From NCBI GenBank assembly GCA_963997635.1, contig CAXEND010000004.1, positions 44,654-108,653 of the forward strand: 64,000 nt of DNA, given 5' to 3'. Positions 1 through 64,000 of this stretch are shown in pieces. The stretch is from an uncultured Rhodospirillaceae bacterium (GTDB taxonomy: Bacteria; Pseudomonadota; Alphaproteobacteria; UBA828). The notes under the pieces were generated by a model that was given only the letters and a program-made list of their open reading frames with translations, did not search any database and was not told the DNA's origin. Every line of letters starts with the position of its first letter. The first letter of the stretch is position 1. The translations under genes and the position numbers were made by a program.

Positions 1-1393
1 CAAGGCTTTCCATATTAGAATAATCATCAGGATCTACTGTTAAATCATGCATTGCAGCTAGCATAAATTCGCCTTCTTGAGCAAAGCCTCTTCTGTCTTC
101 TTTTCCAAAAGAAAGAAGTGTTCTTAGGTTTTTTTTTACATCTGAGAAATTTGTTGAAACAATCACATGTGGTAAATATCCAAAAAATAAAGAAGGGCTA
201 AATGCTAAAACAGGAATCCCAAAAGAGGCTGCCTCAAAAGCACTTCTTCCTAACAGAGAAACTACAGCACGTGCATTTTTGATTATTGGCAGACCAAATT
301 CACTGGGGTCTATTAATATAACATTAGGCATAGTATCCATCATCCTGTAAAAACTCTGATCCCGATACCCAAGTGCAGGTACATGATCTTTAACAGCAAG
401 ATAAGTTCCTACAGGGAGCTCTTTTGATACTTGTTGAATAATAGAAATCTGATCAAAAAATTCTGGGGTTTGTGCTGACAAAAGAACCTCTGGTTCCATT
501 TGGAGGGCTAAAAATACATATGGCCTCTTAGATTCAATAAGAGTATCTAGTTTTACTCCATTTCTACTTAACATTTTGTATATTGATCTACGTTTAAAAT
601 TAAACTTTATATGTCTCCATGGGCTGTAACCGAATTTTGTAACTTTGTCATACCGCCTAAGATGCCAATAGATTGTTCTTATAACTATTATAATAGCTGT
701 CTTTATCAAAGAGGATAATTTTATTCCTGATTTGAAATTATTCCTTATTTGAAGGTGAAAAGGAGGGGGCTGTAGAATTTCGGATGAATGACTTCGACCT
801 TCTTTTTTTACCTGATTATGTTGCTCCTTTAACCAATTAACGTTTACTTTCATTCCATCACGCCAAATCAACCTATCATGCAAAAAAGAGTAGCCCAAAC
901 ATCTAGTAATAATATTTAAACTTTTTGCAATATCACAAACTACACGTCTACCATTAAGAGCAAATGTAATTTGATGCTGCATAAAGATTTTTTCAACACC
1001 CTCATAAATCGCTACAAATTGGCTTATCCACTCTTCATAATCTTGATTAGTTTCAACTCGTGTATAGGGAAAAGTAGTGCATCCAGTAAAATAAAGACGT
1101 CTGTCCGCTAGATTATAGTGCATGATTGTTTCGTAACGATCCTCAATTTCCTGAGCTTTAACCCATAAATTTTTGTCTTCAGTAGAGCGTAATTCCAACA
1201 TTTCAGAAACACTATATACCGCCTCAAAATTTCCTGTCTTCATTAATGGAACTACATCCTGAGCAAAGCGAACTAGACCGATTATTTTTACACCATCATT
1301 TTTCTTAATTAGTTCAAGCATCGGCATCATAAATTTTCGTTCATCACCAATAGCTTCAAAAAGAATAGAGTCTCCCATCTTTAAATTTAACAT
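1..1393 (-). CDS. Capsule polysaccharide biosynthesis protein (Capsule_synth/KpsS-LipB-like), 3' end outside window
   Basis: Not in the ORF track. Hand translation from ATG 1393 (or 1378) gives MLNLKMGDSILFEAIG...PYVFLALQMEPE...LAVKDHVPALGYR...GRSAFEAASFGIPV, matching the PF05159-type C-terminal motifs; frame appears open to the window edge. Confidence 0.75.
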   Translation of the reverse strand, partial: MLNLKMGDSILFEAIGDERKFMMPMLELIKKNDGVKIIGLVRFAQDVVPLMKTGNFEAVYSVSEMLELRSTEDKNLWVKAQEIEDRYETIMHYNLADRRLYFTGCTTFPYTRVETNQDYEEWISQFVAIYEGVEKIFMQHQITFALNGRRVVCDIAKSLNIITRCLGYSFLHDRLIWRDGMKVNVNWLKEQHNQVKKEGRSHSSEILQPPPFHLQIRNNFKSGIKLSSLIKTAIIIVIRTIYWHLRRYDKVTKFGYSPWRHIKFNFKRRSIYKMLSRNGVKLDTLIESKRPYVFLALQMEPEVLLSAQTPEFFDQISIIQQVSKELPVGTYLAVKDHVPALGYRDQSFYRMMDTMPNVILIDPSEFGLPIIKNARAVVSLLGRSAFEAASFGIPVLAFSPSLFFGYLPHVIVSTNFSDVKKNLRTLLSFGKEDRRGFAQEGEFMLAAMHDLTVDPDDYSNMESL

Positions 1394-1448
1394 TTTTTTC
1401 TCGGTCTGAATAAACTGTACGAAATTATACTGATATTAGTTAGGCTAT

Positions 1449-2600
1449 TCATTTCAATTCCCATGGGTTTGTGTAGGTATGTATATCATAAGAGAATTTT
1501 TTGAATAATAAGTTTTCATGGTCATAGTGATTGGTTAATACTTTTGCAACACGGTCACCAGAATAACCATCTCCATATATAAAATTGGCATCAAACTTGG
1601 CTGGTATCGAAGCTAATTTTTTAACTATATCTTCCGTCGTAGAAGATACATGAGAAACATTTATTCCATATTGACGTCCATCTTGGCGTCCACCAACATT
1701 GATAACTGGTAGTCCAAATATACCTGCTTCAACTATTCCACTTGATGAATTTCCGACCATTACAGATGCATGGCGCATCACGTTAGCATATAAATTGTTT
1801 CCGAGATTTTCGATAAATACTGTGTCGCGATTCTCATTTACAAATTTAATTATAAGGTCTCTAATTTTTTTTGAGCCAGGATCAGCATTAGGTGCCGTAA
1901 CTATATTAGGGGCTGGTGATTTTTTAAGTGCAGAAAATACTGCCTGAGCTGTTGCTAATGGATTTAATGAATTTGTTTCAGGATGAACCGTAATAAGACG
2001 TAGGCCCGATATAGATTTCAAACCAATTGATTTAGCAATTTCTTTGGCATCAAGTAGCTCAGCATTTATCAATGTATCTAAACCTGGTGCTCCAGTTACG
2101 TGAATACGCCAACTTTCCTCTCCCATCTTAGAAATAACAGATGCAGTAACTAGGTTTGAGGTGCAATGGAGATGCGACAACTTAGTGATTGCATGTCTAA
2201 GTCTTTCATCTATAGCACCATAGGAGAATTCTCCTCCATGCAAATGAACAAGCGGAATATTAAGACAGCTAGCCCCTAGAACTGCAGCCATCATATCAAT
2301 GCGATCACCAACTATTAGAATACGATCAGGCTTAATTCGAGAAGTTAAGGTCACCACATCAGCTGTAATAGATCCAAGTGAAGATCCTAAATCTTTATTT
2401 GTTTGACCTTGGATACTAGCACCACAAAGGTGCTTGATACTTCGCGGGGGCAATTCAATATCGTTTGAAACTAAATTATTATTATGTGCCCCCGTAAGTA
2501 TTACGTGTAACTCGTGTTCTAAGTTTTTAGAAAGAGAGTTCCAAACTGGTGTTAAAATGCCAATGTCTGATCTGCCACAAGACACACTCAAAATTCGCAT
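1449..2600 (-). CDS. neuC: Hydrolysing NDP-N-acetylhexosamine 2-epimerase (NeuC/LegG)
   Basis: GDR, HLHGGE, IDERLRHAITKLSHLH and GNSSSGIVEA motifs; adjacent to neuB. Confidence 0.92.
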   Translation of the reverse strand: MRILSVSCGRSDIGILTPVWNSLSKNLEHELHVILTGAHNNNLVSNDIELPPRSIKHLCGASIQGQTNKDLGSSLGSITADVVTLTSRIKPDRILIVGDRIDMMAAVLGASCLNIPLVHLHGGEFSYGAIDERLRHAITKLSHLHCTSNLVTASVISKMGEESWRIHVTGAPGLDTLINAELLDAKEIAKSIGLKSISGLRLITVHPETNSLNPLATAQAVFSALKKSPAPNIVTAPNADPGSKKIRDLIIKFVNENRDTVFIENLGNNLYANVMRHASVMVGNSSSGIVEAGIFGLPVINVGGRQDGRQYGINVSHVSSTTEDIVKKLASIPAKFDANFIYGDGYSGDRVAKVLTNHYDHENLLFKKFSYDIHTYTNPWELK

Positions 2601-2601
2601 A

Positions 2602-3618
2602 TTAACTTTTAACCTCTAAGTCAGATTGATATATTGGAGAATCTGCTCGCTTTTTATTTTTTAAAATTCTCCCTATTGGATTTTCATCACCTAGCATCCC
2701 ATCGCCGGGCCGTTTCAAAATAATATCTTTCTCGCTTAATCGTGTCCCCAACTCAATATCTCTTGTTGTGTGCCAACTCCTTCTAACTAAACGAGATACT
2801 TCAATTTCATCTTCTACAGGTTCTTTTACACCGTTGCCCAATGCTTCCTGAACATCACGCACTCCTGCAATCAATGATGATAGTTCGACTGGCTCCAAGG
2901 AAGCCATATGGTCTGGACCAGGTAATGAACGATCTAATGTAAAATGTTTTTCTATAGTAGTTGCACCTAACGCTGCAGCAGCTATTGAAATATGTGTTCC
3001 AATTGAGTGATCAGAAAACCCAACATTAACTTTATACTTATCCCTCATAGTTTTCATTGCCCGAAGATTTATCGTTCTAGGGGGTGCAGGGTATAATGAT
3101 GTACACTGGAGGATTGTTATGTCATCCACATTATTACTCTTTAATATTTCTATTGAATGGGATACTTCCTTCTCATTTGCCATTCCTGTTGATACAATCA
3201 TTGGCAAGTCAAAAGATGCAAATTTCACTAACAAACTTATATTAGTCAAATCCCCTGATGAAACTTTAATTCGATCCATACCAAATTCTATCAAGGTTGA
3301 TACAATCTCATAGTCAAAAGGTGTTACCAAAAAGCCTATTTTTTCTTTTTCACAAGTTGCCGCCAATTTTTCGAAATCGCCGAGAGATAATTCTAGTGAG
3401 CTAAGCATCTCTCTTTGATTTACAGAACCCGTAGCATTTTTTTGGTATGCAGTTGTCTTTGCATGATTGGATACAAGATTCTCGGCCTTAAATGCTTGAA
3501 ATTTGACATAATCGGCTCCAGAAGCTGCTGCAACTCGAACCATCTCATTCGCACGATTAAAATCACCATTGTGATTAACGCCAGCCTCAGCAATAACTAA
3601 AATTTTTTGTGAAATCAT
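2602..3618 (-). CDS. neuB: Nonulosonic acid synthase (NeuB/LegI family)
   Basis: IAEAGVNHNG, VKFQ, GFSDH, IEKHFTLDRSLPGPDH, C-terminal SAF domain (KRPGDG). Confidence 0.95.
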   Translation of the reverse strand: MISQKILVIAEAGVNHNGDFNRANEMVRVAAASGADYVKFQAFKAENLVSNHAKTTAYQKNATGSVNQREMLSSLELSLGDFEKLAATCEKEKIGFLVTPFDYEIVSTLIEFGMDRIKVSSGDLTNISLLVKFASFDLPMIVSTGMANEKEVSHSIEILKSNNVDDITILQCTSLYPAPPRTINLRAMKTMRDKYKVNVGFSDHSIGTHISIAAAALGATTIEKHFTLDRSLPGPDHMASLEPVELSSLIAGVRDVQEALGNGVKEPVEDEIEVSRLVRRSWHTTRDIELGTRLSEKDIILKRPGDGMLGDENPIGRILKNKKRADSPIYQSDLEVKS

Positions 3619-4214
3619 TTTTTATGCGGATAACGAGTTAGAGCTGGAATCAAACTATCATCATCAATTTTACTTCTAGGCAACGTCACTGATGAAGCAC
3701 CTATCATTGAACAATCACCGATTATACTTTGACCTAAAATTACTGCACCAGGTGCAACATGAACACCTTCCCCTATAGAACAATCATGTTCTACTATAGA
3801 TCCAGAGTTAATAATTGTGCCTTTTCCTACTTTGACACCAGGTTGTATTATAGCCCCAGCAAGAATAACTACACCTAACCCTATATTTGCTGTATCACTT
3901 ACAATAGCTTTGCTGTGTATAATCGGAGGAGCTGTATACCCTTTAGAGAGAAATGTTTGAAGTATATCCAGTCGTTTTTTTAACTGCTTAACCTGAACAC
4001 CACCTAGTCCAATTACGATTGGTATTTTTTTATCAAATTCTTCAGTATCTGATTCGATCTGACCACATTGAAGCCAAGGACAACGTTGGGAATCTATATA
4101 AAATTTAATCTCACCAAGTATTTTGTCAGCTGCCTCTACAACACCTCGTGCATGTCCTCCAGCACCGATCAAAACATAGCCCGCTCCACCATATATGCCT
4201 AGATTCTTACCCAC
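3615..4214 (-). CDS. NeuD/PglD-family sugar acetyltransferase (LegH role)
   Basis: GAGGHA N-terminus, hexapeptide repeats, IVEHDC. Confidence 0.88.
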   Translation of the reverse strand: MGKNLGIYGGAGYVLIGAGGHARGVVEAADKILGEIKFYIDSQRCPWLQCGQIESDTEEFDKKIPIVIGLGGVQVKQLKKRLDILQTFLSKGYTAPPIIHSKAIVSDTANIGLGVVILAGAIIQPGVKVGKGTIINSGSIVEHDCSIGEGVHVAPGAVILGQSIIGDCSMIGASSVTLPRSKIDDDSLIPALTRYPHKK

Positions 4215-5343
4215 TACTCCAATTCCATTGTGATAAATGAGAAATTACTCTGGCTTGATCATCATCTGTCAAAGATGAACTACAAGGAAAGGATACAACC
4301 TTTCCTGTTAATTTTTCTGAAACACCATTTAAGAATGATGGAGCATCTATATATGGAGGCTGTATTGATAACGACCTCCAAAAACTTCTTACTTCAATGT
4401 TTTGTGCATCTAAATATCTCATCAGGTCACATGATGCTGGTTCACTTTCACACACTACCGAATACAGCCAATTAGAGCTTTCACCCCAGTTCATAGAAGA
4501 TAATGTCTTTAAGTTTTTATGTTTATTAACTATAGGGTCATATATTTCAGCAATTTTTCTTTTTGCTGCTAACATTTCATCCATTCTTTCTAATTGTGCA
4601 AGCAATAGTCCAGCATTTATATTTGTCATTCTATAATTAAATCCAATTGATTCATATTTGTAATCCTGACCAACCCGGGCTTGACCAGATAATTTTCTTA
4701 GGTATGCAGCATCTATAGAAGAATTTGTTAAAATCATTCCTCCACCACCAGCTGTAATTGTTTTATTCCCATTAAAACTCAATACAGAAAACTCCCCGAA
4801 AGATCCTACTGGACGACCTTGGTATTTTGCACCAAAAGCCCCAGCCGCATCCTCAATTAATGGTATTTTTGCAGATTTACTGATCGAGATAAGTGGATCT
4901 AAGTTGGCAGGATGACCCAGAGGATGCACAACAATCATGGCTGATATACGACCTGGATAATTAGATATAATTTTCTCAACAATATCTGGATCAAGTGAAT
5001 AACTTTGTTTATCTATATCTGCAAAGATTGGTATGCATCCTGCATGATAAACAGCATTAGCTGTAGCAGCAAAGGTCCAATCAGGAATAATCACATAGTC
5101 ACCTGGCTTAGTTTTACAAGCCAACAAGGACAGGTGAAGTGCTGCAGAGCCATTAACTGTAGCTATTGCATTTGATCGTTCTAATTTATTTTTAATAATC
5201 TCTTCACACTCTCCTATGAAAGGACCAGCTGATGAAACCCAGTTTGTTTCAATACACTTTTTTAAATAAACTAATTCATTCCCCCTTAAGTCAGGAACAG
5301 CCAAAGGGATTCGATCTGCTCTGGCTCTGTTCTGGTGAACCAT
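4207..5343 (-). CDS. legC: LegC-family PLP aminotransferase (DegT/DnrJ/EryC1/StrS)
   Basis: WVSSAGPF, EDAA, SFNGNKTITAGGGG, GFNYRMTNINA. Confidence 0.85.
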   Translation of the reverse strand: MVHQNRARADRIPLAVPDLRGNELVYLKKCIETNWVSSAGPFIGECEEIIKNKLERSNAIATVNGSAALHLSLLACKTKPGDYVIIPDWTFAATANAVYHAGCIPIFADIDKQSYSLDPDIVEKIISNYPGRISAMIVVHPLGHPANLDPLISISKSAKIPLIEDAAGAFGAKYQGRPVGSFGEFSVLSFNGNKTITAGGGGMILTNSSIDAAYLRKLSGQARVGQDYKYESIGFNYRMTNINAGLLLAQLERMDEMLAAKRKIAEIYDPIVNKHKNLKTLSSMNWGESSNWLYSVVCESEPASCDLMRYLDAQNIEVRSFWRSLSIQPPYIDAPSFLNGVSEKLTGKVVSFPCSSSLTDDDQARVISHLSQWNWSSG

Positions 5344-6920
5344 TATACCTCTCTCATAGAAAAAATTTCTGATCTCTCATTTCTAAGAATATCAATCATA
5401 TTTTTTATTGGTTCCTGCATTTGTTCAGTGTCAACTAAATTATTTAGTTCACGAGGGTCTTTAAGCTTGTCGTAGGCCTTTTCAATATGGAGAAATTTTC
5501 CGCTTAAAATTGCCATCATTTTATGTGCTGGAGTTGTAACAGTAAAATATATATCTCGATGGCTTAGATTTGAGTCACCGTGTCCACAACTTTCAGAAAT
5601 AACAAAATCTTTTGGATTCTGAAAAATGCTAATTCCTTTGAAACTGACATGAGGTTTTACATGTAGGACGTCAAGAAAAGTTGCAGTCATCCCCATACTA
5701 TCAATCATACCAATATTTTGTGGGTTGTTAGATGCATTGCATAAAAGCATAGGAACTTCTATATCTTCATAGTGAGTACGTGTTCCAATTTGCAATTTTT
5801 TTCTTGGACTCTCCGCATAATACAAGCCATGATCTCCAGTTACTAAGATAACTGTATTATTAAGTTGTCCTGTACGTTCAAGTGTATCGATCAAACGCCC
5901 TAATAGCTCGTCCACATACATTATTGCTGTGTCATAAAGCCATCTACGTTTGGTAAGACCTCGCAGTCGAGCGTAAAGCCATTTAGGAAAAAATTTTAGT
6001 CTATACATTAAGTGTAAGGGTCGACTTATAGATCGACAGTCATGTACATCCATCATATGCATATGGATAAACCAACGCCTATCAACTCTATCCTCAATCA
6101 ATTCACATAATGGCTTAATTATATCTCCAAAAATTACCGGGAAATGTGACATTGCTAAAAATGGCCAGAATGTTTGTTTGGCAACCCACCTTCGTGTTCT
6201 CCACCTTACAGATTCCAGAGCTCGATAGAAGAATAAACGCAATCCCCTTGGTCTTTGCTGACCTAAAAACCGCCAGTATATACCAGGAGCGATTTTCCTG
6301 ATTTTTTCTATGACTTCTGACGGGTCGTTTTCAAGTAGTCTTATTTCTGCGGCACAACCTTTAGCAACTTTCTTGTTTATTCTATGTAATACTCTAGGCC
6401 ATACAGACTTATCATGATTATCAATTGAATCTCTTAAGTTACTTAGTAACAAACTTAATTCTTTTACTACTGCTGTTTCAGCTTTATCGTCGTTGGTTGA
6501 ATATTTTTTTTCAAGTTTGTATCTTAAAGTACGCCCAATACGCTGTTCCAGTAATAATCGAAAATCTGATGTAGTACGAATACTATCAAAGCCTCTACCA
6601 TACCCAGTAGTAACACCAAGTTGATTACAACTTGCAATAAGGTGTGTCTCAAACCCATCCTTTTTAAGGGATTCTACAAAACTTTGAGGCCTTTCTCTTA
6701 TGCCGTTATCATAACCCCCATAGTCGAGAGGGTATGTTAGTGAAAATAAGGACGGCATAACAAACTGAGTCGATTGAGCATTAGTCACAACTTTTCTAAC
6801 AAATCCACTCTTTACAAGTTTTGAAAGATTAGGAGCAATAATTTCTCTAGATGCTTTGTCCTCGAGGACATCAAAACGCAAAGAATCAATAAGCAGGAAA
6901 AGAGCCTTTTTATTTTTCAT
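5343..6920 (-). CDS. Alkaline-phosphatase/sulfatase-superfamily protein (no CxPxR motif; Thr at nucleophile position)
   Basis: LIDSLRFD, STQFVMPSLFSLTYP, HMMDVH, YDTAIMYVD, TGDHG, DPRELNNL. Confidence 0.75.
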   Translation of the reverse strand: MKNKKALFLLIDSLRFDVLEDKASREIIAPNLSKLVKSGFVRKVVTNAQSTQFVMPSLFSLTYPLDYGGYDNGIRERPQSFVESLKKDGFETHLIASCNQLGVTTGYGRGFDSIRTTSDFRLLLEQRIGRTLRYKLEKKYSTNDDKAETAVVKELSLLLSNLRDSIDNHDKSVWPRVLHRINKKVAKGCAAEIRLLENDPSEVIEKIRKIAPGIYWRFLGQQRPRGLRLFFYRALESVRWRTRRWVAKQTFWPFLAMSHFPVIFGDIIKPLCELIEDRVDRRWFIHMHMMDVHDCRSISRPLHLMYRLKFFPKWLYARLRGLTKRRWLYDTAIMYVDELLGRLIDTLERTGQLNNTVILVTGDHGLYYAESPRKKLQIGTRTHYEDIEVPMLLCNASNNPQNIGMIDSMGMTATFLDVLHVKPHVSFKGISIFQNPKDFVISESCGHGDSNLSHRDIYFTVTTPAHKMMAILSGKFLHIEKAYDKLKDPRELNNLVDTEQMQEPIKNMIDILRNERSEIFSMREV

Positions 6921-6942
6921 AAATAATTAAACCTGATAAAAT

Positions 6943-8376
6943 TTAACTTTTATTTTTGTCCCAATTAAGACTAGCTCTTAGATGGGAAATCGAATTTATT
7001 TGCACTGCATTCATTCGATTTCCTGTATGAGGATAAGTGACACCAGTCGCCAAAACAAGATCTTGATCAACTAAGAGATCACGTCGCCACAGCATTTCAA
7101 GAGTTGTTCCAAAGTGGTTTATATTTTCTTTAGGAAAAGGGGTATTACTATACACACCCTGAGTCCCCGGAAATAAATTAAAACTCCTAGCAGCACTTGC
7201 ATCATCGCTTACTGCAATTATTGGTTGTGTAGGCATATGAACCGCAATCATCCGGGCAGCAAAACCTGAACGAGTTATCGCTACAATTTTTGTAATTGGA
7301 AGAGCACGGCACAAAGTTTTAATTGCCTCGCCCATCACTTCAGGAATTGTGTCTCCAACATTTGGAGCTTCTAAGTCTAGTTTTTTTTGAACAAATTCTT
7401 CTGAGGAATGAGCTACGCTATTCATTAAACATATAGCTTCTTGAGGATAGTCTCCTACTGCCGTCTCTCCAGAAAGCATTGTTGCAGCACAACCGTCTAT
7501 AACAGCATTCGTTATATCGCTAACTTCAGCTTTTGTTGGGAAAGGATTTTCAATCATCGTATGCAACATCTCAGTTGCAATAATAACCGGCCTACCAAAT
7601 TTAGATGCAGCATTAATTATCTGTTTTTGGAACAAAGCCACATCAAACAAACTAGTTTCCACTGAGAGATCACCACGGTCTACCATAATTGCATCCGCTT
7701 CCCTCGCAATTTCATTTACTTTGTCAAGGCCTCCTTGATTTTCAACTTTTGCAACAATTCTTGGTGAGCTAGAACCTATTAGATTTTTAAATGCGGTAAT
7801 ATGTGCTGCAGACTCAACAAAACTTAAACCAATAAAATCAACATTAATGTTACAGGCAAACTCCACCATTAACTCATCTTTCGGTGTAACTTCTGGAATG
7901 TTGAGAGGTACGAAAGGAACATTAATTCCCTTTGCACTTTTAAGTTTGCCCTCGGTATTTGCTTCACAATAAATATCTCGTCCTTCAACTTTATTTACAG
8001 TGAAACGTAATGTTCCATCATCTGCTAAAATTATATGATTTGGCTTCAAAAACTCATGTAACGATTCGTAATTGACAGGGACTTTGCTTTTACCTTTGTA
8101 TGTTATATCTGTAGTTAATATAATTTGTTCACCAATTTTAAATTCAGGTTCATGTTGGAGCTGAGTAGTACGAATTTTTCTACCCGGTATATCTAGCAAG
8201 ATAGGTAATTCAGGGAGAGTATCTCTAATTATTTTTACGGCGTTGGAATGCCAATCTAAATTATTATGAGATCCGTTTAGACGAGCTACGGTCATTCCTT
8301 TTTTCCACATGGAAAGCAGTTTTGAATCATCAAGAGACCGTGGACCTATAGTACAAACTATTCCTGTTCTAGACAT
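6943..8376 (-). CDS. pyk: Pyruvate kinase-family protein with divergent active-site motifs
   Basis: IVCTIGP, ARLNGSH, AKVEN, MVDRGDLSVE, ATEML, MLSGETA; full-length A/B/C domains. Confidence 0.85.
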   Translation of the reverse strand: MSRTGIVCTIGPRSLDDSKLLSMWKKGMTVARLNGSHNNLDWHSNAVKIIRDTLPELPILLDIPGRKIRTTQLQHEPEFKIGEQIILTTDITYKGKSKVPVNYESLHEFLKPNHIILADDGTLRFTVNKVEGRDIYCEANTEGKLKSAKGINVPFVPLNIPEVTPKDELMVEFACNINVDFIGLSFVESAAHITAFKNLIGSSSPRIVAKVENQGGLDKVNEIAREADAIMVDRGDLSVETSLFDVALFQKQIINAASKFGRPVIIATEMLHTMIENPFPTKAEVSDITNAVIDGCAATMLSGETAVGDYPQEAICLMNSVAHSSEEFVQKKLDLEAPNVGDTIPEVMGEAIKTLCRALPITKIVAITRSGFAARMIAVHMPTQPIIAVSDDASAARSFNLFPGTQGVYSNTPFPKENINHFGTTLEMLWRRDLLVDQDLVLATGVTYPHTGNRMNAVQINSISHLRASLNWDKNKS

Positions 8377-8379
8377 TAT

Positions 8380-9456
8380 TTACTCATCCATAAAAAGCTT
8401 TATGTTATTCAGGGACTCTATGACCTCATGCCTCATTAATTTTGGGTTAGGAAAACTACCATCTCCTAGAATTTGTCGCATGTCTGAGCCATTGATTAGT
8501 TTAACTGCATCTGTGCCAGAATGGGGACATGTTTTTTCTGTCACCAAGGAATCACAAATTTCACAAAAATAAGGTCCACTTAAGCACAATATTGTTATTC
8601 CGAGTTTTCCCTCAAATTTATTTGCAAGCCTATGAGCATCATATTCTCCATACCAACCACCTACACCTGCATGATCACGTCCAACAATAAAGTGTGTACA
8701 TCCATAATTTCGACGGATTATGGCATGAAATATCGCTTCTCTTGGACCTGCAAATCTCATGAAAGTTGATAGTGTTCCCAATATCACTCTATCTTTAGGG
8801 AAAAAACCATTAATGAGGGTCTCATATCCTGTTAATATTGCCTCTGGGGTAAAATCACCAGATCTGCGTTGGCCAATTAATGGTTGAATAAAGAGGCCGT
8901 CTGCAAATTCTAGTGCAATTTTTTGTAAATATTCATGTGCTCGATGAGGTACATTTCGTGTTTGAAAACCTACCATGCGCCTCCATTTATTTTCTCTAAA
9001 GATGTTTTTTGTATCAGCTGGCGTAAGTTTATCGTGCCAAATACCAGTATCTATACGCTTTAATAATTTTACCAATCCACCTACAAAAACTGGTTTTAAT
9101 GAGATAAAATGTTTTACACCTGGATGATTTGGATCATCCGTGCCGAATATAGCTTTAGCCACAAGACTACGATCACAGTTATAAAAGTCGTTTGGTATTA
9201 GATGTGCTACAACAGAGCCCATATACAGAAGTTCAACCGTAGAACCTATATCAATCTCATTTGCAAGTTTTTCATCAACATCTAATACAATAGGAAGAGT
9301 AAAAATATCTCCTGAAGGAAGACAAAATTCATTTACTACTGATTTAAACTCGGTTTCATTCATAAATCCCATAATAGGAAAAAATGCCCCTAAACCTATT
9401 TTTTCAACCTCTAAATATTGAGTGAGGTTTAAGTTTATTTGACTATTGTTAGCCAC
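8380..9456 (-). CDS. sat: Sulfate adenylyltransferase (Sat type)
   Basis: FQTRNVPHRAHE, MRFAGPREAIFHAIIRRNYGCTHFIVGRDHAG. Confidence 0.9.
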   Translation of the reverse strand: MANNSQINLNLTQYLEVEKIGLGAFFPIMGFMNETEFKSVVNEFCLPSGDIFTLPIVLDVDEKLANEIDIGSTVELLYMGSVVAHLIPNDFYNCDRSLVAKAIFGTDDPNHPGVKHFISLKPVFVGGLVKLLKRIDTGIWHDKLTPADTKNIFRENKWRRMVGFQTRNVPHRAHEYLQKIALEFADGLFIQPLIGQRRSGDFTPEAILTGYETLINGFFPKDRVILGTLSTFMRFAGPREAIFHAIIRRNYGCTHFIVGRDHAGVGGWYGEYDAHRLANKFEGKLGITILCLSGPYFCEICDSLVTEKTCPHSGTDAVKLINGSDMRQILGDGSFPNPKLMRHEVIESLNNIKLFMDE

Positions 9457-9986
9457 TACTTTGATAAGCCTTTGGAATAATTTAAAAATTTTAGAGAGTT
9501 AATTATTTTAATGGCAGTAGTAGAAGGATTTTCGATTAATGTAGCATCCACTTCCATATTAGGCTTATTGGGTTCGTGCCATGGTATATCAATACCAACG
9601 ACATTCTTTATATTACCAATTTCTGCACCTGCATAAAGACCCTTAGAATCTCGAGTCTGAAGGAACTCCAATGATGCCTTTAAATACACTTCAAAATAAT
9701 TTGAAAAATTTTCTCGGTTCCAACTTAATAAATCTGGATGAGAATAAAGTGCTGCAACAATTACTAACATACCTGAGCGATCTAACCATGCAGCTAATCT
9801 CTGTAATCTTCGAATTTGTTGTTCTCTTTCTGCTTCTGTGTAGCCTAGATCATTTTCAAATAAAGCACGCACCTCATCACCATCTAAAAGTATAGTCTGG
9901 GGAAAATCTGGCTTTAGAATCTTCAATACTTCTCTAGCTATGGTAGTTTTTCCTGCACCAGACATTCCAGTAATCCAAACAATCAT
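9456..9986 (-). CDS. cysC: Adenylyl-sulfate kinase-family protein (atypical clade)
   Basis: GMSGAGKTT P-loop, LDGD, RDSKGLY; lacks the canonical ISPY and FTGI motifs. Confidence 0.8.
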   Translation of the reverse strand: MIVWITGMSGAGKTTIAREVLKILKPDFPQTILLDGDEVRALFENDLGYTEAEREQQIRRLQRLAAWLDRSGMLVIVAALYSHPDLLSWNRENFSNYFEVYLKASLEFLQTRDSKGLYAGAEIGNIKNVVGIDIPWHEPNKPNMEVDATLIENPSTTAIKIINSLKFLNYSKGLSK

Positions 9987-10134
9987 AATTTTTTATGTTC
10001 CATTTATATGATAAGTTTTATTATTAAAAATGGTTAAAATATCAATTAACAAAGTGAAAGATTGAAAATTATTTTTTTTCTTTATAAGAGGCCTATCTGG
10101 ACGCTATATACCTTTGCATGGTATGAGCCTGTTT

Positions 10135-11160
10135 ATGTCTGAAGAAAATTTCAAATCTTACGCTAGCAAAAGCGTTCTTATCACGGGTGCAGACGGTTTT
10201 ATTGGTTCCCACCTTACAGAACTTCTTGTTAAATCGGGAGCTAATGTCACAGCTTTGACACTTTATAACGCCCTTGGGTCTAATGGTTGGCTTGATTCTA
10301 TCCCTGATCATATATACGAATCAGTAAACATTTACTCTGGTGATGTACGTGATTCTGCCCAAATGATGCGATTGGTTGATGGTTACGATATAGTTTTTCA
10401 TTTAGCAGCACTGATTGGGATACCCTATTCCTATGAAGCGGCTCACTCATACGTTGATGTAAATATTAGTGGCACCCTTAATTTATTAGAAGCCGTCAGA
10501 AAGAATGGAACTGGAAGATTCATACACACTTCTACAAGTGAAGTGTATGGATCTGCAAAGACCAAGCCTATATCTGAAAGTCATCCTATACATGGTCAAT
10601 CCCCATATGCCGCATCGAAGATAGGTGCTGATCAACTTGCTGAGGCCTACGCAAGATCACACAATATTCCGATTGTAATTATTCGACCCTTTAATGCTTA
10701 TGGTCCCCGTCAGAGCGAACGTGCTGTTATTCCTACAACCATTCGTCAGATTTTTGATCCACAATGTGAAACAGTAAAACTAGGTGATCTCAGTACTACT
10801 CGTGATTTTAACTATGTTAGTGATACAGTTAGAGCCTTTGCAATGATAGGCGAGTCAAATGATGTCAACTTTGGCACAGCGTATAACGCTGGAAGTGGCG
10901 TTGAAACATTAGTAAGTGAAGTAGTAGAAAAACTCATGCAAATTTCAGGATGTAAGAAAGAAATTATAATAGAAAACTCTCGTATTAGACCTGAAAAATC
11001 TGAAGTTCGTGCTCTTGTCGCTGATTCAAGTAAACTTAAAAAAATAACTGGTTGGAAATGTAACGTAACACTTGATAAAGGGGTTCATCAGACTCTGAAT
11101 TGGTGGAAATCTAGAACTGATAACGTAACAATTAGGCGAAACCGAAAATTTGCTAAATAA
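10135..11160 (+). CDS. legB: NAD-dependent NDP-GlcNAc 4,6-dehydratase (LegB-like)
   Basis: ITGADGFIGSHL, HLAALIGIPYSY, TSTSEVYG, QSPYAASK, RPEKSEV; ORF track opens at 10114. Confidence 0.85.
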   Translation: MSEENFKSYASKSVLITGADGFIGSHLTELLVKSGANVTALTLYNALGSNGWLDSIPDHIYESVNIYSGDVRDSAQMMRLVDGYDIVFHLAALIGIPYSYEAAHSYVDVNISGTLNLLEAVRKNGTGRFIHTSTSEVYGSAKTKPISESHPIHGQSPYAASKIGADQLAEAYARSHNIPIVIIRPFNAYGPRQSERAVIPTTIRQIFDPQCETVKLGDLSTTRDFNYVSDTVRAFAMIGESNDVNFGTAYNAGSGVETLVSEVVEKLMQISGCKKEIIIENSRIRPEKSEVRALVADSSKLKKITGWKCNVTLDKGVHQTLNWWKSRTDNVTIRRNRKFAK

Positions 11161-11206
11161 AGTTTTAGTTTCTGTTTTCATTCTTTATATGACTAACAAA
11201 TTTAAT

Positions 11207-11824
11207 TTATATCATTATCTCTTTATGTCTAACTGGTAGTAGATCAGGAACAAGAATCCTTTCTGGGGACATGCTATTAACAAGGCATGAATATTTTTTT
11301 TCTAAAGATTGTATTTCAGCCAAAATCACAGCATCTATATCTAGATCTGTGTTCATTGACGATATCACTGGTAAACCGTGAAAAGTCTCACCATCATAGT
11401 CACTGCATATAACTGCAACTAATTTTATATCATGTTCTCGTGCATATAAGATTGCTATGTCTGCCAGTTCACTTACACCAGCAATTGCAACCCTGTTCCA
11501 CCCATTCTTAGCACATAACTTATATAAATCACTATACTGAACTCTAGCTCTGCGAAAAAAAGAAAATGAGTCTGCAAGAAATTCTGCTGTTAAACGTGTT
11601 TTTTCAGTAAAACCTTGAGGTGTTAGATAATATGCATAACGGTTGGGGGGGATTTGTGTAACTTTTATATATCCTTTTCTAACACATCTCTTTATATAGG
11701 CATTTGCCATACCGAGAGCTATGCCCAACTCCGTAGCAAGCTTCCTTTGATTAAGATTTTCTGTTTCGTCGATATGTATTAAGATATCGCGAATGATTTT
11801 ATTGTCCTTAGTATTTTTGTTCAT
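11207..11824 (-). CDS. MarR-type winged-helix regulator, polysaccharide-locus associated, with C-terminal Rossmann-like domain
   Basis: NQRKLATELGIALGMANAYIKRCVRKG, YAYYLTPQGF; start placed at ATG 11824 because the longer ORF (11908) would overlap the ops element. Confidence 0.85.
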   Translation of the reverse strand: MNKNTKDNKIIRDILIHIDETENLNQRKLATELGIALGMANAYIKRCVRKGYIKVTQIPPNRYAYYLTPQGFTEKTRLTAEFLADSFSFFRRARVQYSDLYKLCAKNGWNRVAIAGVSELADIAILYAREHDIKLVAVICSDYDGETFHGLPVISSMNTDLDIDAVILAEIQSLEKKYSCLVNSMSPERILVPDLLPVRHKEIMI

Positions 11825-11855
11825 TTCACTAGATATTGAAAATTTGAGAAATTTC

Positions 11856-11867
11856 CACGCTACCGCC
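11856..11867 (-). promoter_or_regulatory. ops element (RfaH loading site) within a JUMPStart-like leader
   Basis: Plus strand CACGCTACCGCC = minus strand GGCGGTAGCGTG, exact ops consensus, 31 nt upstream of ATG 11824; preceded by a TGGG-CTTTCA-CCCA hairpin; rfaH is 3 kb away. Confidence 0.85.
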
Positions 11868-11948
11868 AATCTGGGTGAAAGCCCAATATAGCATTCTCCC
11901 AGTATCATTAGTGATTCAGTAGTTTAATAAATCGAATCGATGGGAATT

Positions 11949-11996
11949 GTTCATAATATGAACGATAATGCAACCTTTATGTTCATATTATGAACA
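11949..11996. promoter_or_regulatory. Pair of perfect palindromes GTTCATA-N-TATGAAC (candidate operator)
   Basis: 11949-11963 GTTCATAATATGAAC and 11980-11996 TGTTCATATTATGAACA; centres 32 bp apart. Confidence 0.7.
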
Positions 11997-12274
11997 AAAA
12001 ATTAGGCAGTAAATGTGAATTAGTTATAATTTATAGATTCAGTAGGCTTTTCATGAAATGCTTTTATAACTAAAGGGTTTGTGATTAATAACAAAAGAAT
12101 TTAGGAAAAACTGATGAATATTTATAGACTATGAAAATATTTAATAAATTTATATACAATTGAATGATTTAAATTTTTATAGTTAGTTTATAGAAATCCC
12201 TGCCTAAGCTTAAATAATAAATAAAAACTCTAGATTTTGTATTTTAAGCACTAATATTTAAATTCGGAAATAAA

Positions 12275-13900
12275 ATGGTGAATATTGACAAAGCAGCAAA
12301 ACTTAAAACCCTGCTAAAATCTAAAGATCTAACCTTTATTATGGAAGCTCATAACGGACTCTCCGCTAAGATTGTAGAAGAAGTTGGATTCCAAGGTATC
12401 TGGGCCTCAGGCTTATCAATGTCAACTGCATTGGGAGTTAGAGATAATAACGAAGCATCATGGACACAGGTTCTAGAGCAGCTTGAGTTTATGGCTGATG
12501 CCACATCTATACCTATTCTTGTTGACGGAGATACAGGTTATGGAAACTTTAACAATGTTCGCCGTTTAGTGGCAAAACTCTGTCAAAGGGATATAGCTGG
12601 AGTTTGTATTGAAGACAAATTATTTCCAAAAACTAACTCCTTCATAGGAGAAAGTCAGCCACTAGCAGAAGTAGATGAATTTTGCGGTAGAATAAAAGCT
12701 GGGAAAGATACACAGAGTAATTCAAATTTTTGCCTAGTTGCACGTGTAGAAGCATTAATCTCGGGTTGGCCTATGGAAGAAGCACATAAACGGGCAACTG
12801 CTTATGATGATGCTGGAGCAGATGCTATACTGATACATTCAAAGAAATCTGATGCTAATGAAGTTATTGAATTTGCTTCTGCTTGGAATGGAAATGCACC
12901 ATTAATAATTGTCCCAACTATGTACTATAAGACTCCTACTGAAACTTTTCGAAATACCAAAATATCAACAATAATCTGGGCAAATCATAATATGAGAGCT
13001 GCAATTTCCTCCATGCGGAGGATAAGCAAAATAATTTTTGACGAAAAATCCTTAGTTTCAGCTGAAGAGGAGATTGTTTCTGTTAAAGATGTATTTTCTC
13101 TAATGGAGCAAAAAGAGTTAGCTGAAGCAGAAAAGAAATACTTTAAGAGCACAGAAAAAGAAATAAGAGGAATTGTTTTAGCCGCAACTCAGGGAACTAA
13201 ACTAGGCCCACTTACGAATGATATTCCTAAATCTATGGTTGATGTTAGAGGAAAACCCCTCTTGGAACGCTTAACCAAAACTCTCAATGATTGTGGAATA
13301 AAGAATATTAGTGTGGTCTGCGGATTTAAAGCTGAGACCGTAAATATTAAAAATATTAATAAGGTTGAAAACTCTGATTATTCAGATACTGGTGAGGTAA
13401 CCTCATTAATCTCAGCTATTGAAAATCTCTCTGGGCCTTGCATATTAACTTATGGAGACATTCTCTTCAGACCCTATATATTAGAGTCACTTCTCGCAGT
13501 AGATGGAGACATTGTTTGTGCTATAGACTCGATGTGGAAAAATATCGAGTTTCGTGATCCAAATAGAAATGCCGATCTCGTTAGGTGCTCTATACAATAT
13601 ACGGGGACGTATCTTGAAGACGATACAACCCAAATTTTAAATTTTTTACCAAACAATAATAATTGTGATGCAGATGGTGAATTTATTGGTCTATTAAAAC
13701 TTAGCGAAGTTGGCACTAAAATAATTAAATCCAAACTAGATCAAGTTAAAAATAGTAAAGAATTTAAAAGTGCCGACCTGCCATACCTCTTGCAACAACT
13801 TATAGATGAAGGTAAATGCGTTAAGGGTCATTACTTTTCAGGACACTGGCTTGATTTAGATGATGCCTTTGACCTTGCCCGAATGAGAAACATGGTCTAA
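12275..13900 (+). CDS. pepM: Phosphoenolpyruvate mutase fused to a C-terminal NTP transferase (PntC-like)
   Basis: Diagnostic [10 protein letters not shown] (EDKx5NS); MEAHNGLSA; C-terminal LAATQGTKL...PKSM...YGDI domain. Confidence 0.95.
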
Positions 13901-13922
13901 GACCAAGATATGTTCGGAGGTT

Positions 13923-15062
13923 ATGATGATTTCTGCTGATGAGTTTTTGAATCCAGCAACAGAACTTGGTTTCAATTTTTTTACTGGGGTTCCCTGCTCA
14001 TTCTTAACACCAATAATTAATAAAGTAATTTCTGATAAATCCATAAATTATTTGCCTGCAACAAGTGAAGGAGAGGCAGTTTCTATAGCTGCTGGTGCAT
14101 GGCTAGCAGGAAAAAAAACAATAGTCATGTGCCAAAATTCAGGGCTAGGAAATACAGTAAACCCACTGACTTCACTTAATTATACTTTCAAAATTCCTAC
14201 ACTTCTTTTGGTGACTTGGCGAGGAGAACCAGGACAAAAAGATGAACCCCAACATGAATTAATGGGAGAGATAACACCCCAGTTACTTAATACAATAAAA
14301 ATACCTTTTGAGTTATTTCCAAATAAACCAGAATTAATTCCTGAAGTTCTTCTTAAAGCAACGAGTCATATGAATAAAACAGATACTCCATTTGCATTAC
14401 TGATGAAGAAAGGTAGTGTAATTGATGATGGACTCAAAAACCCTTTACCCAAGCCAAAACTTCCAAATTATAAAATAAAAACTTCTGTATATAAAATAAA
14501 TCTTACAAGAGCAAAAGCACTAAGAATTAGTCTAAAATATATCCCAAAGACTACCTCGATTATTGCTACAACGGGTAAAACTGGCCGTGAGCTTTTTACC
14601 ATTTTAGATCAACCTCAGAACTTTTATACTGTGGGATCCATGGGTTGTGCTAGTGCCATTGGGCTTGGTCTTTCAGTAAATACTTCCAAACCTGTGATAG
14701 TAATGGATGGTGACGGTGCTGCTCTGATGAAAATGGGAAATATTGCAACAATAGGTCACCACAGACCAGAAAATTTCGTACATTTGTTACTCGATAATGG
14801 AGCTCACGATTCTACAGGGGGACAAAAAACTGTCTCTGAGAACGTTGACTTTTCTGAAATTGCCAATGCATGTGGATATTCTTCGTCAAGAACCTGTTAC
14901 TCTGAAAATTGTTTAAAAGATGGATTACTTTATGCATTCCAAAACAAAGGTCCACATATGATTCATGTAAAAATTCTAACTGGATCAATTGTTAATCTCG
15001 GAAGACCAACGATTAAACCAAATGACGTTGCCCGACGTTTCAGAAAATTTGTTAATAAATAA
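13923..15062 (+). CDS. aepY: Phosphonopyruvate decarboxylase
   Basis: FTGVPCS, QNSGLGN, DEPQH, VGSMG, TPP motif DGDGAALMKMG...N; directly downstream of pepM. Confidence 0.93.
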   Translation: MMISADEFLNPATELGFNFFTGVPCSFLTPIINKVISDKSINYLPATSEGEAVSIAAGAWLAGKKTIVMCQNSGLGNTVNPLTSLNYTFKIPTLLLVTWRGEPGQKDEPQHELMGEITPQLLNTIKIPFELFPNKPELIPEVLLKATSHMNKTDTPFALLMKKGSVIDDGLKNPLPKPKLPNYKIKTSVYKINLTRAKALRISLKYIPKTTSIIATTGKTGRELFTILDQPQNFYTVGSMGCASAIGLGLSVNTSKPVIVMDGDGAALMKMGNIATIGHHRPENFVHLLLDNGAHDSTGGQKTVSENVDFSEIANACGYSSSRTCYSENCLKDGLLYAFQNKGPHMIHVKILTGSIVNLGRPTIKPNDVARRFRKFVNK

Positions 15063-15083
15063 TATTATCCTCTTATTTATATT

Positions 15084-15581
15084 TTAAATCGCCGTTAAGT
15101 CTTGACTTGAGACAGAAGTCCTAACGTCTCTTCCCATAAGGTTAAGCAATACTAGAGCTCTTTCCGTATCTGATTCTATATGAAATACTGCCTCAAGATT
15201 AGAAAATGGACCAGCAGTTATTATAACCTTCTCTCCTTTTACAAACTTTTTAGATTTAAGTTCAAAAATTCCATCATCACCTGCTCGACTTTTAATTCCT
15301 TCAACAACTTTATCATCTAGTTTATAGGGGCCATCTTTATCACCAACCATATTAGAAACGCCATAAGTTGAGAATATGACACGCCAAGGTTCATCTATTA
15401 TGTTTACTCGAACAAAAATATATCGAGGAAACAATGGCTTCATTACTATCTCTTGTCTTCCAGCATGCCGGCGTTTTTTTCTATATTCAGGAAACCACAC
15501 ATCAAAGCCCTGACGCAAAAGGTTATCCTTTGCTCTTAGTTCTCCATTTGCGTGTGTGTGAACAACATACCAATGTTTCAT
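15084..15581 (-). CDS. rfaH: Transcription antiterminator RfaH (NusG paralogue)
   Basis: WYVVHT...RAKDNLLRQG, PLFPRYIFV, STYGVS, KOW motif GEKVIITAGPF. Confidence 0.85.
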   Translation of the reverse strand: MKHWYVVHTHANGELRAKDNLLRQGFDVWFPEYRKKRRHAGRQEIVMKPLFPRYIFVRVNIIDEPWRVIFSTYGVSNMVGDKDGPYKLDDKVVEGIKSRAGDDGIFELKSKKFVKGEKVIITAGPFSNLEAVFHIESDTERALVLLNLMGRDVRTSVSSQDLTAI

Positions 15582-15684
15582 TTAAATAATTTAACATGCT
15601 CAATAAACAAAGGCTAATATCCCTACACTGGTTTAGTTAACAATAACGCGATAAAATTATGAAAATTTATTAACGATTAGTAAT

Positions 15685-16662
15685 ATGAAACAATCTTTTC
15701 ACAGAATTTTTAGCATAATGAGAAAAAAAAGAACTTTGCTATTTAGTTTGAAATTAGCAATTTCTATTCCTCTGACTTGGTGGGTGTTAAGCCGTGTAAA
15801 TATTCGTGATAGTGCAGAAAAAATTGAAAATTTGGATCTAAGCTGGGGTATACCTGCATTGATATGTTTTTTATTTATTATTTTAATCGGTGGATTACGT
15901 TGGTATATATTTTATAGAGCGTTATCAAGGACTGTATCACTAGATTTTTTAATGAAAATAAATTTTTCAGCTACATTCCTAGGACAAGTACTTCCTGCAG
16001 GTATTGGTTCTGATGCAGCAAAGATTTGGTTTCTTAGTAGAAAAGAAAGAAAGTTAAGCGTTTGTATATCTAGCGTCATACTGGATAGATTAATTGGACT
16101 TGCGTCCTTGTTAATTTTAATCGCAATTTTTATTCCTATATCATTTACTTATATATCTAATGAAGATGCTAAATATGCTATAATAATAGCATTAGTTTGT
16201 GGTGGATTAGGTTTTGTTTTTTTATTGTTTCTAGCGTGTCTCCCAAATCTATTTAAAAATTTAAAAATTATGGCATCAATTGCAAATCATATAAATTTTG
16301 CCCGCAAAGAAGGTTTGTCAATAAAGCCAGTATTTTTCTCTTTGTTACTTTCCTTTTTTTTACATCTCATGGCCGTTCTTGTAGTAAAGTTTCTTGCCAA
16401 CAGTATAGGTTTAGAAATTGACTTTATTTTATGTCTAGCATTAATCCCCACAGTAATGTTAATTGCTACACTTCCAATATCACTTGCAGGTTGGGGGATA
16501 AGAGAAGGAGCGATGGTAACTGCTTTTAGTTATGTGGATATTATACCTAGCGAAGCACTTGCACTTTCAGTTCTTTTTGGACTCCTTACTATCATAGCAA
16601 GTACTCCTGGAGCAATTACGTGGATACTTCAGACAAAGTTGTTGAAAAGAAATGCTAACTAA
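15685..16662 (+). CDS. Lysylphosphatidylglycerol-synthase TM-domain (UPF0104) flippase-like membrane protein
   Basis: RW motif, LPAGIGSD, DRLIG, LPISLAGWGIREG; multiple TM segments. Confidence 0.82.
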   Translation: MKQSFHRIFSIMRKKRTLLFSLKLAISIPLTWWVLSRVNIRDSAEKIENLDLSWGIPALICFLFIILIGGLRWYIFYRALSRTVSLDFLMKINFSATFLGQVLPAGIGSDAAKIWFLSRKERKLSVCISSVILDRLIGLASLLILIAIFIPISFTYISNEDAKYAIIIALVCGGLGFVFLLFLACLPNLFKNLKIMASIANHINFARKEGLSIKPVFFSLLLSFFLHLMAVLVVKFLANSIGLEIDFILCLALIPTVMLIATLPISLAGWGIREGAMVTAFSYVDIIPSEALALSVLFGLLTIIASTPGAITWILQTKLLKRNAN

Positions 16663-16682
16663 AATTTTAAAAACAGAAAAAA

Positions 16683-18155
16683 ATGAATAGTGATATTGAA
16701 AGTTTTGCTGATCGTAAATCAGCACGAAAAAATGCAATTTGTCGGCATTATGACAATCTTGCAATGAATCGTTCTACATGGATTAAAAAAAATAGTTTTT
16801 TTCATAAAGAGGATAGTGTTTATCATCAATTTCTCATACCAAAAGGAGCAAAAATCCTTGATCTAGGATGTGGAACTGGGCAACTACTTGCAAGTCTTAA
16901 TCCCTCTTATGGTGTAGGTATAGATATTTCACAACGTATGATTGACGTAGCAAAAAATAACTACAAAGGTGATACACATACAAACCTAAATTTTATTGTG
17001 GGTGATGTGGAAGACCCCAATGTCATAAGTTCACTTGATAATCATTTCGATGTTATAATTTTATCAGACACTATAGGTCTTTTGAACGATGTACAGAATT
17101 TTCTTAGCTCGCTTCACAAACTATGTCACCCAGACACTAGAATAATCGTTTCATATTTTTCATGGCTATGGACTCCTGTTCTTCAAATTGCAGAACATTC
17201 TGGCCTAAAAATGAAACAAATGCCTCTTAATAAATTATCCACAACTGATATCGAAAACATACTAAAACTAAGTGATTTTGACATCATTCGCCGTGATTGG
17301 AGACAACTGCTACCAAAGAAAAGCTTTGGTCTTGGAAGTTTAGTTAATAAATATATAGCCACATTACCATTAATACGAAAACTGTGTGTTCGCAACTTCG
17401 TAGTTGCCCGGTCATTAAACAAAATCAATAAAGATATTTCTTCTGTAAGTATAATTATTCCATGCCGCAATGAAAAAGGTAATATAAAACCGGCCATAAA
17501 ACGACTACCAAAATTTAGCCCTAAAATGGAAATAATTTTCGTCGAGGGACATAGCAAAGATGATACACTTGAAGAAATTCAATTAACTATTCAAGAAAAC
17601 TCTGAACTAAACATTAAATTAATTGTTCAAGATGGTGTGGGCAAAGGAGATGCAGTACATAAGGCCTTTTCTGAGGCTTCTAACGAAGTTTTAATGATTC
17701 TTGATGCTGACCTTACTGTACCTCCTGAAGATTTACCAAAGTTTTATAATGCCATAACTTCAGGAAAAGGCGAATTTATAAATGGTACACGTTTTATATA
17801 TCCTATGGAAAAAGGTGCAATGCGTTGGTTAAACATAGGTGGAAATCTGTTTTTTGCTTGGGTTTTTTCTTGGCTACTGAACCAACGATTTACCGATACG
17901 CTATGTGGAACAAAAGTGTTAACTAAAGAGCACTATGAAAAAATTGCCAATAATCGCTCTTACTTTGGTAATTTCGATCCATTTGGCGATTTTGATCTTA
18001 TTTTTGGAGCAACAAAACTGAACCTCAAGGTTGTTGAAGTACCAATAAGATACGCTGAAAGAACCTATGGTACAACGCAAATATCACGATTTCGTCATGG
18101 TATATTACTTCTAAAAATGGTCATATTTGCATTCCGAAAACTCAAGGCAATTTGA
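16683..18155 (+). CDS. Class I SAM methyltransferase / GT2 (polyprenol-phosphate glycosyltransferase-like) fusion
   Basis: LDLGCGTG in N-terminal half; IIPCRNE, GKGDAV, ILDADL, DTLCGTK in C-terminal half. Confidence 0.85.
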   Translation: MNSDIESFADRKSARKNAICRHYDNLAMNRSTWIKKNSFFHKEDSVYHQFLIPKGAKILDLGCGTGQLLASLNPSYGVGIDISQRMIDVAKNNYKGDTHTNLNFIVGDVEDPNVISSLDNHFDVIILSDTIGLLNDVQNFLSSLHKLCHPDTRIIVSYFSWLWTPVLQIAEHSGLKMKQMPLNKLSTTDIENILKLSDFDIIRRDWRQLLPKKSFGLGSLVNKYIATLPLIRKLCVRNFVVARSLNKINKDISSVSIIIPCRNEKGNIKPAIKRLPKFSPKMEIIFVEGHSKDDTLEEIQLTIQENSELNIKLIVQDGVGKGDAVHKAFSEASNEVLMILDADLTVPPEDLPKFYNAITSGKGEFINGTRFIYPMEKGAMRWLNIGGNLFFAWVFSWLLNQRFTDTLCGTKVLTKEHYEKIANNRSYFGNFDPFGDFDLIFGATKLNLKVVEVPIRYAERTYGTTQISRFRHGILLLKMVIFAFRKLKAI

Positions 18156-18901
18156 TGTTAAGTGATATAAAACACGGTCAGAATTTGTCTAATCGTAATA
18201 ACATTTGGAAAAAAAAACCTGTTTTACGTGAACTTTATAAACATTATTATAAGAAAATCATCAATTACACTGTGGCTGGAAAAACACTTGAGATAGGTGG
18301 AGGATCAGGAGACCTCAAAAATTTTTGTGAAGAAACTATAGTTTCAGATATTCAACTAACTCATGGTTTAGATGTTGTTTCCGATGCACAATTTTTACCA
18401 TTTGCAAATTCAACATTTGACAATGTTATACTTTGTGATGTCCTGCATCATATCGAATCACCTCCTATGTTTTTTGATGAAGCTAAACGAGTTCTAAAAT
18501 CAGGGGGTAGAATAGTGTTGCTTGAACCTGTGATAACCCCCATAAGCCATCTTGTTTTGGGACTTACACACCCTGAACCTATATATATGAAACATGATCC
18601 TTTTTATAAAGGACCAGTGAACCCCAAAAAAAATCCATTTGATGCAAATCAAGCAATACCAACATTAATTTTTTGTCGCAAAAAAGGGCTTAAGCGATTC
18701 TCTATTGAAAACCCAGATCTAAATATTATCAGTTGTAAGTTACTCTCTTTATTTGCTTATCCTTTATCTGGTGGTTTTAGAGAATGGAACTTAATTCCTA
18801 AATCTTTCATAAAACCACTATTAAGAGTTGAAAGTGTTCTCATGCCAATCCTTGGGCCAATTATGGCTTTTCGTGTACTTATAATTATTGAGAAAAATTA
18901 A
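18152..18901 (+). CDS. Class I SAM-dependent methyltransferase
   Basis: LEIGGGSG, LPFANSTFD, DVLHH, RVLKSGG. Confidence 0.85.
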   Translation: MMLSDIKHGQNLSNRNNIWKKKPVLRELYKHYYKKIINYTVAGKTLEIGGGSGDLKNFCEETIVSDIQLTHGLDVVSDAQFLPFANSTFDNVILCDVLHHIESPPMFFDEAKRVLKSGGRIVLLEPVITPISHLVLGLTHPEPIYMKHDPFYKGPVNPKKNPFDANQAIPTLIFCRKKGLKRFSIENPDLNIISCKLLSLFAYPLSGGFREWNLIPKSFIKPLLRVESVLMPILGPIMAFRVLIIIEKN

Positions 18902-18996
18902 AAATTACTGTTATTGCAAATGAATTACCACCAAGAGCAAAATATAGGATACCCTGAAAAATTGTTTAGGATACCTAAAAAAAGGTTAAAACTATA

Positions 18997-19839
18997 ATGC
19001 TGACTACACAGCAAAAAATTGCTTTTGTTCGCATAGTTTCAACTCCGGTGCGATTAATTAATACTATTTTTTATAAATCACCTATTCGTGTACGAAGACG
19101 CAAAATAAATTGGTGTCTAGACCTCAACGAAGTAATTGATCTTGTAATTTATCTGATAGGTAATTTTGAACCGAAAACGATTCGCCAATATCAGCAAACG
19201 CTAAAATCAGGTGCTATAGTTTTTGATATTGGAGCAAACATTGGTTCCCATACCTTACCTTTAGCTAAAATAGTACAACCAAATGGGATGGTTTTCGCTT
19301 TTGAACCTACATTATATGCGGTTACTAAACTAAGAAATAACGTAGAAATAAATCCTACACTTTCTAAGTGTATTAAAGTTGAACAAATCCTTCTATCTGA
19401 CCAAAAAAGCAGCTTAGAAGTTCATGAGATTGAATCTAGTTGGCCAATTAAAACTTCAAAAATAACTCATAATTTACATGGTGGGGAGGCTAAGTCTATA
19501 GCTGGATCTGAAGTAATAACATTAGATACTTTTGTTATAAAAAACAAAGTTAATGTTTTAGATTTAATAAAAATCGATGTTGATGGAAATGAAATAAATA
19601 TTTTAAAAGGAGGAATTAAAACTATAAAAAAACTAAAACCTTTAATTATGTTTGAGTTGGCACCTTATGCTCTAAGAGAAAAGGGTCATAGCGGTGAAGA
19701 ACTATTACAAATACTTAATGAATTAGGATATAAAATCTATAAGAACCCAACTGGCTTACAAATTAATAAATCCAATAAAGAATTGTGTTTGTCTGTACCG
19801 GAAGGAGCCAGCATAAATCTGTGGGGAGTGCCAGGGTGA
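18997..19839 (+). CDS. FkbM-family methyltransferase
   Basis: FDIGANIG, AFEP, IKIDVDGNE. Confidence 0.88.
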   Translation: MLTTQQKIAFVRIVSTPVRLINTIFYKSPIRVRRRKINWCLDLNEVIDLVIYLIGNFEPKTIRQYQQTLKSGAIVFDIGANIGSHTLPLAKIVQPNGMVFAFEPTLYAVTKLRNNVEINPTLSKCIKVEQILLSDQKSSLEVHEIESSWPIKTSKITHNLHGGEAKSIAGSEVITLDTFVIKNKVNVLDLIKIDVDGNEINILKGGIKTIKKLKPLIMFELAPYALREKGHSGEELLQILNELGYKIYKNPTGLQINKSNKELCLSVPEGASINLWGVPG

Positions 19840-21248
19840 AATTAACTAAAAATCTTTTCGGTGAATTTGGAATAATTCTTTTTTTGGCTTTAGTGGTTAG
19901 GTTAGCTTACACGGTTGGACTATATTTAGGTATGGGGCCGGAAGGCCTTTTAGTTGAAGACTCGACACTCTACCTTAAATCAGCAAACGATTTTCTAAAG
20001 AATGGCGATTTTGTAAAGAATGTTTCAGATACGATTGTTGTTCCTGAAACTGAACGAATGCCTTTATACATTATTTTCCTCTCACTTCATCAATTCATCA
20101 GTGGCAATATTAATTCTCTTTTCCCTGCCTTAACCCAAGCTTTTATTGGTGCAGGGGCATGTGTTGTAATTGCAAAAATAGGTGCATTACTTAACCCAAA
20201 ATTGGGTCAACCTGCAGGACTAATTGCAGCTTTCAATCCTACTTTAATTATTGTGGGGGCAAATATTTTAACAGATGGATTATTTTTTCTTCTAATCTCT
20301 CTGGGACTTCTTTTTTCAATTAAATGGTTGCGTTCACCATCATGGAAGTCTGCTTTGTATATTGGTATATTTTTAGCTCTAGCTATCTCCACAAGAGCAA
20401 TGGCATTTCCATGGGCAATCTTTTGTATTTTAGCCCTACCAATTGGAGTTTTGTTTCTCCAGAAATTTAAATTTAAATATATATGGCACATGTTTCTTGC
20501 TGGTTTGATTATTGTAGTCTTTCAATCTCCAATAGTAATAAGAAATTTAGACAAATTTGATAGTTGGCATTTAACCTCACAAGGAGGAACATATGCCTTG
20601 AATTGGATTGTACCTTTGGTTTTAGAAGTAGATAGTGGAACACCTCAAGCAATTGGTTCTGCTAAGATGCGCGAGCTCCACTTGGATAAATACGGTGATA
20701 GTCTGTCTAGTAATCCTTTTGTACAATCAAAGCAAATGACTGATGTAGCCAAAATTGCCCTTTGGGAAACTGACTCCAAATCAATTATTAAGGCTTGGGT
20801 TATAGGTGCAGGTATAAATTTATTTTCTCCAGCACCAATAGTTTCCCCACCGATTAAAGATATTCCACGTACAGGCTTTTATGACGTCCCTGGAGAAAAT
20901 AAATTTAACAAGATTAAGTCATTTATATTTAATAATGATAGCCCAATTTATTCATCAATTTTAGTCATAAGTTTAGTGGGAATAGTGATTGTGCGAATAG
21001 CACAGATTTTTGGATTAATAAGTATTTTTTCTTGCACAAAACACCTGTCTAATAAAAATGACAGGCTCTTTCAACGTATAGCTTTTTCTTTTCTCACTTT
21101 ATGGGCATTTTATGTACTGCTTATCAATGGACCCATTGCATCACCCAAATATCGGATGCCTTTGGAGTCCGTGGCCATTATTTCTCTTGCCATGTTCTAT
21201 GTTGGTTTTGCTTCCCATTGGATGAAAAAGCTAAAACAATTGCTGTAA
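19836..21248 (+). CDS. GT-C fold (ArnT/PMT-like) membrane glycosyltransferase
   Basis: Periplasmic EDS..Y, RMPLY, TDGLF motifs, many TM helices; GTG 19836 overlaps the FkbM stop (GTGA) with GGGGAG upstream. Confidence 0.72.
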   Translation: MKLTKNLFGEFGIILFLALVVRLAYTVGLYLGMGPEGLLVEDSTLYLKSANDFLKNGDFVKNVSDTIVVPETERMPLYIIFLSLHQFISGNINSLFPALTQAFIGAGACVVIAKIGALLNPKLGQPAGLIAAFNPTLIIVGANILTDGLFFLLISLGLLFSIKWLRSPSWKSALYIGIFLALAISTRAMAFPWAIFCILALPIGVLFLQKFKFKYIWHMFLAGLIIVVFQSPIVIRNLDKFDSWHLTSQGGTYALNWIVPLVLEVDSGTPQAIGSAKMRELHLDKYGDSLSSNPFVQSKQMTDVAKIALWETDSKSIIKAWVIGAGINLFSPAPIVSPPIKDIPRTGFYDVPGENKFNKIKSFIFNNDSPIYSSILVISLVGIVIVRIAQIFGLISIFSCTKHLSNKNDRLFQRIAFSFLTLWAFYVLLINGPIASPKYRMPLESVAIISLAMFYVGFASHWMKKLKQLL

Positions 21249-22491
21249 TAATTAAAAACATTCCTTGCCACCAAGATGACCAAATAGAAAAATTGATCAT
21301 TGATGAAGACCAAAATGCAGCAAAAATGGAAATTCCTGCAGAAACATCATATACCTTGCTTTGCCCAACCTTATGCCAACACCATAGCAATACAAATAAT
21401 GATGTAACTAGTGCAAACAAGCCCAAAGCACCTGTCTCTAGAAAAACCTCAAGAAACCAACTGTGTGGATGACCCGGAATAAAAGCCTGATTAAATTGAG
21501 CAACTATGACCTGTGCTCCTGGCAAATAGTTGCTAACATCAATACCATAGCCAATCAGGGGAGATTTTAATGCTTGATCTAATGAAAATGCCCAAATATG
21601 CTGCCGATGTGTATCTAAAATATTTGGAGAAATAGAAGAACTGAATTCTCCTGTAAATAATTGTCCTTGGTGATCCGCCAAATTTGGTGTTGAAGGTAAG
21701 TTAGCCAAAAGAATAGAATACAGAATTATAGCTAATATAAAGATCAAGGATATGCTCAACCCACTGATTCTTTTACTAAAAATTTTTGATTCAAAAATTA
21801 CCAAGATACCGCATACAATACCCGAGATTAGTGCTAACAATCCGGCATCACTATCAACAGAGAAGATAAGAATAATCCCAAGTGATACTTTCAATATTGC
21901 AAGGGCTCTCCAAATTCCAGAGAGTTTAAAGCCAGCCCAAAGAACAATGATACTCATACATCCTTCAACTGACCCATAATATTTTAACGTTTGTGTTGCG
22001 TTAATATAATCAACGCTATCTAACCTATAAATTGATAAAATTGGTGAATAAATATGAATTGATATTAATCCTACAAAACTTGAGACTAAACTTACGATCA
22101 GCAAGCTATTTAATACTAACCTCCTTCTTAAATTTGAACTTAAAAGAAAGAAATAAAACGTCGTGGCAACAATAATAAATCCTAATATTCTTAACCACAC
22201 ACCCAGTGATTTTACTATATCTACTGAGTCAAAAACAGCAGGAAGCCAAGCAAGAAAGAGAAAAATTACCACTAACCCTAAAGGCTTTGAAAACCCAGAT
22301 AAGATAGAAAAAAATAAAATTTTTCTGCCAGGCAACAAAAGAATACATATAAATCCTAAAAATGCAGAAACACCCATAGCACTGGGACTTGAAGCAACAA
22401 GAGGAATACAAATCCCAATAAAAATGGACCCAAGAGCTGAAAATAGATTTTGGTATCGTTCTGTGATTATATTTTTATCTATATTGAACAA
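21178..22491 (-). CDS. O-antigen ligase family (Wzy_C) membrane protein
   Basis: RQHIW, PLIGYG, HPHSWFLEVFLETGALG. Confidence 0.82.
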   Translation of the reverse strand: MFNIDKNIITERYQNLFSALGSIFIGICIPLVASSPSAMGVSAFLGFICILLLPGRKILFFSILSGFSKPLGLVVIFLFLAWLPAVFDSVDIVKSLGVWLRILGFIIVATTFYFFLLSSNLRRRLVLNSLLIVSLVSSFVGLISIHIYSPILSIYRLDSVDYINATQTLKYYGSVEGCMSIIVLWAGFKLSGIWRALAILKVSLGIILIFSVDSDAGLLALISGIVCGILVIFESKIFSKRISGLSISLIFILAIILYSILLANLPSTPNLADHQGQLFTGEFSSSISPNILDTHRQHIWAFSLDQALKSPLIGYGIDVSNYLPGAQVIVAQFNQAFIPGHPHSWFLEVFLETGALGLFALVTSLFVLLWCWHKVGQSKVYDVSAGISIFAAFWSSSMINFSIWSSWWQGMFLIITAIVLAFSSNGKQNQHRTWQEK

Positions 22492-22666
22492 CTTTTTTCC
22501 AAAACAGAGTTATTTATGTTAATCATTAATAGTGATTTACCACCATGAACGCTCTTTCACCAGTAACGTTATATTAATCTAAAATATTTCTTTTATGATT
22601 GACTGAAAAATATACAAAATACTAATTTAATTTCTCCAAGAATTTACTTACCGGACTCAGCTAACA

Positions 22667-24388
22667 ATGATTATTTTAGGCATTCATCCTGGCCAACATG
22701 AAGCTTCGGTTTGTATATTTAATAACTATACTATGCTCTGTGCTGTTGCGTTAGAACGATTGACCAGAAAAAAAATTGACGGCGGGCGGATTCCTATTGA
22801 GTCTATCAATGAATGTCTATCAATTCAAAATATACAATCAAAAGATGTAGATGCCGTAGTACTAGGACGTGGATCTTTTCCCTGGTCATATTTTACTCAT
22901 TTTAGAGGTAGTAGGCTTGCCGAAGGAATTGTTAGAAAAGCTTTAAAAGCCGAAAAGAATAAAAATATGGAGAGGGAGTTAGTAAGGTATGGACACTTTA
23001 ATTCCGAGTCTATTTTTAATTCTAATAAATTTTTAAGTGATTATGGTTTTAGAAATAATATTCCTGTTAAGTTTTTTAATCACCATTTAGCTCATTCGTT
23101 ACCTGCTTTATTTCACACAAATTGGGATAGTGCATTACTTTATACTGCTGATGGTGGTGGAGACAATGTTCAGTATAGCCATCGAAATTTTAAAGAAGAG
23201 AAAATTGTAACCCTTTACGGTGACGATATAGAAATGACTAGGCCTATGCGCATCGATAGCCTAGGTCTAGCATACGGTTTTGCCACTCAAGCACTCGGGT
23301 ATAAGATAAACCGGCATGAAGGTAAGTTAACTGGTCTCGCAGCATATGGAAAACCCGTTGCACAAGATGAGCTGGAAAATCATTTTAAAATCGATGAAAA
23401 AGGACAAATAAAAACTAAGTTTGTTAACAATTCTGCAATGCGCTCATTCATTTTTGATATAGCCATGCAAATATCTCCTGAAGATATGGCAGCATCTATT
23501 CAAGGTCTTCTTGAAAGTAGAATTATTCATTCTCTTAAAAGTTTATCTTTAAAATACAATCAGACCCGTGTTGGTTTAGCTGGAGGAGTTTTTGGTAACG
23601 TTAGGTTAAACCAACAGCTTCTTGAAAAATTAGGCTTAACTGAAGTTTTTATATATCCAGCAATGAGCGATCAGGGTCTACCGGCAGGTGGAATCCTCCA
23701 ATTTCTCTTGGAAAGAGATGGTTTGCAAGAATGGCTTAAAAACAGATATTCATTAGAAAATCTTTATTACGGAAGAGATTTTGGTTCTAAAATAGACGAA
23801 TACTTGAGCAAAAATGATGACATAATGGCAATAACCGGTAATCCGAGTGCTAATGCCGCAAAACTTATTCATGATGGAAAAATTCTAGCTATATATACAA
23901 AGGGTATGGAATATGGCCCCAGAGCACTTGGTGCACGAAGCATTTTGGCAGCACCAATTGATTCAAAAATAAACGACACCCTCAATAATCGCCTTGGGCG
24001 CTCTGAATTTATGCCCTTTGCTCCAGTTGTAACAGAAGAAGAAGCTCAAAAGATTTTTGAAATAAATAATACAAATTCATATGCAGCTAGGTTTATGACT
24101 ATAACCTGTAATGTGAACAAAGAATGGAGAAAGAAAATCCCTGCAGTAGTACATATTGACGGAACTGCTCGGCCACAAATAATCAAACATTCAATTAATC
24201 CACTATATTATGATATTTTGAAGTCATATACTGCTTTATCTGGAATACCTGTTTTAATTAATACAAGCTTTAATGCTCATGAAGAACCTATAATTAATGA
24301 TCCAGAGGAATGTGCAAATGCATTATTAAATAGTAGGGTTGATGCAGTAGTTACAGAAAAAATGGTCTACACACACAAAAAACAATGA
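22667..24388 (+). CDS. O-carbamoyltransferase (NodU/CmcH family)
   Basis: HHLAH, DGGGD, EGKLTGLAAYG, EYGPRALGARS, HIDGTARPQ, NTSFN. Confidence 0.92.
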   Translation: MIILGIHPGQHEASVCIFNNYTMLCAVALERLTRKKIDGGRIPIESINECLSIQNIQSKDVDAVVLGRGSFPWSYFTHFRGSRLAEGIVRKALKAEKNKNMERELVRYGHFNSESIFNSNKFLSDYGFRNNIPVKFFNHHLAHSLPALFHTNWDSALLYTADGGGDNVQYSHRNFKEEKIVTLYGDDIEMTRPMRIDSLGLAYGFATQALGYKINRHEGKLTGLAAYGKPVAQDELENHFKIDEKGQIKTKFVNNSAMRSFIFDIAMQISPEDMAASIQGLLESRIIHSLKSLSLKYNQTRVGLAGGVFGNVRLNQQLLEKLGLTEVFIYPAMSDQGLPAGGILQFLLERDGLQEWLKNRYSLENLYYGRDFGSKIDEYLSKNDDIMAITGNPSANAAKLIHDGKILAIYTKGMEYGPRALGARSILAAPIDSKINDTLNNRLGRSEFMPFAPVVTEEEAQKIFEINNTNSYAARFMTITCNVNKEWRKKIPAVVHIDGTARPQIIKHSINPLYYDILKSYTALSGIPVLINTSFNAHEEPIINDPEECANALLNSRVDAVVTEKMVYTHKKQ

Positions 24389-24401
24389 TTATTTAACATT
24401 A

Positions 24402-25064
24402 CTATATATTTCTTTTATTATGGCAAACCAAGAATACAGACCGACATCCACTAGTAAATTCTTTTCTCTCGACTGTATAACCTGCAGAGGATATTTTCTT
24501 ACATAGGATTTTTAAAGAGTAACCTCTATAACCTATTTCCCATTTATGAGGTTCCCATTTGTCTAAATCACCAGAAACACGGTATTTTTTAAGAAAACGT
24601 AATTTTCTAAAGAAACTCGATCTTCTTATTTTGTAACGATTCAAGTATAAAGTAAAACCAAACTGAAAACCTTCATATGGGACAGATAAAATAAGCCATG
24701 GTACACCTGTTTCTGATAAGCGTTTAAGCACATTATCAACATTTGGCCAGGTAATATGCTCCAGCATTTCACAACAAATAATTACATCAAAACCAGTCAA
24801 TTTTTCAATTGGTACATTGGTTATGTCTCCCTTAATATGAGATTTTGCTCCTATACTTGGAGATACACTATCAATATCCAAAGTTGTAACAGAATAACCT
24901 GCACTACCCAGCATGGCAGTAACCAAACCAAGGTATGGACCAATTTCAAGAACATTTTTAACATCAAGACTTTTAAGAAGCTCGACTTGAAGCCATTGGT
25001 GAATAATACGCTTTTGACTATAATAAGCATGCCATCTTTGACGAAATTTTTGATCTATTATCAT
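24402..25064 (-). CDS. Class I SAM-dependent methyltransferase
   Basis: VLEIGP, TLDID, FDVIICCEMLEH. Confidence 0.8.
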   Translation of the reverse strand: MIIDQKFRQRWHAYYSQKRIIHQWLQVELLKSLDVKNVLEIGPYLGLVTAMLGSAGYSVTTLDIDSVSPSIGAKSHIKGDITNVPIEKLTGFDVIICCEMLEHITWPNVDNVLKRLSETGVPWLILSVPYEGFQFGFTLYLNRYKIRRSSFFRKLRFLKKYRVSGDLDKWEPHKWEIGYRGYSLKILCKKISSAGYTVERKEFTSGCRSVFLVCHNKRNI

Positions 25065-25168
25065 ACAAATAAGCCTCAGTTTAACACTGAAAAATTTTCT
25101 CGATTATTTATAAATATGCAGACTGACAGGAGAATAACTGAAGTTCATCTACCTGACGAGTCAGAAAA

Positions 25169-26188
25169 ATGAGTTGGCTGATTCTCATACTTATTGGTTT
25201 ACTACCTATGTTATTCAGTGCCATTTCAACTGGTTTTTTCCTCAAATTTTTGCAGAAAAAAAATATTTTTGATCGACCTAACACAAGGTCAAGCCATAAA
25301 ACTCCAACCCCAAGGGGTGGAGGAATACCTGTCATATTTATAATAATTATTACTTGGATTTTTCTATATTTTAGCCATTACGGTTTTAATGAAGGTAATA
25401 CTTTTTGGATTGTAGTCGGAGGCATCTTGATGCTTGCTGTTATTTCTTGGATTGATGATATAAAAGGAGGAGTTTCACCAGTTTTGCGTCTGTGTGTGCA
25501 GGTCTTAGTAGTAAGTCTAAGTATTATTTTTCTCAATGATGACGCAATAGTTTTTCAGGGTTTAATTCCTGTATGGGCAGATCATCTGGTATTATCCTTA
25601 TTATGGGTATGGTTTATAAATTTATTCAACTTTATGGATGGTATAGATGGCATTGCAGGTACAAAAGTAATAACAATTGGGGTTGGAGTTTTTTTACTAA
25701 GTTTATGCTCAGATTCTCTATCTCCTCTTGGGCTTCATGGACTTTCTATAGCCAGTGTAGCAATAGGATTTTTGCTATGGAATTGGCAACCCTCTAAAAT
25801 ATTTCTTGGGGATGTTGGAAGTATACCACTTGGCTATTTAATTGGCTGGCTATTAATATATATTGCTACAAATGGCTATTGGATAGAAGCACTATTACTT
25901 CCAGCTTATTATTTTGCCGATGCAACAATTACACTTATAAGGAGGCTTATGGGAGGAAACAAACCTTGGATTGCCCATCGTGAACACGCTTACCAAGTGG
26001 CTGTAACACATGGGATGAGCCATGCTAAAGTTTCACTGATGATTGGCCTTGTAGGTATGTTTCTTGTTGGTCTTGCACTAATAGTAAACGTTGGTGAAAT
26101 TTTACCTTGGGTTGGGTTAACTTTGGGTGCCATTCTGGTATTAGTTTTCATATATTATCTTCAAATACGAAGGATTGCCAAAAATTAA
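25169..26188 (+). CDS. WbpL/WecA-like undecaprenyl-phosphate sugar-1-phosphate transferase (MraY-like)
   Basis: RSSHKTPTPRGGG, IDD, NFMDGIDG, FLGDVGS, HREH. Confidence 0.9.
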   Translation: MSWLILILIGLLPMLFSAISTGFFLKFLQKKNIFDRPNTRSSHKTPTPRGGGIPVIFIIIITWIFLYFSHYGFNEGNTFWIVVGGILMLAVISWIDDIKGGVSPVLRLCVQVLVVSLSIIFLNDDAIVFQGLIPVWADHLVLSLLWVWFINLFNFMDGIDGIAGTKVITIGVGVFLLSLCSDSLSPLGLHGLSIASVAIGFLLWNWQPSKIFLGDVGSIPLGYLIGWLLIYIATNGYWIEALLLPAYYFADATITLIRRLMGGNKPWIAHREHAYQVAVTHGMSHAKVSLMIGLVGMFLVGLALIVNVGEILPWVGLTLGAILVLVFIYYLQIRRIAKN

Positions 26189-26205
26189 ATATGGCTCATT
26201 AACCT

Positions 26206-28146
26206 ATGATAAGAATCAATAGAACTTATGCTGTAGCAGCCCATGATGTCGCCATGGGGGCATTGTCATTTGTTATAGCTCTAATTTTACGATGGGGACC
26301 AAACTCTTTTGCACATGAGTCCATTGGTTTTTTATTCGAAGGGATGATTATATTTTCAGCTGTTTGTGCCTTGGTTTTTTGGCGAACTCGAACCTATAGA
26401 GGCTTTTGGAAATATGCTTCACTTCGCGATGTAATTAATATTGCTTGGGCAGTAAGTTTGACCATTTTAATTTTTTTACCAATACTGTTTGTTGCTACAA
26501 GGCTTGAAGCATTCCCCCGATCAGCTCTATTTATAAATTGGTTTATATTATTAGCCCTACTTTTAGGCCCTCGACTTCTTTACAGAGCTATTATTGATGG
26601 AAGCTTGGGTGGAATATTACAACGAACTACTATAAATGGAAAAATCCCAGTTATTTTAGTAGGAGCCGATGATAATGCGGAGCTATTTATTAGGGCTACT
26701 TCAAGCGGGGCTGCTTCAAATTATAGGGTTGTAGCTATAATTGATGATGACCTAAATAAAAAGGATCAATATATACGTAATGTAAAAATATATGGACCTG
26801 GTAGTAAACTAGCTGAAATTTCTAAAGACCTTAAACGCCAAAATATTCAACCACAGAGGCTTATACTTACTTCCGAAATAACAGAACCGGATCGTTTAAA
26901 AGAGCTTCTTGCCGCAGCAGATGGACTTAGCCTACCCCTATCTCGACTCCCCAAACTAACAGATTTTCAAAATAGTGAGAAAAAATCTATTGAGGTCAAA
27001 CCAATTGCTATAGAAGATCTTCTAGGAAGACCCCAAGCGACTCTTGATATGGATTCTGTTGCTAAATTGGTTAAAGGTAGGAAAGTATGTATTACCGGAG
27101 CTGGCGGCACTATAGGATCAGAGCTTTGTAAACAAATCTCTGAGTTATTTCCCGCAAAACTAGTCTTAATTGATAATTCCGAATACAACCTATATTCAAT
27201 TGATCAAAGTCTAGAAAAAATTAATTGTAATATTGATAGAAAACTTTACCTTGCTGATATTCGAGATAAAAAACGCATTAAAGATACTTTTTCAAAAGAA
27301 CATCCAGATGTTGTTTTTCATGCCGCAGCCTTAAAACATGTTCCCATGGTCGAATCAAACCCAAATGAGGGCATTCTCACAAATATTATTGGAACAAGAA
27401 ATGTAGCCGATGCATGTGTTGAGTTTGAAGTCGATAGTATGGTGCTAATTTCTACAGATAAAGCTGTCAACCCAACAAATGTTATGGGAGCCACAAAACG
27501 TGTTGCAGAGAGTTATTGTCAAGCATTAGGAGAAACTCTTCAAGTTAATCAAAACCCCTTAAAAATAGTTACTGTTAGATTTGGTAATGTTCTTGGTTCT
27601 TCTGGTTCTGTTGTACCACTTTTTCACAAACAGATATCTGAGGGAGGACCTGTTACTGTTACTCATAAAAAAATATCAAGGTTTTTTATGACCACACGAG
27701 AAGCTGTACAATTAGTGCTTCAAGCCTCTGCAAATATTAATATTGCCGCTAATGGTGGAATATGTGTTTTAGATATGGGAAAACCTATATTTATTAATGA
27801 TCTTGCCCACCAAATGATTCGACTTGCAGGCCATATTCCTGATGTTGATATAAATATCATATATACTGGATTAAGGCCTGGCGAAAAGTTATACGAAGAG
27901 TTATTTCATCCAGATGAAGCTACCACTCCTACTTCTATACCAGGTGTCTTACTAGCTAAAATTAGATCTAATGATTATAGCCTTATATGCTCCGTAATTG
28001 AAAAAATGGAAAGCAAGGCCATAGCTGGACAATCTATGGAAGCAATACTACTGATATCCTCACTGGTTCCAGAATACAAAATTACAAATAACTCTGATAC
28101 ACCAAATTTTTATAAAGAGCCAAGTGAAAATTTGGGAGAAAAATAA
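26206..28146 (+). CDS. Membrane-bound NDP-sugar 4,6-dehydratase (CapD/WbpM/PglF)
   Basis: N-terminal TMs, IEDLLGR, GAGGTIGSE, HAAALKHVP, STDKAVNP, RFGNVLGSSGSV, RPGEKLYEE. Confidence 0.93.
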   Translation: MIRINRTYAVAAHDVAMGALSFVIALILRWGPNSFAHESIGFLFEGMIIFSAVCALVFWRTRTYRGFWKYASLRDVINIAWAVSLTILIFLPILFVATRLEAFPRSALFINWFILLALLLGPRLLYRAIIDGSLGGILQRTTINGKIPVILVGADDNAELFIRATSSGAASNYRVVAIIDDDLNKKDQYIRNVKIYGPGSKLAEISKDLKRQNIQPQRLILTSEITEPDRLKELLAAADGLSLPLSRLPKLTDFQNSEKKSIEVKPIAIEDLLGRPQATLDMDSVAKLVKGRKVCITGAGGTIGSELCKQISELFPAKLVLIDNSEYNLYSIDQSLEKINCNIDRKLYLADIRDKKRIKDTFSKEHPDVVFHAAALKHVPMVESNPNEGILTNIIGTRNVADACVEFEVDSMVLISTDKAVNPTNVMGATKRVAESYCQALGETLQVNQNPLKIVTVRFGNVLGSSGSVVPLFHKQISEGGPVTVTHKKISRFFMTTREAVQLVLQASANINIAANGGICVLDMGKPIFINDLAHQMIRLAGHIPDVDINIIYTGLRPGEKLYEELFHPDEATTPTSIPGVLLAKIRSNDYSLICSVIEKMESKAIAGQSMEAILLISSLVPEYKITNNSDTPNFYKEPSENLGEK

Positions 28147-29727
28147 ATGACTAAAAACTTTCAAGTAAAAAAAATAAAACGAGCTTTAATCTCAGTATAT
28201 GACAAAACTGAATTAATTCCTTTTTGTGAATTTTTATCTTCTCAGGGAGTAGAAATCCTCTCAACTGGCGGAACTTCTAGTGCCATTAAAAATGCTGGTT
28301 TGAAAATTACCGAAGTATCAGATTATACGCTATCTCCAGAAATCCTTGGTGGACGTGTAAAAACTCTCCATCCTATGATTCATGGAGGTATACTAGCCAA
28401 GAGATCTGACTCTGAACATATTGAGGAAATGAAAAGACAAAACATTCTCCCTATAGACCTTGTAGTTGTCAATTTATATCCATTTAAAAAAACAATAGAC
28501 TCTCAGGCTGACTTTAATGAATGCATTGAAAATATAGATATTGGAGGCCCAACCATGATTCGGGCTGCAGCAAAAAATTACATGGACGTAACAATTATTG
28601 TTCAACCATCAGATTACAAATTTGTGAAAGATGAAATGCTTATGAATAACGGCGGTGTCAGTCGATGTTTTAGAGAAAAACTTGCAGTTTCAGCTTTTTC
28701 TCACACTGCCGAATACGATGGTATAATTTCTAACTGGTTTCAATCCCAAGATACAGAAAATCCACCTAAACAGTTAAATATTGTTGCTAAACTCCGCCAA
28801 AAACTTAGGTATGGAGAAAACCCCCATCTATCAGCAACATTTTATCATGATGGAACTAACCGTGCTGGTGTAGCGACTGCAAAACAATTACAGGGAAAAG
28901 AATTATCTTATAACAATATAAATGATACTGATTCAGCTTTTGAGCTGGTTGCAGAATTTGATACACCAACCGTGGCAATAGTTAAACATGCAAATCCTTG
29001 TGGAGTTTCAAGTGCTGAGAATATTGATGATGCATTTAATAAAGCTCTAGAATGTGACCCGGTAAGTGCATATGGGGGTATAATTGCATTAAATAGAAAT
29101 GTAGACACTAAAATATCAGAATTGATTAAAAATCATTTTGCTGAAGTATTAATAGCACCCAAAATAGATCCTCAAGCTTTAGAAATACTTTCTAGTAAGA
29201 AAAACCTTCGTATACTAATTACAGGTGAACTACCAAATCCAAAGTCAAAAAATACTATGCTAAGGTCAGTATCTGGCGGGCTACTTATTCAGGATCGTGA
29301 TTTTGGAAGTGTGTTACCTGAAAATTTAGAAACTGTGACTAAGTGCAAACCTAGTGATGATGAAATCAAAGATCTAATTTTTGCGTTTAAAGTTTGTAAA
29401 CATACAAAATCTAACGCAATAGTTTATGCTAAAAATGAATCTACTGTTGGTATTGGTGCGGGTCAAATGAGTAGAGTGGATTCTTCAAAAATTGCTGCAT
29501 GGAAAGCAGGACATGGTAATAGCACCCAGAATAATAAAGCGGCGGGCTCTGTGGTAGCTTCAGATGCTTTTTTTCCATTTGCTGATGGACTTTTAGCTGC
29601 CGCTGAAGCAGGCGTTACAGCAGTTATTCAACCAGGTGGGTCTATGAGAGACAAAGAGGTAATCGAAGCAGCAAACGAAAGAAATATTTCTATGGTCTTT
29701 ACAGGATTGAGGCATTTTAGACATTAA
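28147..29727 (+). CDS. purH: Bifunctional AICAR transformylase/IMP cyclohydrolase
   Basis: RALISVYDK, GRVKTLHP, RYGENPH, SDAFFPF, RHFRH. Confidence 0.98.
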   Translation: MTKNFQVKKIKRALISVYDKTELIPFCEFLSSQGVEILSTGGTSSAIKNAGLKITEVSDYTLSPEILGGRVKTLHPMIHGGILAKRSDSEHIEEMKRQNILPIDLVVVNLYPFKKTIDSQADFNECIENIDIGGPTMIRAAAKNYMDVTIIVQPSDYKFVKDEMLMNNGGVSRCFREKLAVSAFSHTAEYDGIISNWFQSQDTENPPKQLNIVAKLRQKLRYGENPHLSATFYHDGTNRAGVATAKQLQGKELSYNNINDTDSAFELVAEFDTPTVAIVKHANPCGVSSAENIDDAFNKALECDPVSAYGGIIALNRNVDTKISELIKNHFAEVLIAPKIDPQALEILSSKKNLRILITGELPNPKSKNTMLRSVSGGLLIQDRDFGSVLPENLETVTKCKPSDDEIKDLIFAFKVCKHTKSNAIVYAKNESTVGIGAGQMSRVDSSKIAAWKAGHGNSTQNNKAAGSVVASDAFFPFADGLLAAAEAGVTAVIQPGGSMRDKEVIEAANERNISMVFTGLRHFRH

Positions 29728-29877
29728 TGGTTGTAAAACTTAACTAATATTAATAATTTTAATTTTTATATGCGTATTCAAATCAGCTCGGATTTTCATA
29801 ATGAAACATAAATAAAACTACGATATCGCATATAATATTCTGTTTAACTTATTTAAAAATTTTTGATACTTGGCCAA

Positions 29878-30315
29878 ATGTTAGAAAATAAAATCAAATC
29901 TATTAAAACAGAAGCATTAAATTCTAATAATATAAAAGCAAATCAAAATACTTTTGTTAACACAAGAAAACCAAAAGGTGTTGGTACACATTTAATTGTG
30001 GACATTTGGGGTGCTCAAAAACTTACAGATCAAAAACATATTGAACAAACTATAAAAAAATGTGTGAAGGAGTCAGGTGCTACTCTACTACATTACCATA
30101 CTCACAAGTTTGATCCTAATGGAGGAATATCAGGTGTGGCAATACTTGCAGAGTCTCACATCAGTATTCATACGTGGCCAGAAATAGACTACGCAGCATT
30201 TGATTTTTTTACTTGTGGATTAATTTCACCTGAGAGTGCATTACAAATATTACATGAATCATTAAAACCCAAAAAACTTAATTTTAAGAACTATAGTAGG
30301 GGTGCTCTAGAATGA
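29878..30315 (+). CDS. speD: S-adenosylmethionine decarboxylase proenzyme
   Basis: LAESHISIHTWPE cleavage motif; next to speE; ORF track opens at 29863. Confidence 0.9.
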   Translation: MLENKIKSIKTEALNSNNIKANQNTFVNTRKPKGVGTHLIVDIWGAQKLTDQKHIEQTIKKCVKESGATLLHYHTHKFDPNGGISGVAILAESHISIHTWPEIDYAAFDFFTCGLISPESALQILHESLKPKKLNFKNYSRGALE

Positions 30316-31175
30316 AAAACTGGATGTATGAGAACCTGCATGAGGGTTTTAACTCTGGTTTTAGAGCAGAAAAAGTTCTCATTGATATAAAAACAGATTT
30401 TCAACATTTGGTTGTTTTTGAAAATGCCCTATTTGGCAAAGTAATGTTAATCGATGATGTGCTACAAACTACAGAAGCAGATGAATATATTTACCATGAA
30501 TCTATCACTCATTTACCAATCTTTGCCCATGGTGAAGTCAAAAGAGTGCTTGTTATTGGGGGAGGGGATGGTGGTACAGCAGAGGAAGTTTTAAAACATA
30601 ATAGTATCAAACACATAACACTGGTTGAGATTGACCCAACAGTCATAGAAATATCAAAAAAGTATCTTCGTTGTATATGTAAAGATGCTTTTGAAGATAA
30701 AAGGTTAGAAGTGGTAATTTGTGATGCCAGAAAATTTGTCAAAAATTATTGTGGACTACCATATGATTTAATAATTATTGACTCCACAGATCCAATTGGT
30801 CCTGCTGTTAGTTTGTTCTCAGAGTCATTTTATATTGACTGTAAAAATTGTCTTGCCACAGGAGGAATTTTAATAACTCAAAATGGTGTGCCATTTATGC
30901 AAAAAACAGAGCTATGTAATACTTTAAAAGTGTTTCATAAACTGTTTTCTGACTCAACCTGTTATATAGCTAACATTCCTACTTACGTTGGGGGTCCGAT
31001 GGCATTTGGGTGGGGAACTGATAAGTTGAATACAAGAAAAACATCAAAACTAACAATTTATAATCGCTTAAAAATGTCCAAGATCATATTAAAACATTAT
31101 AATGCTGACTGGCACAAATCAGCTTTTATACTACCAAATTATATTAAGGACCTAACTATAAATAAAAATTATTAG
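30312..31175 (+). CDS. speE: Spermidine synthase / polyamine aminopropyltransferase
   Basis: VLVIGGGDGG, VEID, DSTDPIGPA. Confidence 0.95.
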   Translation: MKNWMYENLHEGFNSGFRAEKVLIDIKTDFQHLVVFENALFGKVMLIDDVLQTTEADEYIYHESITHLPIFAHGEVKRVLVIGGGDGGTAEEVLKHNSIKHITLVEIDPTVIEISKKYLRCICKDAFEDKRLEVVICDARKFVKNYCGLPYDLIIIDSTDPIGPAVSLFSESFYIDCKNCLATGGILITQNGVPFMQKTELCNTLKVFHKLFSDSTCYIANIPTYVGGPMAFGWGTDKLNTRKTSKLTIYNRLKMSKIILKHYNADWHKSAFILPNYIKDLTINKNY

Positions 31176-31479
31176 CATTATTAACTAATAATATCACCTA
31201 TACATCTATAGATAGATACATAAAAATTTATAATATCATATCTAAATGGCATTAATAAGGTAATCAGATAGCCGCGATCGAAGAAAAATTATATAAAACC
31301 TATTATTAACTTTAAACCATAGACAGATAATTAAAAAATACAGTAATAGAAATAATCTTTTCATTCTCACTAATTAATGCTGTTCTATTAACAGATAATA
31401 ATTATTATAACGTTTATTCGTTTTATTAAGCATAGTGGTTAAAATCTAGTAAAATTTTTTCATAAGCCGGGGGATTATA

Positions 31480-32850
31480 ATGTCTAAATTACATAGTGGG
31501 GCAAAAACAATGGAATATCTAGACCGTTATATGGAAGGCGTGGAAAAAAGAAATCCAGGTGAACCTGAGTTTGTTCAAGCTGTATATGAGGTAGCATCAA
31601 CAATTTTTCCATATATTGCAGACAAACCACAATATCATGAAATGCAAATTCTAGAAAGAATGGCGGAACCAGAGAGAATTATTTCTTTTAGAGTCCCTTG
31701 GACTGATGATGAAGGAAATATCCGAACAAACCGCGGATGGCGTGTCCAGTTCAATAGTGCCATTGGCCCATACAAAGGCGGTATCAGATTCCATCCAAGC
31801 GTTAATCAAAGTATATTAAAATTTTTAGGCTTTGAGCAAACCTTTAAAAATAGCCTTACAGGACTACCTATGGGTGGAGGAAAAGGTGGAGCAAATTTCA
31901 ATCCTAAAGGGAAATCTAATAATGAAGTTATGCGATTCTGCCAATCCTTTGTCACAGAACTATATAGACATATAGGTGAAGATACAGACGTCCCAGCGGG
32001 AGATATTGGCGTTGGCGGTAGAGAAATTGGGTACATGTTCGGACAATATAAACGTATTACAAATCGATTTGTTGGAGTGTTAACAGGAAAAGGCCTAGAG
32101 TTTGGTGGATCCAAAATGAGGACTGAAGCAACCGGATATGGAACAATATTTTTTCTTAATAACATGCTCAATCATACATCCGAAGATCTAGATGGTAAGA
32201 AAGTAATAATATCTGGCTCAGGAAATGTTGCTACACATGCTGCAGAAAAGGTTTTGCAACTAGGTGGAAAACCTCTGACCCTATCTGACTCTGGTGGGTT
32301 TATCCACTGCTCGGATGGATTTACTCAAGAGCAAATAGATTGGATTAAAGTTCTAAAGGGTCAAAAAAGAGGAAGAATTTCTGAAACTGCTGATGAATTT
32401 AAAAACGTAGAATTCCATGATGGAAAACGTCCCTGGGGTGTTGAAGCCGATTATGCTACACCTTGTGCTACACAAAATGAAATAAGCGGTAGTGACGCAG
32501 AAATCATGCTCAAAAACGGTATAAAAGCAGTTGCTGAAGGTGCCAATATGCCAAGCGAGCAAGCAGCAGTTGATTTATTTCAAGAGGCCAAAATTTTATT
32601 TGGGCCTGCAAAAGCAGTGAATGCAGGTGGTGTTGGAGTCTCAGGATTAGAAATGAGTCAAAATAGTGCAAGAATTGCCTGGGAAGATGATCATCTTCGC
32701 TCACTGTTAAAAAATATGATGAAAAATATTCATGACAGTTGCGTAAGGTATGGAACTGAAGATGACGGACATGTAAATTATCTAGCGGGTTCAAATATTG
32801 CAGGTTTTGTAAAAGTTGCAGATGCAATGCTGGCTTACGGTCACGTATAA
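31480..32850 (+). CDS. gdhA: NADP-specific glutamate dehydrogenase
   Basis: GPYKGGIRFHPSV, GGGKGG, DVPAGDIGVG, EGANMP. Confidence 0.96.
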   Translation: MSKLHSGAKTMEYLDRYMEGVEKRNPGEPEFVQAVYEVASTIFPYIADKPQYHEMQILERMAEPERIISFRVPWTDDEGNIRTNRGWRVQFNSAIGPYKGGIRFHPSVNQSILKFLGFEQTFKNSLTGLPMGGGKGGANFNPKGKSNNEVMRFCQSFVTELYRHIGEDTDVPAGDIGVGGREIGYMFGQYKRITNRFVGVLTGKGLEFGGSKMRTEATGYGTIFFLNNMLNHTSEDLDGKKVIISGSGNVATHAAEKVLQLGGKPLTLSDSGGFIHCSDGFTQEQIDWIKVLKGQKRGRISETADEFKNVEFHDGKRPWGVEADYATPCATQNEISGSDAEIMLKNGIKAVAEGANMPSEQAAVDLFQEAKILFGPAKAVNAGGVGVSGLEMSQNSARIAWEDDHLRSLLKNMMKNIHDSCVRYGTEDDGHVNYLAGSNIAGFVKVADAMLAYGHV

Positions 32851-32873
32851 AATTAAATTTAACATTTGGAATT

Positions 32874-32910
32874 AAAATAGGTGTCTTATGATCTTCATAA
32901 CATCTATTTT
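32874..32910. terminator. Probable bidirectional intrinsic terminator between convergent gdhA and aldolase genes
   Basis: Imperfect hairpin AAAATAGGTGTCTTATG-ATCTT-CATAACATCTATTTT with A and T tracts at its ends. Confidence 0.5.
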
Positions 32911-32932
32911 ACTTCCTTAATTTTAAGATAAG

Positions 32933-33613
32933 TCATTCTTCATTTGGGAGAGATTTTCCCTCTTTATAAAATTTAAATCTTTTGACAATTTTTTCCATTT
33001 CTTTTTTTGACAAAATATTGGGGTTTGCAATTGTTAAAGCAGATAAGTACTGTGCTGCGAGAAGCTCAATTTCAATAGCGAGATCTACCGCGTTTTCAAG
33101 AGATTTTCCTAATGCAATGACTCCATGATTTGATAACAAACAAGCATATCGGTTCTCCAAAGCCTTTAGTGCATATTTGGATAATCTTTGAGTTCCAAAG
33201 GTTGCATAACGTGCACAACGAACATTATTACCACCCGCTATTGCAACCATGTAGTGGAATGATGGGATTTCAATCCCTAAACAGGATAGTGCTGTGGCCT
33301 TTACTGAGTGAGTATGAACAATTGCATTTATTTCAGGACGGGCGATATATACGTCCCTATGAATTCGCCATTCACTCGATGGCTGAATATCTGTTAATTT
33401 TGTAACATTTCCCTTTTGGTCTAGGTTCAATATTTCTTTTGCTGTTATACTCTCATAATCTATCCCTGATGGTGTTATGAGAAACCCGAGGCCTTTCCTC
33501 ACACTTATATTCCCAGATTTTGGGCCATTTATATTATTATTACCAAGAAATTTAGCAGCATCAACAATTGACCTTGAATTCTGAATAAATTTTTTTCTTT
33601 TAACCATTAACAC
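32933..33613 (-). CDS. Class II aldolase (FucA/Ald2-like; probable methylthioribulose-1-P / 5-deoxyribulose-1-P aldolase)
   Basis: SGNISVR, ITPSG, PSSEWRIH, HTHS, FHYMVAIAGG, NHG; overlaps mtnA. Confidence 0.85.
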   Translation of the reverse strand: MLMVKRKKFIQNSRSIVDAAKFLGNNNINGPKSGNISVRKGLGFLITPSGIDYESITAKEILNLDQKGNVTKLTDIQPSSEWRIHRDVYIARPEINAIVHTHSVKATALSCLGIEIPSFHYMVAIAGGNNVRCARYATFGTQRLSKYALKALENRYACLLSNHGVIALGKSLENAVDLAIEIELLAAQYLSALTIANPNILSKKEMEKIVKRFKFYKEGKSLPNEE

Positions 33614-34704
33614 TTCTCATGGATTTTTTTAAAATCTTCCAATCCTTGTTGTGAAGCATTAAAAATCCCTTCCTCAGTAATAAAACTTGTCACTAAATGA
33701 GCTGGAGTAACGTCAAAACTATAGTTTGATGCTTTGCTATTTTCTGGAGCTAATTCGATTTGTCTAATTTTACCATTTTCAGCTAACCCACTTATAAAAA
33801 GAACTTCATCTTGATCTCTTTCTTCGATTGGAATTTCCTGTAAACCGTTTTTTATGGACCAATCAATAGTTGAAAAAGGTGTTGCAACATAAAATGGAAC
33901 TTTGTTGTCATTCGCTGCCAAGGCTTTCAAATAGGTACCTATTTTATTACAAACATCTCCAGAGCTAGTAACTCTATCTGCACCAACAATACACATATCA
34001 ATCAAACCTTTTTGCATTAAATGGCCACCAGCATTATCAACTATAATTGTGTGAGGAATTTCTTTTTTTGATAATTCCCATGCAGTAAGAGCTGCACCCT
34101 GGTTACGCGGCCTAGTTTCATCAACCCAGACATGAATATTACATCCGGCTTCATTTGCTTTATATATTGGTGAGAGTGCCGTACCCCACTCTACTGCAGC
34201 TAACCAGCCAGCATTACAGTGAGTTAGGATATTTAATGGTTCATTAGTTTTCTTTTTATCCCTTGTTTTGATAATTGACTCGTATCCATGCTCACCTATT
34301 CTCCGGCATGTAGTAATATCTCTATTAACCATTTCATCTGCAAAGTTAAAAGCTGCATGCTCTCTTTTAGAACGAGATAGTGATATGAGTTCTTTGAACA
34401 TATGACCAAGTGCCCAGCGTAAATTTATAGCAGTCGGCCTTGTGTTTAATAGAGTTTGATAGGCAAATTTTAATCCTGAATCTGAATTGTCATTATTCAT
34501 AGCTAGTGCTAGACCATAACATGCAGTCACCCCTATTAAAGGAGCACCGCGGACTTTCATTTCTTTTATAGCTTTTCTGGCGGTATTTAGAGAGTTAATT
34601 TCATAAATAACTAAGCGGTGTGGTAAATGAGTTTGATCAATAATCTTTACGTCACCACCTCTTGTACGCCATATCGTTCTATTTGGTATATTTTTATTTT
34701 GCAT
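33607..34704 (-). CDS. mtnA: S-methyl-5-thioribose-1-phosphate isomerase
   Basis: VRGAPLIG, RPTAINL, THCNAG, DETRPRNQG, NKIGTY, FDVTP. Confidence 0.95.
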   Translation of the reverse strand: MQNKNIPNRTIWRTRGGDVKIIDQTHLPHRLVIYEINSLNTARKAIKEMKVRGAPLIGVTACYGLALAMNNDNSDSGLKFAYQTLLNTRPTAINLRWALGHMFKELISLSRSKREHAAFNFADEMVNRDITTCRRIGEHGYESIIKTRDKKKTNEPLNILTHCNAGWLAAVEWGTALSPIYKANEAGCNIHVWVDETRPRNQGAALTAWELSKKEIPHTIIVDNAGGHLMQKGLIDMCIVGADRVTSSGDVCNKIGTYLKALAANDNKVPFYVATPFSTIDWSIKNGLQEIPIEERDQDEVLFISGLAENGKIRQIELAPENSKASNYSFDVTPAHLVTSFITEEGIFNASQQGLEDFKKIHEKC

Positions 34705-34850
34705 TTATAAACAATGTGTATGAACAAATATAATTTTTTTCGTGATTGAGTTTTTGTAAATAATCTAAAATATAAAACTAGATTAAGAAATTTAATTTTT
34801 TATAATATGGCAAAAGGGTATATACAAATTTGAGAACTTAATATTAAGCA

Positions 34851-36914
34851 CTAATTTAACCTAGACATTAGTTCATTAATATATGGCTTATAATTATTCC
34901 ATGAAGTAAGACCCTTATCATATAATTTTTTTCGAACTTGTGTTTGACTAGCTGTCTGAACTGTACGTTCGGTATCATGAAACTCCATACATTTATCTTG
35001 CCACTCTAAATTACAAAATGACAAAAGCAAACGAGTTTGTTCAGCTTGATCATTAATTATATTCTCATAATTAATGGTATATATTTTTTTATCAAAACGT
35101 TTCTTCCAATATTCCATTAAATCAGAGTATAAATTGTAAAATGATACTATATGGTCCATATCATAGGCATATTGATTGCCACCCTTGGAAAAAAAAGTCT
35201 TAAAGATTGACCAACAAGTTGCTCTCGGATCACGCTCAACATGAACTATTTTAGATTCAGGAAATGCATTAATAATCAATTCAATCCACTTAAAATTAAT
35301 GGGTAATTTGTCTGTCACTAAATTTTCTTTTACTCTAAGACTATCTAAAGATTTGGTATATTCCTTCCGTATTTTTTTAATATCCTCAAAAGAAAGTTGG
35401 GTATGACCAGAAGATATTACCTTTTTTTCTTTGTTATAAATCATAGAACGGGAGATACCATGCATGAATGGTAATTCCCCAGCACCAAATACATGGGTAT
35501 GGCTTGCTAAAATTTGTTCGACAAGAGTTGTACCTGATCTAGGCATCCCCAATATGAATATTGGCGTATGATTCAGACTTACTAAGTCAGTATCTATTTT
35601 AGATTCAGGATTTTTTTCAACAGATATGTTTTTTATATAAGAAAATTCTTTTTGTTCTTTATCCAGGTCAAAACTTAGAGATCTAGCATGTTCCAAATTA
35701 GCTTGTCTGAGATACGAAAATGCTTCTGCATAATTTTTTGTATCATCGTAGGCCTTTGCCATTGCATAACAGAGTGCTATTCTATCTTCTAATTTTGTAT
35801 TTGAATCTAATATTAATTCCTTCATAACTTTTATTTGTGGGTCAGATAAATCATAAGTTTTTACATTACTTAAGTTCCGGTGTGCCAAGGCATAATTAGG
35901 CCTAATTCTTAATGCTTCTTCATAACTTTCATGTGCTTCTTTAAAGTTTCCAATGCTTGTATACAAATTACCTAGATTGTTATGTGCCTGGTAATATTTA
36001 GGATTGACTTCAACAGCTTTTTTATAACTTTTTGCTGCATCATGTGTTTGATTTCGTTTTCTTAACAAGTTACCTAATGCGAAATGTGCTTGTGAATGAT
36101 TCGGTTCTACTTTTAGGGCTTGTATATAACACTCTTCTGCTTCATCAATTTGTCCAATGTTTAATAGAGCTGTGCCTAAGTTCGTGTATGCTTGTTTATA
36201 AGTTGGATTAATCGTTAAAGCTTCACGAAAACATTGAATAGCCTTTTGAGAACGAGAGATTTTTGCATATGCAGTACCAAGATTATTTAATGTTTCAGAG
36301 CTTTTTGGATTTTTGTCTAGTGATTTTTCAAAAGCTTTGATTGCCTCCTGAATCAATCCCGTACTAGTAAGTGCTAAGCCCAAATTATTATATGTTTCCC
36401 ATTGATTTGGGTTTAGGTTTACAGTGGAATTATAACTTATTATGGCACCCTCATAATTTCTAGAACTTAACTGCAAATCACCAAGGTTTTTATATGCTTG
36501 AGCGTGGGTTGGGTCAATTTCTATTGCTTTTTTAAAGTTTACATCGGCTAGGTTTATTTTGTTTATCTTAACATATAAAAGTCCTAGATTATTGTATGAA
36601 TTAGAATGCTTAGGATTTAATTTTATTGCTCTTTCTAAGCTTGTTATTGCACTTTCAAAATCGTTTAGTGCTAAATAAGCAACTCCCAAGTTGCTGTGTG
36701 CCTCAACATATTCCGGAGAAATATCTATTGCATTTTTATAAGAATTTACTGCATCGTGAATTTGACCTCGAGCAAACAGGCACGCACCAAGAATATTAGG
36801 TAGAACTGCATTATTTGGATTAATTTGTATTAACTTTTTGGCTTCTTGTTCTGCCTTATATAAATTTCCACTAGAATAGGTGGCAATAAGCTGTTCAACT
36901 TCTTGTTTTTTCAT
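34851..36914 (-). CDS. TPR-repeat protein with C-terminal sulfotransferase domain
   Basis: About 9-10 TPR motifs (NNLG...A...F/Y..A...P), then GMPRSGTTLVEQIL PAPS-binding loop, DKLP, RDP. Confidence 0.9.
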   Translation of the reverse strand: MKKQEVEQLIATYSSGNLYKAEQEAKKLIQINPNNAVLPNILGACLFARGQIHDAVNSYKNAIDISPEYVEAHSNLGVAYLALNDFESAITSLERAIKLNPKHSNSYNNLGLLYVKINKINLADVNFKKAIEIDPTHAQAYKNLGDLQLSSRNYEGAIISYNSTVNLNPNQWETYNNLGLALTSTGLIQEAIKAFEKSLDKNPKSSETLNNLGTAYAKISRSQKAIQCFREALTINPTYKQAYTNLGTALLNIGQIDEAEECYIQALKVEPNHSQAHFALGNLLRKRNQTHDAAKSYKKAVEVNPKYYQAHNNLGNLYTSIGNFKEAHESYEEALRIRPNYALAHRNLSNVKTYDLSDPQIKVMKELILDSNTKLEDRIALCYAMAKAYDDTKNYAEAFSYLRQANLEHARSLSFDLDKEQKEFSYIKNISVEKNPESKIDTDLVSLNHTPIFILGMPRSGTTLVEQILASHTHVFGAGELPFMHGISRSMIYNKEKKVISSGHTQLSFEDIKKIRKEYTKSLDSLRVKENLVTDKLPINFKWIELIINAFPESKIVHVERDPRATCWSIFKTFFSKGGNQYAYDMDHIVSFYNLYSDLMEYWKKRFDKKIYTINYENIINDQAEQTRLLLSFCNLEWQDKCMEFHDTERTVQTASQTQVRKKLYDKGLTSWNNYKPYINELMSRLN

Positions 36915-37063
36915 CTAATTATTTTGCAAAACATATTCATGTTAGTGATTACAATGTTTAGATAAGAATATAATTGTTGAATAAAAAAAATTATGGCCAT
37001 CTTGAAAATAAAAAACTATTTACCTACAAAAATATCTAAATATTATTTTAAACATAACAAATA

Positions 37064-37138
37064 TGGAGCGGGCGATGAGATTCGAACTCACGACCCTAAC
37101 CTTGGCAAGGTTATGCTCTACCCCTGAGCTACGCCCGC
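37064..37138 (-). tRNA. tRNA-Gly(GCC)
   Basis: Minus strand GCGGGCGTAGCTCAGGGGTAGAGCATAACCTTGCCAAGGTTAGGGTCGTGAGTTCGAATCTCATCGCCCGCTCCA: cloverleaf, GCC anticodon, TTCGA loop, encoded CCA. Confidence 0.97.
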
Positions 37139-37155
37139 CCATTATACAAATGGCG

Positions 37156-37183
37156 ATCTTACGCTGATATAAATTACTTTCAA
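37156..37183 (-). promoter_or_regulatory. Sigma70-type promoter of tRNA-Gly
   Basis: TTGAAA-16 nt-TAAGAT followed by GC-rich CGCC, just upstream of the tRNA 5' end. Confidence 0.55.
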
Positions 37184-37206
37184 GAGTCTATTAGGAGTAT
37201 TAAAAA

Positions 37207-37710
37207 ATTAATATACCAGCTAAACCAGAAGATTTATTTAAAAGACTGGATTTCTTAGGAATTGAAAGTCATACAAAGACGCACCCTGCAGTTTATACTA
37301 CCGAAGAAGCTTCTAAATACTGTTCAAATATGCCAGGTGCACACTGTAAGACTCTATTTTTAAAAGATAAAAAGGGCGAACTATGGTTAGTCATGTCGTT
37401 AGATTATCGACGCATAAATATGAAAAAACTTCAGAATCTTCTGGGTTCAGCAAGACTTTCCTTTGGAAAACCTGATTTATTATATGATATCCTAGGCGTA
37501 AAACCAGGTTCTGTCACTCCATTTTCCCTAATAAATGATACTAATCATATGATAAAACCAATATTAGATGAGGGCATAATAAACTCAGAGGTAGCAAATT
37601 TTCACCCATTAACAAATACTATGACAACGGCTATAAAACCTTCAGATTTAAAGTTATTTATTGCTGACTGTGGTCATACTATCCGTATAATTGACTTAGA
37701 TCTCGCTTAA
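37207..37710 (+). CDS. Prolyl-tRNA editing protein (ProX/PrdX, YbaK superfamily), probable non-ATG start
   Basis: KTLFLKDKKG, RLSFG, LGVKPGSVTPF, NFHPL; family-like N-terminus PAKPEDLFKRLDFLGI lies upstream of the first ATG (37330). Confidence 0.85.
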   Translation: MNIPAKPEDLFKRLDFLGIESHTKTHPAVYTTEEASKYCSNMPGAHCKTLFLKDKKGELWLVMSLDYRRINMKKLQNLLGSARLSFGKPDLLYDILGVKPGSVTPFSLINDTNHMIKPILDEGIINSEVANFHPLTNTMTTAIKPSDLKLFIADCGHTIRIIDLDLA

Positions 37711-37757
37711 TGAAGTAAAATATGAACCAAAAAAATTTAATTTGATAAGAAATTACA

Positions 37758-37786
37758 CTTGCGTTGAAAAAAAACAACTGCCATTT
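37758..37786 (+). promoter_or_regulatory. Possible RpoH-type promoter for the cnoX operon
   Basis: CTTGCG-N16-GCCATTT resembles alphaproteobacterial CTTGAA-N16-CCTATNT; upstream of a chaperedoxin gene. Confidence 0.3.
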
Positions 37787-37841
37787 AGATGAAACCAAAC
37801 AATTTATGGTCTAAAATACTAACTTTTTAGGAATATGAGCT

Positions 37842-38759
37842 ATGGAATCAATAATTGGTCAAGCCGGAAATAGTGGAGAACAAAACCTAGACCTTGTTAA
37901 GGAGAGCTCTACAGCCAACTTTGCTGACGATGTGATTCAAGCCTCAGCCGAATTACCTGTTTTAGTTGATTTTTGGGCACCCTGGTGCGGACCCTGTAAA
38001 CAATTAACTCCCGTTTTAGAAAAATTAGTAAGAGCCGCATCAGGGAAAATCCGGCTTGTAAAAATTAATATTGACGAGAATCAGGAGCTCGCCACACAGC
38101 TACAAGTGCAGTCTATTCCAATGGTTTATGCTTTTAAAGATGGCCAACCAGTGGATGGCTTCATGGGTGCACTTCCTGAAAGTCAGATTCGTGATTTTAT
38201 TGAAAAGTTGATTGGGCCAGTAGGTCCATCTCCCAGCGAGGAAGTTATGAATATGGCAAAAGAAGCATTTTCTCAAGAAGACTTTAAAACGGCAGCAAAT
38301 TTATTTTCTCAGGTAATGCAAAATAATCCGGGCGAAGCCGCAGCAATAGCTGGACTTACAAAGTGCTATATTGGTATGGGTGAAGCTGATCAAGCCCGTG
38401 AAATAATTGATTCTTTGGATGAAGAGACATCTTCTCACCCCGAGGTTTCTAGTGCCATAGCAGCTCTGAATCTAAAGGAGCAAAGTTCCAATAATAATGA
38501 TGATGTTTCCAAACTAGAAAAAGATTTAACTGATGACCCAAACAACCACCAAGCTCGCTATGATTTAGCCACAGCACTTTCTAGTTCTGGGAGTCATGAA
38601 GCAGCAATTGATCATTTAGTAGAAATAATTAAACATAATCGTAAATGGAATGAAGATCAGGCACGAGAACAACTTCTGAAAATCTTTGAGGCTCTTGGCC
38701 CAACAGACCCCATTACCGTTGCTGGTAGAAGGAAACTATCAACAGTTCTTTTTTCGTAA
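37842..38759 (+). CDS. cnoX: Thioredoxin-TPR chaperedoxin (YbbN/CnoX)
   Basis: WAPWCGPCK followed by TPR domain ending GRRKLSTVLFS. Confidence 0.9.
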   Translation: MESIIGQAGNSGEQNLDLVKESSTANFADDVIQASAELPVLVDFWAPWCGPCKQLTPVLEKLVRAASGKIRLVKINIDENQELATQLQVQSIPMVYAFKDGQPVDGFMGALPESQIRDFIEKLIGPVGPSPSEEVMNMAKEAFSQEDFKTAANLFSQVMQNNPGEAAAIAGLTKCYIGMGEADQAREIIDSLDEETSSHPEVSSAIAALNLKEQSSNNNDDVSKLEKDLTDDPNNHQARYDLATALSSSGSHEAAIDHLVEIIKHNRKWNEDQAREQLLKIFEALGPTDPITVAGRRKLSTVLFS

Positions 38760-38782
38760 ATATATTAGGAGATAAAGTTACC

Positions 38783-39433
38783 TTGAATAACTTATCACTT
38801 GAAGATTTTCCCTCAGTGCTACCTATATTTCCTTTATCTGGTGTACTTCTTCTGCCTCATGGGAAATTACCACTAAATATTTTTGAACCTCGCTATCTTC
38901 AGATGATAGAGGACTCCATGTCTTCACATAGAATGATTGGAATGGTTCAACCTATTAATTCTAAAGATATTGATCATATTCCAAGAACATATCCAACAGG
39001 ATGTCTTGGTAAAATAACTAGCTTTTCTGAAGTTGAAGATAATCGTTACTACATAACACTTACTGGAATAGTTCGTTTCAAAATCATTAATGAAATGCCA
39101 TTTAGAGACCTTCTTTATCGCCAAGTAAATGTAAGTTACACTGATTTTCAAAGTGATTTACTTAAGCCTTCAGAGATCGGACTTAACCGTGAGATTTTAC
39201 TCCCTGCATTGAAAAATTTCTTTAAAATGAGAGGCCTATCGGCAAATTGGGATGTTATCAATCAATCAAATGATTCAGAACTACTGGTCAGCCTTGCAAT
39301 GATTTGCCCTTTCTCATCAACTGAAAAGCAGGCATTATTGGAATGTTCAAATTCTGAGACAAGATCTGAGATGCTCCTTACTTTGATTGAAATGGCACAG
39401 CATGAAACAAGATCTAAAAAAGGGCTTCACTAA
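38783..39433 (+). CDS. LON peptidase N-terminal substrate-binding domain protein
   Basis: LPIFPL, LPLNIFEPRY, EKQALLE. Confidence 0.9.
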   Translation: MNNLSLEDFPSVLPIFPLSGVLLLPHGKLPLNIFEPRYLQMIEDSMSSHRMIGMVQPINSKDIDHIPRTYPTGCLGKITSFSEVEDNRYYITLTGIVRFKIINEMPFRDLLYRQVNVSYTDFQSDLLKPSEIGLNREILLPALKNFFKMRGLSANWDVINQSNDSELLVSLAMICPFSSTEKQALLECSNSETRSEMLLTLIEMAQHETRSKKGLH

Positions 39434-39489
39434 ATTAACCATAGATCAAATAAACTAATGTGTGATTGGTTTTTAAAATAGGAGACACA

Positions 39490-39678
39490 ATGAATAGTAA
39501 TTCAATAGACTCAAAGTTACTAGAAGTTTTAGTTTGTCCACTTTCAAAAGGTCCTTTAGTCTATGACACGAAAATGCAAGAGCTTATTAGTGAGAGTGCT
39601 GGTCTTGCCTATCCAGTAAGAGATGGTATACCAATTATGTTGGTAGAAGAAGCGCGCAAACTTGAAAATAATAAATAA
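39490..39678 (+). CDS. Trm112/YcaR-family protein
   Basis: [31 protein letters not shown]. Confidence 0.9.
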
Positions 39679-39683
39679 TAAAA

Positions 39684-40064
39684 ATGGATAAATCTTTATC
39701 ACCATTCAAAACACAATCTTGGCCCACAGAAATTAGATATAAGAAAAAACTCAATACTCTTGAAATTGATTTTGATGACGGTGTTTCATATTCTTATTCA
39801 GCAGAATTACTAAGAGTTGAGTCCCCTAGTGCAGAGATTCGTGGCCACGATGGAGAAAAAAAAATCATAGGTGGATGTATAAATGTATCAATAAAAGACA
39901 TCCAATCTGTAGGAAATTATGCAATCCGTCTAGTTTTCAATGATGGACACGACACAGGTATATTTTCGTGGAGCTACTTGCGTTATTTAGGCGATAATCG
40001 TGATAAAATCTGGGCAAAATATTTGAACGAGCTAGAAAAGAATGGTCAAAGCAGAGATCTATAG
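39684..40064 (+). CDS. DUF971 / gamma-butyrobetaine-hydroxylase-N-like protein
   Basis: ELLRVESPSAE, VGNYAIRLVFNDGHDTGIFSW. Confidence 0.88.
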   Translation: MDKSLSPFKTQSWPTEIRYKKKLNTLEIDFDDGVSYSYSAELLRVESPSAEIRGHDGEKKIIGGCINVSIKDIQSVGNYAIRLVFNDGHDTGIFSWSYLRYLGDNRDKIWAKYLNELEKNGQSRDL

Positions 40065-40103
40065 CTGAATATAATTCAGTTATAAAATAGTGAGTTAAAT
40101 TAA

Positions 40104-40562
40104 TTATCTCCGCTGTGATTTTTCATAATATTGCTGATGGTATTCTTCTGCAGGCCAGAATGTCTCCATTGATACTATTTCAGTTACAACTTCACTTGTA
40201 AAAATACCTGAATCTTGGACATTTACCATACTTTCATGGGCAATCTCTTTTTCCTCATCTGTTTGATAAAAAATTACTGAACGGTATTGGCTACCGATGT
40301 CTAATCCTTGTCTATTAAGTTGTGTTGGATCGTGCATTTTCCAAAATTCAACGAGTAAACTCTCAAAATTTACTAGTTTAGGGTCATAAGTTATTTGAAC
40401 AACCTCAGCATGACCAGTTTTGTCAGAACACACTTGTTCATAGGTTGGGTTGTCAGTAGCACCCCCCATATATCCAACTTTTGTTTTAATTACACCTTCA
40501 ATTTGGCGAAAAAGAAACTCAGGTTTCCAAAAACACCCTGCTCCAAAAGTTGCTATAGCCAT
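40104..40562 (-). CDS. msrA: Peptide-methionine (S)-S-oxide reductase
   Basis: [33 protein letters not shown]. Confidence 0.95.
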
Positions 40563-40604
40563 CCAATCTCTCTTTCTCTGTGTGATAACTTTGTTGATTA
40601 CATA

Positions 40605-41834
40605 TTAAATTTGTTCCCCACGAACTAATCTTGGAAGATCACCCACAAGGCCCATTGCATGCCGCATAAAAAAACGTTTGATTGGAGGAGCTTGGTTTAC
40701 AGCACTAAGGCCCATTCCTCGAACAACCTGCAACGCACCACTATGGTTTGAAAAAAGATGATTAAGTCCATGTGTTACAGCTATCATCATTACTGAGTCA
40801 AAACGTCGATAGCTTTGATATTTCTTTAATAATTCATCATTACCCAAATCCAATCCTAAGCGACAGTTTTCAACAATAAATTCAGCAAGTATAGCACAAT
40901 CGCGAATTCCAAGATTGAATCCTTGTCCTGCAATAGGGTGAATACTATGGGCGGCATCACCAATTAAGGCAAGTCGCCTTGAAACGTAATTATTTGCATG
41001 ACATAAAGATAGGGGATAACTCCAACGTGATCCCACTAGATCTATCCTCCCAAGAAAATTGCCAAACCTTTCTCTAAGCTCATTCATAAAATCTTGAGGT
41101 TTTAGATTTAATATTTTTGGAGCAATAGAATTCTTTTCAGTCCAAACAATGGAGGAGCAGTTATTTGCTAAGGGCAAAATAGCAAATGGACCCGAAGGTA
41201 AAAATCTTTCATGAGCAATTCCTTGATGTGAGTATTCATGTTTTACAGTACAAACTATCCCTGTCTGTTTATATGGTATCTCGGTAACTTTTATAGCAGC
41301 CTGTTGTCTCATAAATGAATTGCGCCCATCTGCTGCAACAGCCAAGGATGATTCTATCTTGTCCCCATTAGAAAGATTAAAAATTACAAAATTATTTCTA
41401 AAATCAACAGATTTTACTGAGATTGGTACATATTGTTTTATATTGGGATATTCTTTGATTTTTTGCAGTAAACTTTGCCTTAACGAACGATTTTCAACCA
41501 TCCAACCTAAGGGGTCATCACCGACATCAAGATGGTCATAATGCAGAAAAAAAGGAGAGTTGCCATCAGAAACTCTAATTTGCAAAATTGGTTGTGCCTG
41601 TGATTTTATATTAGACCAAACACCAATTGTATCTAGTAAGTTTTTGGAACCTAACGCAATCGAGGAGGCTCTTCCATCAAACTCTTTGCTTAAGTAATTA
41701 TCAAGAGGTATTGAGTCAATAATTGCAGTTTCTACACCATATTGGCCTAATGCAACACCAAGTGTGAGGCCAACTAAACCGCCACCACATATTACTACAT
41801 CAAATCTTTTGTTCATATTATATAACTCAAACAT
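40605..41834 (-). CDS. UbiH/UbiL-family FAD-dependent ubiquinone hydroxylase
   Basis: GGGLVG, ADG, GDAAHSIHPIAGQGFNLG. Confidence 0.9.
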   Translation of the reverse strand: MFELYNMNKRFDVVICGGGLVGLTLGVALGQYGVETAIIDSIPLDNYLSKEFDGRASSIALGSKNLLDTIGVWSNIKSQAQPILQIRVSDGNSPFFLHYDHLDVGDDPLGWMVENRSLRQSLLQKIKEYPNIKQYVPISVKSVDFRNNFVIFNLSNGDKIESSLAVAADGRNSFMRQQAAIKVTEIPYKQTGIVCTVKHEYSHQGIAHERFLPSGPFAILPLANNCSSIVWTEKNSIAPKILNLKPQDFMNELRERFGNFLGRIDLVGSRWSYPLSLCHANNYVSRRLALIGDAAHSIHPIAGQGFNLGIRDCAILAEFIVENCRLGLDLGNDELLKKYQSYRRFDSVMMIAVTHGLNHLFSNHSGALQVVRGMGLSAVNQAPPIKRFFMRHAMGLVGDLPRLVRGEQI

Positions 41835-41895
41835 TTATTAAAGATAAAATGATTTATAAATAGGTATCATAACTAAATTACAATAGGTAAATTTT

Positions 41896-43275
41896 ATGAA
41901 TGAAAATTGGCACATGACAAGCGCCATAGAATTAGGCTTAGCGATAGAAAAGGGATATATAGACCCTCGCGAACTTACAGAATATTTTCTTGACCGTATA
42001 AGTAAATTAGATCCACATAATAAGATCTATTTACGTACAACTACAGATCGAGCGAGAACGGCAGCAAGATCTGCCTTCTCTAGATCAAAATCAGGTCTTA
42101 GACTCTCAATACTAGATGGGGTTCCCATTTCATGGAAAGATCTTTTTGATACTAATGGAGATATTACAAGTCATGGATCACCTATATTAATAAATCGTAT
42201 AGCAAAACAAGATGCAATTGTAGTTGAAAGAGCTGAGCTTGCTGGTTTGGTTTGTTTAGGTAAAACAAACCAAACAGAATATGCCTTTTCTATTTTGGGA
42301 TTAAACCCCCACTTTGGAACACCTTCAAATCCATTTGATAATGTAACAGAACGTTTGCCTGGGGGCTCAACATCAGGTGGAGCTGTTTCAGTATCATCAG
42401 GATTAGCTGCAGCCGCTATTGGATCTGATACTGGAGGGTCTGTGAGAGTTCCTTCTGCATGGAATGGTCTTGTGGGTTTGAAAACAAGCTTTGGCAGACT
42501 TCCATTACAAGGTGTTTTACCTTTATCTACAAGCTTAGATACAGTTGGGCCATTAACCCGCAATGTAGATGATGCAGCTGCAATATTTAGTATTTTAGAT
42601 GGAAAATCGAGTACAAATGTTAAACCTTGGATTAACATTTTTGGTATTTCACCAAAATTAATTCAATTAGTTTGTCCTAAAGGTTTTGTATGGGAAAAAT
42701 TAACCCCAGATATTGAGTCCGTTACTATAAATGCTATTGAGAAAATTTCTTCTTCTGGAGTAACAATCACTACTAAAGAAGTCAAAGAGCTATCAGAGGT
42801 AGATTCCCTCATAAATCATTTTGGTCCATACCACGCTTCAGAGTGTCATGCTATATGGGGTTCGCAAATTGAAAATAATCCCAACCTAGTTTACCCACCA
42901 ATCTTAGAACGTATACGTCTAGGTGGAAAAATGACAGCTAGCTCAGTAGAACAAATAAAAAATAAGCTCCAAATAGCTACCAATTCATTACATGGATGGA
43001 TGAAAGAACATGGTATTCTTGTATGTCCTACAGTCCCTATAACCCCGCCAAGTATAAAAGAGGTTGAAAAAAACTTCGAATTTTGGAAAAAAACAAATAG
43101 TGAAGTATTGAGAAATACTAGACTTGGTAATTTTCTAAATTGTTGTGCCATTACTTTGCCATGTGGAAAAGATAATAATGGTATTCCGATTGGCTTAATG
43201 CTTATGGCTCCTTGGGGTGATGATGAACTTCTTTTAGAGGTTGCAGCAACAATTGAAAAAATTCTTAATTCTTAA
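41896..43275 (+). CDS. Amidase signature family protein
   Basis: KDL, PGGSTSG, GSDTGGSVRVP. Confidence 0.9.
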   Translation: MNENWHMTSAIELGLAIEKGYIDPRELTEYFLDRISKLDPHNKIYLRTTTDRARTAARSAFSRSKSGLRLSILDGVPISWKDLFDTNGDITSHGSPILINRIAKQDAIVVERAELAGLVCLGKTNQTEYAFSILGLNPHFGTPSNPFDNVTERLPGGSTSGGAVSVSSGLAAAAIGSDTGGSVRVPSAWNGLVGLKTSFGRLPLQGVLPLSTSLDTVGPLTRNVDDAAAIFSILDGKSSTNVKPWINIFGISPKLIQLVCPKGFVWEKLTPDIESVTINAIEKISSSGVTITTKEVKELSEVDSLINHFGPYHASECHAIWGSQIENNPNLVYPPILERIRLGGKMTASSVEQIKNKLQIATNSLHGWMKEHGILVCPTVPITPPSIKEVEKNFEFWKKTNSEVLRNTRLGNFLNCCAITLPCGKDNNGIPIGLMLMAPWGDDELLLEVAATIEKILNS

Positions 43276-43439
43276 AAGTAATAGTTTTATTTTTAATTAT
43301 CAAAACCAACACTATCTTGATTAACCAATATTTTTAACTGCTAAACTTTGACCATATTGGGAGGATATTAAATATGCCGATACTATGAGACAAACTTCAA
43401 GTTTTGAAGATCAACACAAAATTGGTATAAATATATTTG

Positions 43440-45890
43440 ATGGCTATGAAAAACAAAAATAATAATCGTGCACCTTTTTTGCCCCAGGCAATGAGTCGTT
43501 TCATAAAAAACAGAGCTATCGAGCTCTGGGGCCTTACTTTTGTTATAATAGCTATACTTGTATGTATTTCTCTAGCTTCATTTAGCCAAAATGACACATC
43601 ATTTAATTCTACTGGTTTTGGGCCTACAGAAAATTTACTTGGTCAACCAGGCGCATATCTTGCTGACCTATTGTTACAAGGTTTTGGTTTAGGATCATGT
43701 CTACTGATACTAGTTTTTTTAGCTTGGGGCTGGGTGTTTATTACACATCAAAGATTTAAATTGATTTGGCTTAGAATAACTCTGACACCCATAGTGTTAA
43801 TTTGTTTTGCTGTTGGGCTTTCAAGTTCAGGAGAACCTATTATTTGGCCTACAAATTCTGGGCTTGGAGGAGTTGGGGGGTTTGTGATTTCCAATCAATT
43901 GCAAAACCTCATTGGAAATTCTCTTGGTGCTCTTATCGGCCTTAGTTCTGTTTCCTTCATTCTAGGTTGTTTAACTTTTGTGGGGTCAAGTGGATTAAAA
44001 CGTAAAGAATGGCTATTACTTTTTAAAATGTTATGGAATTTTATAAAGTTTATAGGAAAAATAAATCGTAAATTAGTGGGATGGTTATTCATTAACAATT
44101 TAAAACTTGAAACAGATAAAAATAATGAGCTTAAGTCAGGTGATCCAGATCTTAATCAAAATACCAATAAAACAAACAAATTTTCTTTTTGGAAATATTT
44201 TATAGCTAGTTCTTCAAGTAATTTTAAGACCGAGCCTAAACTTTATAAAAATAGTTTAGATCCTAATCGAGAAACGAAATCTATTTCCTCAAACAATAAT
44301 GGGATAGTTAAGCAAAAAGTGAAGTCCCCAAAACCCAGTAACCGTGGAATTCGTGAAGGGCAAAGAACACTTGATTTGACAGCTGGCGCTGAGTATGAGC
44401 TTCCAGCTCTATCTTTATTAGCAGAATCAAAACAAAAGAAATTAACTAAATTATATTCAGAAGAATCCTTAGAACAAAATGCTAAACTTTTATTATCAGT
44501 ATTAGATGATTTTGGCGTATATGGTGAAATACAGAAGGTACATCCAGGGCCGGTAGTTACACTATATGAGTTTGTACCTCAAGCAGGCACCCGCACCTCA
44601 AGGGTTATTGGCTTAGCAGATGACATAGCGAGATCAATGAGTGCAATTTCTGTCAGGGTTGCAACAATACCTGGAAAAAATGTCATAGGTATCGAACTCC
44701 CTAATTCAGAAAGAGAAGGTGTTTTGCTTCGTGAATTACTCGGTAGCGAAGCATATGAAAACACTTCTGCTAAATTAGCCCTAGCTCTAGGAAAAACAAT
44801 ATCTGGAGAACCATTGATAGCTGACTTAGCTAGAATGCCACATCTCTTAGTTGCAGGCACCACTGGTTCTGGTAAATCAGTGGCTGTAAATAGTATGATT
44901 CTCTCTTTACTATACAGACTATCTCCTGAGCAATGTCGATTAATATTAATTGACCCAAAAATGTTAGAACTATCTGTTTATGATGACATACCTCATCTTT
45001 TAACCCCAGTAGTAACTGACCCAAGTAAAGCAGTAGTTGCCCTTAAATGGGTAGTAAGAGAGATGGAAAATAGATATCAAGCAATGTCTAAGCTAGGTGT
45101 AAGGAATATTACTGGCTACAACAAACGCCTAGCTGATGCTCGCAAAAAAGAAGAAACCTTGAGTCGTCGTGTTCAAGTAGGACTTGATAGTGAAACAGGC
45201 CAGCCATTATACGAGGAACAAGGGCTAGATTTGTGTCCTATGCCATATATTGTTGTAGTAGTAGATGAAATGGCAGATTTAATGCTCGTTGCAGGTAAAG
45301 ATATTGAAGGAGCAGTGCAAAGGCTTGCACAAATGGCACGGGCAGCAGGTATTCATTTGATTATGGCAACACAACGCCCTTCAGTAGATGTCATCACAGG
45401 CACAATTAAAGCTAACTTTCCTTCGAGAATAAGCTTTCAAGTCACATCTAAAATTGATAGTCGAACTATTTTAGGCGAAGCAGGTGCTGAGCAGCTTCTT
45501 GGCCAAGGTGATATGTTACTTCTTGAAGGTGGAGGTCGCTTAACTAGGGTTCATGGACCCCTTGTAACTGATAATGAAGTTGAAAAGGTAATAAAATCCC
45601 TTAGAGCACAAGGAGTAGCTGATTACAAATCAGAGGTTATAGAAGAAGTTAATACTGGCGAAACTCTTTTAGCAGAAAATACTAATGATGATCCATTATA
45701 TGATCAAGCCGTTGCATTAGTTGCAAGAGAACGCAAGGCATCTACTAGTTTTGTTCAACGTCACCTTCAGATCGGATATAATCGTGCTGCCCGAATTGTT
45801 GAACAAATGGAGTCTGAAGGTATTATTAGTCAAGCAAATCACGTAGGCAAACGGGAAGTGCTGATTAGTGATTATTCAGGAAACAATTGA
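43440..45890 (+). CDS. ftsK: DNA translocase FtsK
   Basis: N-terminal 4TM, GTTGSGKS, VVDEMADLM, TQRPSVDVITG, gamma domain GYNRAAR. Confidence 0.97.
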   Translation: MAMKNKNNNRAPFLPQAMSRFIKNRAIELWGLTFVIIAILVCISLASFSQNDTSFNSTGFGPTENLLGQPGAYLADLLLQGFGLGSCLLILVFLAWGWVFITHQRFKLIWLRITLTPIVLICFAVGLSSSGEPIIWPTNSGLGGVGGFVISNQLQNLIGNSLGALIGLSSVSFILGCLTFVGSSGLKRKEWLLLFKMLWNFIKFIGKINRKLVGWLFINNLKLETDKNNELKSGDPDLNQNTNKTNKFSFWKYFIASSSSNFKTEPKLYKNSLDPNRETKSISSNNNGIVKQKVKSPKPSNRGIREGQRTLDLTAGAEYELPALSLLAESKQKKLTKLYSEESLEQNAKLLLSVLDDFGVYGEIQKVHPGPVVTLYEFVPQAGTRTSRVIGLADDIARSMSAISVRVATIPGKNVIGIELPNSEREGVLLRELLGSEAYENTSAKLALALGKTISGEPLIADLARMPHLLVAGTTGSGKSVAVNSMILSLLYRLSPEQCRLILIDPKMLELSVYDDIPHLLTPVVTDPSKAVVALKWVVREMENRYQAMSKLGVRNITGYNKRLADARKKEETLSRRVQVGLDSETGQPLYEEQGLDLCPMPYIVVVVDEMADLMLVAGKDIEGAVQRLAQMARAAGIHLIMATQRPSVDVITGTIKANFPSRISFQVTSKIDSRTILGEAGAEQLLGQGDMLLLEGGGRLTRVHGPLVTDNEVEKVIKSLRAQGVADYKSEVIEEVNTGETLLAENTNDDPLYDQAVALVARERKASTSFVQRHLQIGYNRAARIVEQMESEGIISQANHVGKREVLISDYSGNN

Positions 45891-45930
45891 AAATGATATT
45901 TGAATACATTTAAGCTAATGGAAAAATATT

Positions 45931-46614
45931 TTGTATTTTCTAATACGTAAAAAATCAAAAAATAAAAAGAGCGTATATGGATATTTCTTACATGCTTCTT
46001 TGATAATTATCATGCCAATGTGCATCTTGTTTGATGTAAGTGCACAAGAAGTAGAATCATTTGAGGACGATCATAAAAATATAGCAAAAATAAAAAATAT
46101 TGAAGACTATATGAATAGTATTAAAACTCTAAAAGCTAGGTTTTTGCAGATTTCTTCAGAAGGAGAGTTTTCTGAAGGAACTTTTTATCTCAAACGTCCA
46201 GGGAAAATTCGAGTTGAATATGATCCTCCTTCACCAATTCTTATAGTTGGTGATGGATTTTTGCTTCATTATCATGATAGGGAGCTTGGGCAAATAAACG
46301 ATTGGCCCATATTTGATACTCCTCTTGGAGCCTTAAGCGATGATTACATTAAATTGAACGATCAACTGTTAATAACCAGTTTTAAGTATACCCCCGGCGT
46401 TATTAAATTACGTCTAGTACAACGAGATGATCCTGAAATTGGTGGAATTACATTAGTTTTCACTGAGTCACCTCTAGCTTTAAGGCAGTGGGAAATAGAT
46501 GATTCTCAAGGTCTTACGACGCAGATAGATTTATTTGATATAAGTACAAATCTAAAATTAGATCCAAGGCTTTTTATATTTGATGACCCAAGAAAAGAAA
46601 CAAATATACGTTGA
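45931..46614 (+). CDS. lolA: Outer-membrane lipoprotein carrier LolA
   Basis: ARFLQ, RPGKIRVEYDPP, LRQW; follows ftsK; start uncertain. Confidence 0.85.
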   Translation: MYFLIRKKSKNKKSVYGYFLHASLIIIMPMCILFDVSAQEVESFEDDHKNIAKIKNIEDYMNSIKTLKARFLQISSEGEFSEGTFYLKRPGKIRVEYDPPSPILIVGDGFLLHYHDRELGQINDWPIFDTPLGALSDDYIKLNDQLLITSFKYTPGVIKLRLVQRDDPEIGGITLVFTESPLALRQWEIDDSQGLTTQIDLFDISTNLKLDPRLFIFDDPRKETNIR

Positions 46615-46731
46615 TTCATAACATAACCCTATTTGGAATTTATGCGAATATCCTATTTATGTGAGTGTTTTAGTAGATAAAAGATTTTTCACTAAAAATT
46701 GAAGGTAAAATTCTGTAAAGATAAGAAATTA

Positions 46732-47496
46732 ATGAGAATAAATAAAACACACAGGCCAATAATTGGCTTACCAGCATGTATAAAAAATCTTGATGACCAG
46801 CGTTTTCATGCTGTTGGTGAAAAATATCTGACCAGTATTGTTGATGGCATGGGTGGTATACCCATAATTTTTCCTGCTTTGGGAAATTCTATTGAAACAA
46901 GTAGACTCCTTCAATCGGTAGATGGCTTGTTATTCACAGGAAGTATAAGCAACGTTCACCCATCAAATTTCAAAAAACCTATTTATTCAAAAAAACTTCT
47001 TACCGACACTGACAGGGATGCAACTACTTTGCCGTTAATTAAATCAGCAATATTAATGAAAATACCTATTTTATGTATATGCAGAGGAATGCAAGAACTA
47101 AACGTAGCTTTTGGCGGTACCCTTTTCCAACATTTACCACATGTTCTTGGAAGAATGGAGCATGATGTTGATCGCTCCCTTACTATTTCTGACCAATATT
47201 TACCTCGCCATCCAGTTTATCTGGAGCCTGACGGTTTATTATCAAAATTGCATCAATCAAGTAGTAATCCTATGGTTAATTCATTACATAGCCAAGGTGT
47301 AGATAAGTTGGGTGATGGTTTAAAGGTTGAAGCTATTGCCCCTGATGGACAAGTTGAAGCTATCACTTATACAAAATCTGATACATTTGCGCTTGGAGTG
47401 CAATGGCATCCAGAATGGGAGGTAAAAAAGAATCCATTTTATTTGTCTATTTTCAATAGTTTTTTGAAAAACATAAAAGCACAAAAATTATATTAG
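46732..47496 (+). CDS. puuD: Gamma-glutamyl-gamma-aminobutyrate hydrolase family (peptidase C26)
   Basis: ICRGMQELNVAFGG, VNSLHSQG, GVQWHPE; ORF track opens at 46699. Confidence 0.85.
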   Translation: MRINKTHRPIIGLPACIKNLDDQRFHAVGEKYLTSIVDGMGGIPIIFPALGNSIETSRLLQSVDGLLFTGSISNVHPSNFKKPIYSKKLLTDTDRDATTLPLIKSAILMKIPILCICRGMQELNVAFGGTLFQHLPHVLGRMEHDVDRSLTISDQYLPRHPVYLEPDGLLSKLHQSSSNPMVNSLHSQGVDKLGDGLKVEAIAPDGQVEAITYTKSDTFALGVQWHPEWEVKKNPFYLSIFNSFLKNIKAQKLY

Positions 47497-47545
47497 AATT
47501 AGGTTCACTTTTTAATTTATAATTTAATAAAACTAAAAGGTTATA

Positions 47546-48343
47546 ATGCGTGTTGCTTCTTGGAATATAAACTCTGTTCGAATGCGTATTGATCTAGTTA
47601 AAAAGTTTATAGATCAATATAATCCAGATATTCTTTGTCTACAGGAAATAAAAGTCGAAAGTAATTTATTTCCTTTATCTACTTTCAAAAAAATGGGCTT
47701 TGAATATAACGAAATTTTTGGTCAGAAAGGCTATCACGGTGTTTCGACACATTCTAAATTTCCTATTATTTACTCCAACAAGAATTATTGGTGCAATATA
47801 GAAGAAAGCCGTCATCTTCATATACAATTATCTAATGGCATAGATATACATAATTTTTATGTTCCTGCAGGTGGAGATAAACCAGATCCACAAAAAAATA
47901 AAAAATTTGCACAAAAACTTGAATTTCTTAGAGAAATGGAAAGATGGTCAAAAACAATAGACATCTCGCAAGCTACAATTCTTCTTGGAGATCTTAATGT
48001 TGCACCCCTGCAAACCGACGTCTGGTCACACAAGCAACTTCTTAAGGTAGTATCCCACACACCAATTGAGGTAGACCTTTTTTCTAAAGTTAAGAATGTA
48101 TGTTGGGTAGATGCAATTCGTGAGATAATACCCGAAGATGAAAAATTATTTTCTTGGTGGAGTTACAGATCACCAAATTGGGAAGCAGCCAATAAAGGTC
48201 GAAGATTAGATCATTTGTGGATAACTCAGCCTCTTGTTAAATCTCTTGTAGATGCAATTATTATAAGATCTATTCGTGGATGGGAAAGACCTTCAGATCA
48301 TGTCCCAATTATAGCTGATTTTAATTGGCCTAGGTCTTTATAG
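47546..48343 (+). CDS. xth: Exodeoxyribonuclease III
   Basis: SWNINSVR, CLQE, GDLNVAP, RRLDH, SDHVP. Confidence 0.95.
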   Translation: MRVASWNINSVRMRIDLVKKFIDQYNPDILCLQEIKVESNLFPLSTFKKMGFEYNEIFGQKGYHGVSTHSKFPIIYSNKNYWCNIEESRHLHIQLSNGIDIHNFYVPAGGDKPDPQKNKKFAQKLEFLREMERWSKTIDISQATILLGDLNVAPLQTDVWSHKQLLKVVSHTPIEVDLFSKVKNVCWVDAIREIIPEDEKLFSWWSYRSPNWEAANKGRRLDHLWITQPLVKSLVDAIIIRSIRGWERPSDHVPIIADFNWPRSL

Positions 48344-48782
48344 TTAATTCTTGCAGCCTTCGGTTTGTTTTTTCAAGTCTGAATGCAAGTTCTCTCATAA
48401 CTTCTAACGCCATTTCAGGAAATTGAGTCACAAGTTGAAAAAAAATTTCCTTCGTAATTTCTAAGGTTAGAAGTTCTGTTTTTGCTCTCACAGTAGCCGT
48501 ACGAGGCACATCACACAGTATAGCTATTTCACCGACCAAATCATTTTTTTTTACTTTTGCTATCTCTATTTGGGTATCAGAGTTTGTATAAATTAACACC
48601 GATGCTTCTCCCTCAATAATGATAAATGCTGAATCTCCATAATCACCCTGAACAAAAAGATTTTCGTTCGCTTTGAATTGAAGGCGCTGACTTGTAAAAG
48701 CAATCAGTTTTAATTTCCTAGAATCAATATTTCGGAATAAAGGTATATTCCTGAGTAAATCTACATCTTGTTGAAGATCCAT
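48330..48782 (-). CDS. Stand-alone cyclic nucleotide-binding domain protein
   Basis: LFVQGD, GEIAILCDVPRTATVRA phosphate-binding cassette; no HTH. Confidence 0.9.
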   Translation of the reverse strand: MDLQQDVDLLRNIPLFRNIDSRKLKLIAFTSQRLQFKANENLFVQGDYGDSAFIIIEGEASVLIYTNSDTQIEIAKVKKNDLVGEIAILCDVPRTATVRAKTELLTLEITKEIFFQLVTQFPEMALEVMRELAFRLEKTNRRLQELTIKT

Positions 48783-48809
48783 TATCTACTCCAAGTATTC
48801 AAAAAAATT

Positions 48810-51494
48810 TTAATGTTGTTCCAGCAACTCATTAAAAAAACTTCCATCTCTTTTAAGTTGATCATACGTACCCTGTTCAATGATATTTCCGTTTTTCATA
48901 ACTATAATTATGTCAAAGTATTTTGCTAACTCTGGCCGGTGGAGTGACCAGATGACCCCACGTTTTGAAAAAACTTTCATAATATTTTTAAGAATTCTTT
49001 TTTGAGAAGCACCATCTAATGAAGCTGTTGCCTCTGAAAGAATTAGTATATCAGGATTTTTTAAACAAGTACGTGCTATCGCTAATTTTTGACGTTGTGA
49101 TCCAGATAGTTTTGTTCCACCTAAACCTGCGTGATGAGCTAAACCAACTTCTAAAATATTAGTATATAAACCGCAATCGTTAACAACCTCCTCTATTAGC
49201 TTACCAACCTTATCTTTTGCATGTGCCTGACCATAAGCAACCCTTCCAAAAAGTATGTTATCTTGAACTGAAGCAGCTGGATTATATTTATTTGTTTCAA
49301 ACCTGTTAATACGTTTAGCCATGTATTGCGGTAAATCTTGATAAAATAATTCCCTAGCAATTAGAATTTTTGCTTCCATGTCTTTACTGATTAGATTCAA
49401 CCTGTGTTTAGCAGTTACCAATTTGAAAGGAAGGGCCATTAGTAACTTTCTATCATTCTTATCGAGATTACCTAAATTTGTCTTGTTTATTCTGTTCATT
49501 AATCCCTGATATATAGGGAGGTTTTCTGCAGAAATAAAACTAAATCTCTGATAAAGCTCATGCTCGGAAGGTAAGTCAGAAAATAATTCAATCATAGTTG
49601 CTGCTAATTGATAACCACATTCTGTAAAGTCTGATACTAAATCAGCCTTTTTTAAAACCTCTAATATATAAATATTATCGATATAATTATCACCTTCAAA
49701 AACTTCATCACATGAAGTGCCAAATATCAAATTTTCGAAAAGAGAAGCATTAGTATTATATTTTTGTGAGTCGAATAGCTCTACCAGTCCTTGAAATTCC
49801 TTTTTGTGGAGTTTTTTTTCAAGCACCTTGCGTGCTTCTAACATTTTTTCAATTGATTCTTTGTCTTTGTCAAGATTTAAACTTCCACGTAAACCATACA
49901 TATACACTTCACTTGTCATATCAGCTATATCTATAGATTTTAGTATTGGATCTATAACTTCAGTGGAATTATTTATTCCCAATTGATCATAATTAACCCA
50001 TTCTGCATTGATATCTAATGTTGAATTACCTGCTTTTTCTGCCTCTTCAATCCATTCCTGTTGTTGATTTATATTTAAATCGCCAGAGCTTTTATTTCCC
50101 TTTACTGGTCTATATTTGAGACCATAAAGTAGATTTTCTTTTAATGTAGATGAAAATATATACGCATTTTGACTTACAAAACCAATCCGGCGACCTGTAA
50201 CTGCTTGTGGCATGGTATGTAAGTCATATTTACCTGCTAGAATTTTACCCTGAGATGGATCAATGAGCCTTGCCAGCATTAACATCAGCTCTTCTTTTCC
50301 ACTCCCAGAAGTGCCAACAACTGCTACTTTTTTGTTCAAATGTATTTTTGCTGTTAAGCCACTAACGATTGAAACCTCATCATCATCCCTAAGTGTGAGA
50401 TTTGATATTAAAAGGTCACCACTAATATTAGGAAAAGAGTCCGGTTCACTGAGCTGTTTTTTCTCATCCATTAAATTTTTGGGTTCAAATTGGCTTATTA
50501 CCTGTTCATATTTTATTCTAACATCTTCTTTTATCTGATAAAAATTCAAAAGCTCCATCCAAGGAGGTGATAGATCTTTATATGCAGCAAGAACTGCTAC
50601 AAGAGAGCCAAGTGTTAAATCACCTATAATTACTAAATAGCCCCCAATTGTGAAAAAGAAAAATGGTGTAAGCTGAGCTAAAAAAAGATTTAGAAATTTA
50701 ATAAAATATTTTTTATTATATATTTTGTAACGAATTCCATAAATATTACCTAAGCGCCTAGAAAAATCTGCAAGCTCTAATTGGGCTGTACCATTTGAAT
50801 GAACTTCCTGAACTCCTGCTACAGTCTCTTCTATACGTTCTGACAAATTCCTTACTTCATACACCCTTTCCTTAGCATGAAGATTTACCCTTTGCTGAAG
50901 CTTAGGGATTAAATATGCTTGTATTGGATAAAGGGCTATTGCAGCAACACCCATAAGGGGATCTTGAGAAAAGATATAAATAAGGGCGGTTAAAAGCAAT
51001 CCGCCCTGAAAGGCTGGCAAGGCAAATGCATCACCTATGAAGTTACCTATAGGTTCAACCTCTGCGGTAATCATCGAAATTAACTCAGCAGAAGAAACTT
51101 TACGAAAATGGGGAAGAGGAAACCTTAATATACGTGAATAAAGTATAAAGCGTAAACGCCTCAACATTCTCTCACCTATACGGCCCTTATAAAAGTTTAT
51201 ATATATTCTAAAAGAACCGTTAATACAGACTAAAAAGAGAAATATAATACAAAGAGTAAACAATAATGTTATTTGATCTAAGTTTCCAAATTCAATCCCT
51301 AAAATGCTGAGTGGTCTGGGAAAGTCATCAGCTATTATTGTTGGGTCATCAGATTCTAATGCTGTGTTAACAATTAGTTTTGGTATATCGAGAGATATAT
51401 AATAAAAAGGTAGAGAAACAGCTGTAATAAACAAAACAAAAAGCTGTTGTGGTCTAGTATGACGAAGGATGAACTTATAAATGTTTTTGTCCAT
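48810..51494 (-). CDS. ABC exporter (TMD+NBD) with large insertion in the NBD
   Basis: ABC_membrane TMs, GTSGSGKE, Q-loop FVSQ, LSGSQRQKLAIAR, ILILSEATASLD. Confidence 0.88.
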   Translation of the reverse strand: MDKNIYKFILRHTRPQQLFVLFITAVSLPFYYISLDIPKLIVNTALESDDPTIIADDFPRPLSILGIEFGNLDQITLLFTLCIIFLFLVCINGSFRIYINFYKGRIGERMLRRLRFILYSRILRFPLPHFRKVSSAELISMITAEVEPIGNFIGDAFALPAFQGGLLLTALIYIFSQDPLMGVAAIALYPIQAYLIPKLQQRVNLHAKERVYEVRNLSERIEETVAGVQEVHSNGTAQLELADFSRRLGNIYGIRYKIYNKKYFIKFLNLFLAQLTPFFFFTIGGYLVIIGDLTLGSLVAVLAAYKDLSPPWMELLNFYQIKEDVRIKYEQVISQFEPKNLMDEKKQLSEPDSFPNISGDLLISNLTLRDDDEVSIVSGLTAKIHLNKKVAVVGTSGSGKEELMLMLARLIDPSQGKILAGKYDLHTMPQAVTGRRIGFVSQNAYIFSSTLKENLLYGLKYRPVKGNKSSGDLNINQQQEWIEEAEKAGNSTLDINAEWVNYDQLGINNSTEVIDPILKSIDIADMTSEVYMYGLRGSLNLDKDKESIEKMLEARKVLEKKLHKKEFQGLVELFDSQKYNTNASLFENLIFGTSCDEVFEGDNYIDNIYILEVLKKADLVSDFTECGYQLAATMIELFSDLPSEHELYQRFSFISAENLPIYQGLMNRINKTNLGNLDKNDRKLLMALPFKLVTAKHRLNLISKDMEAKILIARELFYQDLPQYMAKRINRFETNKYNPAASVQDNILFGRVAYGQAHAKDKVGKLIEEVVNDCGLYTNILEVGLAHHAGLGGTKLSGSQRQKLAIARTCLKNPDILILSEATASLDGASQKRILKNIMKVFSKRGVIWSLHRPELAKYFDIIIVMKNGNIIEQGTYDQLKRDGSFFNELLEQH

Positions 51495-51663
51495 AATTTG
51501 TCAAAACTCCACTAAAAACAAATAAAATTTATTTTTTTAGGCCATTAAAAATTTAATTTATGGTTAAACGATCAATATAAAATGCAATGTAAATTCTATT
51601 AACTAGAGTAAAATAGAAAAAAGTAATTTATTCCAAAATCAATTATTAAACAAAGATACAATA

Positions 51664-52815
51664 ATGCGTATAGCTTTTTATCCTCTAAAAGAATTCCCTA
51701 ATCATCCAAATACATTAACCGAGCAGGTGATTATGGAATCTCTGATTAAAACGCTGCAATTAGATAACAATATATTTTTAATTCCTAATGAATTTAATGG
51801 TTCTGATAATAAAAGATACGAAAAAGAGGATAAGTCTCCGTCTATAGACGGAGAGCGAGAAGCAAACAATAAAATTAGAAAATTAAAAAGACTTCCAGTA
51901 AATCAAAGACCTCAAATTTGGATTACATACAATCTTAATGTCTTGTCTCCGGATTCGCTAGGTCCTAAAATATCTTCTGCCCTTAATATTCCATATATAA
52001 TAATTGGAGCTAAGTATTCTAAAAAACATTTAAACAGCTCAAATACACAAAATCTCACCGTAATAGCACAACAAATCTCACATGCCGATGTATTACTGTC
52101 ATTTTCATATGAAGAAACGAGCACCCTTATACCTATTAAAAGTTCTAAAACAAAAATTATTGATCTACCGCCATTCGTAGATTTCTCCATTTATGAAAAA
52201 TTACGGGAAAAGCGTGTCGAAATAAGACAAAGAATTTCAAAAAAATATAACCTTTGTATATCAAGACCATGGCTCGTAACTGTTGCAATGTTAAACCCTG
52301 GAAATAATTTAGCCTCATATCGATTATTAGGACGTTCTTTGTGGCTTATTAATAAGCCTAATTTTAACCTTTTAATTGTAGGAGAAGGCCCAGCTCAAAA
52401 ACTTGTTAAAGAATCTTTTAAAGATCTTGAGGTAGGGATAGTTGCATGGATCGGAAAGCAAGGAAAAAGTAATATACTCGAAATATTGACTGCATGTGAT
52501 ATTTATGTTTGGCCCGGATATAATGAATATTGCCCTATACAATTTCTCATGTCTCAAGCAGCAGGGTTACCCGTTATTACTGGTGGATTTCCAGGAGCAA
52601 CAAAAATTATTCAAAACAGTAAGACTGGAAATATTATTATACCTTGGGACGATGCTGATTTTGCAGAATCTATTGTGAGAATATGTGATGATAAATCATC
52701 TAGAGAAAAAATGTCATCATCTGCAATCAAAATGGTAAGAGAAAATCATAGCCTATCTATTGCAAAAAAAATATTAAACCAAGCTATGAGCGATGCTTTT
52801 AAAAACAAAAATTAG
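51664..52815 (+). CDS. GT4-family glycosyltransferase (divergent)
   Basis: IVGEGP, CDIYVWP, AAGLPVI, SKTG. Confidence 0.75.
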   Translation: MRIAFYPLKEFPNHPNTLTEQVIMESLIKTLQLDNNIFLIPNEFNGSDNKRYEKEDKSPSIDGEREANNKIRKLKRLPVNQRPQIWITYNLNVLSPDSLGPKISSALNIPYIIIGAKYSKKHLNSSNTQNLTVIAQQISHADVLLSFSYEETSTLIPIKSSKTKIIDLPPFVDFSIYEKLREKRVEIRQRISKKYNLCISRPWLVTVAMLNPGNNLASYRLLGRSLWLINKPNFNLLIVGEGPAQKLVKESFKDLEVGIVAWIGKQGKSNILEILTACDIYVWPGYNEYCPIQFLMSQAAGLPVITGGFPGATKIIQNSKTGNIIIPWDDADFAESIVRICDDKSSREKMSSSAIKMVRENHSLSIAKKILNQAMSDAFKNKN

Positions 52816-52827
52816 GGTTTTATTTTA

Positions 52828-53607
52828 ATGATAGAATATAGTTGGGATGACCTTATATACGAAATAAATTCTAATATTGATATAGGGCTACCTGTTGAGT
52901 TCTGGTGGAGAAACGATGGTGTTTATTCAAAAAGTAATGATTTACGGCAACTTAGCTCATTAGCATCAAACGAAGGCGTTCCCGTAGCAATTTCTGTCAT
53001 ACCAGAAAAAATGAGAGATGATATAGTTTTCCACATCAAGAATTTTGATAATCATTTTGTGATACAACATGGCTATGCTCATAAAAATCATGCTCATATA
53101 TCTGAACAAAAAAATGAGCTAAGCCTTAATCGTCCAATAAAAGATAGTTTAAAAGACCTAAGTATTGGTTTTAGAAATTTGTCCTCAGAGTTTGAATGTA
53201 AATTTTTACCTATTTTAGTTCCACCTTGGAATCGTCTTTCAACCCAGATTATTCCACACTTGAATAGCCTAGGACTAATGGGGTTAAGTTGTTTAGGTGG
53301 AAGAAATTCTCCTAATCCTGTGTCAAATATTTTCCAAACCAATACTCATATTGATTTAATTGATTGGAAGGGAACAAATCGTTTTATAGGCACAGGTGCA
53401 GCTATTGCTTTTGCATGCAAACATCTTTCTGATAAACGCAACGGTAAAGCAGACCCATTTGAGCCCACTGGTCTACTTACTCACCATATGAGGATGGATT
53501 TTTCTTCGTGGGCGTTTATTGGAACATTTATTAGAAAAACAAAAACAATATCTGATGTCCAATGGCCTTCTATACAAGATATTTTTAAGGATAGATCCAT
53601 TGTCTGA
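52828..53607 (+). CDS. Polysaccharide deacetylase-like protein
   Basis: FWWRNDG, QHGYAHKNH, VPPWNR, NTHID, LLTHH. Confidence 0.75.
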   Translation: MIEYSWDDLIYEINSNIDIGLPVEFWWRNDGVYSKSNDLRQLSSLASNEGVPVAISVIPEKMRDDIVFHIKNFDNHFVIQHGYAHKNHAHISEQKNELSLNRPIKDSLKDLSIGFRNLSSEFECKFLPILVPPWNRLSTQIIPHLNSLGLMGLSCLGGRNSPNPVSNIFQTNTHIDLIDWKGTNRFIGTGAAIAFACKHLSDKRNGKADPFEPTGLLTHHMRMDFSSWAFIGTFIRKTKTISDVQWPSIQDIFKDRSIV

Positions 53608-53653
53608 TAAAAACTTCTATAATTATCAATTTGAACCCTCTAACAAAAAATTG

Positions 53654-54520
53654 TCATAATTTTAAAATTAATCCTTCTTTTGCAACTAATGAATTTTTAC
53701 GAATTCTTTTCAATTTTTTTGAAACATTATCCATAAATTTATCATCATGACTAGGATCATGGTGAAAAGCTACATAGGTTTTAGCACATGCATCATCACA
53801 AAGCCGAACACCTTCTTCCCATGTAGAATGTCCCCAACCCATACGTTCAGCATATTCTTCATTAGTATATGTTGCGTCATATATCACTATGTCTGCATTA
53901 GATACAAACTCAACTAATTTATTGTAGATTGTCTTATTATTATGCTCGTGATCAGTGAGATAGCATATACTTTTTCCATTATACTGAATTCTGTATCCAA
54001 CAGCTTTATCAGGGTGGCTAAGTTCAGTTGTTAGTATGTTTATTTTTTCTGTTAAAGTAATGCTTTTACCAACAATAAATTCTGAAAAATTTAATTCGGC
54101 TTTCATTGTATCTAGATTGACAGGGGTCTTTTTGTTCTCCAGAGACTTCATTAGAACTTTTTCAGGTGGTAATCTCATATCTGAAGCTGCTGCATATATA
54201 TTAATTTTAGTAGTCTTTCTTAGTGCAGGCTCGAAGAATGGCCATCCCCAGATATGGTCATAATGAAAGTGAGTTAAAAATAAATTTAAATTTAAATTAT
54301 TATTTTTCGAAAGGGCTTGACCTAATTGACAAAGACCAGTTCCTGCATCAAAAATTAATGTTGTATCTGCAATTCCAATTTCTAGACAGGAAGTATTTCC
54401 ACCATATTTTATAGTTGAACTCCCAGGACATGGAATACTTCCACGAACACCCCAAAATTTTACAAAAAAATTATCTTTTAGGTCAGTCAAAAAAAACTCC
54501 ATAAAAATTCTTAAAAACAA
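53654..54520 (-). CDS. MBL-fold metallohydrolase (phosphodiesterase-like)
   Basis: WGVRGSIP, GGNTSC, THFHYDH, TDHE, WGHS, FHHDP. Confidence 0.88.
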   Translation of the reverse strand: MFLRIFMEFFLTDLKDNFFVKFWGVRGSIPCPGSSTIKYGGNTSCLEIGIADTTLIFDAGTGLCQLGQALSKNNNLNLNLFLTHFHYDHIWGWPFFEPALRKTTKINIYAAASDMRLPPEKVLMKSLENKKTPVNLDTMKAELNFSEFIVGKSITLTEKINILTTELSHPDKAVGYRIQYNGKSICYLTDHEHNNKTIYNKLVEFVSNADIVIYDATYTNEEYAERMGWGHSTWEEGVRLCDDACAKTYVAFHHDPSHDDKFMDNVSKKLKRIRKNSLVAKEGLILKL

Positions 54521-54743
54521 ATTAAATTATCGTATATTTTATTTCTACTTTTAAAAGAAATCTTTGATTCGTTTTTTATCAAATTGTTGAATATCATTTA
54601 TCAATTTTCAGAAATATATAGTTTAAGCTAATCTTCTCTAGTTAAAATATTCTTTTTTACTGCTATCCATCAAACCCTTCTCCAAATACTGTTATGGTTC
54701 ACATAATTAATGATTAATATTTTCTGAACTGCAAAAGCTTTGA

Positions 54744-55997
54744 TTGAACATGAAAGATAATTCAAAAATTAGTTCAAAAATTTTATCAGATAATTTAAAA
54801 ACTCGTACTGCTTGGTTTGGAGTCTTCTTAGGTCTGTCCGCTGGGGCACTTGCAGCCTTCCATCAATTCAAAATACCCCCTGCAATGCCACTGTTATTGG
54901 AAACATATAATTATGATTTAACATTAGCTGGTGGATTTATGTCAGTATATGCCGTTTTAGGTATTGCTACATCTGCTTTTCTTGGTATTTGGCTCGAGAA
55001 ATTTGGAATAAAAATTTATGCTCTTGGAGCAGGTATACTGCTAATAGTTGGCTCCTTAGTTACTATAAGTTGGCCAAATAATCCTGAAATAGTATTGTTA
55101 TCAAGAGGTATCGAAGGACTTGGATTCGCTATTTTAGCAATCATTGGACCAATAATTGCAATTCAAAACGCAACAGAAAAGCATCGTCCCTTAGCCATTG
55201 CTATCTTCGCAAGCTGGATACCTGTTGGACAATTGAGTGCTCTTGGTGTTGCCCAGCCCGCTATTGCATCAGGACAATGGAGATTTATTTGGTGGATTGG
55301 TATAATATTAACTATATTAGTTGTCTTAGGTTTATGGCTGAAATATAAAAATAACCAAGAAAATAATCCCGTATCATCATCAAAAATAGATAATCACGTA
55401 TTATTGAAATCTCACCGTATTTCTTTACTGCTTGCAGCAGGAATTTTCACACTTTGGGCTGCACAGTATTTAGCTATGTCAACTTGGTTACCCCAATACT
55501 TAGTTACAGAACGTGGGTTTTCACCTACAGATGCTCTAGTGCCTTATGCTATACCAACAGTAATAATAATTTTTTTTAATCTTGTTGGTGGATTTATAAT
55601 ACGTTGGGGGATTCCAATTTTTCCTATCCTCGCATTTGTTTTATCTGTTCAAGCAAGCTTATGGATAATTTTTGATTCTCTTTCTTCAACATTTTCTGGG
55701 ATTTTGGCATTAGTGATTTATGGTGCAGCAGCTGGTATAACCCCAACTTGCCTATTTTCTATGCCCAATACAATTTTAGGAAAACATGGAAACAACGGTC
55801 CAGCATTTGGAATTATCATGACAGGTCGTCATCTTGGTGTCTTAGCTGGCCCAATCTTACTTCCTCAACTAATACTTATAAATGGTGATTGGGGGTCTGC
55901 AGGTTTATTTTTTGGTTTAATAACATTTTTTGCAAGTACTATTACACTAGGACTTGCAATAATATTTTTCAGAACAAAAAATAAACTTCAAGATTAG
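54744..55997 (+). CDS. MFS transporter
   Basis: About 12 TM segments, SRGIEGLG motif. Confidence 0.85.
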   Translation: MNMKDNSKISSKILSDNLKTRTAWFGVFLGLSAGALAAFHQFKIPPAMPLLLETYNYDLTLAGGFMSVYAVLGIATSAFLGIWLEKFGIKIYALGAGILLIVGSLVTISWPNNPEIVLLSRGIEGLGFAILAIIGPIIAIQNATEKHRPLAIAIFASWIPVGQLSALGVAQPAIASGQWRFIWWIGIILTILVVLGLWLKYKNNQENNPVSSSKIDNHVLLKSHRISLLLAAGIFTLWAAQYLAMSTWLPQYLVTERGFSPTDALVPYAIPTVIIIFFNLVGGFIIRWGIPIFPILAFVLSVQASLWIIFDSLSSTFSGILALVIYGAAAGITPTCLFSMPNTILGKHGNNGPAFGIIMTGRHLGVLAGPILLPQLILINGDWGSAGLFFGLITFFASTITLGLAIIFFRTKNKLQD

Positions 55998-56680
55998 CAC
56001 ATCAACTTGTATCCCTCAGTTCCAGTTACAACAATTAAAGCATTAGATGGGTTTTTTTCTAATTTTTTTCTTAATCGGTAAATATGTGTTTCAAGTGTAT
56101 GTGTGGTCACTTTTGAATTATAACCCCAGATCTCTTTTAGCAGAGTTTCTTTAGATACATAGCTACCGTTCGCCCTTGATAAAAGTTTTATTATATCAGT
56201 CTCTTTTTCGGTTAATTTTATAACCTTTTGAAATCCTCTTTCCTTTATTTCTCCTGAGGCAGGAAAAAAATCGTATCTTCCAATTTTAATTACTAAATCT
56301 CTGCTTTGTTCATAATTACTAATTTGATTTTTTATTTCCCTTAATAGCTCACTAAAACGTATTGGTTTTTTGATATATAGATTCACCCTTTCTTCAAAAA
56401 TAACGCTAATCTCATCATTTGTATCCATGAGGCAGATAATTGGTATTTTAGACTTACTCATGAGAATTGATTCTCTAAATTTCTTTTGATTAGCATGTAA
56501 AAGTTTTAAATCTGCAATGAATAAATCAAACGTTTTCATTTTAAGATGTTCAAGCACCTCGTGAAATGTATGTGCCTCAATAGCTGTAAACTCTTTTTCA
56601 ATCTCTAACTGTTCCATGAGCGAATAACGCAATGACTCGTCATTTTCAGTGATTAAAATTTTCTTATTAAGATTCATCAA
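55994..56680 (-). CDS. cenR: OmpR-family response regulator, CenR-like, degenerate receiver
   Basis: LTEKETDIIKLL, WGYNSKVTTHTLETHIYRLRKK, EQL..E.EF; syntenic with xth and yggS. Confidence 0.75.
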   Translation of the reverse strand: MMNLNKKILITENDESLRYSLMEQLEIEKEFTAIEAHTFHEVLEHLKMKTFDLFIADLKLLHANQKKFRESILMSKSKIPIICLMDTNDEISVIFEERVNLYIKKPIRFSELLREIKNQISNYEQSRDLVIKIGRYDFFPASGEIKERGFQKVIKLTEKETDIIKLLSRANGSYVSKETLLKEIWGYNSKVTTHTLETHIYRLRKKLEKNPSNALIVVTGTEGYKLMC

Positions 56681-56801
56681 CTTAAACTTTATAGTTAAGA
56701 TTACATCTGGAATAAAAAGATTCAGTTATTGCCTTATGCTAATCCTTAAATAATAACTAATGGTTATTTGTCATTTGACTTAAATTAATTTTTAATTATT
56801 T

Positions 56802-57497
56802 CTACTTATTACGAGATCCAAAAATAGCTGATCCAACCCTAACCTGAGTAGCACCAAAGCTTATAGCTGTTTGATAATCTCGACTCATTCCCATACTTAA
56901 TTCAGCAAGTTTATTTTTTTTTGCAATTTCAAATAAAAAAGCAAAGTATGGCCCTGGGTCTTTATCTGCTGGAGGAATGCACATCAAACCTATAACAGGG
57001 ATCTTATGTTCATTAATACAAAATTTTACAAATTCATTCGTTTGATTCGGGGAAATTCCAGTTTTTTGAGATTCTTCACCTATGTTTACCTGCACGAAAC
57101 ATTCCAATCGATTACCAGTTCTATCAAATTCTTTTGCTAAAACCTCTGCAAGTTTTCTCCTGTCTAATGAATGAATTGTATTAAATATTGATACGGCATC
57201 ACGAACCTTGTTCGTCTGTAATGGCCCTATTAAATGTAGTTTTATATCTGGGTGTTTTTTACAAATATCTGGCCACTTCGATAAAGTTTCTTGAACACGA
57301 TTTTCTCCAAAGTCCCTGTGTCCACTTTTTATAACATCCAAGATTTTGTTAGATTCAACATTTTTTGAAACTGCTATTAGTTTTATTCTATCTTGATTCC
57401 TATTAGCCTGTATTTTAGCAGATTCAATTGTTTCTAGGATTGGACTTATTAATGATGTACTATCGTAAAAATCAGATTGCACCTTTTCTAAAGACAT
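56802..57497 (-). CDS. yggS: PLP homeostasis protein YggS
   Basis: AVSK, FGENRVQE, IGPLQTNK, LSMGMS, VRVGSAIFG. Confidence 0.96.
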   Translation of the reverse strand: MSLEKVQSDFYDSTSLISPILETIESAKIQANRNQDRIKLIAVSKNVESNKILDVIKSGHRDFGENRVQETLSKWPDICKKHPDIKLHLIGPLQTNKVRDAVSIFNTIHSLDRRKLAEVLAKEFDRTGNRLECFVQVNIGEESQKTGISPNQTNEFVKFCINEHKIPVIGLMCIPPADKDPGPYFAFLFEIAKKNKLAELSMGMSRDYQTAISFGATQVRVGSAIFGSRNK

Positions 57498-57539
57498 GTC
57501 AGCCTCACACTAAAAACCTAAATAGGGTATTTTGATACT

Positions 57540-58154
57540 ATGACGTTAACAGAGGTTTCTACACAGCTCAATTCTATAAACAACAATAAATTACCACCAA
57601 TATTTTTTTTAACTGATATGAATAAATTTAAAAATCCTGAGGTAATATGTCAGCAATTACCAACTGGAAGTGGGGTGATTTTTAGAGATTACGAGATTTC
57701 TGATAGAAAACTTAGAGCAAATACTTTAGCTAAAGTTTGTGCAGAACACGGGCTAATTTTGTTTATTGGTGAAGATAGGGACTTAGCTCTTTCTGTAGGA
57801 GCTGATGGTGTGCATTATAAAGAAAATACAATTACATCAGCTCTTAAGAGCATGAAAGATAAAAAATTAATTGTAACTGCTGCTACTCATACGTTTAATT
57901 CAATACTCATGGCTAAGGAAGCAGGTGCCGATGCCGTTCTACTATCACCTGTATTTAGAACCAAATCTCATCCAGAAGCTACGCCCTTGGGAATCTCAAA
58001 GTTTCGTGATTGGACTAATAGATCTCCATTGCCGGTGTATGCTCTAGGGGGGATAAGTTCAGATAACGCTCATAAATTATTATCAACTAAAGCGATCGGC
58101 ATAGCAGCCATTGAAGGAGTAATTAGAGAGTTTTATCCTTCTGAGAAGTCTTGA
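57540..58154 (+). CDS. Thiamine-phosphate synthase (ThiE/TenI) family protein
   Basis: [21 protein letters not shown]. Confidence 0.8.
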
Positions 58155-60067
58155 AATTTTCTCAAAATGTATTGGACAAGAACATCAACGCTTTGCTCTA
58201 ATGACTGATCATCTGTATCAACAATTAAATCTGGTTTTTCAGGTTCTTCATAAGGTGCTGAAATACCAGTAAAATCACTTACCTCTCCTGCTCTAGCCCG
58301 CTTATAAAGACCTTTTGGATCTCTTTCTTCACAAACTTCTAGAGATGCTCTAACAAATACCTCATGAAATGGGCCCTCGCTATTGATTCTTTCCATAGCC
58401 CCACGTGCTCGATCTCTATCTGCTCTATATGGTGAAATAAATGCTGTAATTACAACCATTCCAGCATCAGCAAATAAGGCTGCAACTTCTCCTACTCTAC
58501 GTATATTCTCGGCCCTGTCCTCAGGAGAAAATGAAAGATTTGAGTTCAAACCCGAACGTACGTTGTCACCGTCAAGAAGATAAACACTATACCCCTTTTT
58601 GAATAGTAATCGTTCTGCCTCAAGAGCAATACTTGATTTTCCTGCTCCGGAAAGGCCCGTCAGCCAAACAACACCTCCATAGTGACCGTTTCTCTGTACA
58701 CGTGTCACAACAGGAACTCTATGTCCTACAGCATACAGGTTTGTCCCTTTTTCTGTGATTAAATCACGTTGATCAGGATAACCCTTCATGCTGATAACAC
58801 CACCAGCAACTATATCATTAGAATTAAGTAGTACAAAACGACCAGTGTGTTTATTTTTAGAAAATTCATCTATTGCAAGCATCGAGCGTGATCTAAAAAT
58901 TACCTCTGCAATATCATTACGTTTTACTTGAAGATGTTCTGTGATTTCTTTTCCTGCAGATAAATCATCCGTATCAATTACTCTATCAATTTCTTGTACT
59001 TTTACAGACGTCTCAAAAGTATTAATTCGTAGTTTATATTCTTCACCAACCTTAAGAGGTTTTTGTGCTAACCAAAATAGATGGGACCGGAAAACATTAC
59101 TTTCTAACGGCGGGCTTGAGATATGGCTCATTAATTCTCCACGCTCAATAAATAACTGTTCCTTAAGAGTTATACCTACAGATTCACCTTGTTTAGCTCT
59201 ACTTTTTGAAAAGTCCTCTGGCCAAGTAATTATATTTTTTATTTGAGCTTTACGATTCGAAGGAGAAAAAATCACATTATCTCCTGATTTTAAAACTCCA
59301 CATGTAACTTTTCCAGCTATGATTCTTCTAGAGTCAAAATGATAAATATCTTGTACTGGCATTCTTAAAGGTGAGTTTTCAAGATCATTCAAGATTTCGA
59401 GTGTATCAAAAGATTCTAAGACTGTAGGGCCTACATACCAACTCATCTTTTTTGATTTTTGAACTATATTATCTCCCTCACGGGCTATTATTGGAACAAT
59501 ACTAATTACTTTTAATCCCAAATTATCAAAATATTCTTTGACTTCCTTTTGAACTCTATCAAATTCACTTTGATTATATTGAACCAGATCCATTTTATTT
59601 ACAGCAACAACAACATTACTTATACCGAGCATATTTAGGATATATGTATGCCGACGTGATTGCTCTCGAAGACCCTCAGAACCGTCTATTACAAGTAAAG
59701 CCACGTCGCAACTTGCAGAACCAGAAATCATATTTTTGATAAATTCTTTATGGCCTGGTGCATCTACAATCACGTAATTTCTTTTTGTAGATTTAAACCA
59801 GATATGTGCTGCATCAATTGTTATAGCCTGATCTCGCTCAGCTTGAAAGGCATCCATCACAAAAGCAAATTCAAAAGGCATTCCTCTACGTTCTGACATT
59901 GCCTTAATTGCTTCAAATTTTCCCTCTGGTAACGATCCCGTATCATGTAAAAGTCTACCAACTAGTGTACTTTTGCCATGGTCAACGTGACCAACAATTG
60001 CAATTTTAACCTGATGGAGAGTTTGATTCTTAGGTAGTTTTATTGATTTTTTTTTGTTTTTATTCAT
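58133..60067 (-). CDS. cysNC: Bifunctional sulfate adenylyltransferase subunit 1 / APS kinase (CysNC/NodQ)
   Basis: [18 protein letters not shown] GTPase motifs; C-terminal [28 protein letters not shown]. Confidence 0.93.
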
Positions 60068-60079
60068 GGTTTTGAAACT

Positions 60080-60877
60080 CTACATATAACCATCTGCTCT
60101 GAGTCGCTCAAAGGCATCTTCTGATTCATGGTCCATAGCTCTACCAGATCTTTCTGCGGTTCTTGTTGTCTTAAGTTCCTCTATAACCTCACTAACTGTT
60201 TGTGCATTACTTTCTATTGGGTGTGTAATGTCTGAGTCACCCAATGACCTATATCTCTTGCCTTTATTTGCAAAATATAAAGAAATCATTGGAAGTCCTT
60301 CTCGTTCTGAATAACGCCAAATGTCTAACTCTGACCAATGTAACAACGGATGAATTCTGATGTGTGTATCGTCTGGAAAATCAGTTTTATATTGATCCCA
60401 AAATTCTGGGGGCTGATCTTTAAAATTCCAATTTCCTTCTCCACCCCTTGGACTAAAATATCGCTCCTTAGACCTAGTGCTCTCCTCGTCCCTTCTTATG
60501 CCCGCAAAAAGGCCTTTATATCCCTCTTGTTCTATCAATAATTTCAGCCCTGCTGTTTTCCTGGCAGCCGACCTAGCAGCTGGTGGCAAACTTGGATCAA
60601 TTTCTGATACTGGTGGGCACATGGAAGTAACAAGGTTCAAATTCCATTCTTTTGAATAGAAATCTCTAAATTGATACATTTCCTTAAATTTCTTCCCTGT
60701 ATCAACATGACATACGGGAAAGGGTACATTGCCAAAAAAAGCTTTACGACACAACCAAACCATGACGTTAGAATCTTTTCCAAGAGACCATAGTAGGGCT
60801 AGTTTATCAATTCGATTAAATGCTTCCCTAATTATGTAAATACTTTGGCTTTCAAGAGAATCCAGATGATCCATCAT
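60080..60877 (-). CDS. cysD: Sulfate adenylyltransferase subunit 2
   Basis: SLGKDS, VDTG, GIRRDEE..RSKER, RIHPL, YRSLG. Confidence 0.93.
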   Translation of the reverse strand: MMDHLDSLESQSIYIIREAFNRIDKLALLWSLGKDSNVMVWLCRKAFFGNVPFPVCHVDTGKKFKEMYQFRDFYSKEWNLNLVTSMCPPVSEIDPSLPPAARSAARKTAGLKLLIEQEGYKGLFAGIRRDEESTRSKERYFSPRGGEGNWNFKDQPPEFWDQYKTDFPDDTHIRIHPLLHWSELDIWRYSEREGLPMISLYFANKGKRYRSLGDSDITHPIESNAQTVSEVIEELKTTRTAERSGRAMDHESEDAFERLRADGYM

Positions 60878-60958
60878 CTTATATTTTACCTTATAAAAGT
60901 GCTAATTATAATTATATAACATAAAACTTATGTTTATAAAGTATTAACATAAAAATTT

Positions 60959-61795
60959 TTAAAAACCATCAGGTATATAATTAAATCTCAACATCTGCTC
61001 CCTATGAGCTTTTATGACCTCCTTTACCTGATCATCAGATAGAGTTTTACGCCATCCATCAGCCGTTCCTTGCCTAAAAAACATATCTTGAACTGGTGTA
61101 CGTTCTATAAAACCTTTTCTTTTTTCCTGAGCTTTCAAAATTTTAAAAGATGAAAATTTAATTGCTCTTTTTAATCGATCACGGGGTGGGTTTAGACCCA
61201 TAAACTTTGCAACATTTCCAAATGTTTGAGTTGGCCTCATTTGCATATCTTCATATTTAATAACATGAAGTAACTCACTACTCATTTGTGTCCAACTTTT
61301 CACATGAGTAGACCAATCACAATAAATCTCCGGAACATGTGTTTCACTTCTAGGCGATTGAAAATTCGGTGTAGACATTCCTTCAATCATTTTATTTATA
61401 CTGACACCTAAATGATCAGCGTAAGAAATAACAATATCGAGAGGATTCCTTACAATATATATAGCGGCATCCGACAAATGAGGAGTAATCATTGGTACTC
61501 CAGCATTTTCAACCATTGCGTTATGGGTTTTAACCAACACTGAGTCTGTTGAAAGGGATGCAATACGTGCGTGTGCTTTAGGCCGTTGTTCTGCAATCTC
61601 ACTTGGGGATAATTCTGATAGAGTTGATTTGTCGCCCAACCGAAACCACTTACCGTTGCTATCACCATGTGTGAGTTCAGACATCTGATTAATGTCAAAG
61701 GGTTGTTTTGCATTGGTGAGTAGATTATGCATAAAAGCCCTTAGCCACGTATTTCCTGATTTTGGATAAGAAGCTAGCCACAAAATGCCATTCAT
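60959..61795 (-). CDS. PAPS-dependent sulfotransferase (Sulfotransfer_1)
   Basis: ASYPKSGNTW, KTH, RNPLDIVIS, KYEDM, FFRQG...W. Confidence 0.9.
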   Translation of the reverse strand: MNGILWLASYPKSGNTWLRAFMHNLLTNAKQPFDINQMSELTHGDSNGKWFRLGDKSTLSELSPSEIAEQRPKAHARIASLSTDSVLVKTHNAMVENAGVPMITPHLSDAAIYIVRNPLDIVISYADHLGVSINKMIEGMSTPNFQSPRSETHVPEIYCDWSTHVKSWTQMSSELLHVIKYEDMQMRPTQTFGNVAKFMGLNPPRDRLKRAIKFSSFKILKAQEKRKGFIERTPVQDMFFRQGTADGWRKTLSDDQVKEVIKAHREQMLRFNYIPDGF

Positions 61796-61907
61796 TTTTT
61801 TCCCCTATGCAAAAAACATCGTAAAATATGAAGAATTTACACTCTGTATATTTTACCACTGAATTAAACTTAGATTCAGTCATCTATATTTAATTGAGAT
61901 CTAAATG

Positions 61908-61935
61908 AAAAAAGAGGCGGCTTTCGCCGCCTCTT
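61908..61935 (-). terminator. Intrinsic terminator of the porin gene
   Basis: Minus strand AAGAGGCGGC-GAAA-GCCGCCTCTT-TTTT: 10-bp stem, GNRA loop, U tract. Confidence 0.9.
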
Positions 61936-61961
61936 CCTAATGAATTCATATACTTGATGTA

Positions 61962-63098
61962 TTAGAATCCGATGGATGTTCCGATAAGAATGGAAGTCCA
62001 ACTGTTGTCATTGTTGTCACCAGCTGTCTCATCGTCAAACTCACCTGAACGAAGAGCTGCCTGGACATCAATTCCTGGGCCTAAGACGTAACTTGCAGCA
62101 AGCTCATAAAGGTCAAGCTCGTCTGTGCTCAAGTCAGTATTCTCAACTTCTGAATGTCCCCAACCTAAGCTGATTGAAGTTCCATTACCTAAGTTGTAGC
62201 TTGCACCAACATGATGATCGTTACGTTCTCGGTCGTTACCGTTTGTGTCTTGTGTAACCTGACTTGTAGAGAGTGTATCCATAGCAATAGTCACGCTACC
62301 GAAGGTAACAGCACCACCAAGGTTTACTGACTCTGGGTTGTCATTACAAGTCTGTGTAGCGGCTGAAGCATTACAACGCTCCAATACATAGGATTCAAAA
62401 CCACTGCGAATAGTTACGCTTCCACCACCGAAGTCAGCTGTATAGTTAGCTCCGACAGCAAAGTTGTTTTGAACTCCACCTGCTACATCAATAGTATTTC
62501 CACCATATTGCTGGTCTCCAGTGTCGTTTGGAGCATATGAAACAGCAAGATTTAAACCATTAAAGGATGGAAGTGCATAACGAATTTTGAAGTTATCGTC
62601 ATCACCGATACCATCATCATTAGTTCGGGTGAAGAGGTTACCACCACCGTTACCGAAGATGAAGAATGGTGAGTTAACACCAAAGTTAGAAGCAGCACCA
62701 CCACCAAAGGTAACACCGTTTCTCTGACGTGCACTTTCAACTTTACCAACTTCTAAAGAACCGAATGCACCGGAGATATACATGTGGGCTTCGTCAAAAG
62801 CTTCACTGTCTGTTGATTCTCCATTACCTTCGAGCTGAGCTGAAAAACCAACTGTTAGCCCATTATCAAGAGTAGTTGAACCACTTAAAGTCATTTCTAC
62901 GTCATGTCCGACTGCGTGACTATTACGCGCATCGGAAAGATTGCCATCATCATTGTCTTCGTTGATCATGGCCATGGCATTTTTCCAATAACCGTTGATA
63001 CCAACGGAAATAGGATCAGCAGCATTAGCAGTAGCAGCGCTTCCAGCTACGAAGCCAGCTACAGCAATCGCTGTTGTGCCGAGTAATACTTTCTTCAT
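61962..63098 (-). CDS. Alphaproteobacterial outer-membrane porin
   Basis: Signal peptide MKKVLLGTTA, TTLDNGLTVG, YVLGPG, C-terminal Phe; strong SD AGGAGGG. Confidence 0.92.
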   Translation of the reverse strand: MKKVLLGTTAIAVAGFVAGSAATANAADPISVGINGYWKNAMAMINEDNDDGNLSDARNSHAVGHDVEMTLSGSTTLDNGLTVGFSAQLEGNGESTDSEAFDEAHMYISGAFGSLEVGKVESARQRNGVTFGGGAASNFGVNSPFFIFGNGGGNLFTRTNDDGIGDDDNFKIRYALPSFNGLNLAVSYAPNDTGDQQYGGNTIDVAGGVQNNFAVGANYTADFGGGSVTIRSGFESYVLERCNASAATQTCNDNPESVNLGGAVTFGSVTIAMDTLSTSQVTQDTNGNDRERNDHHVGASYNLGNGTSISLGWGHSEVENTDLSTDELDLYELAASYVLGPGIDVQAALRSGEFDDETAGDNNDNSWTSILIGTSIGF

Positions 63099-63447
63099 AT
63101 TGTTTCCCTCCTAAGGAGTCCTAAATTTAGTTCATTAAACCAATACCCGATTAACATATAGGAACTGGCTTTGCATACACCCAGCGAAAATAGATCCGCT
63201 AAAGATGAACACATAAACAAATTACTAAAGCATCGTATAGGTTCAAGCACTTATGGGCAGATATGCAACATTTTTGAGTTATTGTTGCAATATTGCACCA
63301 ATTTTAGGCCTTAACTCCAGCTTATTATTAATAGAAAGATTTGGCGAGCAGTAAATCCTGTGTTATGTCCACTGTTTAATAACAAAAAAATAGTTTAATG
63401 TATGCTTGTAATAGCTTTTAGATCATTACTTAAAATCTTGGGTTTTC

Positions 63448-64000
63448 ATGATAATACTAAATTCAACAAAAATAAGAATATTTATAGTATCCATCACTCT
63501 TCTACTCTTTACTCTGGTTATGTATGGATGTGGCTCACAGGCAACTGATGAAAAGTATCTTGAAGGTGATGCTAGAGACCGTTCAAACCCCTTGTTTGGT
63601 GAAAGTATTTTTGGTGAAGGGGGACTGCAGCTTTTTGGCGGTGACAGTGTTTGGGGAGACGATAATCAAGGAAGTGGAATAGGTGTCAATAGTTTTCTTT
63701 GGAGAGCAAGCCTAGATGCAATGTCGTTCATGCCTCTTTCTTCCGCCGACCCTTTCGGTGGAGTGATAATAACAGAATGGTTTGGTCCTCCAGATGTTGA
63801 GGGCGAACGTTTTAAAATGACAGTATACATACTAGGCAGAGTTTTAAGAGCAGATGCTCTAAAAGTATCTCTTTTTAGGCAAATTAAATCCCAGTCAGGA
63901 GATTGGGCAGATGCAAAAGTTAGTCCAGAAACGATAACCAATCTTGAAAATAGAATTCTTGAAAGAGCAAGGCAGCTAAAAACTGTCCAGGCTGACAATT
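63448..64000 (+). CDS. DUF3576 putative lipoprotein, truncated by window end
   Basis: Hand translation: hydrophobic leader ending VMYGC, then GVNSFLWRASLDAMSFMPLSSADPFGGVIITEWF. Confidence 0.85.
   Translation, partial: MIILNSTKIRIFIVSITLLLFTLVMYGCGSQATDEKYLEGDARDRSNPLFGESIFGEGGLQLFGGDSVWGDDNQGSGIGVNSFLWRASLDAMSFMPLSSADPFGGVIITEWFGPPDVEGERFKMTVYILGRVLRADALKVSLFRQIKSQSGDWADAKVSPETITNLENRILERARQLKTVQADN

What the first reader, a model, noticed from the sequence alone, without database searches (positions are those of the whole stretch)
5343..9986. Kinase / nucleotidyltransferase / 3'-kinase / transferase cassette inside the nonulosonate operon: candidate undescribed glycan-modification pathway
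Seen: four tightly coupled genes (APS-kinase-like, sat, pyk-like, AP-superfamily protein) sit directly in front of legC with 1-nt overlaps or gaps of 3-22 nt. Three of the four deviate from their housekeeping motifs, and a canonical PAPS system (cysD-cysNC) already exists at 58-61 kb. Known: the Campylobacter O-methyl phosphoramidate pathway repurposes a PEP-utilising-family kinase (Cj1418), a nucleotidyltransferase (Cj1416) and an APS-kinase homologue (Cj1415) to build a 3'-phosphorylated nucleotide donor for capsule decoration. Inference: the same logic with different scaffolds. The Pyk-like enzyme makes X-phosphate, Sat adenylylates it, the kinase adds a 3'-phosphate, and the Thr-nucleophile protein transfers phospho-X (or sulfate) to the glycan. 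Caveat: Sat keeps its QTRN/HRAH/GRDHAG motifs, so plain PAPS supply is a real alternative.
Basis: partly seen in the sequence, partly recalled or inferred. Interest (0 to 1): 0.82.

Follow-up and report, generated by a model that had tools for sequence, protein, structure and literature searches.

The report
PAPS cassette with odd transferase
Four tightly linked genes in a bacterial sugar-coat operon most likely make the activated sulfate donor PAPS, helped by a dedicated pyruvate kinase copy, and hand the sulfate to a legionaminic-acid-type sugar through an enzyme type not known to do this.

Summary
Four minus-strand genes at 5343-9986 sit directly before legC, with 1-nt overlaps or 3-22 nt gaps. 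They are an APS-kinase-like gene, sat, a pyruvate-kinase paralogue and a cytoplasmic alkaline-phosphatase-superfamily protein ('APsf').

APSK-Sat-PK is a widespread fixed-order module: Sat lies directly upstream of this PK clade in 60 of 80 loci. In other genomes it sits beside canonical PAPS sulfotransferases and TauE/TSUP transporters. PK-barrel-Sat fusion proteins also exist (120 of 120 listed hits). So it most likely makes PAPS, with PK inferred to recycle ADP to ATP from PEP.

APsf has a sulfatase/phosphonate-monoester-hydrolase-like fold but no C-x-P-x-R motif. It keeps an invariant Thr and the metal ligands. It is largely confined to nonulosonate loci and usually travels with the kinase.

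The same kinase subfamily, plus APsf-like proteins, also sits in methylphosphonate-synthase operons, once fused to the pathway's alcohol dehydrogenase.

Best reading (about 0.5): PAPS synthesis followed by O-sulfation of the nonulosonate glycan by a new alkaline-phosphatase-fold transferase. Rivals: APsf is a hydrolase, or it transfers a phosphonate.

The parts
9456..9986 (-). APS-kinase-like 3'-kinase (176 aa, P0001), of the PRK05541-type subfamily rather than canonical CysC
   Evidence: Tree: a clade of 60 rows split by a long branch (support 100) from the genome's own CysNC kinase domain.
8380..9456 (-). Homo-oligomeric-type ATP sulfurylase Sat (358 aa, P0002; PUA_2 + ATP-sulfurylase domains)
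   Evidence: PDB hits 8a8d at E 2e-88 and 1v47 at E 1e-86. QTRN, HRAH and GRDHAG are invariant in 24 clade members.
6943..8376 (-). Sulfation-associated pyruvate-kinase paralogue (477 aa, P0003; barrel + C-terminal domain)
   Evidence: Second canonical PK elsewhere in the genome. Sat directly upstream in 60 of 80 loci.
5343..6920 (-). APsf: cytoplasmic AP-superfamily protein with a sulfatase/PMH-like fold, no C-x-P-x-R motif, invariant T51 and metal-ligand residues; candidate group transferase (525 aa, P0004)
   Evidence: No hydrophobic segment.
4207..5343 (-). legC-type aminotransferase; its start overlaps the APsf stop by 1 nt
   Evidence: TIGR04181 346.9 bits, below its cut-off of 420; DegT family 294 bits.
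1449..4214 (-). PglD/NeuD-like acetyltransferase (3615-4214), NeuB-type nonulosonate synthase (2602-3618), NeuC-type hydrolysing 2-epimerase (1449-2600)
1..1393 (-). Soluble 479-aa protein with no Pfam hit that co-travels with APsf; runs past the window start; possibly the nonulosonate glycosyltransferase (guess)
9987..10113 (.). 127-bp divergent intergenic region between the cassette and the dehydratase gene; likely promoter region (not shown)
   Evidence: The consensus-like site is not above chance.
10114..11160 (+). NAD-dependent 4,6-dehydratase (legB-like), divergent from the cassette; co-travels with APsf
12275..15062 (+). Context: PEP mutase fused to a nucleotidyltransferase (12275-13900) and phosphonopyruvate decarboxylase (13923-15062). 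This gives a second possible cargo for the same glycan.
   Evidence: TIGR02320 385 bits against a cut-off of 319.6; TIGR03297 433 bits against 312.5.
58133..61795 (-). Context: second PAPS system, cysNC (58133-60067) and cysD (60080-60877), followed by a Sulfotransfer_1 gene (60959-61795)
34851..36914 (-). Context: TPR + Sulfotransfer_3 protein (687 aa), about 7 kb beyond the glycan locus; a possible alternative user of the PAPS

Best explanation
The cassette has two parts.

(1) A PAPS-making module. Sat makes APS from ATP and sulfate. The APS-kinase-like enzyme adds the 3'-phosphate. The dedicated pyruvate-kinase paralogue uses PEP to turn the kinase's ADP back into ATP, which removes the ADP that traps APS kinases in a dead-end complex. 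The gene content and the association with sulfation are shown. The role of the PK is inferred.

(2) APsf. It is a cytoplasmic alkaline-phosphatase-superfamily enzyme with a sulfatase/phosphonate-monoester-hydrolase-like fold, an invariant Thr51 and a retained metal site, but no formylglycine motif. I infer that it takes the sulfuryl group from PAPS and puts it on a hydroxyl of the legionaminic-acid-type sugar made by the downstream genes. The acceptor could be the free sugar, the CMP-activated sugar or the glycan-bound sugar. Transfer could be direct or through a Thr-bound intermediate.

The kinase and AP-fold pair appears to be a general device for 3'-phosphonucleotide-activated, singly charged tetrahedral groups. 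In related genomes the pair sits in methylphosphonate-synthase operons, where the cargo would be methylphosphonate instead of sulfate.
For: Trio and sulfation.
- A search with the PK-clade alignment matched 167 stretches, of which 80 loci were kept. Sat is directly upstream of PK in 60 of 80 and the kinase is present in 56 of 80, in the fixed order APSK-Sat-PK.
- Stappia sediminis has Sulfotransfer_1/3 - APSK - Sat - PK - TauE as one tight gene run.
- A home-made iterated sulfotransferase profile finds canonical sulfotransferases in 14 of the 80 loci.
- The kinases beside canonical sulfotransferases, beside APsf and beside MPn genes are interleaved in one clade, far from canonical CysC.
- Sat matches solved ATP sulfurylases at E 1e-88 and keeps its motifs.

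PK-Sat coupling.
- One 731-aa protein combines a PK barrel, PUA_2 and ATP-sulfurylase.
- All 120 of 120 listed homologues have the same three domains.
- The fusion shares the IDRGDLS signature of the cassette PK.
- In vitro, PK/PEP regeneration was reported necessary for PAPS synthesis because of the dead-end E-ADP-APS complex (PMC9885120, passages read).

APsf.
- D12, T51, H288, D291, H293, D294, D363 and H364 are invariant in 23 of 23 sequences.
- The model has pLDDT 83. Its best structural matches are choline sulfatase, other S1 sulfatases and PMH.
- No transmembrane segment.
- Among the 24 of 25 fetched loci with a full-length APsf match, 15 have a NeuB-type gene and 15 have the kinase within 10 kb.
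- Among genomes whose APsf locus lacks the trio, four hold the clade PK on another contig or nearby, three of them with the full trio (L043, L044, L107 full; L049 PK + APSK only). Others hold PK-Sat fusion-type frames.
- Five trio + APsf genomes lack a close PEP mutase, so sulfate is the only visible cargo there.
- No canonical sulfotransferase lies within the nonulosonate locus.
- The genome already has a bona fide CysQ, so a PAP-removal role for APsf is not needed.

MPn link.
- NT-MPnS-FeADH-APSK(-APsf-like) operons: the kinase is present in 12 of 80 MPnS/HEPD-homologue loci and APsf(-like) in 8 of 80.
- One Fe-ADH-APS-kinase fusion protein.
- The APsf-like proteins there keep the Thr and the metal motifs.
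Against: - As far as I know, every sulfuryl-transferring member of the AP superfamily uses formylglycine, and Ser/Thr members handle phosphoryl groups (established knowledge, recalled). A Thr-type sulfotransferase would be unprecedented.
- The loop carrying T51 is modelled at only about pLDDT 64, and no residue-level superposition could be made.
- The genome has three canonical sulfotransferases. One is about 7 kb beyond the locus and one is next to cysDNC. Either could use the PAPS.
- Only 8 of the 60 trio loci have APsf nearby.
- A PEP-mutase/decarboxylase pair lies 2.3 kb from the cassette, so a phosphonate cargo is possible in this window.
- All five MPn-type genomes also hold a Sat. The kinase there could therefore still be making PAPS, with the MPn genes as mere neighbours.
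- The conserved substitutions next to PK catalytic residues hint at a function other than plain ADP phosphorylation.
- 20 of 80 loci have this PK clade without Sat.
- No chemical evidence of a sulfated glycan exists for these organisms.
Confidence: 0.5

Rival explanations
1. APsf is a hydrolase, not the transferase. It would clear a by-product or surplus donor (PAP or another 3',5'-bisphosphonucleotide, APS/PAPS), or edit the glycan. The sulfate would be transferred by a canonical sulfotransferase elsewhere, or by one of the unknown co-travelling proteins.
For: The fold and nearest solved relatives are all hydrolases. The genome has three canonical sulfotransferases. Two uncharacterised proteins (352 aa with a BFD-like 2Fe-2S motif, and 275 aa) co-travel with APsf. 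PAP inhibits sulfotransferases at micromolar levels (PMC9885120, passage read).
Against: The genome has a bona fide CysQ (275 bits against a cut-off of 228.8). APsf is tied to nonulosonate loci, not to the PAPS module in general: it is in 8 of 60 trio loci and in none of the 10 trio loci that have canonical sulfotransferases. A by-product scavenger should follow the module. APsf is translationally coupled to legC.
Confidence: 0.17
2. In this window the kinase and APsf pair handles a phosphonate. The PEP-mutase-nucleotidyltransferase fusion and the decarboxylase make an NMP-phosphonate. The kinase adds a 3'-phosphate, and APsf transfers the phosphonyl group through Thr51. Sat and PK only supply PAPS for a separate sulfotransferase.
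For: A true PepM (fused to NT) and Ppd lie 2.3 kb away, and the fully syntenic locus L001 has them too. Kinase and APsf(-like) genes sit inside MPnS operons, with one Fe-ADH-kinase fusion. Thr-type AP-superfamily enzymes are chemically suited to phosphodiester or phosphonate transfer (recalled knowledge). Campylobacter ppm-ppd clusters flanked by an adenylsulfate kinase were noted but left unexplained in PMC8942020 (passage read).
Against: Five genomes with trio + APsf have no close PepM (best 24-35% identity; they are incomplete MAGs). The kinase is the first gene of the Sat-PK operon, with a 1-nt overlap to Sat. The window and its genome lack MPnS and a clear Fe-ADH or AEP transaminase next to PepM. 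The active-site columns of APsf do not differ between sulfate-type and MPn-type loci.
Confidence: 0.15
3. The PK-like enzyme phosphorylates a small molecule X. Sat adenylylates X-phosphate. The kinase adds the 3'-phosphate. APsf transfers phospho-X (for instance a phosphoramidate-like group), by analogy with the Campylobacter O-methyl-phosphoramidate pathway.
For: PK-Sat fusions fit consecutive steps as well as they fit ATP supply. The PK clade has invariant substitutions beside catalytic residues. Thr-type AP enzymes favour phosphoryl transfer. The locus has many methyltransferases. The MeOPN donor is CDP-phosphoramidate 3'-phosphate, made with an APS-kinase homologue (PMC11800397, introduction passages read).
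Against: The same trio is linked with canonical PAPS-type sulfotransferases and TauE/TSUP sulfur-anion transporters. The kinases form one clade. Sat is about 50% identical in the aligned blocks to characterised ATP sulfurylases, with every motif kept. PK keeps all catalytic residues and scores 390.8 bits on the pyruvate-kinase equivalog. No glutamine-kinase-type or amidohydrolase-type gene appeared in the Pfam scans of the locus.
Confidence: 0.06
4. APsf is an ordinary step of nonulosonate synthesis, such as a phosphatase or phosphomutase of the AP superfamily. It would be unrelated to PAPS, and its position next to the trio would be coincidental.
For: APsf is embedded among leg genes. In 9 of 24 loci it has no kinase within 10 kb. 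The AP superfamily includes Ser/Thr phosphomutases (recalled).
Against: Most genomes that lack the trio beside APsf carry it, or a PK-Sat fusion, elsewhere. APsf-like proteins also follow the kinase in MPnS operons that have no NeuB-type hit in the fetched locus. The described Leg pathway needs no such step (recalled).
Confidence: 0.07

Closest known systems
Dedicated PAPS-supply genes in glycan or signal sulfation loci (NodP/NodQ with NodH in rhizobia; Sat + CysC generally)
   Same: Both have an extra sulfate-activation set placed with the genes for the molecule to be sulfated. The chemistry is Sat followed by an APS kinase.
   Different: This one uses a single-subunit Sat, not CysD/CysN, and a separate APS-kinase subfamily. 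It always carries a pyruvate-kinase paralogue, sometimes fused to Sat. In this window no canonical sulfotransferase lies in the operon. The NodPQ/NodH comparison is recalled, not tested.
In vitro PAPS-generating enzyme cocktails (ATP sulfurylase + APS kinase + pyruvate kinase/PEP ± pyrophosphatase)
   Same: The same three activities. PK/PEP removes ADP and was reported necessary for PAPS formation (PMC9885120, passages read).
   Different: That is a laboratory design using housekeeping PK. Here a natural, dedicated PK clade with its own sequence signature is genetically coupled to Sat. Its activity is untested.
Campylobacter jejuni O-methyl-phosphoramidate pathway (Cj1415-Cj1418, transferases Cj1421/Cj1422)
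   Same: An APS-kinase homologue makes a PAPS-like 3'-phosphorylated nucleotide donor for decorating a surface glycan (PMC11800397, passages read). The MPnS-operon relatives of the window's kinase suggest the same logic.
   Different: No glutamine kinase, cytidylyltransferase or amidohydrolase homologues appeared in the Pfam scans of the locus. The nucleotide here is adenine, through a true Sat. The cargo is most likely sulfate. The putative transferase is an AP-superfamily protein. I did not compare Cj1415 or Cj1421 sequences.
S1 formylglycine sulfatases and phosphonate monoester hydrolases (choline sulfatase 6g5z/7pth; PMH 2vqr/2w8s)
   Same: They are the best sequence-profile and structural matches. 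APsf shares the N-terminal metal-binding Asp, the D-H pair and the C-terminal subdomain. PMH and arylsulfatases accept both phosphonate and sulfate monoesters (recalled), which mirrors the two cargoes proposed here.
   Different: APsf has no C/S-x-P-x-R motif: V54 and L58 stand at those places, and T51 is invariant. It has a roughly 130-residue helical insert. It is cytoplasmic and sits in a biosynthetic operon. Sequence identity is 12-15%.
Methylphosphonate synthase clusters of marine microbes (MPnS, PDB 6b9s)
   Same: The same kinase subfamily and APsf-like proteins are operon partners of MPnS homologues in 12 and 8 of 80 loci.
   Different: The window's genome has no MPnS. How methylphosphonate is attached to glycans is, to my recollection, unknown. 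The primary paper was not held.

Membership tests
APS kinase (CysC; TIGR00455 / PF01583) | P-loop and LDGD motifs; Pfam domain | tested here: met
   GMSGAGKTT and LDGDEVR are in the translation. PF01583 scores 125.4 bits against a cut-off of 21.1. PDB APS kinases match at E 2e-27.
APS kinase (CysC; TIGR00455 / PF01583) | Reaches the equivalog cut-off and groups with canonical CysC | tested here: not met
   TIGR00455 scores 130.6 bits, below its cut-off of 138.7. It passes the subfamily model NF004041 instead (151.5 against 127). The genome's own CysNC kinase domain scores 241 bits on TIGR00455. In the tree the cassette clade is separated from CysC by a long branch with support 100 (quick tree only).
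ATP sulfurylase (Sat; PF01747, NF003166) | Domain scores above cut-offs; QTRN, H-x-x-H and GRDHAG motifs | tested here: met
   PF01747 scores 252 bits and NF003166 413.6 against 387. TIGR00339 scores 321.8, just under its cut-off of 322.95. The motifs are in the translation and invariant in 24 of 24 clade members. PDB 8a8d matches at E 2e-88.
Pyruvate kinase (TIGR01064, PF00224 + PF02887) | Equivalog score; catalytic Arg/Asn/Ser, Lys/Glu, Asp and Thr, and the MLSGETA motif | tested here: met
   TIGR01064 scores 390.8 bits against 306.4. In the alignment to 2e28 these residues are all retained.
Pyruvate kinase (TIGR01064, PF00224 + PF02887) | Housekeeping-type conserved motifs (RLNFSHG, ARGDLG, ATQMLES) | tested here: not met
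   The clade-invariant forms are RLNGSH, DRGDLS and ATEMLHT, in 20 of 20 sequences. The genome's other PK has the usual forms. The functional meaning is unknown.
S1 formylglycine-dependent sulfatase | C/S-x-P-x-R nucleophile motif | tested here: not met
   The aligned segment is V54-M-P56-S-L58, and V54 and P56 are invariant in 23 of 23 sequences. Placing it against the sulfatase motif rests on spacing to the conserved Pro and on the partial HMMER alignment to 4upi, not on a structural superposition.
S1 formylglycine-dependent sulfatase | Sulfatase fold with N-terminal metal-binding Asp and a D-H/N pair | tested here: met
   Foldseek gives choline sulfatase at E 3e-14 and TM 0.51, with 207 chains at E <= 0.001. 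D12 and D363-H364 are invariant.
PAPS-dependent sulfotransferase (Sulfotransfer_1/2/3 fold) | Sulfotransferase domain in any of the four cassette proteins | tested here: not met
   No such Pfam hit in the cassette or in the rest of the nonulosonate locus. Such genes exist elsewhere in the genome.
Membrane phosphotransferases of the AP superfamily (EptA/LtaS type) | N-terminal transmembrane domain and periplasmic catalytic domain | tested here: not met
   The catalytic Asp is at residue 12. The highest 19-residue hydropathy is 1.31. The Thr-to-Pro spacing resembles what I recall for these enzymes (recalled, not tested). They were not among the 60 listed of 83 PDB sequence-profile hits, nor among the Foldseek rows shown.
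Campylobacter MeOPN donor pathway | Glutamine kinase, cytidylyltransferase and amidohydrolase partners of the 3'-kinase | tested here: not met
   No such domains appeared in the Pfam scans of the 40-kb locus. Direct comparison with the Cj1415-Cj1418 sequences was not done.
3'-phosphonucleotide-donor transferase (proposed here) | Transfer of sulfuryl or phosphonyl from PAPS or 3'-phospho-NMP-phosphonate to a sugar | not testable with these tools
   Only gene-order, fusion and conservation evidence is available.

The most novel reading that the evidence does not exclude
The PRK05541-type kinase and the Thr-type AP-fold protein together form an unrecognised group-transfer system. It would use 3'-phosphonucleoside 5'-phospho-X donors and move X (sulfate here, methylphosphonate in MPnS operons) onto surface sugars. 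That would make APsf the first alkaline-phosphatase-fold sulfotransferase. It would make its relatives the missing enzymes that attach methylphosphonate to marine glycans. And the PK paralogue and PK-Sat fusions would be a natural PEP-driven PAPS synthase.
Probability: 0.4. Interest if true: 0.85.

Novelty: new variant of a known kind. Interest (0 to 1): 0.7.

Why it matters
Bacterial glycan sulfation is poorly mapped, and all known PAPS users have the classical sulfotransferase fold.

If APsf transfers sulfate it defines a new enzyme class for sulfation. It would also explain a conserved decoration of legionaminic-acid-type sugars in abundant uncultured marine proteobacteria.

The dedicated pyruvate kinase, including a widespread PK-Sat fusion annotated only as 'pyruvate kinase' or 'sulfate adenylyltransferase', points to a natural answer to the ADP-inhibition problem that biotechnologists solve with PK/PEP.

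The same kinase and AP-fold pair in methylphosphonate-synthase operons offers a testable route for how methylphosphonate is attached to cell-surface polymers. Methylphosphonate is the precursor of methane formed in oxygenated sea water.

Tried and rejected
- Complex prediction for PK (A2) with Sat (A4): score 0.00, 'no answer'. This counts neither for nor against binding.
- Literature: the searches found no paper describing this cassette, a PK-Sat fusion, or an AP-fold sulfotransferase. One search was a wasted search, because 'MpnS' matched tumour and materials acronyms. The primary MPnS paper and the Cj1415 paper were not held. Supplementary files were not consulted and may hold cluster tables that bear on the MPn operons.
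- 'No sulfotransferase in the genome' as an argument for APsf was rejected: three canonical ones exist. PF03567 found nothing, but its controls did not ring either, so that search is uninformative.
- Mutual exclusion of APsf (8 loci) and canonical sulfotransferases (10 loci) among the 60 trio loci is too small a sample to be meaningful. About 1.3 overlaps would be expected by chance. My sulfotransferase profile was also home-made from one Stappia protein, so it can miss other families.
- Specificity-determining residues between sulfate-type and MPn-type APsf: only weak tendencies (S50/A, S258/G) in 9 against 5 sequences. Not used.
- Atlas look-up of the 275-aa co-travelling protein returned only unnamed clusters.
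- Promoter and terminator scan: nothing above shuffled expectation.
- Metatranscriptome contigs: three short pieces with no differences from the window (298, 151 and 151 nt) in two marine RNA libraries from two studies. One spans the APSK/Sat junction. These are contigs from RNA libraries with small word shares. They do not prove transcription and say nothing about the uncovered parts.
- The careful tree did not finish, so the quick tree is what I cite.
- ORF calling in my scripts was crude. Antisense shadow ORFs displaced some real genes, so counts are taken from tblastn.
- Eight of the 80 PK-clade loci are the same contigs as APsf loci (L032=L001, L033=L004, L034=L005, L037=L006, L055=L013, L067=L008, L074=L021, L091=L012).

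Full report
**What is in the window.**
The minus strand of 1-9986 carries one tight gene run. In order it holds an APS-kinase-like gene (9986..9456), sat (9456..8380), a pyruvate-kinase gene (8376..6943) and a 525-aa sulfatase-family protein that I call APsf (6920..5343). These are followed by a legC-type aminotransferase, a PglD/NeuD-type acetyltransferase, a NeuB-type synthase, a NeuC-type epimerase and a 479-aa protein without a Pfam match.

Upstream of the window, on the same contig, the operon continues. It holds a PhyH-like oxygenase, an FkbM-type methyltransferase, HisF/HisH-like genes, a PseA-like amidotransferase, a CMP-nonulosonate synthetase, two unknown proteins, a PtmE-like nucleotidyltransferase, an ABC exporter and a second, pseudaminic-acid-type gene set.

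On the other side of the cassette lie several more genes:
- a legB-like dehydratase and an HTH regulator;
- a true PEP mutase fused to a nucleotidyltransferase, and a phosphonopyruvate decarboxylase;
- methyltransferases, an O-antigen-ligase-like protein, a carbamoyltransferase and a priming transferase.

cysD-cysNC is at 58-61 kb. The genome is 2.09 Mb and 94.6% complete. It has a second, canonical pyruvate kinase on another contig, so the cassette kinase and PK are extra copies.

**The first three genes are a conserved module.**
The cassette PK belongs to a well-separated clade: homologues share 57-81% identity with it, against 33% for the genome's own housekeeping PK. A search of one genome per species with the clade alignment matched 167 stretches, and 80 loci were kept.
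- Sat lies directly upstream of the PK in 60 of 80 loci, and the kinase upstream of Sat in 56 of 80, always in the order APSK-Sat-PK.
- The loci come from many phyla and include cultured strains (Stappia, Hongsoonwoonella, strain BAL199).
- Eight of the 80 are the same contigs as APsf loci.
- In Stappia sediminis the run is Sulfotransfer_1/3 - APSK - Sat - PK - TauE-family permease.
- A profile that I iterated from that sulfotransferase finds canonical sulfotransferases in 14 of the 80 loci. Some loci have five copies.
- A TauE/TSUP permease follows the PK in 16 loci, and a CPA-family transporter precedes the kinase in 14.
- In a quick tree of 63 kinase sequences, the cassette kinases (60 rows) form one clade. 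A long, fully supported branch separates it from the genome's own CysNC kinase domain.
- Inside that clade, kinases that sit beside canonical sulfotransferases, beside APsf and beside methylphosphonate genes are interleaved.

Canonical sulfotransferases use PAPS, so this kinase subfamily makes PAPS. Sat matches solved ATP sulfurylases at E 2e-88 and keeps QTRN, HRAH and GRDHAG in all 24 clade members aligned.

**Why a pyruvate kinase?**
The PK keeps the residues that align with the catalytic residues of solved pyruvate kinases, and it scores 390.8 bits on the equivalog model. It also carries a clade-invariant signature: RLNGSH, DIPGRKIRT, DRGDLSVET and ATEMLHTM in 20 of 20 sequences. The Lys in DIPGRKIR is what I recall for K+-independent pyruvate kinases.

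The link to Sat is physical in other genomes:
- The genome of locus L016 encodes a 731-aa protein made of a PK barrel, PUA_2 and ATP-sulfurylase.
- All 120 listed homologues of it, at 54-67% identity (one at 100%) and 707-754 aa, have the same three domains. They are named only 'pyruvate kinase' or 'sulfate adenylyltransferase'.
- The fusion shares the IDRGDLS form of the cassette PK.
- Frames of the same type occur in the genomes of two further APsf loci.

I found no paper describing this.

A published enzyme cascade shows that PK/PEP regeneration was necessary for PAPS synthesis in vitro, because APS kinase is trapped in a dead-end enzyme-ADP-APS complex (PMC9885120, passages read). My inference is that the paralogue does this job in vivo. 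ADP from the kinase is rephosphorylated at the expense of PEP, and the ATP feeds Sat.

This step is inferred, not shown. The conserved substitutions, and the 20 of 80 loci with this PK but no Sat (12 of them with a TauE permease), leave room for a different activity.

**The fourth gene.**
APsf belongs to a modest family: 279 representative clusters at E <= 1e-30 out of 1.84 billion. Members are annotated 'sulfatase-like hydrolase/transferase' or hypothetical.
- Twenty-three homologues share 44-75% identity with it. D12, T51, V54, P56, H288, D291, H293, D294, C295, R296, D363 and H364 are invariant.
- The AlphaFold model (pLDDT 83.1, pTM 0.84) has a sulfatase-type core and a helical insert at about residues 120-247.
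- Foldseek places it with choline sulfatase (E 3e-14, TM about 0.5), other S1 sulfatases and phosphonate monoester hydrolases, at 12-15% identity. The sequence profile agrees.
- The formylglycine motif C/S-x-P-x-R is absent. V54 and L58 stand in those positions, and the only invariant hydroxyl residue in that loop is T51.
- There is no signal peptide or membrane segment. The catalytic Asp is at residue 12 and the maximum hydropathy is 1.31.

So APsf is not a formylglycine sulfatase, yet it keeps a metal site, which argues against a dead protein.

**Where APsf occurs.**
Twenty-five loci were fetched with the family alignment, and 24 hold a full-length match.
- 15 of the 24 have a NeuB-type gene within 10 kb.
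- 15 have the kinase within 10 kb.
- 8 have Sat and PK at my thresholds.
- Only one has a canonical sulfotransferase.

Where the trio is not adjacent, it is often elsewhere in the same genome. L043, L044 and L107 are from the same MAGs as L009, L003 and L025, and L049 lies near L020. PK-Sat fusion-type frames occur in the genomes of L011 and L019, and a barrel-type PK next to Sat in that of L007/L014. In two genomes (L002, L015) only a housekeeping-like PK was found with this query.

Conversely, only 8 of the 60 trio loci have APsf. APsf is therefore specific to nonulosonate loci and depends on the kinase, while the PAPS module is general.

The genome has a bona fide CysQ, so a PAP-clearing role is not needed. 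Five trio + APsf genomes lack a close PEP mutase (incomplete MAGs), which leaves sulfate as the only visible cargo there.

From this I infer that APsf is the transferase that uses the PAPS. The acceptor would be the legionaminic-acid-type sugar whose genes it is translationally coupled to. I recall reports of sulfated ulosonic and nonulosonic acids in polysaccharides of marine bacteria, but I did not check them.

**The methylphosphonate connection.**
In four APsf loci the kinase and APsf sit next to phosphonate genes instead of Sat-PK: PEP mutase or decarboxylase, a MobA-like nucleotidyltransferase, an Fe-alcohol dehydrogenase and a homologue of methylphosphonate synthase (PDB 6b9s, E 5e-74). 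In one of them the alcohol dehydrogenase and the kinase are a single 560-aa protein.

A search with two MPnS homologues returned 80 loci.
- The run NT-MPnS-FeADH-APSK recurs in Rhodospirillaceae, Flavobacteriales, Kiloniellaceae and Nitrospirales, and the kinase also lies beside MPnS genes in other arrangements in a Phycisphaerae and a deltaproteobacterial locus.
- The kinase is present in 12 of 80 loci and APsf or APsf-like proteins in 8 of 80.
- Those APsf-like proteins keep the Asp, the Thr, the H-x-x-D-x-H segment and the D-H pair.
- Nitrosopumilus-type loci showed the nucleotidyltransferase but neither partner at my thresholds.

A sulfate monoester and a methylphosphonate monoester are both singly charged tetrahedral groups. 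Solved relatives of APsf (PMH, arylsulfatases) are known to accept both (recalled). The simplest unifying idea has three steps. The kinase 3'-phosphorylates an NMP-X anhydride (APS, or NMP-methylphosphonate). The AP-fold enzyme then transfers X. This parallels the Campylobacter phosphoramidate donor (PMC11800397, passages read).

A review had noted an unexplained adenylsulfate kinase beside Campylobacter ppm-ppd genes (PMC8942020, passage read).

The caveat is that all five MPn-type genomes also hold a Sat. The kinase there might therefore still be making PAPS, with the MPn genes as neighbours only. The gene fusion and the fixed gene order argue against that but do not exclude it.

**What weighs against the best reading.**
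- A Thr-based sulfuryl transfer has no precedent known to me.
- The T51 loop is modelled with low confidence.
- Three canonical sulfotransferases exist in the genome: at 34851-36914, at 60959-61795 next to cysDNC, and on another contig.
- A PEP-mutase pair lies 2.3 kb from the cassette, so APsf could carry a phosphonate in this organism.
- No glycan chemistry is available.

I put 0.5 on 'PAPS module plus AP-fold sulfotransferase'. I put about 0.8 on the narrower claim that the trio makes PAPS.

**Expression.**
Three short contigs with no differences from the window occur in two marine RNA libraries. One spans the kinase/Sat junction. This is only a weak hint of transcription.

**Verdict.**

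Three things do not appear in the literature I could search: the dedicated PK paralogue and the PK-Sat fusions, the separate kinase subfamily, and the Thr-type AP-fold protein shared between sulfate and methylphosphonate contexts. They make a testable case for a new kind of group transferase.

Noticed in passing
L119:2621-4816 (-), genome of locus L016; homologues P0393-P0512: A widespread fusion protein of about 720 aa: pyruvate-kinase barrel + PUA_2 + ATP sulfurylase. It lacks the PK C-terminal regulatory domain. All 120 of 120 listed hits share the architecture, including Methyloversatilis discipulorum. They are annotated only as 'pyruvate kinase' or 'sulfate adenylyltransferase'.
   Followed up: partly
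L014:3982-5664 (+): A single 560-aa protein fuses an Fe-alcohol dehydrogenase (phosphonoacetaldehyde-reductase-like) to an APS-kinase-like domain. It lies directly after an MPnS homologue in a Nitrospirales MAG.
   Followed up: partly
window 58133-61795 (-): cysNC and cysD are followed in the same direction by a 278-aa Sulfotransfer_1 gene. The 'housekeeping' PAPS system therefore also looks tied to a sulfation step. A 378-aa protein with no NCBIfam hit lies upstream (61962-63098).
   Followed up: no
window 34851-36914 (-): A 687-aa protein with many TPR repeats and a C-terminal Sulfotransfer_3 domain (138 bits), about 7 kb beyond the glycan locus.
   Followed up: no
window 12275-15062 (+): PEP mutase fused to a nucleotidyltransferase, plus phosphonopyruvate decarboxylase, with no adjacent aminotransferase, alcohol dehydrogenase or MPnS. 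The phosphonate end product in this organism is unclear.
   Followed up: partly
L030:12376-14266 (-), upstream of the window on the same contig: Two uncharacterised proteins co-travel with APsf, in 9 and 8 of 26 loci (25 loci plus the window's own). One is 352 aa with a BFD-like [2Fe-2S] motif and the other is 275 aa with no family. The Atlas gives only unnamed clusters for the 275-aa one.
   Followed up: partly
L094, L098, L099, L102, L103, L105, L108-L111 (Caballeronia, Paraburkholderia, Burkholderia, Andreprevotia, Jeongeupia, a Proteobacteria MAG, Pseudomonas, Azospirillum): The same PK clade (47-55% identity) occurs without Sat or the kinase. It is followed by a TauE/TSUP-family permease and an AEC-family transporter. 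Its role there is unexplained.
   Followed up: partly
L033, L034, L036, L037, L039, L040 and others: A CPA-type (Na_H_Exchanger family) membrane protein of about 410 aa directly precedes the kinase in 14 of 80 PK-clade loci. It may be an anion or sulfate carrier for the module. It is absent from the window.
   Followed up: no
L030 (contig upstream of the window) and window 1-5343: The locus holds both a legionaminic-type and a pseudaminic-type gene set, with two NeuB-type synthases and two CMP-sugar synthetases, plus acetimidoyl-forming genes (PseA-like, HisH/HisF-like).
   Followed up: no
window 22667-24388 (+): A NodU/CmcH-type carbamoyltransferase co-travels with APsf in 9 of the 26 loci (25 loci plus the window's own), which suggests a further O-carbamoyl decoration.
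   Followed up: no
L119:1027-2631 (+): A second, more sulfatase-like AP-superfamily protein (534 aa, PF00884 139 bits) lies divergently next to the PK-Sat fusion. It too has Thr rather than Cys at the aligned nucleophile-loop position.
   Followed up: partly
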